In this document: one piece after another, positions 1 through 64,000 of the stretch
Position numbering within the stretch: the stretch's first letter is position 1
How the letters are laid out: each line of letters starts with the position of its first letter
From: Candidatus Omnitrophota bacterium
Lineage (GTDB): Bacteria; Omnitrophota; Gorgyraeia; JABMRG01
Assembly: GCA_042577545.1 (NCBI GenBank)
Contig: JBHPDT010000002.1
Coordinates: 1,574-65,573, forward strand
Direction: 5' to 3'
Length of the DNA stretch: 64,000 bases
The notes under the pieces: model-generated
What the model was told of the DNA's origin: nothing
Seen by the model: only the letters and a program-made list of their open reading frames with translations
The model's database searches: none
Position numbers and translations under genes: made by a program

Positions 1-792
1 ATCAACTAACAGATCCCCGGGACCAAGGTGAATATCATGAAAGATGCGTAAAAGCGGTATGATACGCTCCCCTCTTTTTTTGTCATGATATACAGATTTC
101 GGGATCCCCCCTTCAAATATACTAAAACTCATTGGTTCACGCTCTGGATCATATTTATCCCGCCACCACGCAGCTTGCGCGCGTGGCAATAAACAAAATC
201 CATAATCAATCAAATCCTCATATCTTTCTATACCATGTTCATGAAATAATAGTCGCAAATGCTCAGCTAGGGCCTGCGCATTATCCTCATATAATAGTTC
301 AACACCCCTTAATGGCCCAAACTTAAGAACCAGCTTAAGCAAATAATTCAATCTCTGAACTTGCAACCGATAAGCATAAAACTCCTTAGCCTCGCATTCT
401 TCATTAACAAAGGCCTTTTCCATATGCGCTAGTTTTAGCATAGCAGGTATATATAGATCAAATATACGATCCTCCCAAAGATCCACACCACTTGTCGTTA
501 GACCTATGTCATTTGATAAGTCCTTTAATCTTTGAGTCAGATTTTGCCTAGATTCACTACACAAGACAAGTCCGTCAGGTTCATCGCCTAAAAGAGAGCT
601 TTCAACCTTAAATAACTTAGTATAACACCATAATTTAAAACGAAATCCCAGAGGCGCCTTAGGCAGCTTAATCTGCAAATCCCCAGGCGAGATATCAAAA
701 TCAACCCCTGTCGCCATCGGCCTCAGGCAGAATCCATGCGCTGGAGTCAGAAGTATCGATATAATAAGTATTATTTTTAGTATAGTTTTCAT
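1..792 (-). CDS. Partial hypothetical secreted protein. The N-terminus with a signal-peptide-like MKTILKIILIISILLTPAHG lies at 792; the C-terminus runs off the left edge of the window.
   Basis: Manual reverse-strand translation from ATG at 792 gives an open frame with no stop down to position 1. It is absent from the ORF track, presumably because no stop codon lies inside the window. Confidence 0.45.
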   Translation of the reverse strand, partial: MKTILKIILIISILLTPAHGFCLRPMATGVDFDISPGDLQIKLPKAPLGFRFKLWCYTKLFKVESSLLGDEPDGLVLCSESRQNLTQRLKDLSNDIGLTTSGVDLWEDRIFDLYIPAMLKLAHMEKAFVNEECEAKEFYAYRLQVQRLNYLLKLVLKFGPLRGVELLYEDNAQALAEHLRLLFHEHGIERYEDLIDYGFCLLPRAQAAWWRDKYDPEREPMSFSIFEGGIPKSVYHDKKRGERIIPLLRIFHDIHLGPGDLLVD

Positions 793-962
793 AGTATAAA
801 GAGAAAAACCCCTAGTTTTTTATCCGGCGTAGCCGTGCATGAAAATAGCACGGCGAAGACGGAGCCAGGGATTTTATTGTAATTCTTTATTTGAGTATGT
901 ATTATAGCAATTTAGGTGAGGTATGTCAAGAAAAAAAGATCAAAAAAGTTATCAACATAGCT

Positions 963-1361
963 TTACTTTATATCTGCTTGTTTAAAAAGGCCTTTTACAA
1001 AACCTAAATACGCGCGGCTGTCTTTTTCTCCTACAAAAAACCCGCCATCATATAAATTGAAATTCCGCTCTCGCCTCATCTTGTTACCTAGAACCAAAAT
1101 ATCTTCATCTTTTATTATCTGGCTTAACTTCTCTAAGATTTTAATATGATGGCCGCTTTTACTTCTTATCTTATATCCTTTTTTAGCTATTAGAGCTATG
1201 CCTAATTTTATGAGAGCATCATAACTAAACTTAAAAACAACATCTGGGATATCTGATGATTTGGCTATGTCTAAATCATGAACAGCTGACTTTAAGAACT
1301 GCTCAAGCTGCTTCTTTTCGAACTTTAACTTTTGAAAATACTCGTTTTCAAAATTAATCAT
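963..1361 (-). CDS. HEPN-domain protein, the likely toxin partner of a HEPN/MNT pair
   Basis: Small helical protein immediately downstream of a minimal nucleotidyltransferase, overlapping it by 4 nt (ATGA). The size and arrangement are typical of HEPN/MNT modules. Confidence 0.55.
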   Translation of the reverse strand: MINFENEYFQKLKFEKKQLEQFLKSAVHDLDIAKSSDIPDVVFKFSYDALIKLGIALIAKKGYKIRSKSGHHIKILEKLSQIIKDEDILVLGNKMRRERNFNLYDGGFFVGEKDSRAYLGFVKGLFKQADIK

Positions 1362-1936
1362 ACAAGTTTTATCGGCTTTGTTTTAAAGATATTGGCGATT
1401 AAAGCATCTTTGTTTTTTTTCTTTTTCGTGAATTCCTCTGAACTTAAATTTATCACATTGAATTCTCTGCCTGTGTCCTTCTGCAGTTTTACAATCGACC
1501 TTTGTAGTTCTAATACTGAATGAGCTCCTATGGCTAATATATCTATGTCGCTCGAGGAATCCATCGAATTCTTTGCGTATGATCCAAACACATACGCCTC
1601 CTTTACCCCTTTTAAACTCCCCAATACATCACTTAGCCTCTTTTCTATGCCATGTGTCTTAAGAAAAATTTGCCGGTAGTGCTCTAACACAGGGTTGTCA
1701 TGCGCCAACAAGTAATACCTCTCTTTGCCGCGAAATTCACTTTTAAACAATCCTTTTTCTTCACATTCTTTAAGCTTGGTTTCGGTATTCTTCGGATCGA
1801 GTTCTAAAATCCTTGCCAACTCGTTAATATAATGCTGGGCATTGGGATTTAGAAAATAATAATCGAGAATTTTTACTGTTACCTTTGATCGTAAGGATAT
1901 CATATTTTTACCATGTTTATGGTAATATATTACCAT
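1358..1936 (-). CDS. Minimal nucleotidyltransferase (MNT) with an N-terminal winged-helix domain, the antitoxin-like partner
   Basis: Carries the motif VFGSYAKNSMDSSSDIDILAIG, a GS...DxD Pol-beta-superfamily NTase signature. Has an N-terminal HTH-like region and is translationally coupled to the HEPN gene. Confidence 0.65.
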   Translation of the reverse strand: MVIYYHKHGKNMISLRSKVTVKILDYYFLNPNAQHYINELARILELDPKNTETKLKECEEKGLFKSEFRGKERYYLLAHDNPVLEHYRQIFLKTHGIEKRLSDVLGSLKGVKEAYVFGSYAKNSMDSSSDIDILAIGAHSVLELQRSIVKLQKDTGREFNVINLSSEEFTKKKKNKDALIANIFKTKPIKLV

Positions 1937-2019
1937 AACGTATTATTTTGTCAAGAATAAAAAAGTAGCGCACCCTATAAGGGTGCGCTACAATTGTGGA
2001 TAACTGTGAAAACCAGAAC

Positions 2020-3372
<1,353 letters not shown>

Positions 3373-3435
3373 CTACTGTCCGCGATAACTATTAGCGCCG
3401 TTGGTAATACTTATCGTGATATTGACTAAGTTTTT

Positions 3436-4869
3436 TTAAATATTCACTATTTGTTTCAAGAAAGAATCTACTATAGCAGATGCCGCCTTCTTCGCCATAC
3501 CCATAGCCTCAATTACCGTACCTTCACCGCCGACTATGTCACCACCAGCATAGACATTTTTCACTGAGGTCTCCATCGTCTCGGAATTTACTGTAATATC
3601 ACCCCATTTATCTGTACTTAGCTCTGGTGTGACGCTAGTAAGAAGTTTGTTTGCCCCTAAGCCTACCGCGATTACAGCCTGATCGCAGTCAGAATCAAAC
3701 TCACTTCCCTTGATCGGGACAGGACGTCTTCTTCCGCTTGAATCTGCTTCGCCAAGCTCACACCTTAGGCACTTAATCTTCTCTACATTACCTTTATCAT
3801 TGCCAAAAAAACCTGTGGGCTGCATCAAAAACTCAAAACTAACACCCTCTTCCTTGGCATGCTCGATCTCAAGTCGTCGCGCTGGCATCTCTACTTCTGT
3901 GCGTCTGTAAAAAATACTGACATCTGGTTTGATATTATTTATCTTCTGTAGCCTTAGCGCAATACGGGCAGCATCCATGGCTGTATTGCCTCCACCGATC
4001 ACCACAATATGTCTGCCAACAGTTACAGGTGTATGATATTCAGGAAATCTATAAGCGCCCATTAGGTTTACACGGGTCAAAAACTCATTCGCGGAATACA
4101 CATTGCAAAGGTTCTCACCATCTATACCCATAAAAGATGGTATGCCAGCGCCAAGACCAAGAAATATCGCAGAATATCCTTCGTCAAATAGTTCAGTTAA
4201 GGTCTTGTTCTTGCCTATTATATAATTTAGTACTATCTCAACACCAAGGCTCTTTACGCAATCTATCTCAAAATCCAATACCTCTTGTGGAAGTCTAAAA
4301 GGCGGAATTCCATATCTCAATACACCACCTGTCTTATGAAGCCCCTCAAATATAGTAACTTTAATTCCGTGTCGAGCCAATTCTCCAGCGCAACATAGAC
4401 CCGCAGGCCCGGCCCCTACCACTGCTACCTTCTTGTCAGATAAACGCTTATCTGCAGAGGCCCCTGTCTCAAGTTTATTATCTTTACCGTAATCGCCTAT
4501 GAATCTTTCTAAAAAGTGGATATTTATCGCTTTCTCAGATGCAAAAGGCTGATCCTTCTTAGTAAAGACACAGACCTTTCTGCATTGATATTCCGCCGGG
4601 CAGACCCTACCGCATATAGATGGGAAATTATTCTTCTCTCTTATGGTAAAATAGGCGCCTTTGTAATCCTTTTGCGTAATCTGGGCAATAAATTTTTTGA
4701 TATCTATTTCAACAGGACACCCCTGTATGCAGGTGGGATCTTTGCATTGAATACAGCGCCCCGCTTCCTGAATCGCCTCATCCTCTGTATATTTTGAGAC
4801 AACCTCTTTGAAGCCGGCTACGCGCTCTAGCGCGTCGAGTTCTTGTGGTCTTACTGCTTCTTTTTTCAT
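3436..4869 (-). CDS. nfnB: GltD-like FAD/NAD(P) oxidoreductase large subunit (NfnB/SudA-like) with an N-terminal 4Fe-4S Cys cluster
   Basis: Cys-rich N-terminus (CIQCKDPTCIQGCP) followed by two GxGxxG dinucleotide-binding motifs. Overlaps the upstream PyrK-like partner by 4 nt. Confidence 0.75.
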   Translation of the reverse strand: MKKEAVRPQELDALERVAGFKEVVSKYTEDEAIQEAGRCIQCKDPTCIQGCPVEIDIKKFIAQITQKDYKGAYFTIREKNNFPSICGRVCPAEYQCRKVCVFTKKDQPFASEKAINIHFLERFIGDYGKDNKLETGASADKRLSDKKVAVVGAGPAGLCCAGELARHGIKVTIFEGLHKTGGVLRYGIPPFRLPQEVLDFEIDCVKSLGVEIVLNYIIGKNKTLTELFDEGYSAIFLGLGAGIPSFMGIDGENLCNVYSANEFLTRVNLMGAYRFPEYHTPVTVGRHIVVIGGGNTAMDAARIALRLQKINNIKPDVSIFYRRTEVEMPARRLEIEHAKEEGVSFEFLMQPTGFFGNDKGNVEKIKCLRCELGEADSSGRRRPVPIKGSEFDSDCDQAVIAVGLGANKLLTSVTPELSTDKWGDITVNSETMETSVKNVYAGGDIVGGEGTVIEAMGMAKKAASAIVDSFLKQIVNI

Positions 4870-5699
4870 AGCAATTTACAGATATGCGCTTCCTTATCCT
4901 GATACTTGCTGGTCCGTTTCTTAAGCTCATCCCAATCGACTATATGGGCATCAAACTCAGGCCCGTCAACACAGCTGAATTTCACCTCATCCCCAATCTT
5001 TACCCTGCAGCAACCGCACATGCCTGTAGCATCGACCATAAGCGCGTTAAGGGATACGAGTGTAGAAACACCATGCTCTTTTGTAATGCCTGCCACCCGC
5101 TCCATCATAGGAATTGGACCTACAGCGTAAACTAGCTTGTAGCTTGTAGCTTGTGGCTTGTGGATAAGTAAATCACCCAATATGTTGGTGGTGAATCCTT
5201 TTTTTCCGTAAGAACCGTCGTCAGTGCAAATTAGCAGCGTATCAGATACCTTCTTTAATTCATCTTCCAAAATCAATATCTCTTTAGTTCTTGCTCCTAA
5301 AATAGTTGTTACATTATTTCCAGCTTCTTTAAGGCCCCGCGCAACTGGAAATATCTCCGCTATCCCAACGCCACCGCCTATTATAATAACACTACCATAG
5401 TCCTTCATCTGGGTCGCGTGGCCCAGGGGACCAACTAACGCATAGAGAGAATCTCCGGCATTAAGCCTGCCTAAAAGCTGGGTTGTGAATCCTAGTTCTT
5501 GAAATATAAGCTTAATAGTCCCTGAAGATAAATTCTTATCAACAACTGTTAAAGGTATCCGTTCGCCTTCTTCGCTTACCATCAGAATAACAAATTGCCC
5601 TGGTAAGGCCTTTGGGGCAATATGAGGCGCTTGGACATCAATCTCGGTTACCCTTGTATCTTTTGTATCGACTAATATTTTTTTATTAAGTATCTTCAT
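4866..5699 (-). CDS. nfnA: PyrK/ferredoxin-NADP reductase-like small subunit (NfnA/SudB-like) with a C-terminal 2Fe-2S Cys motif
   Basis: FAD-binding beta-barrel plus NAD-binding fold, and a C-terminal CGCCRV...C cluster. Translationally coupled to the GltD-like gene. Confidence 0.7.
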   Translation of the reverse strand: MKILNKKILVDTKDTRVTEIDVQAPHIAPKALPGQFVILMVSEEGERIPLTVVDKNLSSGTIKLIFQELGFTTQLLGRLNAGDSLYALVGPLGHATQMKDYGSVIIIGGGVGIAEIFPVARGLKEAGNNVTTILGARTKEILILEDELKKVSDTLLICTDDGSYGKKGFTTNILGDLLIHKPQATSYKLVYAVGPIPMMERVAGITKEHGVSTLVSLNALMVDATGMCGCCRVKIGDEVKFSCVDGPEFDAHIVDWDELKKRTSKYQDKEAHICKLL

Positions 5700-5986
5700 T
5701 ACTAGAGTGGTATATCCTTAAATGAAATGAGAGTTTTTTTGCACAATATTTAGGCAGCGGTAATGAAAAAAAGACATTCCTCCCCACCTCTTATTTCTGG
5801 GTATAGAACGTCTTTGTCCTATTCTTGATACGCCTTTGTATCGGTAGTGATATAATTATCTACAAATTCAGGAATTAGTCAAGAGAAATCTGACTTTTTG
5901 TCAAGCAAATTTAAAAATGTAACATTCGGGTACGGGATCTGGTCTAGTGAAAACCCCAGTGAGAATGCAAAGCAAGGAATTGGCAA

Positions 5987-8512
5987 TTATCTCTCCTGCT
6001 TAATCTCTTTGCTTTTGTGTCGAAAAGCCTTCCTCCCGACTACAACTATTCCAGCAATAAATAGTAACCAGGATATAATCGATATTATCAGTCCAACCTT
6101 AAAGGATTTAGGGTCGCAATAAAATCTTATTATAGATTCTCCTTCAGGGATAATAACCCCGGAAAAGAGTAGATTAACCCTAAATATATCGACAGGATCT
6201 CCGTTAATAGTACATCTCCACCATGAATGCCATGTATTTGTTGTGCCTAAAACCCTTCTTGAGTCCGAGTTAACCTTTAATTCAATGAGATCGGGCGTAT
6301 CTCTGTTAATAGAAATCCTTTCATTGTCAATGGCTTTAAAGGTTACCTTACGATTCTCTTCTCTAGTCCTGTTTTCGTTTACTAGATATGAAGTCTTACG
6401 AGGGTCATAGGTGTCAACTATCAACGTATTTAATAAATCGTTAACGTTTTGTTTATATACGATAGATGACGGAAAATAAAATCTCGGAGCAACATCCTCT
6501 ACTTCTAAAACCGCTATCTTCTCATCCGCGTATATTTCTTTGTAGTTGTTTTTATAATTATTCATATACCCCCGAATGAACCCGCCGGGTTCTTTTGCTG
6601 AGAATATCAAATATTTTATTGAAAAAAGATTCAGAAACCCTTGAGATATCATAGGGCCGGAAGGCGCGGCTCTAAAAAAGAGTCCGTTTCTTCTAAAAAA
6701 CATAGCATAAAGCAAATTATTATTGGGAACAAGACTGGAGTACCCAGTAACAATAGGTAATCGGCCCAACATATTACCGTCTGGTCCCAATCGAAATATA
6801 TTATCCTTCGCTTCCGCGCCTTCGCAAATTAGCTTTCTGCTGGATCTAAACTCTTCCAGGCCTGAGAGATGATGAATTCTATACTTACTTAAGTCACCAT
6901 CTTTAAGCAAAATCTCGGCAGGGTGCTCTATAGCTACAGAAAGCTCCTTATAATTAATTCCTCGACAAAATGTTTTTTTCCAGAAGCGGAATTGATTATT
7001 TATGTCTGTAAGATCTACGAAGTTGATAACTATTAATACTCCTATAAACACAGATGTCCATTTGGGTTTAATCTTAATAGCAAATAATAGCAGCAGCCCT
7101 ACCAGAAGTATCACGATACCCCTAACTGCTACCCCGCGTAGAATCGGAAAATTTTTCTCAAAAAACGGTTCTGCCTTATCAATCATATCAGCTCTGGCGT
7201 GTACACTCGATACAAAAGATTTTGTAACTGACGGAAACGAAAATAAAACAATAGATACTAAGAAGATAAGCATGACACATATATACCCATTTAACAGTTT
7301 ACGACTGCTTACAATCTTCTCAAGAATTGCAAAGCAGATAATCGCACCCGGCAATATGATAAGATTATTAATGCGACCGTAAGGTACGCCACTTTTAAGA
7401 TTCAGAAAATAAAGCAATCGGATGCCAATAGTCGTGGTTGTCGCTACAACAATAAAGAGATACATCAACCGCCAGAACTTTAACCTGCGTCCCAAAAATA
7501 ATAATCCGTATACAATTGTAACAGCTGCCAACAAACCTTGATAAGTCGTAAATGACTCCACGGTTGACCAGCCATCTCTCCATGTCGGCCACCAACCTAC
7601 GCCCGCGGAAGTGAATATCTTAGGTAGAACTATTCGGATAACATATTGCCAAGGTACTAAGTTATAAGCAACTGATCGCTCCATTGATACACCGACCCTA
7701 AGCTGATCTCCTGTATGCCTTAAATTATCCATGAGCGGCATGAGAAAATAGGAAGAGAGCAACACCGCGTAAAAACACGCGAACGACAAGACCACAAAAA
7801 CTCTTAAGCGAGATCGTACGCTTCCCCCGACAAAAAGTCCATACATAAAATAGATATAAATAGAATATAAACTAAACTGAATAGTACCTTGTGTAAACTG
7901 AATATGAATAAAGAATATAGTGAAAAGTATATCAAGCAGTCGTATGCGGTCTCGTAATCGGTGAATAAAAAACAGTATCCACGGTATAACAGCAAATTGT
8001 ATAGACATAGGATAAAATAAGCCTAACACTGAAATACTTGTCGATGAAACATACATAAGTGCGGCCGCAAACCTGTAAAATTTATTTTCAATCCAATAAC
8101 CCGCCAAGAGAAATAACCCGATTCCAGCCAATATTATCTCCAATAAATAATGTAGCTCCAATAGATACAAAAAATTCTGTTTGCTGGATATGAGCAGAGT
8201 CAATATAACAGTCGGACTGAGAAACATATTAGGATTACCAATCAGTGGCATACCATTCCATATATATGGATTCCAACGTATAATATGGAAATTCTTTATA
8301 CCGTCTCTCAAGAGATCTAGCAGGGGATAATATACCTCAAGCCCATCTTCACTAAAGATTACGTGATGGGGAGATTGCACAAATGTGATATTGGGATATA
8401 CTATTACGCAGATTGCTATAACAAGGCCAATAATCCAAAAAATATTGGGCAAGTTTAATAGCTTTATAAGAAGTTTATTTTGCTGTGGCTCCATGTAACA
8501 ATCCTTACGCAA
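5987..8512 (-). CDS. Large polytopic membrane protein, YfhO-like (glycosyl transfer to cell-envelope polymers)
   Basis: More than 12 predicted TM helices over 841 aa, with a C-terminal extracytoplasmic domain. Lies immediately downstream of a GT2 gene, an arrangement typical of GtrB/YfhO-type pairs. Confidence 0.45.
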   Translation of the reverse strand: MRKDCYMEPQQNKLLIKLLNLPNIFWIIGLVIAICVIVYPNITFVQSPHHVIFSEDGLEVYYPLLDLLRDGIKNFHIIRWNPYIWNGMPLIGNPNMFLSPTVILTLLISSKQNFLYLLELHYLLEIILAGIGLFLLAGYWIENKFYRFAAALMYVSSTSISVLGLFYPMSIQFAVIPWILFFIHRLRDRIRLLDILFTIFFIHIQFTQGTIQFSLYSIYIYFMYGLFVGGSVRSRLRVFVVLSFACFYAVLLSSYFLMPLMDNLRHTGDQLRVGVSMERSVAYNLVPWQYVIRIVLPKIFTSAGVGWWPTWRDGWSTVESFTTYQGLLAAVTIVYGLLFLGRRLKFWRLMYLFIVVATTTTIGIRLLYFLNLKSGVPYGRINNLIILPGAIICFAILEKIVSSRKLLNGYICVMLIFLVSIVLFSFPSVTKSFVSSVHARADMIDKAEPFFEKNFPILRGVAVRGIVILLVGLLLLFAIKIKPKWTSVFIGVLIVINFVDLTDINNQFRFWKKTFCRGINYKELSVAIEHPAEILLKDGDLSKYRIHHLSGLEEFRSSRKLICEGAEAKDNIFRLGPDGNMLGRLPIVTGYSSLVPNNNLLYAMFFRRNGLFFRAAPSGPMISQGFLNLFSIKYLIFSAKEPGGFIRGYMNNYKNNYKEIYADEKIAVLEVEDVAPRFYFPSSIVYKQNVNDLLNTLIVDTYDPRKTSYLVNENRTREENRKVTFKAIDNERISINRDTPDLIELKVNSDSRRVLGTTNTWHSWWRCTINGDPVDIFRVNLLFSGVIIPEGESIIRFYCDPKSFKVGLIISIISWLLFIAGIVVVGRKAFRHKSKEIKQER

Positions 8513-8518
8513 GAAACA

Positions 8519-9985
8519 TTATCTTTTCTTAGAAACTACCGCAAACAGCGTAGTGCCAAAAGGGAACTTAATTCTATCTAAGAGTTTAATTTCAATAGTA
8601 AACCAAAATCTGAGAAACTCATTCAGTATTTTCGGTGGCAGTGTGGTAGTATCACTATGTGGTTTTTTACCAGACACAACCATCCTCCTCAGTAATCTTA
8701 TAGGAGCGACAACTAAAAAAGATATGAAAAAGAAATATCCTAAACGTTCTATCTTAAATCCAGATTCATGCAAATCCGCGCATAGAGATACCTTATCATA
8801 TCTTCTAAAATGACACAAGGCTTCATCATGCTGACTCCATAAAAACGCAAAGGCCGGCACAGTTATTACCATTTTACCATTGTCGCGCATAACCCTTTTA
8901 CATTCGTGCAATACTTCTATCGGATCTGATACGTGCTCCAGTATGTCAAGGCATGTTACAATATCAAATCTAGAATCTTTATAATCCATCTTCTCCGCGG
9001 TAGATCGTAATACATTAGTTATGCCTCTTTCTTTACAAAAACTTACAGCTCGATCTGATACATCAACGCCATGCGCATCTCCAATCTTGTTTAAGGATAA
9101 TAGCGTGCGGCCTGTGCCGGATCCTACATCCAATATTGCGGGAGACTCGGACCTTATCGGGTTCATTAAGCTTAGGGCCAGTCTTCTATGGGAAATGAAC
9201 CACCAGTGGTAGTTTTCCATATTATACATGTACCTGTATTCGTCAGGTCCCATGTATTTATCTGACGTGTTAATCGGAACACAATGCCAATTACGAACCT
9301 GTAATATATTAACGAACATTTTTATCGGATCAGTGAGCACATTGATCTTCGATCCACTGCGATGTCTCCAGGAGACAGGACTCTCAATAATCCTATATCC
9401 CATCTTATGCCCAAGGTATAGGGCTTCGATATCAAAGCCAAACCCATTCAGGTAAATCCTGGAAAAAAGCGGCACTATTACATCTTTCTTAAACATCTTA
9501 AAACCACATTGCGTATCGCTAATATTCTTGAAAAGAAAAAACTGAACAAAGGAATTGAAAACTTTCCCAATAAGTTTCCTATACCATTTTACTTCCAGTG
9601 TCTGGCCCTTATCTTTAAGGACCCTTGAGCCCACAAAGATATCATACCCTTGCTTCAGGAGATAATGGATATTCTTATCTATCTCATCCGGTTGGACCGA
9701 ACCATCAGCATCCATAAAAACGCGTAGCTCACCGGTAGCTTTAAGCATACCCCTTTTGACAGCATAGCCTTTTCCATGGTTCCTATCAATCTTGACTAGC
9801 TGGAGATTTTTGAATCTTTTTGCGTATGAGATAACTACTGCTTCAGTCTTATCAGCGCTACCATCATCAACCACTATTATCTCGGATTTTCTTTTAGAGT
9901 TATTGCAATAAGAGATGACCTGCTCGAGAAATTGCGGGAGTCTTTTTTCTTCATTATAGGCAGGAATTATAATAGATAAATCCAT
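8519..9985 (-). CDS. Family 2 glycosyltransferase (polyprenyl-phosphate sugar transferase type) fused to a C-terminal class I SAM-dependent methyltransferase
   Basis: N-terminal IIIPAYNEE...VVDDGSADKT...DADG, a GT2 DxD signature. C-terminal LDVGSGTGRT...FDIVTCLDILEHV is SAM-MTase motif I/II. Confidence 0.7.
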   Translation of the reverse strand: MDLSIIIPAYNEEKRLPQFLEQVISYCNNSKRKSEIIVVDDGSADKTEAVVISYAKRFKNLQLVKIDRNHGKGYAVKRGMLKATGELRVFMDADGSVQPDEIDKNIHYLLKQGYDIFVGSRVLKDKGQTLEVKWYRKLIGKVFNSFVQFFLFKNISDTQCGFKMFKKDVIVPLFSRIYLNGFGFDIEALYLGHKMGYRIIESPVSWRHRSGSKINVLTDPIKMFVNILQVRNWHCVPINTSDKYMGPDEYRYMYNMENYHWWFISHRRLALSLMNPIRSESPAILDVGSGTGRTLLSLNKIGDAHGVDVSDRAVSFCKERGITNVLRSTAEKMDYKDSRFDIVTCLDILEHVSDPIEVLHECKRVMRDNGKMVITVPAFAFLWSQHDEALCHFRRYDKVSLCADLHESGFKIERLGYFFFISFLVVAPIRLLRRMVVSGKKPHSDTTTLPPKILNEFLRFWFTIEIKLLDRIKFPFGTTLFAVVSKKR

Positions 9986-10005
9986 AAATGATCTTTCGAT
10001 GAAAC

Positions 10006-10494
10006 CTAGGATACAAGTAATAATCTGGTAATCGCGGCTGCTGCTTTTTTGGCCATAATTACAGTGCCCTCTCCACCTACAATGTCGCCACCAGCATAGA
10101 CTCCTTGAATAGAGGTCTTCATTGTATTAGGATCTACAGTAATATCGCCCCATTTATCGGTTTTTAGGCCTGGGGTAACACTTGTAAGTAGCTTGTTCGC
10201 GCCAAGGCCTACTGCGATCACAGCCTGATCGCACTCTGCCTCAAAGTCACTGCCTATAATAGGCACTGGCCTTCTTCTACCACTTGAATCTGGCTCACCA
10301 AGTTCACATTTGAGCAATCTTATCTTCTGAACGCACCATTTCTCATCCCCGCCGAACCCAGTTGGCTGAATCAGAAACTCAAATTTAACGCCCTCTTCTT
10401 TTGCCATCACAACCACAAACTGTCCTGGCAAGACCTTGGGGGCAATGTGAGGCGCCTCTACCTCGATCATTGTAGATCTGGGGTTTTGTTGCAC
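10006..10494 (-). pseudogene. In-frame deletion remnant of a second nfnAB-like copy: the first ~37 codons of nfnA fused to the last ~125 codons of nfnB
   Basis: The N-terminus MIEVEAPHIAPKVLPGQFVVVMAKEEG matches the NfnA N-terminus. The rest (FEFLIQPTGF...CELGEPDSSGRRRPVPI...AVIAVGLGANKLLTSVTP...GGDIVGGEGTVI) matches the NfnB C-terminus. The junction sits at a shared EEG microhomology. Confidence 0.6.
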
Positions 10495-10545
10495 CTGTTA
10501 TGATCTGTTTTTTGAGGATCTTCATAGTAAACGTTCATGATAGTT

Positions 10546-10640
10546 ATCCCCCCTTGATTTCTTTGAAATCAAAACAGGGGGGATAAATTCGCACTTATGA
10601 GTTATGTCATATTCCATATGACATAACTCATGTGCTCATT
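10546..10640. repeat. R-family composite repeat, copy R1: C/G palindrome plus TAAATTCGCAC-hairpin-GTGCTCATT
   Basis: ATCCCCCCTTGATTTCTTTGAAATCAAAACAGGGGGGAT followed by CACTTATGAGTTATGTCATATTCCATATGACATAACTCATGTG. Abuts the glnA copy-1 stop codon. Confidence 0.65.
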
Positions 10641-11959
10641 TACAGTATTGCTAAATACTTATCGAGCTCGTGCTTGGTCACCTGTTTTTTGTATTCGTTC
10701 CACTCATCCTTCTTATTGCGGATGAAGTATTCGAATACCTTATCACCAAGCGCCTTACGCACAAGCTTACTTTGCTCAGTTATCTTTACCGCGTCATAGA
10801 GATCATCTGGAAGAGATTCTATACCTACCATCTCTCTCTCCTCTGCGGTCATGCGATAGATATTGTTGGTAACTTGAGCTGGAAGTTTATATTTTTTCTT
10901 AATGCCCTCTAAGCCAGCTGCGAGCATAACACTGAAAGCGAGATATGGATTACACGCTGGGTCCGGATTTCTCATCTCAACGCGAGTTGCGTTCTCTTTG
11001 CCAGGTTTATACATCGGAACTCTTACTAAAGCAGAGCGATTGCGTTGCGCCCATGAAACATAGACAGGAGCCTCGTAACCTGGTATCAATCTCTTGTAAG
11101 AATTTACCCATTGACAACAGATTGAACAGATCTCGCGGGCATGCTTAAGTAGCCCCGCGGTAAAATACTTCGCGGTCTGTGAAAGATGATACTTATCATT
11201 CTTATCAAAAAACGCATTCCTCTTGCCTTTAAACAAAGACATATGAGTATGCATACCGCTTCCATTAATACCATATATCGGCTTTGGCATGAATGTAGCG
11301 TACATATTCTTCTGCATAGCAACCTCTTTAACAATCATCCGATACGCCATCACATTATCAGCCATCTTTAGGGCCTCATTATAACGCAGATCTATCTCAT
11401 GCTGGGATGAGGCAACCTCATGGTGCCAATATTCAACTTGAATCCCCATCTTCTCAAGAGCAAGTACTGTCTTTCTGCGAAGGTCCTGACCTATATCCAT
11501 AGGTGTCAGATCAAAATAGCCGCCGCGATCAAGTATCTCAGTGCCTTCTGAATTTCTAAAATAAAAATACTCTAGCTCTGGCCCGACATTAAATGTATAC
11601 CCGAGAGCCTTTGCCTCAGCCAAATTCTTCTTTAAGACATTCCTAGGATCGCCATCAAACGCCTTCCCGCCTGGCTCAACCACATTACAGAACATACAAG
11701 CAATGGGTCCTTCCTCTTGCTCAAAGGGAAGAATTCGGAACGTCTTGGTATCAGGTTTAACCACCATATCAGATTCTTCAATTCTCGAAAAACCCTCTAT
11801 AGATGAGCCATCAAATCCCATGCCATCAGCAAGAGCATGAGGAAGTTCTTCAACAGGAATATCAAAACTCTTTAAAAAACCAAGCACGTCTGTAAACCAT
11901 AAACGCACAAAAGCTATCTTCTTCTTCTTTACCAGCTTGAGTATCTCTTTGCTTGTCAT
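10640..11959 (-). CDS. glnA: Glutamine synthetase (type I-alpha-like), copy 1
   Basis: GS beta-grasp and catalytic domains, conserved across the full length. The true start is probably the internal ATG at 11959 (MTSKEILKLV), which has an AAGGAG RBS. The ORF-track start at 12076 lies inside a repeat element. Confidence 0.85.
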   Translation of the reverse strand: MTSKEILKLVKKKKIAFVRLWFTDVLGFLKSFDIPVEELPHALADGMGFDGSSIEGFSRIEESDMVVKPDTKTFRILPFEQEEGPIACMFCNVVEPGGKAFDGDPRNVLKKNLAEAKALGYTFNVGPELEYFYFRNSEGTEILDRGGYFDLTPMDIGQDLRRKTVLALEKMGIQVEYWHHEVASSQHEIDLRYNEALKMADNVMAYRMIVKEVAMQKNMYATFMPKPIYGINGSGMHTHMSLFKGKRNAFFDKNDKYHLSQTAKYFTAGLLKHAREICSICCQWVNSYKRLIPGYEAPVYVSWAQRNRSALVRVPMYKPGKENATRVEMRNPDPACNPYLAFSVMLAAGLEGIKKKYKLPAQVTNNIYRMTAEEREMVGIESLPDDLYDAVKITEQSKLVRKALGDKVFEYFIRNKKDEWNEYKKQVTKHELDKYLAIL

Positions 11960-12020
11960 AGTAACACTCCTTGTATAAGGGTTATTATTAAAGTGGTATA
12001 GATTATATACAAACATGCCT

Positions 12021-12087
12021 AAAAAAACAAGTAAAATGTTCGCATAACTTATGGAGTAAGTGAAACGAACGAACATAAGTTATATGC
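12021..12087 (-). terminator. Hairpin plus U-run (attenuator-like) within the glnA copy-1 leader
   Basis: In minus-strand sense, GCATA(TA)ACTTATG ... CATAAGTTATGC forms a ~12-bp stem with a 20-nt loop, followed by CGAACAUUUUACUUGUUUUUUU. It lies ~70 nt upstream of the glnA ATG at 11959. Confidence 0.35.
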
Positions 12088-12090
12088 AAA
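12037..12090. repeat. R-family repeat, copy R5 (variant, opposite orientation)
   Basis: TTCGCATAACTTATGGAGTAAGTGAAACGAACGAACATAAGTTATATGC. Confidence 0.5.
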
Positions 12091-12103
12091 CATTTTATCC
12101 AGT

Positions 12104-12139
12104 CCGCCACCTACGGTGGCGAGATCTCGCCTTTGGCGG
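12104..12139. repeat. GC-rich nested-hairpin motif CCGCC..GGCGAGATCTCGCC..TT.GGCGG, copy A
   Basis: Near-identical 36-nt motif also present at 27478..27513. Confidence 0.5.
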
Positions 12140-12178
12140 AAAGGCGCGACGAAAAGGAGCGCCTGTGGGACCTCAAAC

Positions 12179-12228
12179 TTAGGGTCAGACCTTAACATGT
12201 AGTTAACATAAGCAAGGTCTGACCCTAA
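12179..12228. promoter_or_regulatory. Perfect 15-bp inverted repeat TTAGGGTCAGACCTT-N20-AAGGTCTGACCCTAA between the divergent glnA copy-1 and pilin genes
   Basis: Read directly from the sequence. The 20-nt spacer is itself partly palindromic (GTTAAC). Confidence 0.5.
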
Positions 12229-12253
12229 ATAACAAAAAATATTTGTTTAGCAC

Positions 12254-12282
12254 TTGATATCAAATCAGTAACATAATATAAT
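12254..12282 (+). promoter_or_regulatory. Sigma-70-type promoter TTGATA-17-TATAAT for the prepilin gene
   Basis: Hexamers read directly from the sequence. The ATG at 12304 lies ~20 nt downstream. Confidence 0.5.
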
Positions 12283-12303
12283 ATTATTAATAGAAGATAT
12301 ATT

Positions 12304-12570
12304 ATGAAAAAAAGTGCATTTACTCTTATTGAAGTTATAATTGTAGTGCTTCTCATCAGTATTCTGGCATGTCTATCTGCGCCGGCATATGATCGTGTAG
12401 TTACAACTGCTAAATTGGCTGGAATGCCAGTTGAAATCAGAGAGATTGAAACATATATACAAATTGCAGTGATTGAAGGGGGTAATTTTGCTACTATTTT
12501 AGCTCATTTGACTTTTACCTTCACACCAATTATAATAGCAAAAGTAAATATTTTAGGTATATGGGCATGA
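12304..12570 (+). CDS. Prepilin-type (type IV pilin / pseudopilin) protein
   Basis: N-terminal MKKSAFTLIEVIIVVLLISIL matches the class III signal peptide and N-methylation region, with a conserved Glu at position 5. The -1 residue is Ala rather than Gly. Confidence 0.55.
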   Translation: MKKSAFTLIEVIIVVLLISILACLSAPAYDRVVTTAKLAGMPVEIREIETYIQIAVIEGGNFATILAHLTFTFTPIIIAKVNILGIWA

Positions 12571-12901
12571 AGGGTGGGACATCTAAACCATATTACTGTT
12601 TTGTTATTTTTACCAAAGAGAGTGTATTGCCTGGTTGGGGGAACAAGCCTTTAGCCCTTAGAAGGTTATATTATGATATAAATACCGGTGATGCCACTGG
12701 AGAAAAAAATTGGGTAGTATATTCCAATCACCCGTGGTCTAAAAGTGTAAAATTATCAGATATCACTTATTATTAGCTAAAAAAATTGTTATGGTATTAC
12801 AGGATTACAGACGTTTCATAAATTGAGCTTCAGACGTTTTGTTTTTCATTCGGGGCACTGTACCTAAAACAAGCACGACGGTGTCCCTTATTCGCATAAT
12901 A

Positions 12902-15475
12902 TTACTTCAAAAAACATACGATCCTCTGCGATACCACATCCGACATTATCCTTAAACCATCGTCTTTGATATCATAGACACTTATTACATCTCCATGCTT
13001 AGCCGATTGACCCATAATTTGGGTAAATGTATTATTAAATTGCTTAAACAACCCATGGTTGAATAGGACATCCTCTTTTTCAGGAAAGAGCGCAATATAA
13101 AATATCTTCGTCTCTACAAGGTCCTGGAAAAAATGTGTCCCAAAAGAGAGTTCGGGCATAAGATTCCCGGCTGAAAAGGCGACCTCGGTCAGGGCTGCTA
13201 TATTATTTATTTCTGAAAAATTGACGGGCACGCCCAAAGAGGGTGTTGTCGTGCCCCATCTTCCAGGCCCCATAAGCAGAGTTGGCAGCTCTTCTCTATC
13301 TGTTATCTCTCTGTTAAGCGCTCCTATTGCGCGGGCGATTCCGTATTTGTCCGATAGACCGAGCTTGCTGTATTTTTCAGGATTAACATATATTATTCTC
13401 TTTATCCTCTGTGAGACATTACCCCCCAAGAAACATCCCTTCGATTTAAACAACATCTTCTCTCTGTCTATTTGCTGTGGTATCTCAACCTTATAGCCCA
13501 TGCCCCATGTCTGAAGGGGCCGGCACTGCAGGAGGTTTATCTTAAATATATTGTCTTTGGTAAAGTTTACTGTAAACTCTATCTCAACAGGATAATTGTA
13601 ACTTTTCTGAAGTGTCTCTAATATTTTTTTGAAGTAATCGGCAAAGGTGCCCTCATCAAACAGTTTATCAAAATCTAATATCCAGTATTCCTTCCCTTTT
13701 ATACCTCTGTCATTCATGGCTTGAATAGCTTCATAATCTTTTAGCGCTATACCCTTCATACCATTATAGGCCTTTTCGCTCATGAGTTTGGAAACCGCAA
13801 CTGTTCCAAATAAATTATTCTTTGTATCTATAAGATCGACATCATGCTGTGTAAATTTTCTTAAATCATCCTTCTCTGAATAGGGTCTGCGTAGAGGATT
13901 ATCGAGCGCGACCATTCGCGGATAATCACCCTCAACGCGGTTGACCGCTCTTGTACCGAGCCCAAAAACAAGCCTGAGCATTCCCGCCTCCGGGCTCATA
14001 TTCTCATTCCATACATACGTATTGTACGAAACCCCGACTCCGGCAAGATCGGGAAAGAAATAATCCTTATGATGCGCTCCTGAGACCCTCTGCACCAGAA
14101 GCGCCATCTGCTCATCTAACTTATCCAGGCCCCTCTGCTTCCTGTATACAAGCGCGTCTTCACTCATGGTGCTAGCGTAGATCTTTCTAACAGCCTCGGC
14201 AAACTGAATATATCTCTGCTCAGGACTGCCCTGGTTTGCCAGGAATATACTCTCGTATTTACCGGCAAACGCGTTTCCAAATCCATCCTCTAAAAGCGAG
14301 CTTGAACGTATTATTATGGGGGATGATCCAAAGTATTCTATTATCTGCTGAAAGTGCTCCATTATCTCATCCGGAAACGTTCCGTATAGTATCTTTTCTT
14401 TCAAAATCTTCGCGCTGCTGAAATATCCCTCATCTGTCTTCTGCTGCATGCGCACCTTCCACCACCGATTTTGGACAATATATGAATAGAATATATCCGA
14501 CCCTATGTAAAATGAATCGTGCGCCTCTGAAAGCCCCTGCCAATTGAGGGATCTATTCTGTGAAAGCATCTTTCTGGCAAGCAGCATACCGACAGTCTTT
14601 CCTCCTATAAAACCGGTACCTATAAGCCTGGATTTTGTATCTATTATCTCCTGGAGTGAGAAGTTGCTAAGCGCAAGAGACATGATCTTCTTATTCTTTG
14701 TGATTATGATATCGCACAGTCTCTTTGTCATATCTCTTATCTGAGTCTCAGAGGCATTGGCCTCAACCAACTCTTGGGCTTGGAGGAATAACCGGTCCCA
14801 GTAATCAAGATTTCTCTTGACGCCCTCTGCACCTTTCTCACGAATATAAGAGAGTATCTTGACGGCGTTGACGCTGTCGGCGATCGGAACAAACTCATTG
14901 CCCTCCCTCTGATGGGGAAGGAACATGGTTGGAGAATAACGGTTCCACACCTTCAGGGGATGTATATAGAAGCTGCCCTGACAATGGTAAACATCTATGA
15001 GCAGCTGTGTCGTCTCGCGTATCTGGGCTATGGATTTAAAAGAATGATTATTACGCAACATGGAAAAATACGTGAGGGTCTTTAGTTCATAAAGATAAGG
15101 GCACGTAACCGTGAAGAAGTTTCCTATCATAATATCACTGGCCCATGCTGAAAGGAGTTCCGACAGACAATCGAAGACATAATAGGCGCCTTCACCTTCC
15201 CGTGTAATAATATCATGTACCTTTGTTGTAAAGGATTCAAAACCGGCATAGGCATTGAGTTCATAGCGCTTGACCTCTTTAGAGGGCTTAAGCAGTTCTC
15301 TGTGTGAAGCAAACCGCACATATATAATCTTCTCCTTCTCCTTAAGCGCCTGCCTAGCAAAAGGCTCCACAAGTCCGATATAATCCTTTATATCATCTAT
15401 CTGCCAGACCACATTATCCCCAAGCCTCAGGCCTGTTATTACATCATCTAAACCTTTTATTCCCGTGCTTATCAT
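12902..15475 (-). CDS. Large conserved hypothetical protein with an N-terminal KaiC/RecA-like fold lacking a Walker A motif and a central putative ATP-grasp/PPDK_N-like region
   Basis: GIKGLDDVITGLRLGDNVVW resembles the KaiC N-terminus without GxxxxGK[ST]. LIGTGFIGGKTVGML resembles the nucleotide-binding loop of the PEP/pyruvate-binding domain. No His-swivel motif was seen. Confidence 0.3.
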   Translation of the reverse strand: MISTGIKGLDDVITGLRLGDNVVWQIDDIKDYIGLVEPFARQALKEKEKIIYVRFASHRELLKPSKEVKRYELNAYAGFESFTTKVHDIITREGEGAYYVFDCLSELLSAWASDIMIGNFFTVTCPYLYELKTLTYFSMLRNNHSFKSIAQIRETTQLLIDVYHCQGSFYIHPLKVWNRYSPTMFLPHQREGNEFVPIADSVNAVKILSYIREKGAEGVKRNLDYWDRLFLQAQELVEANASETQIRDMTKRLCDIIITKNKKIMSLALSNFSLQEIIDTKSRLIGTGFIGGKTVGMLLARKMLSQNRSLNWQGLSEAHDSFYIGSDIFYSYIVQNRWWKVRMQQKTDEGYFSSAKILKEKILYGTFPDEIMEHFQQIIEYFGSSPIIIRSSSLLEDGFGNAFAGKYESIFLANQGSPEQRYIQFAEAVRKIYASTMSEDALVYRKQRGLDKLDEQMALLVQRVSGAHHKDYFFPDLAGVGVSYNTYVWNENMSPEAGMLRLVFGLGTRAVNRVEGDYPRMVALDNPLRRPYSEKDDLRKFTQHDVDLIDTKNNLFGTVAVSKLMSEKAYNGMKGIALKDYEAIQAMNDRGIKGKEYWILDFDKLFDEGTFADYFKKILETLQKSYNYPVEIEFTVNFTKDNIFKINLLQCRPLQTWGMGYKVEIPQQIDREKMLFKSKGCFLGGNVSQRIKRIIYVNPEKYSKLGLSDKYGIARAIGALNREITDREELPTLLMGPGRWGTTTPSLGVPVNFSEINNIAALTEVAFSAGNLMPELSFGTHFFQDLVETKIFYIALFPEKEDVLFNHGLFKQFNNTFTQIMGQSAKHGDVISVYDIKDDGLRIMSDVVSQRIVCFLK

Positions 15476-15512
15476 CTCAATAACCCTTTTGCCCCTATAT
15501 TTCCGGGAGGCT

Positions 15513-16958
15513 TTATATCAGCGGTAAATTGCTATTACCCATCAGATACCTGTCTATGTAATGGGCGCAGCTGCGGGCCTCTGATATGGCCCATACAACA
15601 AGTGACTGTCCGCGCCTCATATCACCGCAAGAGAACACTTTTTTAACAGACGTCATGTAATCTCTCCCTGTCTTTATATTGCCGCGCTCATCAAAAGCGA
15701 CCTTGAGATCAGTGAGCAGGCCTGAGTGTTCAGGATGTAAAAACCCCACAGCAAGAATAACCAGATCTGTCTCAATTTCAAACTCGCTTCCCGAAATCTC
15801 TCTTATAACAGGGCAGGCCTTTGCATCTTGTTGTGTAAACTCTGCCTTCACGCATGATAATTTCTTAACAACTCCCTTTTCTCCGATAAAACTCTTTGTC
15901 AAGACCGCCCAATGGCGCTCCCCTCCTTCTTCATGGCTGGAGGATACTTTTAATAGCAGAGGATATTGAGGCCATGGAAAGTCTGCGTTGCGACATTCCG
16001 AAGGTTTAGGCATAACCTCTATCTGCACAACACAAGAGGCCCCTTGCCTGTGTGCGGTTCCCACACAGTCAGCGCCTGTATCACCTCCTCCTATAACAAC
16101 GACCTTTTTTGACTTTGCGTCTATAATATCATTTGAGGCGATCTTCTCGCCACCGAGTCTCCTGTTTACCTGACAAAGGTAATCCATTGCAAAATATATG
16201 CCTTTTAGGCCTCTTCCCTCTATCTTAAGATCTCTCGGAACTCGGCAACCGCCTGCCAAACAGATCGCATCAAACTCATCCAGAAGTTTCTTAACCGCAT
16301 AATCTACTCCCACATCCACACCTGTATTAAAAACAACGCCTTCTTTTTTCCAGATATCAACACGTCTGTCTATAAGGTTTTTCTCAAGCTTAAAATCAGG
16401 GATACCATAACGCAATATCCCGCCTGGATTATTATCCCTCTCAAATACCACAACACTGTGGCCTGCTCTGTTAAGCTGTGCTGCGGCTGATAATCCCGCC
16501 GGGCCTGAGCCTACAACAGCCACCTTTTTTCCTGTCCTGTGCCTTGGCAGGTTCGGTTTAATCAAATCATTATTAAAAGCATACTCTACAACCGCAAGTT
16601 CATTTTCACGGATGGTCACAGCATCATCATTTATACCTAATACACACGAATATTCACATAGCGCTGGACATACCCGCCCTGTTATTTCAGGTAAGTTATT
16701 CGTGGCCTCAAGCAGGCTAATCGCCTCTTTCCATCTTCCGTTGAACATATAGTCGTTCCATTCGGGGATATAGTTTCCTATCGGACAGCTCCAATGACAA
16801 AACGGCGTAGCGCAGTCCATACATCGCGAGGCCTGCTCCTGTGATTGTTCCTGGGGATGTGGTTGACAGACATGCCTGAAATCCTGAATACGCTCACAGA
16901 TCCCTCTGTATTTTGCATCCTGTCTTGCGACCTTTAAAAAACCTCGCGGATTACCCAT
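15513..16958 (-). CDS. gltD: Glutamate synthase small (beta) subunit
   Basis: N-terminal Cys cluster plus GxGxxG FAD/NADPH motifs. Overlaps gltB by 8 nt. Confidence 0.85.
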   Translation of the reverse strand: MGNPRGFLKVARQDAKYRGICERIQDFRHVCQPHPQEQSQEQASRCMDCATPFCHWSCPIGNYIPEWNDYMFNGRWKEAISLLEATNNLPEITGRVCPALCEYSCVLGINDDAVTIRENELAVVEYAFNNDLIKPNLPRHRTGKKVAVVGSGPAGLSAAAQLNRAGHSVVVFERDNNPGGILRYGIPDFKLEKNLIDRRVDIWKKEGVVFNTGVDVGVDYAVKKLLDEFDAICLAGGCRVPRDLKIEGRGLKGIYFAMDYLCQVNRRLGGEKIASNDIIDAKSKKVVVIGGGDTGADCVGTAHRQGASCVVQIEVMPKPSECRNADFPWPQYPLLLKVSSSHEEGGERHWAVLTKSFIGEKGVVKKLSCVKAEFTQQDAKACPVIREISGSEFEIETDLVILAVGFLHPEHSGLLTDLKVAFDERGNIKTGRDYMTSVKKVFSCGDMRRGQSLVVWAISEARSCAHYIDRYLMGNSNLPLI

Positions 16959-19900
16959 CAGACGCCTCCACTAAGTTGAGTTTCTCCTCAACCTTTATCC
17001 CTTCCAATATGCGCTTATACTCAATGGGTATAACCTTTACGAACTTCTTCAGTTCCTCATACATATTATCGATAATCCTTCTTGCCTTTTCACTCTGCGT
17101 ATATTTGAAATGGTTATGGAGTAGATGATATATTGTATCCTTGTCCTCTTCCTTTGCCTCCTCTAACTCAACCATATCCATATTACACCTGTCTTTGAAG
17201 GCGCTGCCTTCATCATAGACATAAGCTATTCCGCCTGACATGCCTGCAGCAAAATTCCTTCCTGTCTTTCCAAGGACAATTACCCTTCCGCCTGTCATAT
17301 ATTCACAACCATGATCACCAAGACCCTCGACAACGGCATAGAGTCCGGAGTTTCTGATACAGAACCGCTCACCTGCAATGCCGCGTATATATGCCTCCCC
17401 GGATATGGCCCCGTAAAAAGTGGTATTGCCGATAATTATATTTTCATCGGGCTTATAAGAGGCCTTCTTATCCGGATATATAATAATTTTCCCCCCGGAG
17501 ATGCCCTTGCCAACATAATCATTCGCCATACCCTCTAATTCAAAGGTAACGCCTTTTGCAAGAAAGGCGCCGAAACTCTGTCCGGCAATTCCCCTGAATT
17601 TAGTGCATATGGTATCTTCCAAAAGTACGCCGTCACCACACCTCCTCGATATCTCACCGCTTAACATAGCGCCTGTAGTCCTGTTTGTATTATTGATCTC
17701 TACTGAAATATTCGTCGGTTTATTCTCATTAAGGGCAGCTTCACACATCCCAATAAGCTTTTTATCAAAAACAGAATCCAGCTTGTTCTTCTGCGCGGAT
17801 ACGCAGTATCGCCTGACATCCTCAGGGAGATCCGGCTTATAGAGAATCTTTGAATAATCTATACCCTTTGCCTTTAAGGGGATGATATCGCTGTTTGCCT
17901 CAAGGAGATCTGTTCTTCCTATCATATCGTTTATATTTCTCATGCCCAGGCTTGCCATTATCTCGCGAAGTTCCTGAGCCACAAAATGAAAATAATTCAC
18001 AATATATTCCGGCCTTCCCTTAAATCGCTTCTGCAGGATCTTATCCTGTGTGGCAACGCCAATCGAGCAGTTATTTAAATGGCAGTGCCTTAGCATAACA
18101 CAGCCTATGGTGATAAGAACGGATGTGCAGAAACCATATTCTTCAGCACCTAACAAGGCAGCGATTGCAATATCACGACCCGTGCGCATTTGACCGTCGG
18201 CCTGTATGCGGACCCTTGAGCGAAGGTTATTGAGCATTAGTGTCTGATGCGTCTCAGAAAGCCCCAACTCCCACGGAAGCCCGGCGTATCTTATAGAGCT
18301 CCTGGGAGAAGCGCCCGTTCCCCCGTCTCCGCCGGAGATAAGGATCATGTCAGCATGGCCCTTGGCAACTCCGGCTGCGACAGTTCCAACCCCAGCCTCT
18401 GAAACAAGCTTTACGCTAACACGCGCCTGCGGATTAGCATTCTTAAGATCAAAGATAAGCTGAGCAAGGTCTTCTATAGAATATATATCATGGTGCGGAG
18501 GCGGCGATATCAGTGTGACACCCTGGGTAGTGTATCTGGTTCGCGCGATTATTTCACTCACCTTATGCCCTGGCAGTTGACCGCCCTCGCCTGGTTTAGC
18601 GCCCTGGGCAATCTTTATCTGTATCTCATCGGCATTGACAAGATAGTTTATAGTCACACCAAACCTTCCCGAGGCAACCTGCTTTATAGCACTCCTTCTT
18701 GAATCTCCATTGGGCAGTTTTATAAACCTGCTAGGATCTTCGCCACCCTCGCCGGTATTGGACTTTCCGCCTATCCTGTTCATAGCGATCGCGATCGTCT
18801 CATGCGCCGGGCTTGAAATTGAGCCAAAGCTCATGGCACCTGTTGCAAAGCGCTTCATGATATCTTCAACAGGCTCAACCTCGTTAATGGAGATAGTCTG
18901 CCTCTTGCCAGGTAAATCGCCTACGTCTTTAAACCTAAGCAGGCTCCTTAGTGTCGTAGGATTGGCTGACTGATCATTTATCATCTGGGAGAATTCCCTG
19001 TATCTATCATAGTCATTGTTGCGCGCGCAATCCTGCAAGGCTGCTATGCTCTCAGGATTCCAGAGATGAAACTCTCCATCCTTTTTCCATTGATAGACAC
19101 CGCCGCTTGTTAAACAGGTAGTTCCACCTTCTCTCTCGGGATATGCCTTGGCATGCCTTTTTATAGTCTCATCCGCTATTCCCTCAAGACTAACTCCCCC
19201 TATCCTGGATATAGTACCGGTAAAACACCTGCCTATAAGCTCATCATCCAATCCTAATGCCTCAAATATCTGTGCCCCACGGTAACTTCTAAGAGTAGAT
19301 ATACCCATCTTTGAGAGTATCTTCAATATGCCGTCCCCTATGGCCTTGTTAAAATTCTTCAAGGCGCTTTTTAAATCTAAATGGATCTCTTTATTCTCTA
19401 TAAGATATTCTATCGTCTCATGAGCGAGATAGGGGTTTACGCAGCCTGCGCCGTATCCGAAAAGGAGGGCAAAATGGTGCACCTCTCTGGGCTCCGCACT
19501 TTCAACTATTATTGCTACTTCAGAGCGTATGGTCTTTCTCACAAGGTGTTGATGAACAGCACTTGTGGCCAAAAGCGCCGGGAGGGCAATGTTATCTTTA
19601 TCAACGCCACGGTCGCTCAATATCACAAAAGAGTATCCCTGTTCAATGGCATACTCCGCTTCAAAACAGATCCTCTCTAATGCGCGCGAAAAACCTTCCT
19701 TGCCATTCTGTGAGTCAAAAAAAGTGTATATAGTCTTTGTCTTAAATCCGTTTATGCTTATATCACGTATCTTCTCAAGCTCTTCATCCGTCAATATAGG
19801 ATTTCTTACTCTAAGCTTATGGCTATGTTCTGGAGTCTCCTCCAAGATATTCTTCTCAGGACCTATGAAGCTCTCAAGACTCATCACAAGCCTTTCCCTA

Positions 19901-21534
19901 ATGGAGTCTATGGCAGGGTTGGTCACCTGGGCGAATAGCTGTTTAAAATAGCTATAGAGAATCTGGGGCTTTTTTGATAAAAAGGCATGGGGTATATCAC
20001 TGCCCATTGAGCCCACAGGCTCTTTGCCTTCCTGCGCCATCGGCTTGATAATCATATTAAGGTCTTCGCGCGAGTAACCAAAGGCCTTGAGAAGAGAGGT
20101 AATATCCTCAGATCTCTTATTGGCGCCTGCTGCGCTGATAAGCTTATCCAGGTCGACAATGTTCTTCTCATTCCATTCTCCGTATGGATAGCGGGCAGAT
20201 GCCCCCTTTTTTATCTCACTGTCTTCTATTATGCCTCCTGATTCGGTATCGATTAAAAAGATCTTGCCAGGTTCAAGCCTCCCGGAAATCTTGATATTTG
20301 CGGGATCTATATCAAGAACGCCAACCTCAGAGGCCATAACCACAAAATCGTCCTTAGTCACAATGTAGCGAGCCGGACGCAGACCGTTTCTGTCAAGTAC
20401 CGCACCAATATTCTTTCCGTCAGTAAAAGCTATAGCAGCTGGTCCATCCCACGGCTCCATGAAACAGGCGTGATATTTGTAAAAATCCTTGAGCTCTTTG
20501 CTCATAAAACTATTATGCTCCCAAGCCGCTGGAATAAGCATCATCATAGCGTGCTCAATTGATCTGCCGGATAAGACCAGAAGCTCTAAGACGTTATCAA
20601 TGACAGCTGAATCACTTCCTCCTTCAACAATAACAGGTTTTAGCTTTTCCATGTCTGTGCCAAATACTTCGCTTGTCATTATGCGCTCTCTGGCCCGCAC
20701 CCAATTTACATTGCCGCGCAATGTATTTATCTCCCCGTTATGGGCAAGAAAACGAAAAGGTTGAGCAAGATCCCATGTGGGAAAGGTATTGGTGCTGTAC
20801 CGAGAATGGACCAGGCAAAGAGAGCTCTGGATAGATTCATCCTTTAGGTCAGGAAAAAACTCCCTCAGTTGAGAGGGCATCAAAAGTCCCTTATAACTCA
20901 ACGTCCTGCAAGAGAGGTTTGTAATATAGAAAAAATATCTCTGCTCTATGGAAGATGACTTAACGCAATTTTCAATCTGTTTGCGAATAATATAAAGCTT
21001 TCTCTCAAATTGCAGCGTGTCTTTTAAGCCCTTACTTCTGCCTATGAATATCTGGCATATATACGGCATCATATCCCGCGCACCCTTACCGATGACCAAA
21101 CTGTTCACAGGAACTTTGCGCAAGCCCAAAAACTGCTGGCCTTCTTCATTGACGACCTTTCTAAACAGGTCTATGCAAGAGTTTCTATCTCTGTCATCTT
21201 GTGGAAGAAAAACCAATCCGGTTCCGTAAGATCCAGATTCGGGCAAGGAGATGTCTGCTTCTTTGCATTCTTTCAGCAAAAACTCATGCGGCATCTGGAT
21301 CAGTATGCCAGCGCCGTCTCCTGTCTGTGGATCAACCCCAACAGCGCCACGATGGCTTAGGCGCTCAAGCACCTCTATGCCTTTCTTTACTATATCGTAG
21401 GATCGCTTTGCGTTTATATTACAGACAAACCCGACACCGCAGCTATCATGCTCAAACCGCGGATCGTATAATCCCTGTTTTGTAGGTAAATGTTTGTATC
21501 TCATTTTGTATTCGTCATTGTAGCCCCGTATCAA
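16951..21534 (-). CDS. gltB: Glutamate synthase large subunit (amidotransferase, FMN, and C-terminal GXGXG domains)
   Basis: CGVGFV amidotransferase N-terminus, FMN/3Fe-4S central domain and C-terminal glycine-rich domain. The track start at 21534 is a TTG; the first ATG is at 21504. Confidence 0.9.
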   Translation of the reverse strand: MIRGYNDEYKMRYKHLPTKQGLYDPRFEHDSCGVGFVCNINAKRSYDIVKKGIEVLERLSHRGAVGVDPQTGDGAGILIQMPHEFLLKECKEADISLPESGSYGTGLVFLPQDDRDRNSCIDLFRKVVNEEGQQFLGLRKVPVNSLVIGKGARDMMPYICQIFIGRSKGLKDTLQFERKLYIIRKQIENCVKSSSIEQRYFFYITNLSCRTLSYKGLLMPSQLREFFPDLKDESIQSSLCLVHSRYSTNTFPTWDLAQPFRFLAHNGEINTLRGNVNWVRARERIMTSEVFGTDMEKLKPVIVEGGSDSAVIDNVLELLVLSGRSIEHAMMMLIPAAWEHNSFMSKELKDFYKYHACFMEPWDGPAAIAFTDGKNIGAVLDRNGLRPARYIVTKDDFVVMASEVGVLDIDPANIKISGRLEPGKIFLIDTESGGIIEDSEIKKGASARYPYGEWNEKNIVDLDKLISAAGANKRSEDITSLLKAFGYSREDLNMIIKPMAQEGKEPVGSMGSDIPHAFLSKKPQILYSYFKQLFAQVTNPAIDSIRERLVMSLESFIGPEKNILEETPEHSHKLRVRNPILTDEELEKIRDISINGFKTKTIYTFFDSQNGKEGFSRALERICFEAEYAIEQGYSFVILSDRGVDKDNIALPALLATSAVHQHLVRKTIRSEVAIIVESAEPREVHHFALLFGYGAGCVNPYLAHETIEYLIENKEIHLDLKSALKNFNKAIGDGILKILSKMGISTLRSYRGAQIFEALGLDDELIGRCFTGTISRIGGVSLEGIADETIKRHAKAYPEREGGTTCLTSGGVYQWKKDGEFHLWNPESIAALQDCARNNDYDRYREFSQMINDQSANPTTLRSLLRFKDVGDLPGKRQTISINEVEPVEDIMKRFATGAMSFGSISSPAHETIAIAMNRIGGKSNTGEGGEDPSRFIKLPNGDSRRSAIKQVASGRFGVTINYLVNADEIQIKIAQGAKPGEGGQLPGHKVSEIIARTRYTTQGVTLISPPPHHDIYSIEDLAQLIFDLKNANPQARVSVKLVSEAGVGTVAAGVAKGHADMILISGGDGGTGASPRSSIRYAGLPWELGLSETHQTLMLNNLRSRVRIQADGQMRTGRDIAIAALLGAEEYGFCTSVLITIGCVMLRHCHLNNCSIGVATQDKILQKRFKGRPEYIVNYFHFVAQELREIMASLGMRNINDMIGRTDLLEANSDIIPLKAKGIDYSKILYKPDLPEDVRRYCVSAQKNKLDSVFDKKLIGMCEAALNENKPTNISVEINNTNRTTGAMLSGEISRRCGDGVLLEDTICTKFRGIAGQSFGAFLAKGVTFELEGMANDYVGKGISGGKIIIYPDKKASYKPDENIIIGNTTFYGAISGEAYIRGIAGERFCIRNSGLYAVVEGLGDHGCEYMTGGRVIVLGKTGRNFAAGMSGGIAYVYDEGSAFKDRCNMDMVELEEAKEEDKDTIYHLLHNHFKYTQSEKARRIIDNMYEELKKFVKVIPIEYKRILEGIKVEEKLNLVEASDG

Positions 21535-21636
21535 ATTTTGCTTATTTTTGGTACTGCTTATAAATTTGGTTCGGGGGCTTGCCCCGTATCAAATTTTGCT
21601 TATTTTTGGTACTGCTTATAAATTTGGTTCGGGGTC
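21524..21636. repeat. Tandem duplication (2 x ~57 bp) of a P-family hairpin element CCCCGTATCAAATTTTGCT...TAAATTTGGTTCGGGG
   Basis: Two near-identical units read directly. The first unit overlaps the gltB start codon region. Confidence 0.7.
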
Positions 21637-21868
21637 ATCCTTTAAATCTTCCTACATTAATATGGAGTCGCCTTATCTTAGTATGCAGTGTATTTCGATT
21701 TATACCGAGAACCCTGGCCGCAATTATCTGATTGCCGCATGAATGTTGTAGCGCCTTCTCAATAAGCTCTTTTTCGACGTGTTCGATTACTTTAGCATAT
21801 ATCCGACCTCTGTTCAATGTAAAAAAAGTATCATCTATAAAGCTGTTATTTTCTGAAATCATTGTCAA
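21635..21868 (-). CDS. Stand-alone Fis-family HTH DNA-binding protein (NtrC C-terminal-type HTH_8)
   Basis: C-terminal GNQIIAARVLGINRNTLHTKIRRLHI closely matches the Fis/NtrC HTH (GNQ...AA..LGI.R.TL..K). It is 77 aa with no AAA+ domain. Confidence 0.55.
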   Translation of the reverse strand: MTMISENNSFIDDTFFTLNRGRIYAKVIEHVEKELIEKALQHSCGNQIIAARVLGINRNTLHTKIRRLHINVGRFKG

Positions 21869-21957
21869 ACTCCAGATCGCTCTGATTAAAAAACTGAGAG
21901 ATTGTTCCAGGTCCTTCGATTGATATATGTTTTATAATGAGTATCATGGCATAGAAA

Positions 21958-22122
21958 GTAACCAGTAGATTTGAGTAACCAGAAACCTGTAACCAGTAAC
22001 CAGAAGATTCCGTATATCAGGAAGAATCGATCTGGTTTCTGGCAACTGGTTTCTGGTAACTCATGTATAAGAGCATGTTGTCAGATTGATCTGGTTTCTG
22101 GTAACTGGTTTCTGGTTACTTT
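21958..22122. repeat. W-family palindromic repeats (GTAACCAGAAACC / GGTTTCTGGTTAC), multiple units
   Basis: Read directly from the sequence. The same motif family occurs at 59256..59338. Confidence 0.6.
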
Positions 22123-22123
22123 G

Positions 22124-23656
22124 TTATGTAATCGCTAAGTATTTATCCAACTCACACTCAGGGACCTGAATTCTATACTCATTCCATTCCTTCTTCTTCA
22201 ACTCGATAAACCTTGAGAAGATGTGATCACCTAGAGTCCTCTTGACTAAGCTGCTCTTCTCTGTAATTGATATAGCATGACCAAGGCTATCAGGAAGCGT
22301 ATCTATGCCCTGTTTTTTCCTCTCAGAATCTGTCAGATGATATAGATTTGTCTCCATAGCCTTAGGAGCTTTATACTTCTTCTCAATACCATCAAGCCCT
22401 GCTTGAAGCATAGCCGCAAATGTCAGATATGGATTACATGCTGGATCTGCTGCTCTGAATTCGCATCTAGTCGCCTTTTCCTGACCTGGGTGATATAAAG
22501 GAACTCTGACTAAAGCGCTCCTATTTCTTCTTGACCAAGCTATATATACAGGGGCCTCATACCCAGGAACTAATCTCTTATAAGAGTTTGTTGTCTGAGC
22601 GAATATGGAGCAGATCTCTTTTGAGTGCTTCAATAATCCCGCGATATACTGGCGCGCGGTATCAGATAGAAAATCACTAGACTTTGGATCATGAAACGCG
22701 TTCTTATCTCCCTTAAAGAGAGACTGGTGTGTATGCATGCCAGAACCATTCTGACCAAAAATAGGCTTAGGCATGAATGTAGCATATACTCCAAACTTGC
22801 TCGCTATCTCCTTTACAACAACTCTATATGTAATCACATCATCTGCCATCTTTAAGGCATCATCATAACGCATATCTACCTCATGCTGTGATGGAGCAAC
22901 CTCATGATGGGAATATTCAACATGTATACCCATCTGCTCAAGAGCAAGTACTGTCTCGCGCCTGAGATCGCTGGCAACATCAAGTGTTGTAAGATCAAAG
23001 TAGCCGCCCTTATCGAGAATCTCCGTACCTTCATCATTCTTAAAATAGAAGAACTCTAGTTCAGGACCAAGATAAAAGTGGTCAAACCCCATCTTTTTGG
23101 CTCTCTGTAGAGCTCTCTTTAAGACATAACGAGGATCACCTTCATATGGTTTCCTGTCCGGTGTAAGGATATCGCAGATCATCCTAGCTACCGCCTTCTC
23201 CTTAGGTCTCCACGGAAGCAGAGAAAACGTATTAGGATCTGGCATAGCTATCATATCTGATTCTTCAATATCCTGATAACCTGTTATTGAAGAACCATCA
23301 AATCCCATTCCATTCTCAAGAGCGTTCTTGAGCTCTACGTCTGTAATTGAAAAACTCTTTACCTGCCCCAAGAGATCTGTAAACCAGAGACGAATAAACT
23401 TAACATCATTATCCTTTACTAGTTTAAGCACGTCCTCTTTTGTCTTTCTTCCCTTGGTGCCCTTTGCGCTGACCTTCGTCGGTCTTTTTGCTGTTGCTAC
23501 TGGTGTCATTTTTGTACCCTCACTTTCTTTTTTTGCCCAATAAAATACAAAACGCCCAACATCATCTACTATGACATTGAACGTCCTCGTTCCTATGCTA
23601 TTTTTGCACAAACCTTGTGCTTTATTGCTTACACTTCTCTGGTATCTTGTATTCAT
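22124..23656 (-). CDS. glnA: Glutamine synthetase copy 2 with a ~70-aa basic N-terminal extension
   Basis: GS domains conserved from KEDVLKLVKDNDVKFIRLWFTD onward. The extension contains TPVATAKRPTKVSAKGTKGRKTK. An alternative start at the internal Met (MTPVATAK) is possible. Confidence 0.85.
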   Translation of the reverse strand: MNTRYQRSVSNKAQGLCKNSIGTRTFNVIVDDVGRFVFYWAKKESEGTKMTPVATAKRPTKVSAKGTKGRKTKEDVLKLVKDNDVKFIRLWFTDLLGQVKSFSITDVELKNALENGMGFDGSSITGYQDIEESDMIAMPDPNTFSLLPWRPKEKAVARMICDILTPDRKPYEGDPRYVLKRALQRAKKMGFDHFYLGPELEFFYFKNDEGTEILDKGGYFDLTTLDVASDLRRETVLALEQMGIHVEYSHHEVAPSQHEVDMRYDDALKMADDVITYRVVVKEIASKFGVYATFMPKPIFGQNGSGMHTHQSLFKGDKNAFHDPKSSDFLSDTARQYIAGLLKHSKEICSIFAQTTNSYKRLVPGYEAPVYIAWSRRNRSALVRVPLYHPGQEKATRCEFRAADPACNPYLTFAAMLQAGLDGIEKKYKAPKAMETNLYHLTDSERKKQGIDTLPDSLGHAISITEKSSLVKRTLGDHIFSRFIELKKKEWNEYRIQVPECELDKYLAIT

Positions 23657-23688
23657 AAGTAGAAATCCACCTATCTTGGTAACCCTAT

Positions 23689-24030
23689 TTAGCCTATTGC
23701 CTCATTTCCGCGTTCACCAGTTCTTATGCGTATACATTCAGGCAGATCGAGCACAAAGATCTTGCCATCCCCTATCTTTCCTGTCTTTGCTCCACTGATT
23801 ATAGCATTTATCGTTGGTTCGACGTAATCCTCATTAATCGCTATCTCAAGTTTTACCTTCTTCAGCAGGTTTATATCATGTATAACGCCTCTGTAGGTCT
23901 CTGTAAATCCTTTTTGTTGTCCACATCCAAGAGCATTTGTTACAGTCATCTTATAGACTTGCGCATCATATAAGGCTTTTTTGACGTCAGGCAGCTTGTG
24001 TGGCTGTATCATTGCAATTATTAATTTCAT
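23689..24030 (-). CDS. glnK: PII nitrogen regulatory protein
   Basis: 112-aa PII family protein with a T-loop region (TETYRGV). It lies between amtB and glnA. Confidence 0.85.
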
Positions 24031-24055
24031 TTTATCTCCTCCAATCTCTATGCAA

Positions 24056-25312
24056 CTATTCTGTTATAAAGACCTGAAATCCAGCATAGGATTCCATGCC
24101 ATGCTCCCCTATGTCTAAGCCTTTGAGCTCTTCATCCCTTGAAACACGAAGCCCGATAGTAGAGTCGATAATCTTAAATACTATACCCATAGCTGCAAGG
24201 ATAAAGATTATGACCGATCCCACGCCCAAAAGCTGAATGAACAACTGCTTTAGACCTCCCCCATATAATAATCCATTATTCGCCACACCCAGTGATTTCA
24301 TGCCAAATATACCTATTGCTAATGTACCCCAGATACCATTCAATCCGTGGACTGGCACAGCACCAACAGGATCATCTATTCGTAGCTTATCGAGAAGCAC
24401 AACTCCAAGCACTACTATAATACCACCTACAGCGCCTATTATTATAGCAGCCCACGGCTCAACAAACGCACAAGGAGCGGTAATAGCGACAAGCCCTGCT
24501 AAAGCGCCATTCATAGCCATCGAAAGATCTGGTTTACCAAACATCTTCCAGACCGTTAGCATTGCCGTAATACCACCGATCGCGGCTGCTAAATTTGTAT
24601 TAATAGCAACCCTGGCAATCAGAGAACCATCTCCAACGCTTAGGGTTGAGCCTGGATTAAAACCAAACCAACCAAACCACAAGATGAATACACCTAAAGA
24701 TGCCAGAGGTATCGAATGCCCAGCTATAGCATTGGCACTTCCATCAGGATTATATTTTCCAATTCTAGGCTTAAGCATAATCGTGCCAATCAACGCTGCA
24801 AAACCACCTACAGCGTGAACAACAGTTGAGCCAGCAAAATCAGCAAATCCGAGATTAGCTAGCCATCCGCCTCCCCATATCCAGTGACCTACTATGGGGT
24901 ATATGAATGCGGATATTATAAATGAATATAATAGATATGCCTGAAACTTCATCCTCTCAGCCATACCACCTGCAACTATTGTTGCGGCTGCGCCGCAGAA
25001 CGCGGCCTGAAATAACCAGAACGCATGCAAGGGTATAGGTGCTGCAGATTCAGCACCCTTTAGAAAGAACCCTGTAAAACCCATGAATCCGTTACCTACG
25101 CCAAACATGATCGCATATCCAAATATAAAGAAACCTATAGACGCCATGCAAAAATCGAGGAAGTTCTTTGTAAGTATGTTACAAGTATTCTTCGATCGTA
25201 TAAATCCAGCCTCAACCATACCAAACCCAGCTTGCATAAAAAATACCAAAAATGCTGCTAAAAGAACCCAAAGTGTGTCTACGCCAACTGTTAATAATTT
25301 TATCGCCTCCAT
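24056..25312 (-). CDS. amtB: Ammonium transporter
   Basis: Amt/MEP family with 11 TM helices and conserved Amt motifs. Confidence 0.9.
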
Positions 25313-25336
25313 CTTAGTATGCCCCCTTTCTTTTTT

Positions 25337-26131
25337 TTAAAAACTGTAAGCTAAAACTCCACCAAAGTAAACCTCATCATCCTGATTGCCATCATTCGCA
25401 TCTTCAAGATCTCCAAAAGGAATAGAATAGCCCACTGTTGGAGCAATGGTGCATTTTTCGCTTAAAGCGATTGTTAATGCTGCCCCAAGCCCAACATCAC
25501 CACCACCATCTCCAACAATAAAGAGTTCATTGTTATATCCGACATGAGCACTTAAATCAAGACTTGCGGGTGTCTCCGGTATCGCATAGCTATAGCTAAG
25601 CTCACCGACAACATAATCTCCATCTCCTCCACCTGAATCCTCTTCACCAAAATCATGATACCAAGTAACTGAAGGTGATAGTATTACATCTAAAGCTGCT
25701 CCCACATAGAACTCACGACTTGCGAGATCAGCTGCGGGAAAATCATAGTAGGCAAACCCTCCTGATACTGTCAGCGGTACCTTCAAATATTCATTAAGAT
25801 CATGACTATATCCCACGACATAATCTACCTCATCCGAATTTAGGTCGTCATCAGCGTCAAAATCGAAACTAGACCATACACTGGCTTCAAAGCCCCAGCC
25901 GCTCAGATAGATCCCAGGCTGTATCACAGGATCATCATCAAGTTTAAAACCCCTCCACATGTATTTATCATAGACCGCTATATCAGAGGTCACCTCAATG
26001 GGTGTATCTGTAAGTAGCGGCTCTGTATCCTCATCTGATGCCATTAAGATACCCCTATTAACAATGGTTATGCAACATACAAGCGCCAACACCAACAACC
26101 CCCTTACCAACTTCTTCTGATTCTTATTCAT
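25337..26131 (-). CDS. Putative outer-membrane beta-barrel (porin-like) protein
   Basis: Signal peptide MNKNQKKLVRGLLVLALVCC, alternating amphipathic beta-strand pattern, acidic loops and a C-terminal AYSF aromatic terminus. The track ORF starts further upstream at 26194. Confidence 0.5.
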   Translation of the reverse strand: MNKNQKKLVRGLLVLALVCCITIVNRGILMASDEDTEPLLTDTPIEVTSDIAVYDKYMWRGFKLDDDPVIQPGIYLSGWGFEASVWSSFDFDADDDLNSDEVDYVVGYSHDLNEYLKVPLTVSGGFAYYDFPAADLASREFYVGAALDVILSPSVTWYHDFGEEDSGGGDGDYVVGELSYSYAIPETPASLDLSAHVGYNNELFIVGDGGGDVGLGAALTIALSEKCTIAPTVGYSIPFGDLEDANDGNQDDEVYFGGVLAYSF

Positions 26132-26182
26132 GTTTTTCTCCTTTACCCTTCGACGCGGCCAGCTTCGCTGGCCTTGCTCAGG

Positions 26183-26250
26183 GTTAATTCGCACAGCAAC
26201 TTATGTTCACTCACTTTGCTCGTTCCATAAGTTGCGTGCTCATTAAAAAA
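26183..26250. repeat. R-family palindromic repeat element (TTAATTCGCAC-hairpin-GTGCTCATTAAAAAA), copy R2
   Basis: Read directly from the sequence. Confidence 0.6.
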
Positions 26251-26287
26251 TCCGAATCTATCTGCCCCTTAGCAGATCGGATTCGGA
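26242..26287 (-). terminator. Hairpin (TCCGAATC...GATTCGGA) with flanking U-run, a candidate intrinsic terminator downstream of the sigma-like gene
   Basis: In minus-strand sense a stem-loop is followed by UUUUUUAAU. A T-run also follows on the plus strand, so it is possibly bidirectional. Confidence 0.4.
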
Positions 26288-26421
26288 CATCTCTGTCTTT
26301 TTTTTGCTTGCTATCCTAAGCAAGTCCTCTTACAACAAAAAAGGCGACTAATTAAATTAAACGCCTTTGTAGCTACACTTCAATGTGTCTTTAAAAAACT
26401 CAATTTCATAAGTAAAAAATC

Positions 26422-26934
26422 TTAATCTTGGTAACCCTTCTTCCAGCGATTAATGATAGATTTTTTATACTTTACGATCATAACATGTGATACACCTAGC
26501 TCCTTTGCCGCATCACGAGCTGTATAACCTTTTAATAGTAGTACTAGTACTTTCTTCTCTTTAGCGGTAAAGCCATTAGACATGATCTTCTCAAAGGTAA
26601 GACCCCTGTCAGCAACCCTATCGATATCCTCAGAATCACACACAAGGGTCTCGCCAAGGGTATATCCATAATCTCCAATAGGCAACTCTGTGCTCATGAG
26701 AATAGCTTTGTCTTTCTTCACACGAATATAGTTTAGGATATGGAATTCACAGCTCTTAGCAGCATAGGATTCATTCATATCCTCAGGTAGACCATCCTTA
26801 AAGCGCTCCCAAAGGTGAATGCACATCTCCTGATATATATCATCCTCATTAGCTAAGGCGCAGCGATTACCATATATCTTGGCGATCTTTCGCAATCTCG
26901 TATCTAGTCTTTTAAATAATTCGTTAAAGTTCAT
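26422..26934 (-). CDS. Sigma-70 family (ECF-like) sigma factor or sigma-like regulator
   Basis: Region-2-like N-terminus (DIYQEMCIHLWERF) and a region-4 HTH (LTAKEKKVLVLLLKGYTARDAAKELGVSHVMIVKYKKSI). Confidence 0.55.
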   Translation of the reverse strand: MNFNELFKRLDTRLRKIAKIYGNRCALANEDDIYQEMCIHLWERFKDGLPEDMNESYAAKSCEFHILNYIRVKKDKAILMSTELPIGDYGYTLGETLVCDSEDIDRVADRGLTFEKIMSNGFTAKEKKVLVLLLKGYTARDAAKELGVSHVMIVKYKKSIINRWKKGYQD

Positions 26935-26994
26935 TTCTACACCTATTTAATCCGCCTACGCCTTTAATACAGCCTTACAACTGTAAGGCTTCGG

Positions 26995-27058
26995 CGAGAT
27001 TAATTCGGCCATACTACTTACGTCACTTTGTTCCGTAAGTTGTGGCCTCATTAAAAAA
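26995..27058. repeat. R-family repeat, copy R3
   Basis: TAATTCGGCCATACTACTTACGTCACTTTGTTCCGTAAGTTGTGGCCTCATTAAAAAAA, preceded by the perfect hairpin AGCCTTACAACTGTAAGGCT at 26971..26990. Confidence 0.6.
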
Positions 27059-27115
27059 AGGCATCCTGAACCATTCTTTGGCTTTGGATACCTTCATTGG
27101 TATTATTCGCTTTAC

Positions 27116-27167
27116 CCCGAACCAAATTTACGATCACAGTTAGCACTAACAAAATTTGGTACGGGGT
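27116..27167. repeat. P-family hairpin element (CCCCGAACCAAATTT...AAAATTTGGTACGGGG)
   Basis: Read directly. Related to the tandem copies at 21524 and 44890. Confidence 0.6.
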
Positions 27168-27239
27168 TAATTCGCACTTATAACTTATGTCCACTTTGTG
27201 TGACATAAGTTATGTGCTCATTAAAAAAGACGCCCCGCT
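27166..27239. repeat. R-family repeat, copy R4
   Basis: GGTTAATTCGCACTTATAACTTATGTCCACTTTGTGTGACATAAGTTATGTGCTCATTAAAAAA. Confidence 0.65.
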
Positions 27240-27290
27240 CCGGACGCCTCATTGCTTTAGCACATACATTGTGCTTTTACCTTCAGCATA

Positions 27291-27318
27291 AGTATACCAT
27301 ATAATCCCGATTTGTCAA
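27291..27318 (-). promoter_or_regulatory. Sigma-70-type promoter TTGACA-16-TATACT, minus strand, reading toward the sigma-like gene
   Basis: Hexamers read directly. It lies immediately downstream of direct-repeat copy DR-left. Confidence 0.5.
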
Positions 27319-27327
27319 CCTCTTTTT

Positions 27328-27395
27328 CAGGGGTTCAGGGGACAGGGTTCAGGGGACAGAAAATTTACGCTAACCTCACCTCGTCATTGAGGAGG
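27328..27395. repeat. Direct repeat DR-left: (CAGGGGT)n followed by AAATTTACGCTAACCTCACCTCGTCAT
   Basis: Matches DR-right at 37611..37664 at about 85 percent identity. Confidence 0.7.
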
Positions 27396-27477
27396 CCGCA
27401 GGCCGACGTGGCAATCTCCATCCTGATATAGGCTACACCTTGATCAAAGGACAGGGATTGCTTCGCCCCTCACTTTC

Positions 27478-27513
27478 CGCCTATGGCGAGATCTCGCCGC
27501 CTTCGGCGGCGGA
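27478..27513. repeat. GC-rich nested-hairpin motif, copy B (CCGCCTATGGCGAGATCTCGCCGCCTTCGGCGGCGG)
   Basis: Shares GGCGAGATCTCGCC and its flanks with 12104..12139. Lies ~45 nt downstream of the giant ORF stop. Confidence 0.5.
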
Positions 27514-27556
27514 CGTTCGTGGCCCGCAATGACGGTAGTGTTATCTATATCAATTC

Positions 27557-36500: not shown

Positions 36501-37501
36501 AACCGTCCCCCTGGGACTAATAACTCTTTAACCAGCTCAAAGACTCTCTCCAGGTTTTCTCGATCTAGATAATGGAGACTTAAACGAGCATAAACTACAT
36601 CAAACTTTTCTTTTTGAGATTGAGCGATCTTTGGAAGAATCTCTAGCATGTCTCCCCAATAAGGAGTAATACCTGAATGTTTCGAAACTATATCTTTTGC
36701 TTTGGTTTTCTTCTCGATTGCTGTAACATTGCACCCTTGACTAGCAAAATATATCTCATCTCCAAAATCTCCTGAACCAAGGCTAAGTATCTTAACATCT
36801 TTTGGATTACCGAGATCACTTATAACTCTGTGAGCCAATTCATTTGGTTGAGCTCCTGCTGATGAAGATTTCGCAACAACTTTCCAAGGATTTAACATAT
36901 CCTCCCACTCATTAGGCGGAACTAATTCGTAACCATCATCAGACACTGGAACGATTTTAGCGACAACATACTTTGGATGAGTTGAACCGGGAAAATAGAC
37001 TTTATCCATATAGAGTTGTACGGGCTTATCTTCTTTGCCTTTAAATACCTTATCCCAGTTTTTAATATCTATATGGCCGCGCCTTAATGCAACCCTTGGT
37101 ATTACTCCTAATCCCCCTAAACCAAGCCTATACTGCTCTTTTATGCGATAGCGTTCATAATCGCTTCTATGCATAAAAACAAAATAATCTATACCATAAA
37201 TACCATCCTGATGTAATTTAACCATTGCAGCTCTAGCTGCCTCAATATATGGAAATACGCCACAATCAACTTCCTCTATTTTGTCCGCATATTCAGGCTT
37301 CGGGTGCTCTCCTCCAGTAAACCCAAATGCAACTGCATCAGGGCCACCACCCTGAGGACCTTGAACTGACTTTGCCATTGCTGGTGGGCGCAGGGTATTA
37401 ACAGTAGGCTTTGGATAGACCCCTGCGGATTGGTTTGCAAGAAGCGAAACCACTAGTATAAGCTTTAGTTTATGCAATAGATATCTCATAATAGTATTCA
37501 T
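27557..37501 (-). CDS. Giant 3314-aa multidomain protein. Domain order, N- to C-terminus:
1. Signal peptide or TM anchor.
2. Unknown N-terminal domain.
3. Class I SAM methyltransferase.
4. NTase-like module 1.
5. Basic linker.
6. Eighteen 31-aa helical repeats.
7. Helical domain.
8. Radical SAM domain.
9. NTase-like module 2.
10. IMPase/CysQ-like phosphatase.
11. NTase-like module 3.
12. NTase-like module 4.
   Basis: Single uninterrupted ORF. MTase motifs ILSLGSGDFGDE and LVPGGRFYFVV. Radical SAM motifs CNLNCRSC (CxxxCxxC) and IFTGDGEPLL. IMPase motifs VLDPIDGSDQF and WFDGARVAASG. Four repeated modules carry VGSSRYLFEEDGWCLLEPDHDFDLLF (a GS...DxD pattern). K-x-SSAG recurs at each domain boundary. 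Confidence 0.8.
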   Translation of the reverse strand: MNTIMRYLLHKLKLILVVSLLANQSAGVYPKPTVNTLRPPAMAKSVQGPQGGGPDAVAFGFTGGEHPKPEYADKIEEVDCGVFPYIEAARAAMVKLHQDGIYGIDYFVFMHRSDYERYRIKEQYRLGLGGLGVIPRVALRRGHIDIKNWDKVFKGKEDKPVQLYMDKVYFPGSTHPKYVVAKIVPVSDDGYELVPPNEWEDMLNPWKVVAKSSSAGAQPNELAHRVISDLGNPKDVKILSLGSGDFGDEIYFASQGCNVTAIEKKTKAKDIVSKHSGITPYWGDMLEILPKIAQSQKEKFDVVYARLSLHYLDRENLERVFELVKELLVPGGRFYFVVKSQKDPHYRRSVDQESIIEDPDTWLLTYVNPQLKELADAGDATVKPDVTRQFFDEVRVRHYTDKAKLQIETCELKSEQLKVAQKTGVTDAQASKILEVSVTKALLSRVDFNSIKVDVGGLLRDGKINIALFEKLLNDIIRLYLGKKFPDKNYDVRVQIVVSSRYLFQENGWCILDPDHDIDLLFMAKGPERSSYKERVLLTIEVVHFVSAICDYLDQSSWGTLLAKDINYTGIGFLLEEDGEGGSRWHYRILRNLILCRYESSDNFKIAKVYIQMLYYFGQRSTYMNYKDRYLQVRNDEAALSRLVADLKGDEEVSELLEKVLSADPGNDFNGLLDIMKTNVPWLLEGLDSPEDGLVGEKASSAGDIGADTILEYRQLLNEEGRARKGGMQSVQRTKTTSSVQLRRMGGPSLRSSGTAEPYPSGTIGAVAIAEIRQLLNSVDGKRVRRKHITPRVEAILLTVKRGEMSLFAEKQAAKIARLKKLPDKLDMLIFLSNVKEKKKAYCFKGSHIALILQSSREQNEIEKIIASLKKFGIKGTHIASILKSSREQDEIEKLIVSLKKLGITEGAHITPILQSSRKQDKIEKLIASLKNQGIREGAHIALILQSSRKQDEIEKLITFLKAQDIREDAHIARILQSSRKQDEIEKLIAYLKNQDIREITHIARILQSSREEDEIEKLIVSLKKLGITEGAHITPILQSSRKQDEIEKLIAYLKNQDIREGAHIALILQSSRKQDEIEKLISSLKDIGIREAAHIAPILHSSRKQNEIEKLIAYLKNQGIREGAIASILQSSRKQDEIEKIIPSLKNQGIREGTHIARILQSSRKQDEIEKLIVSLKKLGIREVAHMVPILQSSRKQDEIEELIVSIRAHGIREGIHIALILQSARKQHEIEKLITTLKDLGVAEGYHIAIILSSSRKQSEIKKLITSLKDLGIREGYHIALILNSSRKQDEIETLIASLDKLGITEGTYIALILQSSRKQGEIEELIASLKIHGIREGAHIAPILNSSRKQDEIEKLIASLKKLGITEGTHIALILHSSRKQNEIEEYSAKLLDLRASHKDFAVSNKDIVRFIINIDAMRQGFDSMLEYKLGLPESKKKLSDNEKDYVRFRMLLRNVPSRVLYSLLDIYITDPKRREELRKQIGLKIEEDKQSLKSILKRLSDNAQADWQDEDYDDLGYLLFSLDEKIRSAVADKLVAAHFKELSNRFPKDDEQSAAMETLMYVGAHFNIYRNQLRDTYPAASFRAYLYTSLRYVKIKLYYKNQPESLNGLRHEIEAFCIPYKDIFGRLPSNHEITVEFIRRGWLQEAIEMVLGINNIISLDAFSARKKETWDEHLVVRKPIDAIGAMPASVFTAELAGKPSSAGLDFSSIEVDVDGVTPAKAKERLKEIMLSSNIEVSSLPRSEAVICLAGYCNLNCRSCLGDSRKLPEDASMIDHSRCPSHDKTENIIRFLNETDIDSLIFTGDGEPLLNDATLDTLCEIIARTKACTVSIWTNCLWALDKKRAEYVLNRIKSAIEGRDRKNRIKSFYITASVDEFHAPNIAGVANLINIFVKNQERLIDLDEINQGLHLQTVLWKNTRKTYEALNAQMCAEQDFFAEFDLKPIDKILEMDPEKWRSQTRQTEHLSLNIDKDRRIEIPVGFLTLVYIGRAQQQISIDERFAVRIYDHSEGDDTVGLSRHPLLPEMLCLKTYIHHDGKVFLKLFNMNMDKANALSEGTICIPFEELERREAINPIIAAFRKRGPNYMRAHLRDIDPELVENFNKYELPEINIVRLIQDDGLYVLLSIRIIKDLYWDRLTDSARQEIESLERAVEEHRAKPSSAGLDFSSIEVDVDKMLRDGKVNIALLEELLSDIARLYLHTEMPDSAADIKVQIVGSSRYLFEENGWCLLEYYYDFDLLFLSKTTEAWFLPECVSAIHDYLNQSGWGASLSRRIDSADVRFVLEQYNEIDLYNHFDFIRNMIQCRYSSSDNDEAIKTHLQMLYYFGERMTYTEYKGRYLRNHHDASELSKLVADLRRNKEAAELLRRVLSADADNDYNGLLDIMKTNAPWLLKGLNLPAEDREAEKASSAGRADSAEPKWLANQPCKNIIWEGLRSGEIVEPELREIKEAVRGKIIEVGKHLRENHAEMIEADEKLDGSPVTKGDLYSQANLLPIFMEHIKRTRLVFEEKIGDPSLALAVGEQNENFSVSAWTTVLDPIDGSDQFKSLGQDVGYGTEWSRIWMIGFALYYKGVPVMTIGYSPEYDIEGAPKIEDMPGSLFEAMLFDEATTLNGMALQVASIDDLKSARIALETVRRKDSRDRGWPWIQPNWREELASYINMDNVGEDMQSTWFDGARVAASGTFSSLKFPHLLVFGGQKAVDAGAHYFIAKAGGICLNHKGEEAFPILPEVLSDPSGLTESFVSGHPSAVYAWLDAYRKSISKPSSAGLDFSSIEVEPKELIKDGKINIALFEKLLSDIAMLYVKKEIPKSGAEVSVKVVGSSRYLFEYDGWCLLEPKHDIEIFFVVKNSKRVDLSQIWVDLSAAIDGYFSQPEWEAYFTPFIEFANIMGDRFSEKDVLVFHLVAIQDFLKCYNNLELDATDKNIIKIVKNYIQLLYYFGTTEQRKKYEDYRKKFFHAWGKPSQMWELAHKMRRDPYIKQLSGRVLNSSLDDSHYDSLLRQMKINAPWLVQGLGLPDEAAAAPKASSAGLDFNSIEVDPEALIKDGKINITLFEKLLSDIVRLYMTEMASTGNFDIRPQIVGSSRYLFEEDGWCLLEPDHDFDLLFIVKTPEKLGQTEETALTQQMIQSMVTIREYLDQSGWGAFLIESIEYAGVRILSEQYSERDILRIHFHTARNIIEHRYDSRHSDKAIKAYLQMLYYFGRHTTYTRYRRRYLQVYDDAKGLSRLVADMRRNREVKELLEKVKNACLDNDFNGLLDTMKTNAPWLVEYLDLPEEGAAVAVTQTVESRLPLAEHAELRKAYQAISAAA
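33345..35010. repeat. In-frame 93-bp (31-codon) tandem repeat array of about 18 units inside the giant ORF
   Basis: Protein units read HIA.ILQSSRKQDEIEKLI.SLK..GIREGA. The DNA periodicity is visible directly. Confidence 0.8.
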
Positions 37502-37564
37502 AATAGGATAATATGGCGATTATTGCCAGGGAGGAATTACTTAAACCTTTTTAAATGCTGTTAT

Positions 37565-37593
37565 ATTATACTAAATCTTATAGGTAGTGTCAA
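37565..37593 (-). promoter_or_regulatory. Perfect consensus sigma-70 promoter TTGACA-17-TATAAT driving the giant ORF
   Basis: Minus-strand -35 at 37593..37588 and -10 at 37570..37565. The ORF start at 37501 is about 57 nt downstream of the predicted TSS. Confidence 0.55.
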
Positions 37594-37610
37594 GATATAA
37601 TTGGGGAAAA

Positions 37611-37664
37611 ACAGGGATCAGGGGTCAGGGGTCAGGAAATTTACGTTAACCTCACCACGTCATC
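37611..37664. repeat. Direct repeat DR-right: (CAGGGGT)n followed by AAATTTACGTTAACCTCACCACGTCAT
   Basis: Matches DR-left. It sits at the same position, immediately upstream of the -35 hexamer, as DR-left does relative to the promoter at 27291..27318. Confidence 0.7.
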
Positions 37665-37701
37665 TATGAAAAAGCATGTCAAGAATAAACACTTCTCCCA
37701 T

Positions 37702-37725
37702 ATGCAAAATGTGAGTATTTTGCAT
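37702..37725. promoter_or_regulatory. Perfect 9-bp inverted repeat ATGCAAAAT-N6-ATTTTGCAT (operator-like) upstream of the giant ORF promoter, in the IS-proximal region
   Basis: Read directly from the sequence. Confidence 0.35.
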
Positions 37726-37991
37726 GCTTCCTCCCTATATAAGTTATCACCAACGAGCTTAACAGCTCTTTGCTCACCACTTCTATCTTCTAAAGATTAC
37801 TATATTGTGAAATATTGACAAACGGTCAATTTTCAGTCATCTATTCGTGCTCTCAAGGAGCATAGTAATTTCTGATTTAAACGAGGGCGTGTCAACCATT
37901 GCGTTGGACCTTTAAAAGGTCAATGACGTTTGGACCTCATCCCTCTTCTCGAGAAAACAGAAAAATGTGATGATCTTCATTTTGCGCTGTT

Positions 37992-39044
37992 TTACTCGAT
38001 TATACCGTTTGCTACCATCTCTGGTTTAAATTTCACATTATTCTTCCATAAGATCAAGCTTATTGCCGCGATCTTACGGCTAACCGCGTTTCTGGCGTTT
38101 TTATGGCCAGTACCACTCATTCTTAAATGATCATAGTATTGCCTGAATACATTATCACCCTTAAGAGCTGACTGCGCGGCCATCTTATATACGCATTTTA
38201 GTGTTCTGTTACCCCATATTTTCTTATCACCATAATTTCTGTCTCCGCTAGTCTGTCTATGCCTGACTAATCCGCAATAACTGAAGTATTTATGTTTATT
38301 TTGAAACCTCCCTGGATCGATTACTTGTGCCACTATCTTTGATGCCTGGATATCCTTTATCCCTGGCAATGTCATTAAAAGCCTGATTTCCTTGAACTTC
38401 TTGCCGTACTTTTTTATTTCAGGGATATATTCTTGCCTGCATTTTTCCATCTCTTTAAGTAGATGGTGCATATGCTTTCCAATGAATTGAAAATCTTCCC
38501 GACCCAATCCTCCCAATAAGCTTTCATCGTTATACACTTTTTGCCCTAGAGCTCTTTTACCTTCCTTACGAAACAATGACTTATATCTGTTTTTCATTCT
38601 GCTGGAATCTTCTACGAGATCTTGATAACCACTCATAAGATCCCTAAACTTCTCACGCTTGGATCCATCGTGATATACAGGTGTTAGAAAATTACCCCTT
38701 AATAAGTTTGCCAATTGCCTGGCATCAAGCTTATCGGTCTTGGCTTTTTTATAACTTTTGTTCTCTACAGGGTTACAAACTAACAATTCACAATCCTCTT
38801 TTTTAAACATCTCATACAACCAACTGCTTAACTCACATTCCTCGAAGGTTAATTTCTTATTACCGGATATGTTGCGCACATATTCTCTTAATAACCTCCC
38901 ATTGGTTGCGATCTTTACATTATCATAGACTTTTCCGTGTTCATCCATCACACAAAAAGAACATGTTGACGAATGGGCATCTAATCCTATATACTTATTC
39001 ATGGAACCTCCTTTCAAGGTTAATGGTACGTTTGTGTTTATCAC
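37992..39044 (-). CDS. IS110-family transposase
   Basis: N-terminal YIGLDAHSSTC... DEDD-type domain. The C-terminal LMTLPGIKDIQASKIVAQVIDPGRFQNKHKYFSYCGLVRHRQTSGDRNYGDKKIWGNRTLKCVYKMAAQSALK matches the IS116/IS110/IS902 C-terminal domain. Confidence 0.7.
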   Translation of the reverse strand: MINTNVPLTLKGGSMNKYIGLDAHSSTCSFCVMDEHGKVYDNVKIATNGRLLREYVRNISGNKKLTFEECELSSWLYEMFKKEDCELLVCNPVENKSYKKAKTDKLDARQLANLLRGNFLTPVYHDGSKREKFRDLMSGYQDLVEDSSRMKNRYKSLFRKEGKRALGQKVYNDESLLGGLGREDFQFIGKHMHHLLKEMEKCRQEYIPEIKKYGKKFKEIRLLMTLPGIKDIQASKIVAQVIDPGRFQNKHKYFSYCGLVRHRQTSGDRNYGDKKIWGNRTLKCVYKMAAQSALKGDNVFRQYYDHLRMSGTGHKNARNAVSRKIAAISLILWKNNVKFKPEMVANGIIE

Positions 39045-39237
39045 AACAATTATACCATTTGATCCTCGAGATCACAAAAGGTCTTAGCCATAAAGGCTAC
39101 TCTTATGACCTCCTCGGAAGGGAGGTTCTTTTTCATGTTACCATTGCGAAGAGGCCATTGAAACCATGTTTGCCGACGAAGCAATCTCAAAGACAGAGAT
39201 TGCCACGCTCGCCTTCGGCTCGCTCGCAATGGTAACA

Positions 39238-39452
39238 TGCAAGATTCAGTGGCAGCTTTTGGCTAAGAATTTTTTTTGAAGTGCGAGGCACCTCAGGGAT
39301 TTTTCAATGCCACTAAAGGAAGGCGAAATGTTTCAGTGGCAGTTTTTGGATAAGAATTCTTCTGAAAAGTGAGGTTCGGTGGCAGTTTTTGGACAAGAAT
39401 TTTTTTGAAATGCGAGGCACCTCAGAGATTTTTCCAGCACTAAGGCAAAGCG
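39238..39452. repeat. Tandem repeat of ~85-bp units (about 2.5 copies), unit TCAGTGGCAGTTTTTGG.TAAGAATT...GAGGCACCTCAG.GATTTTTC...GCGAAATG
   Basis: Read directly. Located between the rpoD 3' end and the IS110 transposase. Confidence 0.65.
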
Positions 39453-39654
39453 AAATATGTAATCTGAACAGGGCTTTTTTGTTGTGAGCGGGCATGGTTT
39501 CCCAAACCAAAGGTTTGGGAAGAGCGAGCAACAAAAACAGAGCCAAAAAACCTCGCTGGGGTTTTTTGAGCGTCCCTGTGAAGATTACACATTGAGCTTA
39601 TAAGTACGAAAGGACGGCGAAAAATTCCAGTGCCGAGCATTCAAAAAAATTCGC

Positions 39655-41421
39655 TCAGAAGATTTCCCGTTCCTCGCTATAAGCGAGGTCAAGGAAATTG
39701 CGGAGCTTTCTGCTGCGAATGGGGTGGCGCAACTTACGTAAGGCCTTTGCTTCTATCTGGCGAACTCTCTCTCTTGTAACATGAAATATAGTGCCTACCT
39801 CTTCAAGGGTGCGAGGATATCCATCGCCAATACCGAATCGAAGCCTTAAGACCTGTTTCTCGCGATCTGTCAAGGTATCGAGAACCGTCTCCATCTGCTC
39901 CTTAAGCATGGTGTATGCTGTAGCGCTTGCAGGTGACATAGCTCTCTTGTCTTCAATAAAATCACCAAAATGGGTATCGCCCTCATCCCCTACAGGTGTC
40001 TGCAAAGAGATAGGCTCCTGCGCGATCTTTAGAATGCCGCGCACCTTCTCAACCGACATCTGCATGTGGCGGCCTATCTCCTCAGGAGTGGGTTCTCTGC
40101 CCGACTCTTGAACCAGCGACCTTGATACCCTTACAAGACGATTTATAGTCTCTGTCATATGAACAGGTATTCTTATAGTACGGGCCTGATCAGCTATTGA
40201 ACGTGTAATAGCCTGTCTTATCCACCATGTCGCGTATGTTGAGAACTTATACCCCCTCTTATACTCAAACTTATCAACCGCCTTCATCAAACCTATATTA
40301 CCCTCTTGTATAAGATCGAGGAACGACAGGCCTCTATTCGTATATTTCTTCGCAATTGAGACAACGAGCCTTAAATTAGCCTCAACTAAAACCTTCTTTG
40401 TTTTTTGAAACTCTGCCTCTTTTCTCCTAATTATAAAGATGCGCTGTTTTATGCCATCATAATATGGCTCTCCGAATTCACGCTCAATCTTGCGCATCTT
40501 CTTTTTAAGTTCTTTGATCTTCTTGTATTTTCTAGCCTTCTTAAGCCTATTGATCTCGCGTATAATCCTCTCTATCTGCTCCGCATGCATCTTAATCCTA
40601 TAACCCATCTCCTCAGCATACGTAGTAACAAAACTGAACTTAAAGAGCAGTTCTTTTACAGTCTCTTTCTTTTTAGCCCTCTTAAGTTTGGTGAGGAGCT
40701 TTGATATTCTGGTAATAGGCTTTATTCGCGCTGGCCTACTGATATCCTCCTTGATGTAATCTTCTGGGTTTACTTCCTCGCTCATTATCTTCTCGCCCAA
40801 TTCGAGAACATACTCCTTCGCTAGATCGCACTCAAATATTATATCCCTAAAACCTATCTCAGCTGCTTCAATCCGTTTAGCAAGATCTATCTCCTCTTCC
40901 CTGGTAAGAAGAGGTATCTGGCCCATCTGCCGAAGATACATCCTTACAGGATCATCTACAGAGCTTGATTCACCTGGAGCAATAGGAAGTGTCTGTGTCG
41001 ATGCCTTAGATGCCTTCTCCCTGGCGCGCGCCGCATCAGCATCGAGCAGTTCAATATTCTTCTCATCCAGGGTATTAAGAATCTTGTCTATCTCATCGGA
41101 AGATGTTATATCTTCAGGAAGTATATCATTAACCTGATCATAGGTAAGATAGCCCTTCTCCTTACCAAGAACGATCAACTCTTGTATCTTAGACTTCATC
41201 GAGACTTTCTTGGTAGTGTCTTTCTTTGACTTTTTTTCAGCGGTCTTCTTTTTAGCGCTTTTGGCGACACTCTTTTTCTTCTTCTTTGAAACCTTTTTAA
41301 GCGCGGGCTTCTTCTTAATATTCTTGGGTACCTTTTTCACGGCCTTCTTCTTAGATACCTTCTTTAAAGACTTTTTTCTTGCTACCTTCTTTTTTTTCTT
41401 ATTCTTAATTTTCTTGGCCAT
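39655..41421 (-). CDS. rpoD: Primary sigma factor sigma-70 with an N-terminal lysine-rich extension
   Basis: Regions 1.2 to 4 conserved (the YLRQMG...[35 protein letters not shown] region and a C-terminal 4.2 HTH). The first ~75 aa are Lys-rich. Confidence 0.9.
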
Positions 41422-43193
41422 TAAAATTTTACACTCCTCAATGAGTCCTTTTGTCTGATCAGATCCATAAGCAAGGCATCGTCACCCTTTTGCTCAGCCT
41501 TCTTCATGAGATCGGTCAGCTTCACTTTTACCAATTTTAGATTATCCCTCTTAATCTTAGCTATACAATCGATTAAACTTTTCTCTCTATCTATGATATT
41601 TTCTGTCTCTGTTAAGGCCTCACACATTATATGAATCAGATCATCATCGTTAAGACTATGCATCATCTTAGCGGCGCTTGGAACAGAACCCTCATCAATT
41701 ATCTGGAATACCCTGGTAACAATATTTCTTATATCTTCACTCTGAAAATCTTCTATCTTAAGGCTTTTCTTTACATCCTCCGCTATCTGCGGGTCTTCTA
41801 TCATCAATCCCGCGACTATCTTCTCAGCAGGCCGTATAGCCTTCTTTTCCTTAAATACGTTCTGATCGCGGCCGGAGGCCACTCCTGCATAAGAATAATC
41901 TATCTTTACCTTGGCCAGCTCTTCTAGGAGCGCTTCCTCCTTCGTAGACAATACCTCAGCTAGCTTTCTTAGATAATCCTGTTTTAATACCGCATTCTCA
42001 ACCCTCTTTATAGTCGGCAGCATCTCAGCAGTAATCTTGGCCTTATCCTCCGCGCGCGCTGGATCGAACTTATTTAGAAGGAGTTTTAACTTGTAGTCAA
42101 AGAGATTGTCAGCGCCCTCAACCAGAGTAAGGAACTTCTCGCCTGAGCTCTTGCGAACATATGTATCAGGATCATCACCCTTAGGGAGTGTCGCAATCTT
42201 CACATAAAGATTCTCTGATAAGAGCATATCTAAACCACGCAATGAAGCGGCCTCTCCTGCCTCGTCCGAATCAAATATTATAATAACATTATTAGTAAAA
42301 CGTTTAATCAGTCGTATCTGCTCTACAGTCAACGCCGTACCCAGAGTAGCAACTATATTTCTTATACCGTTCTGATAAGGAATTATCAGATCCAGATATC
42401 CTTCCACAACTATAACATAATCTTTATTCTTTATCTCATCCAAAGCAAAATTTAATCCATAAAGATGCCTGCCCTTAACATAAGCCTGCGTTTCAGGTGA
42501 ATTCATATATTTAGGAAGTGAGCTATCTGTAACCCTGCCGCCAAAGGCAACTACCTTTGATCTGACATCAAATATAGGAAATATAATCCGATTTCTGAAT
42601 CTATCATAAAAGCTATCTTCTCGACCAGGTATTATGAGCCCGGCCTTCTCCAGCGCGGAATTTGAAACCCCTTTTTGTTTGGCATAATTTAGAAGCGCAT
42701 CCCATGAATCTTGAGCAAAGCCCAGCCTAAATTTAGCAACAGTATCAGCGATAAGCGAGCGATCCGCCATATACTTTCTTGCCTCTTTAGCTCTTGATGA
42801 ACCAATAAGTACGGCATTATAATAATTGGCCGCAAATTCATTTACGCGATACAGCGCGCTTGTAAATGAAGACTTGCCACCGGACGAACCCCCTTTAAAT
42901 TTAGGCATACTTACATTGGCCTTATCAGCCAATGTCCTTAGGGCTTCGATAAACTCCACCTTCTCATGTTTCATAACAAAAGAGATCAGATCGCCACCCT
43001 CGCCACACCCGAAGCAATGAAATATCTGTTTACCAGGGCTGACTACAAACGATGGGGTCTTCTCAAAGTGGAATGGGCAGCATGCCTTAAAATTTTGCCC
43101 AGCACGCTTAAGCGGAATATAGCCTCCTACAATATCCACTATATTCAATTTCGATTGTATCTCTTCTATTGTTCTTTCTAGGTCTGTTGCCAA
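41421..43193 (-). CDS. dnaG: DNA primase
   Basis: CHC2 zinc finger ([12 protein letters not shown]...HCFGCGEGG) and a Toprim domain. Lies upstream of rpoD, as in the canonical macromolecular-synthesis operon. Confidence 0.9.
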
Positions 43194-43199
43194 GGTATA

Positions 43200-44162
43200 T
43201 TATCTCCGTCTTGCCCTTATGAATCCTGAGCAAGGTATTATCTTCAATCTATTCTTCTTATCAACAGCATCGATAAGCAAATTCATGCCGACATTATCGC
43301 TGGAGATGTGACCAGCTAGCAGGATATTTAAGGAATGCTTCTGCGCCTGTTTGAAATGCTCCTCACTCATATGCATTCCAACGATAGTCTTTACCCCTGC
43401 TTTAGTCATTGCGGAAAATATCTTTTTAGGCCCTTCTGTTCCGCCCGTCATCTCAAGCGCTATCTTCCCACAGCGGTTGCTCATCTTGCCTGAGATTAAC
43501 TTTGGGCCCGAATGGCCCAATTTGGCATATTTATATTCAGGCTCATTCATCAGAATATCCACTATGCATCCAACCGTCTTTGGTTTATTCTTCTTTAATA
43601 ATCCGTTCAGATAATCAGAAACACAATTATCCGCAACAGTATGAGTGCACATATAGGCTATATTTAGAAGTTTCGCGGCATCGACCGGACGCATAGCGTT
43701 GCCGGGGTGAACTTTTCTCGCGATCTCGGATATTCTATCATCGAGCATCTTAGCCGCCTTTTTGCTCTTAATACCTAGAGATCTTAATATATCGTGTTGT
43801 ACATTCATTACCTCATAAAAAATTGAGCGCGCAAATCCCTGAGGATGATGCGAGATTACAAGATCTATCTTCTTGCCTTTTTTGCGTAAGCTATCCGCTA
43901 AAAGAAGCTCTGGTGTCTCAGCATCAATTCCGACCATAATATTTTTTATATCTTTGTTACCATCACTAAACAGAAGCCGCGTATCGCTATAGGGGTTCTT
44001 GAGTTTCTCCGTATCGAAGAACTCCTTTTCATCTGATGGTAAACCGCTATATTCCTTGTTAATCTTAGCAAGATATGCCTTAACGCCCTTTATGCCGCGC
44101 GGATCCCTTTTAATACCCTCCTCAATTACAGAATCATAAAAGTCCTTTAGCTTCAAATCCAT
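43200..44162 (-). CDS. Nif3-family (DUF34, YqfO-like) dinuclear metal centre protein
   Basis: Conserved ISHHP and AGHISSD motifs, with the usual neighbourhood of dnaG and rpoD. Confidence 0.55.
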   Translation of the reverse strand: MDLKLKDFYDSVIEEGIKRDPRGIKGVKAYLAKINKEYSGLPSDEKEFFDTEKLKNPYSDTRLLFSDGNKDIKNIMVGIDAETPELLLADSLRKKGKKIDLVISHHPQGFARSIFYEVMNVQHDILRSLGIKSKKAAKMLDDRISEIARKVHPGNAMRPVDAAKLLNIAYMCTHTVADNCVSDYLNGLLKKNKPKTVGCIVDILMNEPEYKYAKLGHSGPKLISGKMSNRCGKIALEMTGGTEGPKKIFSAMTKAGVKTIVGMHMSEEHFKQAQKHSLNILLAGHISSDNVGMNLLIDAVDKKNRLKIIPCSGFIRARRR

Positions 44163-44183
44163 CTCCTTTTGGTTAATAAAATA

Positions 44184-44753
44184 CTAGGAAGGCTTTCTCT
44201 TCTTTTCCTTAAAAGCAGGCATGTTATGGAATATAGAGGTCTCGGTTCTGGATTCAGGTAACCAGAATGTCAAGCCCTTGTATGTTCTGTTAGCAGCCTT
44301 GATAATAAATATTCCTGAATACGACTTATCGTAAATACTATCTGAGATATATGACACAGGCAAAAAACCTAAAGCCAACAACAATATGCCCGCGATAATA
44401 ATCCCTCTACCTAAGCCAAGGATACCTCCGCCTATCCTCTCAAGCTGAGGTATAAACTGAATATTCAATATCTTAAAAATCAAGGCTATCCCATATTTGA
44501 ATACCACTCTTATTAATTGCGCGATAATAACAAAGCAAGTAAACTGAGCAATCCAAACTGGAAGATTTAAATTGATAACTAAGATATCAGCTACTCGAGA
44601 ATACCACTGCGTAGCTATTACCAAGCTTAAGATTATACCAAAAAAATTAAACAACTCGGCAGTAAGACCCTTCTTAGCACCAAGAAAAACAGCGCGTAGT
44701 AGTAATACTATTACTACTATATCAACCCAATTAATATATTTGAGGAATTCCAT
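44184..44753 (-). CDS. CvpA-family membrane protein
   Basis: Four-TM small membrane protein with a CvpA-like N-terminus (WVDIVVIVLLLRAVFLGAKKG). Confidence 0.45.
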   Translation of the reverse strand: MEFLKYINWVDIVVIVLLLRAVFLGAKKGLTAELFNFFGIILSLVIATQWYSRVADILVINLNLPVWIAQFTCFVIIAQLIRVVFKYGIALIFKILNIQFIPQLERIGGGILGLGRGIIIAGILLLALGFLPVSYISDSIYDKSYSGIFIIKAANRTYKGLTFWLPESRTETSIFHNMPAFKEKKRKPS

Positions 44754-44889
44754 AATCTATACGGGAAAACTCGGTTTGCTATAACACATATTATAAAATG
44801 TGTTAAAAATATACCATATATATATAGAAAAGTCAAGGTTTTGCCCTGGCAAAACCGCAGTCCCGAACAAAAATTTGCTAGTTTAACTG

Positions 44890-45033
44890 CGCATATAATT
44901 TTGGTTGCGGGACAAGGCCACAGCCCCGTAACAAATTTTGCTCGCATGGGTTCTGACCTTAAATTTGGTTCTGGGCCACAGCCCCGTAACAAATTTTGCT
45001 CGCATGGGTTCTGACCTTAAATTTGGTTCGGGG
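44890..45033. repeat. Tandem P-family elements (2 x ~58 bp plus a partial unit): CCACAGCCCCGTAACAAATTTTGCTCGCATGGGTTCTGACCTTAAATTTGGTTC.GGG
   Basis: Read directly. The repeat generates the spurious overlapping ORFs 44717..44992 and 44883..45074, which share the identical translation EPNLRSEPMRAKFVTGLWP. Confidence 0.7.
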
Positions 45034-45082
45034 TGCTCATCACTTGGTTCAGCGTCATTCATATTATTAGACACTATAAAAA

Positions 45083-46936
45083 CTACTTAAAATACCTCAA
45101 AAGATCGCGCGCAGGCTCAAACTCTCTATCGAGATCGAGGGTCGTCTCCAGCTCCTCCTTTGACTCCCTTAATCGCCCTTCTCTGCCATATATCACACCA
45201 AGATTATAATGGGTCTTCGCATTCAATGGATCCAGTTCTATTGCTAATCTATATTCTTTGATAGCCAAGGAGTGAATCTTTTTCTTAGAAAAGATATTAC
45301 CAAGATTATTGTGAGCCATAGCGATATTAGGATTTAACGCTATAGCTTTCTTATACTCAGACTCGGCTCTCCCTAGATCACCCTTTCTCTCAAAGACTAA
45401 TCCTAAATTAATGTAAGCATATGGGTAATTAGGATCTATTGATAAGGACTTACGTAACATAACTTGCCCCTGAGATAATCTATTTTGAGCAATATATATA
45501 TAGCCGATATCATTATACGGCTTGGGGTCTGAACTATCAAGCTCTATGGCTCTATTCAAAGCCGCGATCGCCTCATCCCACCTGCTATTATCCATAAGAA
45601 TGGTTCCAAGATTGACATATCCGCTAGAAACAACTTCGATCCCGGTAGGATAATTTACTATAACCCCTAAAACCAAAAGCGCGCACATAGCTTTTGTGAG
45701 ATGACCGACATCCCTAGATTTAACCTTTTGGATTATCCAGGAAATAGTATATCCTGAAAATATCATTAGCATCATTGCCAAAGGCAGCCTGTATCTTGAG
45801 TTGACAAAATATATAACAATAGATAACGTGTATGAGGCAATAAATATATATAAAGGCATCAACTCCCTCCACCGCCTAGCCGAAAGCAATATGCCTAAAA
45901 TGCCCAGAGGTCCGATAAGAAAGAAACTGAAAAAAGGCAGTTTTAGCAAGCGTATAAAATCAGCATATACGGGATAATACGCTGCGTCATATAACTCCTG
46001 GCTATTGAAGGTCAATCTTAACTTGAGAATTAAAAGTTTTAAAAATTTCGCGGGATTTTTTTTCATAAAATCTATCGCCTTATGAAAATAGTATCTAGAA
46101 ACTTCGCCTTCGCTCAACGTACGATTAAGATCTCTCTCCGCGATTGTTTTCGCGTCCCTCTTCATACCCTCTATATTGGTCCTTGACCATTCAGGGGCTT
46201 TGTATGTGCCGTCAGCTTTTTCATTATTACCAATAAAAAAGTTAATACCTGAATGCGAAGTCAAAAAAACCAGGTCTCCTGAGACCACAAGGTTTCTTAT
46301 GGTAACAGGCAGGATAATACAGATCAATCCCAAAAATCCTATCAAGACCCTTAATGCGGTTCCTTTTCTCTCTTTGGCCTTTAATAAAAACCAGAAGAAT
46401 ATGGCTGGTATGAACAATAATATGCCAGCGCGGGATAAAGATGCCAATCCAAGCAATAGGCCTAAGGTAAAAAATCTAATGAAAGTTTCTTTTTCAATTA
46501 TCAGTAGAATACATAATATTACCAAGCAATAAAGAAATATGGCCACACTGGAAGGCGCTAGAAGCCCGCTATAAAAAATAAGAGGGCCGTACAAAGCAGC
46601 TATGACTCCAGCGCAGATACCAGCTATATTACCAAAAAGCTTCTTTGTTACAAGATATATAAGCAGGCAGCTTAAGGAGGCGAGTATAATAGAGAACAAG
46701 CGCGGAATTAACAGATTATACCCAAACACTTTATATAAGAATCCCAACAAGTAGGGAAATAGCGGCAGCGCCTCGAACGCGCTGTTACCCATCCCTTCAC
46801 CAGACGCTATCTTCCTGGCCCATAAATTATAGAATGATTCATCAAGCAAAAAATTGCTGTAAAAAATAGTGGATTTAAGCTGGATAATATAGACTAATCG
46901 TACTGCAAAAGATAAAATAAGTAGGGATATAACCAT
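45083..46936 (-). CDS. PMT/ArnT-family membrane glycosyltransferase with a C-terminal TPR repeat domain
   Basis: N-terminal ~400 aa polytopic GT-C-like domain, and a C-terminal ~200 aa with at least 5 TPR units (the AIALNPNIAMAHNNLGNIF type). Confidence 0.6.
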   Translation of the reverse strand: MVISLLILSFAVRLVYIIQLKSTIFYSNFLLDESFYNLWARKIASGEGMGNSAFEALPLFPYLLGFLYKVFGYNLLIPRLFSIILASLSCLLIYLVTKKLFGNIAGICAGVIAALYGPLIFYSGLLAPSSVAIFLYCLVILCILLIIEKETFIRFFTLGLLLGLASLSRAGILLFIPAIFFWFLLKAKERKGTALRVLIGFLGLICIILPVTIRNLVVSGDLVFLTSHSGINFFIGNNEKADGTYKAPEWSRTNIEGMKRDAKTIAERDLNRTLSEGEVSRYYFHKAIDFMKKNPAKFLKLLILKLRLTFNSQELYDAAYYPVYADFIRLLKLPFFSFFLIGPLGILGILLSARRWRELMPLYIFIASYTLSIVIYFVNSRYRLPLAMMLMIFSGYTISWIIQKVKSRDVGHLTKAMCALLVLGVIVNYPTGIEVVSSGYVNLGTILMDNSRWDEAIAALNRAIELDSSDPKPYNDIGYIYIAQNRLSQGQVMLRKSLSIDPNYPYAYINLGLVFERKGDLGRAESEYKKAIALNPNIAMAHNNLGNIFSKKKIHSLAIKEYRLAIELDPLNAKTHYNLGVIYGREGRLRESKEELETTLDLDREFEPARDLLRYFK

Positions 46937-49017
46937 TAATTTTTTTTCACTTCATCAGAATTTTTCAGAGTCTTGATAAACGCCTCTACGACAATAGGGT
47001 CAAACTGTGTGCCTGCTTTATCCTTAATCTCCTTTATCGCAACACTTCTTCGTAAGGCCTTTCTGTGCGGTCTATCAGAGATCATAGTATCATAAGTATT
47101 AGCAACAGCGATTATGCGTGAGACTACAGGTATCTCTTTACCTTTCAGCCCATCGGGGTAGCCTGTTCCGTCAAAATTTTCATGATGATGGCGTATTAAG
47201 TCAAAGGCCCCGCCTATCTCTTTAATAGGCTGCAGTATACTCTCTCCTATTATGGCATGGCGTTTAAGCTCCGCTTCCTCTTCGCCTGTAAGGCTATCCT
47301 GTTTATTAAGTATCTTATCAGAGATACCTATCTTACCAACATCATGCAATAGGGCGGCTATGTGCAAATTATCGTAAATCTGTTGATTGAACTTTACATC
47401 AGGAATAAGCTTCTCTAATTCTTTAGCAATGACTGCTGAATACTCAGCTACCTTCAGCGCATGTGTATGGGTAAAGCCATCTTTAGCGTCAATAGCAAAG
47501 GAGAAAGCTGAAGCGGCATCTATAAAAAGTTTATGCTCATCCTTATATAGATGCTTTAGAGTTTCGACCCTCTTCTTTAACTCTTCATACATGCGCGCGT
47601 TCTCAAATGCTATAGCAGCATTGTTAGAGAGTGTGGACAACAATGAAAAATCCTCGGCCAAATAATGTTCACCCGAAAGCTTCGTTCCCAAAACCAAGAA
47701 ACCGATCATCTCCCCTCTTAAAAAACTTGGGATACAAACAGCTGCGCCCAGCTCATCCATCTCTGCCTTCATCTGATCTAAAGTCTTTTTTAAGACCAGG
47801 CGCCGCATAAATAACTTCTTTCCATTAAGCCAGTTAATTAGCATATCATTATCGAGGGGCTGCTTCTTCTCTATTAGCCATCTAATAAAAGTAGAATCTC
47901 CTCTGATATTTGCCGCAATCTTACGTCCAGCAAAGCCCCTAATGACCTCGCACTTATAAAGACCGCTTGTTTTGTCGACCAGATATATGGCGCAACCGGT
48001 AACCCTTATATTCTTCGATATTAGATGGGCCATTAATGTAAGCAGTTTCTTTGTATTTGTAATTAGCGTCATGCCTTTTGCGGCATTCTTTAGAATCAGA
48101 AGATAGTCATATCTACGTTGGTATAAGGCCTTATCTGTAAGCATAGCAAGCAGATCCTCTAAAGGGCGGACAGAGATTGTTATAATAAAAAGCGCGGCTA
48201 TAGGTATAATCCAGGGATTGAGGTTAAAATATATAGACAAGAGCTGCTGACTAAAAAATATCAACAGAACAAATATCCCAACTACCGCACCGTAAAGCAG
48301 AGAAAATACCAATGTTCTTCTTTTAATAAGTTCTATCTCCATCAGCTGGACCGTATAAGTCGCTGTTATTATAAAAAGATTTGATGCAACCACCATATAA
48401 AGCGCCATCGGGCTAAGTACCGGTATGCGCACACCATAGAGCGTCAAATACGATATACCTCCACCGAGAAATCCTAAGATGCCAGATAGCGAAACATATT
48501 TTAACTGCCTCTTTCCAAGCTCGGTTAAGTGTCTGTATCTCTTATATGATATATAATACGCATATGCCGGATAGGTGACAAAGTATACTATAAACAACCA
48601 ATATAGATTAGTTGGGTTAGGATATATAAGACCGAGTTCAGCGGATGCGGATCGCGTAAAATATGAAAAAAGATGTGAAAGCGCGAATATACAGGCAAAG
48701 GCATATCCTATGACTATTGGTAACTTCTTCTGATGTTCTATATTTATAACATTCGCGACAAAATGGAAATAACATATAGGGACTAGCGCTGCTCCCAAGT
48801 GCAATAGTCTACCCCAAAAGATAAGAGATCTCTCGTTTGGGGAGGCGGTGATCATATATATGCCAAAAGACCAGATGGCTGTGGAGATCATAAAGAAAAG
48901 ATAGCTTCGCGCAATCTTGTTTCCACGACCTCGGACAAATATAAGAAGACCCAATACTAATGTCAACCCTATGGTTATCAATGAGCCGAACATATAATTT
49001 ATTTGATAATAGAACAT
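46936..49017 (-). CDS. Membrane sensor (7TM) - GAF - HD-GYP cyclic-di-GMP phosphodiesterase, paralog 1
   Basis: C-terminal HDVGKIGI ... HHENFDGTGYP HD-GYP signature; multi-TM N-terminal domain. Confidence 0.75.
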   Translation of the reverse strand: MFYYQINYMFGSLITIGLTLVLGLLIFVRGRGNKIARSYLFFMISTAIWSFGIYMITASPNERSLIFWGRLLHLGAALVPICYFHFVANVINIEHQKKLPIVIGYAFACIFALSHLFSYFTRSASAELGLIYPNPTNLYWLFIVYFVTYPAYAYYISYKRYRHLTELGKRQLKYVSLSGILGFLGGGISYLTLYGVRIPVLSPMALYMVVASNLFIITATYTVQLMEIELIKRRTLVFSLLYGAVVGIFVLLIFFSQQLLSIYFNLNPWIIPIAALFIITISVRPLEDLLAMLTDKALYQRRYDYLLILKNAAKGMTLITNTKKLLTLMAHLISKNIRVTGCAIYLVDKTSGLYKCEVIRGFAGRKIAANIRGDSTFIRWLIEKKQPLDNDMLINWLNGKKLFMRRLVLKKTLDQMKAEMDELGAAVCIPSFLRGEMIGFLVLGTKLSGEHYLAEDFSLLSTLSNNAAIAFENARMYEELKKRVETLKHLYKDEHKLFIDAASAFSFAIDAKDGFTHTHALKVAEYSAVIAKELEKLIPDVKFNQQIYDNLHIAALLHDVGKIGISDKILNKQDSLTGEEEAELKRHAIIGESILQPIKEIGGAFDLIRHHHENFDGTGYPDGLKGKEIPVVSRIIAVANTYDTMISDRPHRKALRRSVAIKEIKDKAGTQFDPIVVEAFIKTLKNSDEVKKN

Positions 49018-49034
49018 AGATATACTACCCTCTC

Positions 49035-51137
49035 CTACTCATCATATCCAACCTTTACGCTATCCTTACTTCTTCGCTTTATCTCTCCAGCTTCAAATGT
49101 TCTTAAGAAAGCCGCGACTACATATGGATCAAACTGAGATCCGCTATTATTTCTAATCTCATCCTTCGCGACCTCATCCCTAAGGCCCTTACGGTAAGGC
49201 CTGTCTGATGTCATCGCGTCATACGTATCCGCTACCGCGATAATTCGCGACATAAAAGGCACATCGCTCTTCGCCAGACCCTCGGGGTAACCTTTGCCAT
49301 CATATCGTTCATGATGGTGCCTAATAGCGCTTACTATATCCCGCAAACCTTTTATATGAAAGATGATCTCCCCGCCTATTACGGGGTGTTTCTCCATCTC
49401 TCTCTGCTCTTCCTTATCGAGCTTTGAGGGTTTATGCAGCACATCATCCGGTATTCCTATTTTTCCTATATCATGCAATACCGCCGCGATTTGCAATTTC
49501 TGTCTAAACGCGGGTGTCTGCTGCACCTCGGGCATTGGTCCGAAGTTCTTTAATATTGCTAGACTATAATTAGTCACTCTTTCAGAATGACCATGAGTAT
49601 AAGGATCTCTGGCGTCTATAGCAGCGGCAAAAGCAACTGAGGCATGGAGGAAAAGCCTATGCTCTCTCGTGTAAAGAGTCTCTATCTCATTAGCCCTATC
49701 TTCTAGCTCCGCATATAACTGGGAATTCTTTATAGCTATGGCTGCTTCGTCAGCTAGCGCCTTGAAAAAATTAAAATCATCATGCGTAAATAGATCATTT
49801 GATATCTTTCTTCCTAAGACAAGTATGCCTAATAACTGTTCCCTGTAAAAACTGGGGATACAGACATTCGCGTTTAAGACCTCCATGTGCTCTTTAACCT
49901 GAATTAAATCAGAGGTAAGCATGCCCTTGACTGACTCCCCCTTCTTCTCTTTGGCCCATCCAACTATATCACTGAACAGGAGAGGTTCCTTCTTCTCTCT
50001 CAGCCATTCGATAAACGGATCGCTATCCTTAAAAATGAATCCACCGCTCTTAGGACTCTTCTTTCCTCTCGATGCCCTAAGCCTGTATTCCTTGAATTTC
50101 TCATCATATATAATAATAGATACATTATCGAGCTTCATCTTCATTACCACCATGTGCACTATCATCTGAAGAAGCTGCTTTGGATTATGTATTGTTGCCA
50201 TGCCAGCCGCGGCATCCTCAAGCACCTTCTGATACTCATGCCTTCTTCTGAATATACTTTTACCCAATGTAGCAAATATAAACCGTTCTATCGGCCGAAC
50301 GGCAAAGGTTACTATCAACAGCGCCATCGACGGAACCAGCCAGTCATTTTCACCAATATATGGAGTGAGAATCTGCTGCCCAAGCATCATTGCTAGTACA
50401 AAAATTCCTATTGAAAATCCAAATATACCGGCTAATACAGCTGTCTCTCTTATTATAATCTCAACACCCATTAAGCGGTATCGAAGTATGGCATAAATTA
50501 TAACAACATCAAAGACCAAAACAAGGTATAGCCCATATGGATATATGAATGGTACACAAATATTGTAAGTTGTGCAAAATACGCTGGCAAATCCTATAAA
50601 TCCTATCGGCGATGCTATAATTATGTTTCTAAATTGCTTACTGTTATCTCTGCTCTCACGGCAGTATTTAATCAATAGATAGTAAGCATAAAAAAATACA
50701 TTAAAAAAATAGATAATAAAAGCGGGATAAAAAAGCCCGGGCCGGCCCCAATGCGCCGAGTGTCTCTTTATTGATATTGAAGTAAAGAATCCAGAATTCA
50801 GAGTCAAAATAGAAAAAAACAGCGCTCCTAAAACAACTAGCCCTATATATCTTTTTTCCACTTCTTTTAAGCTAATCAGTGATAAGATAAATAGCAGATA
50901 AAGCCCAGGTATAAAAGAGAGGCCTATGTGGGAGAAACGAATCCAAAATAGGCGGGCATCAGAGACCTTAGATATCATAAAAAAGAATATAGCTATCGCC
51001 CAAATGGCGGTAGCTATATTCAAGAGTCCAAAGAAAAGATTAACCTCCGATATCTTGCCTTTTCGAAGAGCAAAGATACCTATAGAGGAGCAGATTAGAA
51101 ATATCAGAAATGGGGCTAACTGATAATTTATTCCCAT
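49035..51137 (-). CDS. Membrane sensor (7TM) - GAF - HD-GYP phosphodiesterase, paralog 2
   Basis: HDIGKIGI ... HHERYDGKGYP, with the same architecture as the upstream paralog. Confidence 0.75.
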   Translation of the reverse strand: MGINYQLAPFLIFLICSSIGIFALRKGKISEVNLFFGLLNIATAIWAIAIFFFMISKVSDARLFWIRFSHIGLSFIPGLYLLFILSLISLKEVEKRYIGLVVLGALFFSILTLNSGFFTSISIKRHSAHWGRPGLFYPAFIIYFFNVFFYAYYLLIKYCRESRDNSKQFRNIIIASPIGFIGFASVFCTTYNICVPFIYPYGLYLVLVFDVVIIYAILRYRLMGVEIIIRETAVLAGIFGFSIGIFVLAMMLGQQILTPYIGENDWLVPSMALLIVTFAVRPIERFIFATLGKSIFRRRHEYQKVLEDAAAGMATIHNPKQLLQMIVHMVVMKMKLDNVSIIIYDEKFKEYRLRASRGKKSPKSGGFIFKDSDPFIEWLREKKEPLLFSDIVGWAKEKKGESVKGMLTSDLIQVKEHMEVLNANVCIPSFYREQLLGILVLGRKISNDLFTHDDFNFFKALADEAAIAIKNSQLYAELEDRANEIETLYTREHRLFLHASVAFAAAIDARDPYTHGHSERVTNYSLAILKNFGPMPEVQQTPAFRQKLQIAAVLHDIGKIGIPDDVLHKPSKLDKEEQREMEKHPVIGGEIIFHIKGLRDIVSAIRHHHERYDGKGYPEGLAKSDVPFMSRIIAVADTYDAMTSDRPYRKGLRDEVAKDEIRNNSGSQFDPYVVAAFLRTFEAGEIKRRSKDSVKVGYDE

Positions 51138-51158
51138 GATATTTTATACCAGCCTCAG

Positions 51159-52136
51159 TTATTCTATCTCGCCAACAAGTTCCTCAAGAAGGTCTTCCAT
51201 TGTTAAGAAACCTATTGTCTTACTTTTTGAATCCCTTACTATAGCGAGATTCTGCTTTCTCGACTGCAGAAGTAAAAGCGCATCATCTATATCAACATTA
51301 TGATTCAAATACTCAACCGGCCTTAAAAACTCGGTCAGTAATCTATCTTTATCATGCTCATATACTACATCTAGAATATTTACAATGCCAAGGAACTCTC
51401 CGGCCTGGGAACGTATCGGAAACCTCGAAAAACCTGATTCAATTGCTTTTAGAAGCAGTTTATCTATATGGTCTGTGTCCGAGAGATATACTAGCTCTTT
51501 CGAATCCCTCATAACATCTTTGATTTTCTTTCTACCAAAATCAAATATTTTATAAATGACAGAACGTTCATGCGGATCTATCTCGCCCTCTGCTTCGCTC
51601 TCTCTTATCAGATATTTTATCTCCTCCCTTGTCACAAATAGGCTCTTCTTATTCATAATAGAGGTACCAAATATAACCCTTAAGATCAGATTAACAAAGA
51701 TATTTATAAACCAGACGATGGGATAGAAGATATGCCAGAAAAACTTTAGCACAGACCCGAGATAAAAAGTTATCCTGTCAGCGCTTTGGGAAAAGACCGA
51801 TTTTGGAACGAACTCTCCAAAGACAAGAATTATAGGCGCTAACACTAAAGTGGTAATCCATCCGGAATTTAGGCCATAAGCGCCATAAAGAAGCTTAGTG
51901 CAAAAAGATGACGCCACGACTACAGCGACATTGGTACCAACAAGAGTAGTACCAAGCATCCTGTTTGGGTTCTTAAGCATCTTGTTGATTATTATAGCTT
52001 TTTTATGTTTTGCCTCAGCGAGAATCCTCAACCTGATCCTATTTAGAGATATTACCGCAATCTCAGCGCCGGAGAAAAATCCTTCAAAGAGAATCGCGAC
52101 AAATATTATCACTAGATATATAAAAGTTTCACTCAT
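51159..52136 (-). CDS. CNNM/DUF21 plus CBS-pair membrane protein (CorC/HlyC family, lacking the C-terminal CorC domain)
   Basis: DUF21 TM domain followed by tandem CBS domains. Confidence 0.6.
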   Translation of the reverse strand: MSETFIYLVIIFVAILFEGFFSGAEIAVISLNRIRLRILAEAKHKKAIIINKMLKNPNRMLGTTLVGTNVAVVVASSFCTKLLYGAYGLNSGWITTLVLAPIILVFGEFVPKSVFSQSADRITFYLGSVLKFFWHIFYPIVWFINIFVNLILRVIFGTSIMNKKSLFVTREEIKYLIRESEAEGEIDPHERSVIYKIFDFGRKKIKDVMRDSKELVYLSDTDHIDKLLLKAIESGFSRFPIRSQAGEFLGIVNILDVVYEHDKDRLLTEFLRPVEYLNHNVDIDDALLLLQSRKQNLAIVRDSKSKTIGFLTMEDLLEELVGEIE

Positions 52137-52160
52137 AATAGATTTACCTTAAAAAAATAA

Positions 52161-53387
52161 TCAATGATTAGGTGAGACAAATACAGAAACCTTCATCACC
52201 ATATTATTCTTCACCTCAACAACCCTAAATATGACTCCCTTAAATCTTATTCTCTCACCTGATTTTGGTACCCTCCCAAAAAGCAATAGTAGCAGACCAT
52301 TTATTGTTGTCACCTCTTCCATCGGTAGATTGAGATTGAGCTCCTCGTTAACATCCCTTATAGACGTCTTGCCAACTACCGTATAGGAGTTATCCTTCTC
52401 TCGGCTTATAGGCACGATCTCCTTATCATACTCATCTGTTATTTCGCCAACTATCTCCTCAAGCACGTCCTCAAGAGTTACCAGCCCTGAGGTACCGCCA
52501 AACTCATCGAGCACCACAGCTATATAAACCTTTTGCGAGAGAAACTTCAGTAAGAGATTATCCATCCTCTCTGTCTCAGGCACATATAAGGGTTTCTTTA
52601 TAAATTTCGTAAAATCATCCTTGGCTTTTAACATAAACTCTATCGTATAAACAATACCGACTATACTATCTATTGTCTCCTCAAAGATCGGAATCTTCGT
52701 ATGCTTGGACTCCTTCATTATCTCCTTTAACTCCGAAATTGAGGCGGTCTTTTCGCACCCTATTATATCCACCCGAGGGGTCATAATCTCATCAACGCTG
52801 CGCTCGCCGAGGTTGAACAGTGAGTGGATCATCTCTTCCTCTTCTCTCTCTATAATACCCTCTTTTTTGCTTATAGTCATAAGCGCCTTTAACTCCTTCT
52901 GAGTTATATAGGGCTTAGTATCCTTTCTTATAACAAAGAATGAGATGAATATATCTGATACCAATCGGAGAATTCTTCTCAATGGCCATATAATTTTGCC
53001 GAAGATATGCAGGGGTTTAGAACAAAGGGAAGAAAACCCTTCAGGATCTCTTATGGCATATGTCTTTGGAGTAACCTCTCCAAAAACCAACACAATGAAT
53101 GTCATAAGCACTATAGCGATCCCTACGCCTTTTTCACCAAATAAGGCTAAGGCGATTATAGTTAGAACACTGGTAGCTGTAATATTAACCAGCATATTAC
53201 CAATCAATATTGTGGCAAGAGTCCGACGAGGTGATTCCAATAAAATTGAGATTATTTTACTTCTGGCAGGGTTTTTTGATTGGAGCCTCTTCTTCTGAAA
53301 ACCGGTCAACGAAAACAGCGCAGTCTCAGAACCTGAAAAAAAAGCTGATAATCCTATTAAGACTAAGAATGTAAGAATATGAAGCAT
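52161..53387 (-). CDS. CNNM/DUF21 plus CBS-pair plus CorC_HlyC domain protein (putative Mg/Co efflux)
   Basis: Same family as the neighbouring paralog, with the C-terminal transporter-associated domain present. Confidence 0.65.
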   Translation of the reverse strand: MLHILTFLVLIGLSAFFSGSETALFSLTGFQKKRLQSKNPARSKIISILLESPRRTLATILIGNMLVNITATSVLTIIALALFGEKGVGIAIVLMTFIVLVFGEVTPKTYAIRDPEGFSSLCSKPLHIFGKIIWPLRRILRLVSDIFISFFVIRKDTKPYITQKELKALMTISKKEGIIEREEEEMIHSLFNLGERSVDEIMTPRVDIIGCEKTASISELKEIMKESKHTKIPIFEETIDSIVGIVYTIEFMLKAKDDFTKFIKKPLYVPETERMDNLLLKFLSQKVYIAVVLDEFGGTSGLVTLEDVLEEIVGEITDEYDKEIVPISREKDNSYTVVGKTSIRDVNEELNLNLPMEEVTTINGLLLLLFGRVPKSGERIRFKGVIFRVVEVKNNMVMKVSVFVSPNH

Positions 53388-53391
53388 AAAG

Positions 53392-54333
53392 TTATAGCCA
53401 TTTTCTCCGTTTAAAATAAGTCAACATAATAACCGCGATAAAAATCATAATACCGATTACCGCTGGATAACCATACCTGCTAGAAAGCTCAGGCATATAT
53501 TTAAAATTCATACCATAAATGCTGGCTATTAAAGTCAATGTCTTCATAATCTCATTTGAACGATTCGATATAACAGATACATATACTTCCAAAGCGCTTG
53601 TTATAGTATCACGCGCTGTGGCGATAACATCATTAAGCCTGACAAGGTTATCATATACATTTCTAAAATAAGCTAAATTTGACTGAGTTATAAGTTCAAA
53701 ACCTCCTCTAAGAATAAGGTTAATTATATCAGCCTGCGGAGCGACAGTTCGACGCAGAAACATTATCTCATTCTTTAAATTATATATCTTATTCAAGGTC
53801 TCCTGAGTAGGCTCTTTAAAGAGTTCGTCACTCATATCATCGCCTCTATCGTCAAACATGCTGATAATTGGAAAATAATTATCAACTACAGCGTCAACAA
53901 CGGAACAGAGCAAGAAGTCTGGGCCATTAGTAATAACCGGTGACTTCTTCTGCGCCTTGTCTTTTGTATCGTTAACTGATTTCATGTCATCGCGATGGAC
54001 CGTTATAAGATAATTGTGGCCCAAACAACAGTCTAACTCAACCGTCTTTAACTCCTCCTCTTCACCCGGATCCAACTCAATAGCGTAGGCTATCATAAAA
54101 AGATAGTTGTCAAACTTCTCCAGTTTTGGCCTGGCATTTGGCATTATACAATCCTCTATTGTCAGCGGATGAAGCTTAAAAATACTTGTCAGAAGCTCTA
54201 TATTCTCGTCATCCGCCTCTTTCATATCCACCCAAAGAAGAGAGTGCCTGTCTTTCAGCGCGTCCTCTATCTCTTGCCGGTTAAGACCTGTCTTTATAGA
54301 TTTATCTTTTTTGTATAAAATTGTCTCATACAT
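53392..54333 (-). CDS. corA: CorA-family magnesium transporter
   Basis: C-terminal two TM helices with the YGMNF signature. Confidence 0.7.
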   Translation of the reverse strand: MYETILYKKDKSIKTGLNRQEIEDALKDRHSLLWVDMKEADDENIELLTSIFKLHPLTIEDCIMPNARPKLEKFDNYLFMIAYAIELDPGEEEELKTVELDCCLGHNYLITVHRDDMKSVNDTKDKAQKKSPVITNGPDFLLCSVVDAVVDNYFPIISMFDDRGDDMSDELFKEPTQETLNKIYNLKNEIMFLRRTVAPQADIINLILRGGFELITQSNLAYFRNVYDNLVRLNDVIATARDTITSALEVYVSVISNRSNEIMKTLTLIASIYGMNFKYMPELSSRYGYPAVIGIMIFIAVIMLTYFKRRKWL

Positions 54334-54345
54334 ATCATCACCTAT

Positions 54346-54915
54346 CTATTTGTAAAGGTTTTTGTTTCTTATATAATCTTCAACGCCTTGAGGCAGCAAC
54401 CCGTTTACACTATCTCCATTTTCTATCTTCACCCTTATCTCTGATGACGCTATATCGAGTGACTCAATATTGAGCTCACTTACATTAAAACGATCTTTCT
54501 TTAATTCATAGCCTGGTCTATGAGCAACAACAAACTGACATAACGTTGCAAGCCTGTCTATAGACTTCCATGCGCTTAATTCACAAAGCGAATCTGAACC
54601 TATCAAAAAGAATATGTCAGCATCCTCAGATAATGAATTCTTAAAATACTCGACCGTCTTTATCGCGTAAGAAGGCCCTGTCTCATCTATCTCAAAACGT
54701 GATATCTCAAACTCAGGCTTACCCTCGATCGCCAGCCTAATCATATTTAGTCGATGTTGGGGATCGATGAGTTTATCCGTTGGCTTATGGACAGATATAA
54801 AGGTCGGAATAAATACAACCTTATCTAGGATAAGCTGCGTAAACGCCCCTTGGGCGATATTAAGATGCCCATTATGGATAGGATTAAACGCTCCGCCTAA
54901 GAGTCCTATCCGCAT
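54346..54915 (-). CDS. nadD: Nicotinate-nucleotide adenylyltransferase
   Basis: N-terminal GGAFNPIHNGH (the (H/T)xGH motif) and overall cytidylyltransferase fold. Confidence 0.8.
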   Translation of the reverse strand: MRIGLLGGAFNPIHNGHLNIAQGAFTQLILDKVVFIPTFISVHKPTDKLIDPQHRLNMIRLAIEGKPEFEISRFEIDETGPSYAIKTVEYFKNSLSEDADIFFLIGSDSLCELSAWKSIDRLATLCQFVVAHRPGYELKKDRFNVSELNIESLDIASSEIRVKIENGDSVNGLLPQGVEDYIRNKNLYK

Positions 54916-54917
54916 TA

Positions 54918-56174
54918 TTATTTCCTTGTCTGGCCGTCGCCAAGAATAATATACTTGTAAGTTGTCAATTCCTCCAGCGCCATAGGTCCTCGCGCATGAA
55001 GCTTGTCTGTACTTATGCCAATCTCAGCGCCAAAACCAAACTCAAACCCATCAGTAAACCGGGTGGAGACATTACTATAAACACATGATGAGTCTACCTC
55101 TTTTAAGAAGCGTAATGCGATCTTAAAATCTTCAGTAACGATAGAGTCGGAATGGCTTGATCCATACTTTGTTATATGAGATATGGCACCGTCAACACCG
55201 TTAACAACCTTAACCGATAGAATAAGATCCAGATACTCCTCGTACCAATCAGATTCTTTAGCTCTGGTGAGACCATCTACTATACGTCTTGTGATATCAC
55301 ATCCTCGTATCTCTACGCCCTCTTCTTTAAGCTTTTCAATAACCGTAGGCAAAAACTCCCCAGCTATCTTCTTATCAACAAGAAGCGTCTCCATCGCATT
55401 GCAGACCCCGGGTCTTTGCACCTTGGCATTTATGCATATATCAAGAGCCTTTTTCTGGTCAGCCTTCGAATCTATATAAGTATGACATACGCCCTTATAA
55501 TGCTTAATAACAGGTATCCTAGACTTATTGGCAACAGCCCTTATCAGACTCTCTCCACCCCTTGGAATGATAAGATCCACATACTTATCCATCTCAAGCA
55601 ACCGAGAAACGGCCTTCCTATCAGTCGAATCGATCATGCAAATGGAGCTCTCAGGTAAACCGCTCTTCTTAAGAGCCTGGCGAAGTATATTATAAATAGC
55701 CATATTAGAATTAATAGACTCTTTGCCACCCTTTAATATAACCGCGTTGCCGCTCTTTAGACAAAGGCTGGCGCAATCAGCAGTAACATTAGGTCTAGAC
55801 TCATATATAATCCCTATGAGGCCCATCGCTACCTTCATTTTACCTATTATTAAACCATTAGGTCTATTCCACATCTTCTCTATCACACCGCAAGGATCGG
55901 ATAATTTGGCCACCTCTTCTATCGATTTAGCCATGCCCTCTATACGCTTATTATCCAATTTTAAGCGGTCTATAAGCGCCCCAGATAATCCTAGGGATTT
56001 TGCTTTAAGAAGATCTCTCTTATTAGCCTTTATTATCGCGCTCGATCCCACTCTAAGGCCCTTTGCCATAAGAATAAGCGCCTTATTCTTGGCCAGCGTA
56101 GATGTCTTTGCCAATATACGGGATGCTTCTTTAGCGCTCTTTACCAAGTTTTCAATTTTCTTATTTAGATCCAC
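54918..56174 (-). CDS. proA: Gamma-glutamyl phosphate reductase
   Basis: Aldehyde-dehydrogenase-like ProA family, ~418 aa. Adjacent to proB. Confidence 0.85.
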   Translation of the reverse strand: MDLNKKIENLVKSAKEASRILAKTSTLAKNKALILMAKGLRVGSSAIIKANKRDLLKAKSLGLSGALIDRLKLDNKRIEGMAKSIEEVAKLSDPCGVIEKMWNRPNGLIIGKMKVAMGLIGIIYESRPNVTADCASLCLKSGNAVILKGGKESINSNMAIYNILRQALKKSGLPESSICMIDSTDRKAVSRLLEMDKYVDLIIPRGGESLIRAVANKSRIPVIKHYKGVCHTYIDSKADQKKALDICINAKVQRPGVCNAMETLLVDKKIAGEFLPTVIEKLKEEGVEIRGCDITRRIVDGLTRAKESDWYEEYLDLILSVKVVNGVDGAISHITKYGSSHSDSIVTEDFKIALRFLKEVDSSCVYSNVSTRFTDGFEFGFGAEIGISTDKLHARGPMALEELTTYKYIILGDGQTRK

Positions 56175-56257
56175 CCCGTTAGACTCCTTTTCTTCTTATG
56201 CACATATAACACAATAAATATGTATTAAATCCCATTATACTCCAATAAATAGTAAGT

Positions 56258-57400
56258 CTAACGGGGCCTCAATATGACAAGATTATCTCTGTGCACAACC
56301 TCATCCTTAGACATTTTGCGTAATATTTTTTTCTCGATTTCACAAGTCTTCAATCCCTTTACGCAATTTAGCTCATCCGAAGAAAAACTTACCTCTCCTT
56401 TTGCAAATTCCTTGCCATTTGAATCAATAATGCTTACAAAATCGCCTGCCTGAAATTTTCCCAAAATATTTGTTATGCCAGCCGCAAGCAAACTCTTGCC
56501 ACGATCAACCAGGGCGGCTTTCGCTCCATCGTCGACGCGTATAGTTCCCTTGGATTTAGGGGCAGAGGCAAGCCAACTTTTCTTTGTCTGAGTCCTGCCA
56601 ACATAGCTAGGCAAAAAAGTGGTTCCTACTCCATCTCCCCTTATTATCTTTAATAGAACATCTTTTTCTCTTCCCTTGGCTATGGTACAAGTTATTCCAA
56701 GTAATTTTGCTATATTTGCCGCTACAATTTTACTCATCATGCCACCAGCGCCAAGTTTGCTTTTAGATCCCTTAACGATCTTCTTGATCTCATCTTCTTT
56801 CACATATTCAAAATAACCTATAACTTTATTGCTCACAGGCGAATAAACCCCGTCAACATCAGTTAAAATTATAAGCCTTTGCGCGCCTACAAGATCCGCA
56901 ACCATGTGCGATATATTGTCATTATCGGAATATTTAAGTTCTTCGGTTGCTGTAGTATCGTTTTCATTGATTATAGGAATAGCTTTAAACTTGTTCATAA
57001 TACACTTTATGGTCTCATGAGCATTGATACATCTCGCGCGATTCCCCAGATCATCGGAGGTCAACAAAACCTGAGCAGCGTGATATCCATGCGCCTTGAA
57101 ATTTTCCTCATACAGACGCATAAGTTTTCCCTGACCCACAGCAGCAATAGCTTGAAGCTTATTTATCGCCTGAGGACGTTGAGATAAACCTAATACCTGC
57201 ATACCAGCGCCGATAGCGCCTGATGATACGAGTATTACCTTGTAACCGCTGTCTCTCAATGCGCATATCTGCGCACTCAGCGACTTAATATACCCTGCGT
57301 CAAGCTTGCCTGATTCACCAGCCAGGACCGCAGTACCGACCTTTACAACTATTATGCCTTTATCCATCTCATATCCCCTAAAAATTACCTTCGGGGACAT
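56258..57400 (-). CDS. proB: Glutamate 5-kinase with a C-terminal PUA domain
   Basis: Amino-acid kinase fold (VVKVGTAVL...), with a PUA domain at the C-terminus. The probable true start is the internal Met MDKGIIVV. Confidence 0.85.
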   Translation of the reverse strand: MSPKVIFRGYEMDKGIIVVKVGTAVLAGESGKLDAGYIKSLSAQICALRDSGYKVILVSSGAIGAGMQVLGLSQRPQAINKLQAIAAVGQGKLMRLYEENFKAHGYHAAQVLLTSDDLGNRARCINAHETIKCIMNKFKAIPIINENDTTATEELKYSDNDNISHMVADLVGAQRLIILTDVDGVYSPVSNKVIGYFEYVKEDEIKKIVKGSKSKLGAGGMMSKIVAANIAKLLGITCTIAKGREKDVLLKIIRGDGVGTTFLPSYVGRTQTKKSWLASAPKSKGTIRVDDGAKAALVDRGKSLLAAGITNILGKFQAGDFVSIIDSNGKEFAKGEVSFSSDELNCVKGLKTCEIEKKILRKMSKDEVVHRDNLVILRPR

Positions 57401-57482
57401 TCCCAGAAAAAAGGGGACGGTTCTGTTTTTACCGATACCTAAAAAGGGGAAAAACAGAACCGTCCCCTTTTTTCTGCTGTCC

Positions 57483-58436
57483 CTAAACGTTTTTTGCCAA
57501 TTTCTTAACTAACTCCTCAGTTCCCAGCCCATCCTTGGCCGAGATTCCAATAATATCTTTATTGAGCCGCTTCTTTAAGATCCTCAAATTTTCTTTGGCG
57601 CCCTCAATGTCTATCTTACTTCCTGCTATAATCTGTTCCTTGCGAGAAAAATCTTTGCTATACATATTGAGCTCTCTATTAAGCATCTCATAATCTGAAA
57701 CTATCTCATCTATATCACTCTTTGAGATGTCTATAAGATGGAGATAAAACTTTGTTCTCTCAGCATGCCGTAAAAACTTATGGCCCAGCCCCTTGCCCTG
57801 ATGGGAATTCTCAATAAGTCCAGGTATTTCACAGACCTTAAATGTGATATCATCATACTCAACCACACCAAGAGCTGGGTTCTTTGTCGTAAATGGAAAA
57901 GACGCTATTCTGGGATGAGCCTTAGATATACAAGAAAGAAGTGTTGACTTGCCGGCATTAGGAAGACCTATAATTCCAATATCAGCGATAAGCTTAAGCT
58001 CAAGAAAAAGATTTATACTCTCACCCTCTTGGGGTAGAGTAGCAAGCTTCCGGCTTCTGTTTCCCTTACCGCCCCCGCCTCCCTTGGCAACTAAGAATTC
58101 ATCACCCTCTGATACTAAATCTTTTAAAAGTCGCTTCTTCTCATTTTCAAAAATTAAGGTGCCAGCTGGAACCTTAATTATAAGGTCGTCGCCATCGCGA
58201 CCTCTCTTCTGTTTGCTACTGCCATTACCGCCTTTTTTCGCCTTAAATATTTGGCGGTATCTAAAATCAAGAAGGGTGTGCACGCCAGTGCTCACCCTTA
58301 AAATAACATCGCCACCATTACCGCCATCGCCGCCATCCGGAGTACCTTTTCTGTTCCACTTATCACGATAGAGGCTATTGCAACCCTGGCCCCCATCTCC
58401 GGCTTTAACATTAATCTTTGCGGTATCAATAAACAT
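57483..58436 (-). CDS. obg: GTPase Obg/CgtA (short form without a C-terminal extension)
   Basis: Gly-rich Obg fold N-terminus (GDGGQGCNS...GGDGGNGGD) followed by G1 to G4 GTPase motifs. Confidence 0.85.
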   Translation of the reverse strand: MFIDTAKINVKAGDGGQGCNSLYRDKWNRKGTPDGGDGGNGGDVILRVSTGVHTLLDFRYRQIFKAKKGGNGSSKQKRGRDGDDLIIKVPAGTLIFENEKKRLLKDLVSEGDEFLVAKGGGGGKGNRSRKLATLPQEGESINLFLELKLIADIGIIGLPNAGKSTLLSCISKAHPRIASFPFTTKNPALGVVEYDDITFKVCEIPGLIENSHQGKGLGHKFLRHAERTKFYLHLIDISKSDIDEIVSDYEMLNRELNMYSKDFSRKEQIIAGSKIDIEGAKENLRILKKRLNKDIIGISAKDGLGTEELVKKLAKNV

Positions 58437-58447
58437 AAGATACCTAT

Positions 58448-58687
58448 CTATGCGCTTAACACATCTACCTTCTTTGTGCCAAACTTTACAATACCGCTAA
58501 TCTTCGCAAATAGCGTATAATCTCTTCCCATGCCCACGTTGATTCCAGGCTTAAATTTTGTGCCTTTTTGACGAATTATTATGCCGCCGGCCTTAATAAT
58601 TTGTCCACCAAATTTCTTAACCCCAAGCCGCTGGGCATTGCTATCTCTACCATTACGACTGGAGCCTTGTGATTTTGTATGTGCCAT
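58448..58687 (-). CDS. rpmA: 50S ribosomal protein L27
   Basis: [28 protein letters not shown] is a canonical L27 N-terminus. Confidence 0.9.
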
Positions 58688-58766
58688 TGTAAACCTCGTT
58701 TTTTTGTTATTTTATTTGCAATTTGCCATATGCTATTTGCAATTTACCCTACTTTTATATCCTTTC

Positions 58767-58857
58767 AATGAGGTCACAACTTATGGAACGAAGTGACGTA
58801 AGTTGTATGACCGAATTGATCCCCCCTGCTTTGATTTTGAAAAAATCAAGGGGGGAT
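58767..58857. repeat. R-family composite repeat in reverse orientation (copy R6) between rplU and rpmA
   Basis: ACAACTTATGGAACGAAGTGACGTAAGTTGT hairpin plus the palindrome ATCCCCCCTGCTTTGATTTTGAAAAAATCAAGGGGGGAT. Both are also found in R1 at 10546..10640. Confidence 0.6.
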
Positions 58858-58860
58858 ATA

Positions 58861-59169
58861 TTACCCAACTTTTATATCCTTAACTTTTATACGCGTAAGC
58901 ATATCTCGGTGCCCTATCTTCCTGTGATAGCTTTTTCTTCTCTTAAACTTAAACGCTATCTTCTTCTCACCTTTAAGCTCACCGACTATATCGCAGACTA
59001 CTTTAGCATTCTTTACATACGGAGTTCCGATATTCACATCCTTACCTGAAGAGGTAACTAGAACCTTATCAACTGAAAATTCTTTCTTCTTATCTATTCT
59101 GGGTATATCGAATACATCGCCGACCTTAACTTCGTACTGTTTTGACGCAAGTTCAATTATAGCAAACAC
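58861..59169 (-). CDS. rplU: 50S ribosomal protein L21
   Basis: MFAIIELASKQYEVKVGDV is a canonical L21 sequence. Confidence 0.9.
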   Translation of the reverse strand: MFAIIELASKQYEVKVGDVFDIPRIDKKKEFSVDKVLVTSSGKDVNIGTPYVKNAKVVCDIVGELKGEKKIAFKFKRRKSYHRKIGHRDMLTRIKVKDIKVG

Positions 59170-59255
59170 TTGATCTCACTCCTCTCATTAATTTTAAGTC
59201 CCTAAGTATATCATATATAGATATATATGGCAAGGAAAAAAACACTTGAAAAATA

Positions 59256-59338
59256 AGTAACCAGTTGCCAGTTGCCAGAAACCAGAAAAAACGTGTATTT
59301 AAACTAATCTGGTTACTGGTTACAGGTTTCTGGTTACT
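59256..59338. repeat. W-family palindromic repeats (GGTTTCTGGTTAC) upstream of rplU
   Basis: Same motif as 21958..22122. Confidence 0.6.
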
Positions 59339-59344
59339 TAGTAT

Positions 59345-60841
59345 TCACGGCTTGATGTTTATATCTTCCACATGGAGCTTATCATCTGAAACGACTGTTA
59401 TGCGCCTATTAAAGGCCCGTCGCAGGAAGTTCAGGGCCGGGGCATCTTCGTTTACAAGTCTTTGCGCAACATAGGGATGCACCAATAGCTCAACAGCTAC
59501 TTTCTTTGCGCGGGAGCTCTTTAAAAAGGTTTTGAGTTTTCTTAACGCGACTATCGCCATAGTGTCTGCTGATTTTACCAGCCCCTTGCCGTCACAATAA
59601 GGGCAATTTCTATAAGAGGCGCTCTCAAGACTGCGCCGCACTCTCTGCCTTGTCATCTCAACAATATCGAGCTCAGAGAGAGAAATAATCTGAGTCTTTG
59701 CGCGGTCTTTCTTAAGGCTTTCTTGCAATAAAGAAAACAGTTGCTTGCGATGAGGCTGTATCTCCATATCTATGAAATCTATTATAACTATACCGCCTAT
59801 ATCGCGAAGCCTAAGCTGCCTTGCAACCTCCTCCGCCGCTTCTAAATTGACCTTAAAAACAGTATCCTCAAGATTCTTCTTTCCTGTAAATTTTCCACTA
59901 TTTACATCAATGGCTATCATGCCCTCTGTCTGCTCAATAGTAATATATCCTCCACATTTCAGATATATCTTTCGCTCAAAGAGCTTGTCTATCTCCTTCT
60001 CTATATTGAATTTCTCAAAAAGAGGTATATCCTCCTTATGAAAAAAAAGGTTTTTTTTCAACTTACCGTCAATTCTGCTGATAAAATGTCTTAGTCTCTT
60101 GAATTCCTGCTTATCATCTACAATGACTTTCGAATTCTCATCACCTAAAAAATCCCTTATAACCTTTGAGGCCATATCGAGCTCCTCAAATACTAAATAT
60201 GGCGGCCCGCTCTTCTTTGCCAACTTATTGATCTTACTATAAGTATCTTTTAGGTAACTGAGATCCTTAACAAGGTCCCTCTTGGTACACCCCTCTGCGG
60301 CGGTTCTTGCCACTAAACCCATATTTTCGGGTAATTTCATCTCGCGTATAATAGCCTTGATCCTTCGCCTCTCTTCATCGTCTTTAATCCTGCGCGAAAC
60401 ACCCACACGCTTAGACATAGGCATAAGAACCAAATATCTACCAGGTAAAGAGATGTTGGTATTAAGCCGGGCCCCTTTTGTGCCAATCTCCGATTTTGTT
60501 ACCTGAACCAGAATCTCCTGATCCTTCTTAAGAATATCGCTTATCTTCTGGTTAGAGTCATCACGTTTTCCACTGTTTTTTGGGTAGAAAAATCCAACAT
60601 CATCATCATCCACCGCCGTTGCGGTTATATCTGATACATATAAGAATCCGTTCTTCTCAAGACCGCAATCAATAAATGAGGCCCCCATACCGTCTAATAC
60701 GGAACTGACCTTTCCTTTATAGATATTTCCCACAATACTCCTACCGGACATCCTCTCAACAAAATACCATTCGAGCTTCTTTGAGCGAAGGATCGCAACC
60801 CTTCTCTCCCCAGCTTCTATGTTTATCAATATCTCTTGCAT
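59345..60841 (-). CDS. rng: Ribonuclease G/E family endoribonuclease
   Basis: N-terminal S1 domain and RNase E/G catalytic core; ~500 aa is typical of RNase G. Confidence 0.8.
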   Translation of the reverse strand: MQEILINIEAGERRVAILRSKKLEWYFVERMSGRSIVGNIYKGKVSSVLDGMGASFIDCGLEKNGFLYVSDITATAVDDDDVGFFYPKNSGKRDDSNQKISDILKKDQEILVQVTKSEIGTKGARLNTNISLPGRYLVLMPMSKRVGVSRRIKDDEERRRIKAIIREMKLPENMGLVARTAAEGCTKRDLVKDLSYLKDTYSKINKLAKKSGPPYLVFEELDMASKVIRDFLGDENSKVIVDDKQEFKRLRHFISRIDGKLKKNLFFHKEDIPLFEKFNIEKEIDKLFERKIYLKCGGYITIEQTEGMIAIDVNSGKFTGKKNLEDTVFKVNLEAAEEVARQLRLRDIGGIVIIDFIDMEIQPHRKQLFSLLQESLKKDRAKTQIISLSELDIVEMTRQRVRRSLESASYRNCPYCDGKGLVKSADTMAIVALRKLKTFLKSSRAKKVAVELLVHPYVAQRLVNEDAPALNFLRRAFNRRITVVSDDKLHVEDINIKP

Positions 60842-60842
60842 C

Positions 60843-61181
60843 TTACGCTTTCACCTCTGCTTTCTCAATGTATATGCCCTCAGGCAATTCTATTTGCAGG
60901 CGCTTCTTGAATTCATTGGGGTCGATATGCTCAAGTAATACAAATTCCGCTTCAAGACCCTTGCCTTCCAATCCAAGTTTAATCGCCTCTCTAATCCTTA
61001 TAATAGGTCGGGGGCTGAATCCCTTGCTAAAATATAGCTTAAAATCCGCTCTGCGTATAGCCCTTGAAAAAAGTCTCATTAGATCAAGGTGAGATATAAA
61101 ACGCATCCAATTTTTTTTGTTAAAATCGATGCTATAGGTAACTTTATCCATTATATATAAATTTCTTAAGCAAATATTCAC
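60843..61181 (-). CDS. DUF2344/TIGR03936-like small protein (radical-SAM-linked family, often adjacent to rng)
   Basis: ISHLDLMRLFSRAIRRA and FSKGFSPRP resemble the conserved core of that family. This rests on memory of the family, with no search available. Confidence 0.35.
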   Translation of the reverse strand: MNICLRNLYIMDKVTYSIDFNKKNWMRFISHLDLMRLFSRAIRRADFKLYFSKGFSPRPIIRIREAIKLGLEGKGLEAEFVLLEHIDPNEFKKRLQIELPEGIYIEKAEVKA

Positions 61182-61226
61182 AGGGGGGGGTATTATTTAA
61201 ACAAGAAATATATGCCAAAATATATG

Positions 61227-62738
61227 TTAATTATTAAACTCTAATCCCTCTGTATCTCTTATGGTCTTTCTCGCTGTCGTATCCATTAACTCTTTATCGT
61301 CCTGGTCCTCTTTTACCATTCTAACTGTCACAAATATCATAAGATCTGTGGTCTCTATATCATCTTCTGTCTTTGTAAATAACTGGCCTAGTATCGGTAT
61401 ATCCCCGAGGAAAGGAACCTTATTCTCATATTTTGAAGTTGTCTCATGTATAAGCCCGCCTATAACAATGGTCTGGCCATCCTTTGCCATAACCTGAGTC
61501 TCCGCCTTTCTCGTTGTAAAACGAGGCGCTAAGATAGTATTGGCGCCGGTACCAAAAGTGTCAAATTGTATAAAAGCGCTCACTTCTGGTTTTAATGTCA
61601 CGACAATATCTCCAGCCTCATTTACGTGCGGCGTAACAGTAAGTATAATACCAATATCCTTTTCAGTATAACCTGTTACCTCCATACTGCCGGTCTCCTC
61701 ATTTCTCTCATAAGTAGGTATATTAAAAACCGTTGAGACTGTGACCTTGGCCTCCTGATTATCTAATGTTGTTATTGAGGGATTTGCTATTACCTTTGTG
61801 TCTGTCCTTGTCCTTAAAATTTCCATCACCGCGCTAACTGAAGTAAAATCGAGTGTACCAAATGTAAACGCGCTCGCGTCAACCGTTGGAAATGCTGGTA
61901 AATTTGTAATAGGAAATGGTGGATCAGAATCAGGGTTACCAACCGGCAGATAGTGGCCAAACCTCTCTAAATAATCTCCATTACCTCTACTTCTTGAGAA
62001 TGGAGATCTCTGTCTCTCAAAAGGCATTGTAGTCGGCTGCGCCGAGCCTGAGGCGCTAATCTCCATCGTCCAATCTATTCCCAGATCATCATCTTTATCT
62101 AAGGTGGTCTCAATGATCTTCGCCTCTATCAAAACCTGAGGAGTTCTTCTATCCAGCCGGCCTATAACCTCTCTTACCTTATACAGATTTGTGGGTATAT
62201 CAGTAATAATTACCGTATTTGTGCGCTCATCATACTTTATCTTACCACGCTCACTAAGCGTATCTTTTACCGCCTCAGCAACATCCTTTGCTTGAGAATA
62301 GTTTAATATAAATACCTCATTCTGCAACTCTTCCTCAGCGACACTTGATATAGTAATTACCCTGATAATATTTCCCATCTTCTCAAAGGAGAGACCCTGG
62401 TTCTTCAATATAACCTCAAGAGCTGTCTCCCAGGGAACATCTATCAGTCGTATGCTTACCGCACCCTCTACATCGCTTGAGGCGACAATATTCGCCCCGC
62501 TCTTGACCGACAGAGTATGCAACACCGTCCTGATATCCGCATCCTTAAATATCAAGGTCACGCGCCCGGTCTTCTCTTCTGCCTCCTGGGCGTCTGTCGC
62601 GGCTTCATCAGGCGATATCTCCTTAGATGTTGATTCACCCGCCGGTCCAATGACACCTGCTGTCTGGCCAAAAGAGTAGGAGTTCAAATTAAGAACAAAA
62701 ATCAATATAATAAAAAATACAATTCCTTTTACCTTCAT
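61227..62738 (-). CDS. pilQ: Secretin (PilQ/GspD family) outer-membrane channel
   Basis: Signal peptide, a secretin N domain, and a C-terminal secretin domain ending VPFLGDIPILGQLF. Confidence 0.75.
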   Translation of the reverse strand: MKVKGIVFFIILIFVLNLNSYSFGQTAGVIGPAGESTSKEISPDEAATDAQEAEEKTGRVTLIFKDADIRTVLHTLSVKSGANIVASSDVEGAVSIRLIDVPWETALEVILKNQGLSFEKMGNIIRVITISSVAEEELQNEVFILNYSQAKDVAEAVKDTLSERGKIKYDERTNTVIITDIPTNLYKVREVIGRLDRRTPQVLIEAKIIETTLDKDDDLGIDWTMEISASGSAQPTTMPFERQRSPFSRSRGNGDYLERFGHYLPVGNPDSDPPFPITNLPAFPTVDASAFTFGTLDFTSVSAVMEILRTRTDTKVIANPSITTLDNQEAKVTVSTVFNIPTYERNEETGSMEVTGYTEKDIGIILTVTPHVNEAGDIVVTLKPEVSAFIQFDTFGTGANTILAPRFTTRKAETQVMAKDGQTIVIGGLIHETTSKYENKVPFLGDIPILGQLFTKTEDDIETTDLMIFVTVRMVKEDQDDKELMDTTARKTIRDTEGLEFNN

Positions 62739-63106
62739 TTATCCTCTCCTTTAAGTTTGAAGACATACTCTTCATCTTTGTATAAAAAAATTACACTTTC
62801 ACTCTCTATCTTTTTAATTGTTATTGTTCCTATGGTATCGTTCTCTTTTACAATAAGATCGTTAACAATCGCCACAGAATCGCCTTTAGGGTCATATATT
62901 ATACCTTCAAGAAAAATATCATTTACTGTGCTTATAGCTCCGTGAGTAACAACAAGTTTTCCATCTTTGCTCGCCAAAGGAACAAAGGGATCTCTGGCGC
63001 CCTTACTCTTATAAATAAAATCTTGGGCCAGAACATAGATTGGAGATAACCCTAAGAGAAATGATATAACACAAATGATGAGAATTATATTAAGAAATTT
63101 TGTCAT
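62735..63106 (-). CDS. pilP: PilP-like pilus assembly lipoprotein
   Basis: Small signal-peptide protein with an RDPF motif, translationally coupled to the secretin. Confidence 0.5.
   Translation of the reverse strand: MTKFLNIILIICVISFLLGLSPIYVLAQDFIYKSKGARDPFVPLASKDGKLVVTHGAISTVNDIFLEGIIYDPKGDSVAIVNDLIVKENDTIGTITIKKIESESVIFLYKDEEYVFKLKGEDK

Positions 63107-64000: not shown

Follow-up and report, generated by a model that had tools for sequence, protein, structure and literature searches.

A probable pseudogene of a second nfnA-nfnB operon beside glnA in a Candidatus Omnitrophota genome

We analysed a 64,000-nt window (the whole stretch of DNA examined) from a metagenome-assembled genome (MAG) of Candidatus Omnitrophota. 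The intact nfnAB operon, used as the reference copy, consists of nfnA (4866–5699, minus strand; NF004862, PyrK-like FAD/NAD-binding [2Fe-2S] subunit) and nfnB (3436–4869, minus strand; TIGR01316, NADPH-dependent Fe-S flavoprotein, large Nfn subunit), with gdhA, encoding an NADP-specific glutamate dehydrogenase (2020–3360), directly after nfnB. Intact NfnB matched two large subunits, 4YLF_B of T. maritima NfnAB (E 2.6e-136) and 5JCA_L of P. furiosus NfnI (E 4e-125), and intact NfnA matched 5JCA_S (E 4e-87) and 4YLF_A (E 4e-76), scoring 359.4 bits against the 220-bit cut-off of NF004862. Upstream of this operon lie a gene for a YfhO-like membrane protein (5987–8512, minus strand) and a glycosyltransferase gene (GT2+methyltransferase; 8519–9985, minus strand; hereafter the GT gene), which together form a block of approximately 4 kb (5987–9985). 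This block stands between the intact operon and the open reading frame (ORF) described here, hereafter the remnant.

The upstream neighbour of the remnant is glnA, encoding a type I glutamine synthetase (10640–11959, minus strand); glnA homologues align from the Met codon at 11959 and not from the start of the longest ORF at 12076. Two strong hairpins are contained in the spacer that runs from the glnA stop to the old nfnA start (10526–10639, minus strand), whereas the same spacer in relatives holds a whole gene, either icd or a gene for a GAF-ANTAR regulator. A repeated C6/G6 hairpin (ATCCCCCCTG…CAAGGGGGGAT) was noted. ANTAR targets are dual short hexaloop hairpins; the two hairpins after glnA have long stems and 3-nt loops, and were rejected by eye as an ANTAR target.

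The remnant ORF occupies 10006–10494 on the minus strand and comprises 162 codons, with a GTG start and a TAG stop at 10006–10008. The NCBI-annotated version starts at ATG 10470 on the same strand and encodes 154 aa named 'FAD-dependent oxidoreductase'. Comparison of the whole spacer from glnA to the next gene (9986–10640, minus strand) with the intact operon (3436–5699, minus strand) by blastn gave exactly two significant high-scoring segment pairs (HSPs), and these were collinear. Positions 10468–10389 correspond to nfnA nt 57–136 (62/80, 78% nucleotide identity, E 6e-14), and positions 10404–10057 correspond to operon nt 1842–2189, that is, nfnB codons 338–454 (255/348, 73%, E 2e-57). At the protein level, BLASTP aligned remnant residues 31–160 with intact NfnB 338–471 (74% identity, E 2e-66) and remnant residues 3–66 with intact NfnA 13–70 (E 9e-13). 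Taken as a whole, the region 10525–10006 (minus strand) is collinear with both ends of the intact nfnA-nfnB pair (5699–3436), and a repeat search independently recovered the same pairing (repeat D1).

These alignments, at both the nucleotide and the protein level, uphold the proposal of the first-pass annotation that the ORF is an in-frame nfnA'-'nfnB deletion fusion with halves collinear with the ends of the two genes. The in-frame nfnA-derived piece spans 10405–10470 (minus strand; MIEVEAPHIAPKVLPGQFVVVM), corresponds to NfnA codons 19–40, and is 76% identical to intact nfnA in nucleotides and 73% in amino acids over these 22 codons. The nfnB-derived piece (10009–10404, minus strand) corresponds to NfnB codons 338–477 and covers the end of the NADPH domain and the C-terminal FAD 'GD' segment. 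The first ~37 residues had been assigned to the NfnA N-terminus; this holds for residues 9–35, the only truly NfnA-like part (NfnA 19–45), but not for the first 8, which are an out-of-frame reading of nfnA codons.

The deletion junction lies at 10389–10404 (minus strand), where the two HSPs overlap by 16 nt (GCAAAAGAAGAGGGCG, encoding AKEEG). The 16 nt align to both parents, with 11/16 identities to nfnA nt 121–136 and 13/16 to nfnB (operon nt 1842–1857). At this site intact nfnA encodes VSEEG and intact nfnB AKEEG, and the orthologous NfnA of two relatives (L002 and L019) reads VKEEG. The EEG tripeptide previously placed at the junction was thus found there and, because L002 and L019 read VKEEG, can be widened to KEEG, possibly the peptide common to both sites in the parental copy. 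The sequence spanning the junction is …GQFVVVMAKEEGVKFEF…, with the junction peptide VVVMAKEEGVK. The offset between the HSPs, 1721 nt, gives the missing length (~1.7 kb); as the two genes are read in different frames, with a 4-nt overlap, a loss of this length brings nfnA into the frame of nfnB. Direct similar short stretches, loss of the intervening DNA and retention of one stretch are the classic product of slippage or RecA-independent illegitimate recombination. Microhomology-mediated deletion, as earlier suggested, would fit insofar as the 16-nt zone aligns to both sites of the intact operon; the parental copy itself is gone.

Profile searches located the losses within the protein. The only Pfam match of the remnant covers positions 191–289 of the 291-position Pyr_redox_2 profile, and its TIGR01316 score is 112.6 bits, below the 471.75-bit cut-off, whereas intact NfnB scores 524.8 bits, above it. 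The N-terminal Fer4_20 domain of NfnB carries two [4Fe-4S] clusters; in intact NfnB it spans residues 17–131 (E 7e-37), whereas the Pfam search gave no Fer4_20 match in the remnant, and the corresponding region falls inside the 1721-nt deletion. The FAD-binding GxGxxG motif (VAVVGAGPAG) and the NADPH Rossmann motif (IGGGNTAMD), located in intact NfnB at residues 147–157 and about 290–299, are both missing from the remnant, which begins at the equivalent of residue 338. No match to the NfnA family (NF004862) was obtained for the remnant, of whose nfnA portion only 22 in-frame codons (19–40) are left; the FAD-binding barrel, the NAD-binding domain, the C-terminal DHODB Fe-S domain, and with them the NfnA cofactor sites, are missing. 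In the C-terminal FAD segment VYAGGDIVGGEGTVI is kept and the EAMG of the conserved TVIEAMG is lost, so that this segment departs from the family pattern. A glycine-rich FAD/NAD motif had been reported as retained: the motif VYAGGDIVGG does survive, but it is the C-terminal GD motif and not the dinucleotide-binding GxGxxG. Because all Fe-S ligands and both Rossmann GxGxxG motifs are gone, the remnant is predicted to be unable to act as an enzyme. Although derived from the NfnAB family, it thus falls outside that family by the family's own criteria.

Additional lesions were found on both sides of the junction. The native nfnA start and its first 8 codons are preserved at 10502–10525 (minus strand; ATG 10525, AAGATCCTCAAAAAACAGATC) and encode MKILKKQI, compared with MKILNKKI in intact NfnA and MKILSKKT in the L002 orthologue. 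This ATG lies 31 nt upstream of GTG 10494 and is out of frame (+1) with the remnant ORF; the frame that it opens ends after 46 codons at TAA 10387–10385, while the ORF frame is itself shut off by TAA 10500–10498, two codons ahead of GTG 10494. The native start being frameshifted, both the 162-aa ORF and the 154-aa NCBI version begin at non-native starts. By direct reading, the most likely site of the +1 insertion would be an A4C4 run (10480–10487, minus strand); removal of one base from this run gives MKILKKQIITGATKPRSTMIEVEAPH / MKILKKQIITGATKPRSTMIEVEAPHIAPK, of the same length as the orthologous N-termini. The frameshift adjoins short homopolymer runs in a MAG, and if it were an assembly error, the native start would be kept and a protein of ~172 aa would be possible. 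Within the nfnB-derived part, a 12-nt in-frame deletion at 10056–10057 (minus strand) removed EAMG from GGEGTVIEAMGMAKKAA; each of these four columns has the same residue in at least 95% of 111 aligned NfnB sequences. In addition, TGG at 10336–10338 (minus strand) encodes Trp53 at a position occupied by Gly in at least 95% of the same 111 sequences.

No Shine-Dalgarno-like sequence lies ahead of GTG 10494 or ATG 10470; many genes of the window have GGAG-type sites. A scan with a simple sigma-70 model gave no minus-strand promoter or terminator in 9800–10800, and Rfam gave no match over the whole window. The GT gene starts 20 nt past the remnant stop and likewise has no Shine-Dalgarno-like sequence of its own. 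Because this spacing leaves no room for its own promoter, transcripts of the GT gene probably begin at the old nfnA 5' region or at glnA and run through the remnant, which would itself now be only transcribed, as the leader of the downstream GT/YfhO-like genes. Homologues of the GT protein (at most 66% identity) occur in envelope-glycosylation clusters of other Omnitrophota and stand beside nfn or glnA in none of the three contexts read; since they sit elsewhere, the 4-kb GT/YfhO-like block is a local novelty.

The fusion was found in this genome only. Among 5.8 billion proteins, the only identical match was the annotation of this MAG itself, followed by NfnB sequences of 64–74% identity, and no second nfnA-nfnB fusion was present among the matches. 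An exact-sequence look-up of the 154-aa protein returned no record and no other contig, and a degenerate junction pattern had no match in metagenome contigs. The 80 metagenome loci related to the remnant contained no NfnA-NfnB junction: 77 of them match from residue 25 onwards, L111 and L117 start later, and the match in L113 (residues 11–159, 47% identity) lies inside a full-length nfnB of its own. Five proteins considered as conserved fusions because of their 96% coverage (P0002, P0013, P0058, P0065, and P0068) proved to be ordinary NfnB fragments with a spurious N-terminal alignment. Candidates for a stand-alone C-terminal NfnB family were also rejected, P0012 and P0117 being contig-end fragments and L081 (in-frame TAA), L082 (frameshift in a C run), and L168 (frameshift) being broken full-length genes. 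In the sequences searched, there is no family of such small proteins.

To place the locus in its genomic context, GlnA was used as a probe, and the closest species representatives were 76–87% identical. Wherever the contigs of relatives allow a reading, nfnAB is single and lies inside a nitrogen-assimilation cluster. The order is glnA-icd-nfnA-nfnB-gdhA-carB in L002 (GlnA 84–85% and GdhA 85% identical), glnA-icd in L001, nfnA-nfnB-icd-glnA-(GAF-ANTAR)-gdhA in L006, nfnA-nfnB-glnA-gdhA in L019, L025, and L096, glnA-(GAF-ANTAR)-nfnA-nfnB-gdhA in L089 and L091–L093, and nfnA-nfnB-gdhA in L087, L088, L090, L095, and L097, followed by carB in L095. The window reads glnA-[two hairpins]-remnant-GT2/methyltransferase-YfhO-like-nfnA-nfnB-gdhA-[MNT/HEPN-like pair], and no remains of icd or of a GAF-ANTAR gene were found within it. 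The ancestral position is held by the remnant relative to glnA and by the intact copy relative to gdhA. The normal position of nfnAB in relatives, between glnA and gdhA, supports the reading of the locus as a relic of another nfn operon that once stood next to glnA. The synteny comparison proposed earlier asked whether relatives carry glnA-nfnA-nfnB intact; L002, L089, and L091–L093 carry nfnAB inside the glnA…gdhA cluster, with icd (L002) or the GAF-ANTAR gene (L089, L091–L093) between glnA and nfnAB.

Codon-level comparison of the remnant with intact nfnB over 130 aligned codons gave identities of 0.83, 0.89, and 0.40 at positions 1, 2, and 3, with dN 0.184, dS about 2.5 (saturated), and dN/dS 0.07. 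These values are indistinguishable from those between orthologues of different Omnitrophota species (dN 0.18–0.26, position-3 identity 0.31–0.45). Because the divergence between remnant and intact copy bears this mark of purifying selection, the parent of the remnant was a working gene, and nearly all of the divergence arose under purifying selection on both copies. Of the 42 near-invariant NfnB positions retained in the remnant, one is substituted; functional sequences average about 1.2 departures at those positions. Since only 1/42 has changed, drift since inactivation is estimated at roughly 5% per site or less, a bound that takes each unit of neutral divergence to produce about 2.25 non-synonymous hits per codon. 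Under simulated neutral drift, 46% of runs kept the ORF open at 5% divergence and 23% did so at 10%, and the open frame alone is weak evidence either way. The copies' divergence thus appears to be old and the deletion comparatively recent. The first-pass annotation had called the duplication old; age stands for the divergence (saturated dS, low dN/dS), which may come from duplication or from transfer, but not for the deletion. On the other side of the ledger from the pseudogene reading are the frame open over 162 codons and the conservation of the retained part, which also fits recent selection.

Two accounts of how the genome came to have two copies are about equally likely, and each is advanced here tentatively. 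One is an ancient duplication of nfnAB within the lineage, with both copies long active, the GT/YfhO-like block inserted between them and one copy recently lost. The other is xenologous displacement, in which another Omnitrophota lineage supplied one copy by horizontal transfer, the GT/YfhO-like block possibly arriving with it, and the redundant copy on the glnA side decayed. Neighbour-joining (NJ) bootstrap trees were built for the C-terminal part of NfnB, full-length NfnB, NfnA, GdhA, and the concatenated remnant pieces. The remnant paired with the intact copy as its sister at 17–36% bootstrap, and the intact copy was closest to the remnant in 41% of the replicates, which favours duplication, although this bootstrap support is weak and the trees are star-like, which also counts against transfer. 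Nucleotide identity between remnant and intact copy is the highest of all pairs, both in the nfnA piece (76% vs at most 67% for orthologues) and in the nfnB piece (71% vs 65–68%), which nominally makes the resident intact copy the nearest sequence to the remnant in each piece. The presence of one copy at each end of the ancestral cluster is likewise in line with duplication. On the other hand, duplication requires that the copies co-existed for long and that all sampled relatives either lost one independently or never had the duplication, and no flanking homology is left beyond the coding regions. In favour of transfer, every relative examined has a single nfnAB in the cluster, the two copies differ as much as orthologues from separate species do, the GT gene is outside its usual genomic context, and intact NfnB groups with L002 at only 4% bootstrap, yet GdhA does so at 100%. 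Against it, neither the remnant nor the intact copy nor the GT/YfhO block stands out from the rest of the window in GC or GC3, and base composition showed no difference by which a native could be told from a foreign copy.

Whichever origin applies, the locus is very probably a pseudogene, the non-functional residue of a second nfnA-nfnB operon. It combines clear homology with disabling lesions (the large deletion, the frameshift at the start, and lost conserved motifs), and its disrupted form is not conserved in the other genomes searched. It is highly unlikely that the chimeric ORF encodes a functional small protein of 154–172 aa, whether a truncated flavoprotein module, a decoy or regulatory subunit binding NfnA or NfnB, or an upstream ORF translationally coupled to the GT gene. 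Such a protein would agree with the frame open over 162 codons, the 41/42 near-invariant residues kept in the NfnB segment, the GT gene 20 nt downstream lacking a Shine-Dalgarno-like sequence, and the NCBI annotation as a protein. However, a young pseudogene is expected to keep an open frame by chance, translation from the native ATG would run in the wrong frame, and the candidate starts lack a ribosome-binding site. The product would also be without EAMG, carry Trp in place of a conserved Gly, and lack both Rossmann motifs, all Fe-S ligands, and nearly the whole of NfnA, and very large databases hold no second example. On the same grounds, the earlier suggestion of expression as a small protein finds no support, with the native start frameshifted out, no Shine-Dalgarno-like sequence at either start, the EAMG, Rossmann, and Fe-S motifs missing, and no such fusion in the genomes and metagenomes searched. 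Still less likely is reuse of the remnant as a translated upstream ORF (uORF) driving GT/YfhO-like translation, or as a chimeric polypeptide modulating the intact Nfn subunits; under the uORF version, the old nfnA 5' region would supply the promoter of the GT/YfhO-like genes. The least probable of these readings is an artefact in which no deletion took place and the metagenome assembler created the junction as a chimera. The source is indeed a MAG, and the exact protein was absent from any other contig in the exact-sequence look-up, but the remnant differs by 22–27% from the intact copy and so is not a collapsed repeat, the junction stretch of at most 16 imperfect nt is presumably too short to mislead a k-mer assembler, and both flanks run into well-conserved genes with normal spacing.

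Under the pseudogene reading, the genome would once have had two working nfnAB copies in a glnA … nfnAB … gdhA cluster, one of which became redundant. An illegitimate short-homology event between (V/A)-K-E-E-G codons, occurring once in nfnA and once in nfnB, would then have deleted ~1.7 kb, probably by replication slippage or RecA-independent recombination, removing NfnA codons about 41–277 and NfnB codons 1 to about 337. The two frames may have been joined by chance, a 1 in 3 outcome for which no selective explanation is needed. After the deletion, the remnant would have gained the +1 frameshift behind the native start, the 12-nt loss of EAMG, and the Gly-to-Trp change. Both the deletion mechanism and this order of events are inferred.

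The remnant resembles bacterial pseudogenes formed by deletion between short direct repeats in having an internal deletion whose breakpoints probably fall in a short stretch common to both sites, later small indels, occurrence in a single genome, and a redundant paralogue at hand. It differs from them in that the deletion spans two adjacent genes and fused them in frame, and the product is a plausible-looking ORF that automatic annotation took as a protein. It is an ordinary decaying deletion pseudogene and not a new kind of gene. No long-standing open question is touched by it, but as an in-frame two-gene deletion mis-called 'FAD-dependent oxidoreductase' by automatic annotation, it is worth flagging as a pseudogene. 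It also captures a stage in the loss of a paralogue, in a phylum that is uncultured and streamlined, and marks a rearrangement point in the conserved Omnitrophota ammonium-assimilation cluster (glnA, icd or GAF-ANTAR, nfnAB, gdhA, carB). Judging from gene linkage, this cluster would fit NfnAB supplying NADPH to the NADP-specific glutamate dehydrogenase.

P. furiosus has two Nfn paralogues, NfnI and NfnII/Xfn (PDB 5VJ7 was among the matches); two nfn operons can thus be present together and both be functional, and the selection pattern points to such a past for this genome too. In contrast to P. furiosus, the second operon was destroyed here, and there is no sign of differing functions between the copies. 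GltD, encoded in the window at 15513–16958, belongs to the same superfamily and has the same domain order as NfnB, and the remnant gave weak matches to GltD models too. However, the remnant is 74% identical to NfnB, whereas the GltD of the window fits TIGR01317 (615 bits) and adjoins gltB; on the basis of this match to the GOGAT small-subunit model and of its gltB neighbour, it was rejected as the parent of the remnant. TIGR01316, the model matched by intact NfnB, itself carries the name 'gltA' / homotetrameric GltA.

Two glnA paralogues, 62% identical to each other, and a gltB-gltD pair (10640-11959, 15513-21534 and 22124-23656) are present in the window besides gdhA and nfnAB, and together these genes make it a dense nitrogen-assimilation region. 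The longest ORF of the glnA gene next to the nfnA-nfnB remnant starts at 12076 and encodes 478 aa (10640-12076). Alignments with all homologues begin at the Met codon at position 11959, which gives a protein of 439 aa and is preceded by an AAGGAG site, and the 39-residue N-terminal extension is probably not translated.

Comparison of the window (2020-11959) with the related loci L002, L006, L019, L025, and L087-L097 revealed a recurrent Omnitrophota cluster comprising glnA, icd or a GAF-ANTAR regulator gene, nfnA-nfnB, NADP-specific gdhA, and often carB; neither icd nor a GAF-ANTAR gene was found in the window. The recurrent cluster is consistent with Nfn providing the NADPH that GDH uses to assimilate ammonium, and ANTAR-type control at the RNA level may be involved. 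Directly after gdhA, at the site that holds carB in the relatives L002 and L095, the window carries two overlapping genes (963-1936), one with a nucleotidyltransferase domain (1358-1936; Pfam NTP_transf_2) and one of 132 aa with no Pfam match (963-1361). Together they resemble a toxin-antitoxin system of the MNT/HEPN type, with a putative HEPN member.

Between glnA and the remnant, a perfect 16+16-nt palindrome (10597-10631; arms ATGAGTTATGTCATAT and ATATGACATAACTCAT, 3-nt spacer) begins 9 nt past the glnA stop codon. Because no T-run is present at the palindrome, we rejected a classic intrinsic terminator. It is followed by a second palindromic hairpin of approximately 40 nt with C6/G6 ends (10546-10584), and the 120-nt spacer containing both structures has a folding energy of -53.5 kcal/mol (z = -9.7). 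Two copies of the C6/G6 hairpin, with the sequence ATCCCCCCTG(T/C)TTTGATTT…AAATCAAGGGGGGAT, are present in the window, where none would be expected by chance; the hairpin was absent from the 166 other loci searched. The other copy (58819-58857) lies in the intergenic stretch 58437-59344, the flanking genes of which look, by eye, like those for ribosomal proteins L21 and L27. Both copies are preceded by another hairpin and GAATT, and the element is possibly a small repeat resembling a REP sequence or a terminator.

The glycosyltransferase gene between the remnant and the intact nfnA-nfnB operon (8519-9985) encodes a GT2 and SAM-methyltransferase fusion of approximately 490 aa that is widespread across Omnitrophota (814 proteins with E<=1e-30), with a best non-self match of 66% identity. 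It is followed by a gene for an 841-aa membrane protein (5987-8512) that shows only a weak match to the YfhO C-terminus (E 2.6e-4, below the Pfam cut-off).

Three further NfnB genes were interrupted among the related loci: L081 carries an in-frame TAA at a Lys codon position (~7917), L082 a frameshift within a C-run (~8000), and L168 a frameshift at ~2160-2190. Either mistakes in assembly or independent decay could account for these interruptions. Elsewhere in the window, the minus strand contains a single ORF of 3314 aa (27557-37501).

Follow-up and report, generated by a model that had tools for sequence, protein, structure and literature searches.

In a 64-kb window of DNA from a Candidatus Omnitrophota bacterium (the whole stretch analyzed, with positions counted from its first letter), two direct repeats precede the promoters of a giant ORF and of a nitrogen-assimilation unit. 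They are best explained, with a probability of about one in two, as copies of an intergenic repeat element that is specific to the lineage and whose effect, if any, is structural. Both copies are built from the same parts in the same order: (i) TGACG, which is the tail of a REP-like palindrome, (ii) a unique 20-bp core, GGTGAGGTTA(G/A)CGTAAATTT, and (iii) a C-rich heptamer microsatellite, (CTGNCCC)n. Each copy lies downstream of a REP-like doublet, after one transcription unit has ended and before the promoter that follows.

The two direct repeats, first reported in an annotation of the sequence alone (the first-pass annotation), are borne out by in-window BLAST, which aligns minus-strand 27387-27343 with 37663-37619 (45 nt, 88.9% identity, E about 1e-8), and by the 20-mer GGTGAGGTTARCGTAAATTT, found at exactly two places in the 64 kb, minus-strand 27380-27361 and 37656-37637. 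Shuffled sequence predicts 0.01 matches to the 20-mer core in the window. The left core, GGTGAGGTTAGCGTAAATTT (27361..27380, minus strand), ends 42 nt upstream of its -35 hexamer, and the right core, GGTGAGGTTAACGTAAATTT (37637..37656, minus strand), 43 nt upstream of its own; from core start to the -10 hexamer the distances are 84 versus 86 nt. The two cores agree at 19/20 positions, a conservation that exceeds that of the sequence toward the promoter, and the junction between REP tail and core is the same sequence in both copies. The core lacks dyad symmetry, and searches of the repeat returned no RNA structure (z-scores +0.4 and +0.7), no credible conserved small ORF, and no Rfam match. Outside the window, the core had no match in the public collections scanned, which do not include the source genome, and it was not found in viral contigs.

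The palindromes that lead into the core belong to a widespread REP-like type, GAGATTGC...CGCAATGACG, and both repeat copies come directly after an intergenic pair in which one unit is GAGATTGC...CAATGACG and the other ATTGCG...GCAAT. On the left, the ATTGCG...GCAAT palindrome (27457..27530, minus strand) stands between the stop codon of the giant ORF and the repeat, and the unit GAGATTGCC...CCTCAATGACG (27382..27418, minus strand) contributes the TGACG tail that formed the 5′ end of the left repeat as first annotated. On the right, the doublet (39144..39230, minus strand) consists of ATTGCG...GCAAT, the linker CTCTGTCTTTGA, and GATTGCTTCG...CTTCGCAA, and is parted from its TGACG tail at 37662-37658 by an insertion sequence. 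The extragenic position and imperfect palindromic units that define REP-like extragenic repeats are both present, with two copies within 64 kb.

The intervening element (37663..39143, minus strand; 1481 bp) is an IS1111-type insertion sequence whose transposase gene (39002-37992) encodes the Pfam domains DEDD_Tnp_IS110 and Transposase_20. IS1111 elements combine a DEDD transposase with a long non-coding region downstream of its gene and with subterminal inverted repeats that carry 7-bp left and 3-bp right extensions (PMC11187229). The same arrangement is found here, with a 327-nt 3′ non-coding region and the ends TGGTAAC + ATGAAAAAG ... CTTTTTCAT + AGA, while the subterminal inverted repeats, at 9 bp, are below the usual 11-13. 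In the IS1111 seekRNA, the complement of the top strand comes ahead of the match to the bottom strand (PMC11187229); of the guide-like segments ACGTCAT (37929-37923) and CGCAATGG (37903-37896), ACGTCAT comes first, in a conserved consensus fold. The element sits at CGCAA^TGACG, with 6 bp between it and the right core, and a five-copy alignment places this same target position within the REP-like unit at five independent loci; the left unit (27382..27418) is of this targeted type. Since the flank after TGAC(G/A) differs in each of the five insertions, with the core present only in this genome, TGACG belongs to the REP-like unit. The insertion sequence also defines the 5′ edge of the right copy: positions 37664-37663, with which the right repeat was first taken to start, are the final bases of the element, and the TGACG next to them is the palindrome tail and not specific to the repeat.

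Known REP/BIME systems likewise place imperfect palindromic units in intergenic gaps, as doublets with a linker. REP sequences of Pseudomonas putida are a target for the IS110/IS1111 family, as described for ISPpu9 (PMC12288879), and the IS1111-type element at a fixed unit position offers a parallel. The present repeats differ from REP/BIME in that a 20-bp core and heptamers, themselves non-palindromic, are appended to the palindrome, and in that the window showed no RAYT-type transposase.

The heptamer array on the right reads CTGACCC CTGACCC CTGATCC CTG (37612..37635, minus strand; 3.5 units) and that on the left CTGTCCC CTGAACC CTGTCCC CTGAACC CCTGAAA (27325..27359, minus strand; 5 units). 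The two additional units on the left explain the roughly 85% identity over unequal lengths (54 vs 68 nt) that was initially assigned to the repeats. Both arrays have the properties of STRR-like heptamers, namely, at least three tandem 7-bp units, an intergenic location, and recurrence in other genomes. An exact 18-mer of the right array occurs in 116 IMG/VR contig stretches, often several per contig, and none of these 116 stretches contains the core; the heptamer type is a generic microsatellite. STRRs (short tandemly repeated repetitive sequences) of filamentous cyanobacteria are 7-bp repeats of unknown function found in intergenic and promoter regions (PMC2670836). They share with the present arrays (i) 7-bp units in tandem, placed in intergenic DNA shortly before promoters, (ii) several heptamer families per genome, and (iii) unit numbers that differ between copies. 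The likeness ends with the phylum, here Omnitrophota, with the unit (CTGNCCC / CCCCTGA), and with the short arrays of 3.5-5 units, which are fused to a unique core and form no hairpin.

At both sites, the promoters downstream of the repeats are strong matches to consensus, as the first-pass annotation had stated. With -35 TTGACA and -10 TATAAT hexamers 16-18 bp apart taken as the sigma-70 pattern, the predicted giant-ORF promoter, TTGACA-17-TATAAT (37565..37593, minus strand), scores 12/12 and the one ahead of the nitrogen-cluster leader, TTGACA-16-TATACT (27291..27318, minus strand), 11/12, the latter also having an extended -10 TG. They are the top two sigma-70 matches in 25-40 kb, and across the whole window only three intergenic minus-strand sites, these two included, reach 11/12 or better. 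The repeats had been placed 10-20 bp upstream of them, which is roughly right, the gaps from the repeat ends as first drawn to the -35 hexamer being 9 and 17 nt. The proposal of a duplicated promoter module fares less well. It rightly recognized a true direct repeat, in the same orientation, upstream of two real near-consensus promoters, but the promoters lie outside the repeat and only their hexamers agree. Neither alignment nor BLAST detects similarity beyond the consensus hexamers in the spacers, flanks, or 5′ UTRs; it ends at the heptamers, and the 17-18 nt between heptamers and -35 hexamer are unrelated at the two sites. A duplicated module would show homology running through spacer, discriminator, and 5′ UTR; with spacers and UTRs unrelated, duplication of the promoter itself was rejected.

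The history of the left promoter points the same way. In the closest accessible relatives, the adjacent sigma protein is 43-46% identical to that of the window, and no recorded protein is an exact match to the P-II protein. Two orthologous loci with sigma proteins at this level of identity, L003 and L004, retain the left promoter and its hairpin + terminator leader and lack the repeat. Since two such distant loci keep promoter and leader without the repeat, the left promoter is ancestral and older than the repeat. Within the window, the repeat is likewise missing from a third promoter scoring 12/12, at 929, and from a further leader promoter of the nitrogen cluster, near 5.9 kb.

From the left promoter, a short leader (27220..27290, minus strand) would be transcribed that contains a hairpin (27275-27259) and an intrinsic terminator (27250-27227); two compensatory pairs are seen in hairpin 1. 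This terminated leader, predicted to act post-initiation, is the visible control of the left unit. Covariance model R1 also picks up related leaders at other nitrogen genes. ANTAR dual-hexaloop leaders comprise two hairpins whose hexaloops carry A in first and G in fourth place, and the terminator stem overlaps with the second hairpin (PMC8934654). This pattern is clear in the related leaders at 5885-5755 of the window and 4755-4836 of L003, where a GAF-ANTAR gene adjoins the leader. In the left leader, the loop of hairpin 1 has 7 nt (AAUGUAU) and the stem of hairpin 2, GC[AAUGAG]GC, is just 2 bp long. Searches of the 64-kb window for an ANTAR gene found none.

The sigma-like gene noted at the outset (26422..26934, minus strand; 170 aa) is the first gene of a nitrogen-assimilation cluster. 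Its product scores 43.8 bits on TIGR02937, above the cutoff of 42.9, and is an ECF-type sigma factor, with orthologs likewise located in nitrogen-assimilation clusters. The left promoter does lie upstream of this gene, as had been claimed, but not directly, since 384 nt separate the two, an interval that contains the hairpin, the intrinsic terminator, and other repeats amounting to about 290 nt.

On the preferred reading of a lineage-specific repeat, REP tail, core, and heptamers may have moved together, by copying, into another intergenic site, or may constitute a REP-like subfamily, and slippage would afterwards have changed the heptamer number to 5 vs 3.5 units. Any effect on expression would be structural and incidental, arising from a C-rich, RNA-unstructured, G-quadruplex/i-motif-prone tract at about -45 to -75, and the left unit would be regulated by its terminated leader instead. 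Other intergenic repeat families populate the same 64 kb, each at 2-5 sites and typically between a gene end and a promoter. They include CTGGTTN heptamer arrays that precede the rplU and fis-like promoters, a tandem repeat of 58 nt upstream of a promoter near 44.8 kb, and a hairpin repeat positioned after terminators. Several observations count against the repeat reading: a neutral repeat predicts neither the near-equal core-promoter distances nor the shared orientation, the core is better conserved than its promoter-side flank, and only two copies are visible in the 64-kb window, enclosing exactly one orphan gene.

Spacing, orientation, and core conservation favor the foremost alternative, which is nevertheless unlikely, that the repeats act as a shared cis-element: a protein on the 20-bp core and/or a heptamer G-quadruplex/i-motif at about -45 to -100 would tie the giant gene to the sigma/nitrogen-assimilation unit. 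The copies share orientation and the spacing from core end to -35 (42 vs 43 nt), 19/20 core positions agree although no relation is seen in the 17-18 nt from heptamers to -35, and the left unit codes for an ECF-type sigma factor. In addition, the arrays coincide with the only two canonical G-quadruplex motifs predicted on the two strands of the 64 kb (four runs of three or more G, loops of 1-7 nt), on the plus strand at 27330-27355 (left) and 37603-37631 (right, where the motif extends beyond the array), against 0.35 predicted from shuffles; however, such a motif follows automatically from a generic microsatellite of this kind. The promoters are already 12/12 and 11/12 plus TG. Promoters this close to consensus work without activators, and repression is seldom exerted from -80. 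The core is without a dyad and the heptamers, with a period of 7 bp, are out of phase with the DNA helix; orthologous promoters and the other nitrogen-cluster leader promoter in the window do without the element; and no ECF-type AAC...CGT promoter pattern is conserved at these sites.

Like class I activator sites and UP elements, the repeats lie upstream, spanning roughly -44 to -111 relative to the inferred start, in fixed orientation and spacing. They differ in that the promoter-near part is C-rich and not A/T-rich, in that the promoters are already consensus, and in that there is no dyad, no helically phased repeat, and no known binding protein. A UP element, which would have an A/T-rich tract at -40 to -60, was rejected because C-rich heptamers make up the promoter-near part of the repeat; an A-rich run, AAAAAGAGG, beside the left -35 hexamer is outside the repeated sequence. 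Given consensus promoters, leader control that probably acts post-initiation, and the generic nature of two of the three repeat parts, the co-regulation through a common activator or repressor site suggested initially appears less likely. Less probable again is a portable upstream element, held at constant distance ahead of strong promoters with its core ~80 nt upstream of the start site, in which the G-quadruplex/i-motif tract or a core-binding protein would couple an orphan 3314-aa multi-enzyme giant gene with the ECF sigma and nitrogen-assimilation unit.

The first-pass annotation had offered a different possibility, that the repeats are att-like scars around an inserted cassette, which finds little support. 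In its developed form, an improbable one, a circle of ~10.27 kb with the giant gene and the promoter of that gene would have entered by a single crossover (Campbell-type or site-specific) in a REP-core-heptamer composite, leaving a hybrid copy on each side. The direct repeats indeed enclose exactly one gene plus its promoter. This giant ORF (27557..37501, minus strand; 3314 aa), with a methyltransferase domain and 31-aa tandem repeats, has effectively no homologs, with no close one among 5.8 billion proteins, and its GC3 of 0.329 is the lowest of 29 ORFs; L003 has other genes upstream of the leader and lacks the giant gene. Direct repeats of ~50 bp around a 10-kb segment with an orphan gene do resemble attL/attR, but integrase, tRNA target, other mobile-element genes, and a known empty site are all missing here. 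No integrase or recombinase lies between the repeats, the giant ORF has no integrase domain, the IS1111 element is outside the repeats and targets a different site, and the window contains no tRNA or tmRNA. Viral contigs lack the core, neither codon usage nor overall GC content stands out, and L003, at 46% identity, is too distant to serve as an empty site. Insertion would also leave the equal spacing to two unrelated promoters unexplained.

Least probable, and very much so, is an insulator in which REP-like hairpins and the C-rich, G-poor unstructured tract form a Rho-loading (rut-like) site or roadblock that keeps read-through from upstream units (at the right copy rpoD and the IS, at the left copy the giant gene) from reaching the next strong promoter: C:G ratios of 16:8 and 18:4, unstructured RNA, the lack of a predicted intrinsic terminator from 27557, where the giant ORF stops, to the left promoter, and the other repeats that this genome holds in gene-end/promoter gaps would suit it, but rpoD has its own terminator-like hairpin at 39569-39543, Rho release is expected within or past the downstream promoter, and the 20-bp core is given no role.

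The two copies carry a caution for repeat-rich genomes of uncultured bacteria, in which a short repeat beside two consensus promoters is easily misread as shared regulation. If the core were a cis-element after all, it would provide a first handle on the control of Omnitrophota giant genes. The by-products of the analysis may outweigh the repeat itself in use: (i) an IS1111-type element with predicted seekRNA guides that match its REP-like target and (ii) a recurring ANTAR-like terminated leader ahead of nitrogen-assimilation genes.

All larger annotated genes of the window, part of a Candidatus Omnitrophota MAG, lie on the minus strand, and the sigma-like, giant, and transposase proteins are each 100% identical to NCBI entries MFC1806825-27, encoded on a 70,353-bp contig. 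In the direction of transcription, the order is dnaG, rpoD, a repeat-rich gap, an IS110-family transposase gene, the right repeat (37663-37619), the right promoter (37593-37565), a 3314-aa ORF, REP-like palindromes, the left repeat (27387-27343), the left promoter (27318-27291), a short terminated leader, two other repeat elements, and a 170-aa ECF-type sigma gene (43.8 bits against TIGR02937; cutoff 42.9). The latter is followed by the porin-like Gcw_chp gene, amtB, glnB, and glnA and, farther downstream, by gltB, two gltD-like genes, a second glnA paralog, and gdh. Because of this gene series, the left promoter stands at the head of a large nitrogen-assimilation cluster. The cluster runs on one strand over ~27 kb (1-27000) and also includes a small fis-like HTH gene; it is interrupted by unrelated genes, among them a PPDK-like gene and a glycosyltransferase-methyltransferase fusion. 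The gap at 12.1-12.9 kb, read by eye only, may hold a further interrupting gene, small, pilin-like, and on the plus strand, near 12.3-12.7 kb.

The direct repeats and promoters are present where the first-pass annotation placed them. The 20-bp core (GGTGAGGTTARCGTAAATTT) occurs exactly twice in the window (shuffles predict 0.01), BLAST of the window against itself aligns 45 nt at 88.9% identity, and the promoters are the top two consensus matches in 25-40 kb. Across the whole window, just three intergenic sites on the minus strand match the consensus at 11/12 or better, these two among them. The accompanying proposal of a duplicated promoter module is rejected, as the similarity stops at the heptamers and leaves just the hexamers in common. 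By alignment and BLAST, the two sites are unrelated in their spacers, in their transcribed leaders, and in the 17-18 nt that lead up to the -35 hexamers, and the promoter-region match is limited to TTGACA and TATA(A/C)T.

The sigma protein has only two non-self homologs (43-46% identity), both encoded in nitrogen-assimilation clusters (loci L003 and L004). Upstream of both genes, a TTGAC(A/G) -35 element and a -10 hexamer precede a GCAC...GUGC-type hairpin and an intrinsic terminator, and the repeat is absent upstream of the sigma gene at either locus. Pairing of hairpin 1 is kept by two compensatory changes in the three-sequence leader alignment. Since the promoter arrangement is present without the repeat in both homologous loci, the promoter module was not duplicated and the repeat was added upstream of an already existing promoter; judged by sequence comparison, the left promoter is old.

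Each copy of the repeat consists of a REP tail, the core, and a heptamer array. Adjoining the right copy is an IS1111-type insertion sequence (39143-37663, minus strand, 1481 bp), the limits of which come from its alignment with four relatives found in other metagenomes (L010-L013; transposases 79-89% identical). After TGAC(G/A), the flanking sequence is different in each of the five loci, and every copy has entered a REP-like palindrome (GAGATTGCTTCG...CGCAATGAC) at its end, C(T/C)CGCAA^TGA(C/T)(G/A). On the basis of this alignment, the 5′-terminal bases of the repeat as first delimited (ATGACG) come partly from the IS end and partly from the REP tail, and repeat-specific sequence therefore begins at (A/T)GGTGAGG. 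The alignment also rules out that the repeat is part of the IS or of its target. Both copies are preceded by a REP doublet (ATTGCG...GCAAT, the linker C(C/T)CTGTC(C)TTTGA, then GAGATTGC...), and the junction between core and REP tail is identical in the two. The 3′ side is an array of (CTGNCCC)n. IMG/VR contigs contain 116 stretches with its exact 18-mer CTGACCCCTGACCCCTGA, frequently in multiple copies per contig and frequently adjoining other heptamer arrays; the core is never attached there. As the REP tail and the heptamers are both found elsewhere without the core, the latter is the sole unique part of the repeat. The (CCCCTGA)n arrays are common in viral contigs (L014-L127, mostly apparently high-GC), with as many as 7 matches in one stretch and inverted copies of their own often alongside, and may represent a widespread, little-described class of intergenic microsatellite.

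The IS itself carries subterminal inverted repeats of 9 bp (ATGAAAAAG / CTTTTTCAT), extended by 7 bp and 3 bp at the termini, as well as an internal promoter (TTGTGA-17-TATAAT) and a 327-nt 3′ non-coding region with a conserved fold. Two non-coding segments, ACGTCAT (37929-37923) and CGCAATGG (37903-37896), are complementary to the two strands of the target CGCAA^TGACG and resemble seekRNA or bridge RNA guides. In L011, a junction of right and left IS ends indicates a circle or a tandem copy, and a second IS copy (P0007 / MFC1807767) lies on a 16-kb contig.

The core was searched for in the window (up to 3 mismatches and short-word BLAST), 185,579 species-representative genomes (596 Gb), JGI metagenomes, IMG/VR, and the fetched loci. 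No further copy was found in the window by either method, in IMG/VR viral contigs, or in any fetched locus. The representative genomes and JGI metagenomes, among which the source MAG is not indexed, returned only five matches to the core 20-mer, none with a heptamer array. Two of these extend a few bases past the 20-mer, and five matches are consistent with the chance number for a 19-base pattern. A MITE with an inverted partner is ruled out for the window, which holds no inverted core copy at up to 3 mismatches, and in silico removal of the IS reveals no longer homology, as generic REP motifs alone align. With a probability of about one half, the repeat is a lineage-specific intergenic element made of a REP tail, the core, and STRR-like heptamers; the three parts were probably duplicated together as one unit, and the heptamer number would then have been altered by slippage.

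That the repeat instead serves both promoters as a shared cis-element is unlikely, even though 42 nt (left copy) or 43 nt (right copy) separate the core from the -35 hexamer, the orientation is identical, and the only two canonical G-quadruplex motifs of the window are on the G-rich strand of the heptamer tracts (shuffles predict 0.35). Consensus promoters generally need no activators, the control point that can be seen in the left unit is the terminated leader, and both another nitrogen-cluster promoter and the 12/12 promoter at 929 lack the repeat. The repeat also lacks RNA structure, a credible ORF, and an Rfam match: its predicted RNA fold does not surpass that of shuffled controls, the only ORFs across it start with TTG or GTG and do not keep a consistent frame, and Rfam gives no match at gathering thresholds or at E ≤10. 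Sites for NtcA, TnrA/GlnR, NtrC, and sigma-54 and an ECF-type (AAC...CGT) promoter were sought in the core by eye; no match was convincing or conserved at the orthologous loci.

The terminated leader is one of a recurring type, comprising a promoter, a hairpin, and an intrinsic terminator, that lies upstream of nitrogen-assimilation genes (the ECF sigma gene, glnB/amtB, and the gltD-like/gdh operon). Examples are found on the minus strand of the window (27290-27220, 26412-26325, and 5885-5755), in L003 (4755-4836 and 5465-5550), and in L004 (55-136). Covariance model R1 finds related leaders before other nitrogen genes, namely in L003 at 5475-5546 (E 1.6e-4) and the window at 5857-5762 (E 0.002) and 26404-26334 (E 0.057); the leader has no Rfam family. 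The terminator stems share a conserved sequence (AGAGGCGUUC...GAACGUCUUUUUUU). ANTAR dual hexaloops have A at loop position 1 and G at position 4, with hairpin 2 overlapping the terminator (PMC8934654). Two related leaders have clear dual hexaloops of this type, including the terminator overlap (e.g., GAUAC[AAAGGC]GUAUC and GGAC[AAAGAC]GUUC), while the left leader matches the pattern in part only. A gene for a GAF-ANTAR protein directly adjoins the leader in L003, and none was found in the window.

More doubtful than a cis-element is an integration scar of the Campbell or att type. The repeats do bracket a single orphan gene with the lowest GC3 of the window, but the bracketed segment has no recombinase, no tRNA is present in the window, and overall composition is ordinary. 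The giant ORF (27557-37501, minus strand) is effectively an orphan in that its only non-self match is P0005 (3536 aa; 40% identity over 7% of the length). Its product combines a SAM-methyltransferase domain (aa 238-336) with ~17 tandem 31-aa repeats (93-nt period, 33245-34936) and a ~250-aa module (KPSSAGLDFSSIEVD...) present four or five times. It also gives a weak inositol-monophosphatase-like match, and a CX3CX2C motif (CNLNCRSC) suggests a radical-SAM module. No Shine-Dalgarno sequence precedes either candidate start codon. Upstream of the P0005 gene, L008 5800-6000 holds a promoter-like site, a ~120-nt leader, and an intrinsic terminator (GGCCAGACTGCC...GGCGGTCTGGTTTTTTT), unlike the giant gene of the window, which has no leader of this kind. 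A role of the repeat as a Rho-loading or insulator tract is the least probable reading.

Other intergenic repeats are present in the window. Family X is a dispersed hairpin repeat of ~65 nt, AATGAG-[long stem]-CGAATT(A/T)A(T/C)CC, located at 10645-10565, 27234-27155, 27064-26985, and 26256-26180 (minus), at 58755-58835 (plus), and at 5490-5570 of L008, a contig with the distantly related giant gene. Most copies are located immediately after an intrinsic terminator's T-run, two lie between the left leader terminator and the sigma gene, and the stem shows compensatory changes in 8 of 19 pairs; the family is a candidate REP-like element or a mobile element targeting terminators. Family Y, a 58-nt tandem hairpin unit (CCCCGAACCAAATTT...AAATTTGATACGGGG), occupies three intergenic sites (21523-21640, 44916-45040, and 27165-27115), one immediately upstream of a promoter near 44.8 kb. 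A second heptamer family, CTGGTTN (CTGGTT(A/T) / CTGGTAA), forms long, inverted, hairpin-forming arrays between the glnA stop codon and the fis-like gene/promoter (21955-22123) and between the RNase E/G gene and the rplU promoter (59250-59344). In the interval from the rpoD terminator to the REP doublet, a repeat of 43-87 nt (TTCAGTGGCAGTTTTTGG...TGCGAGGCACCTCAGGGATTTTTC) occurs three times (39245-39434, minus).

As a candidate lineage-specific intergenic element, the repeat flanking the giant ORF would belong with REP/BIME-like and STRR-like repeats, and its position is between transcription units.
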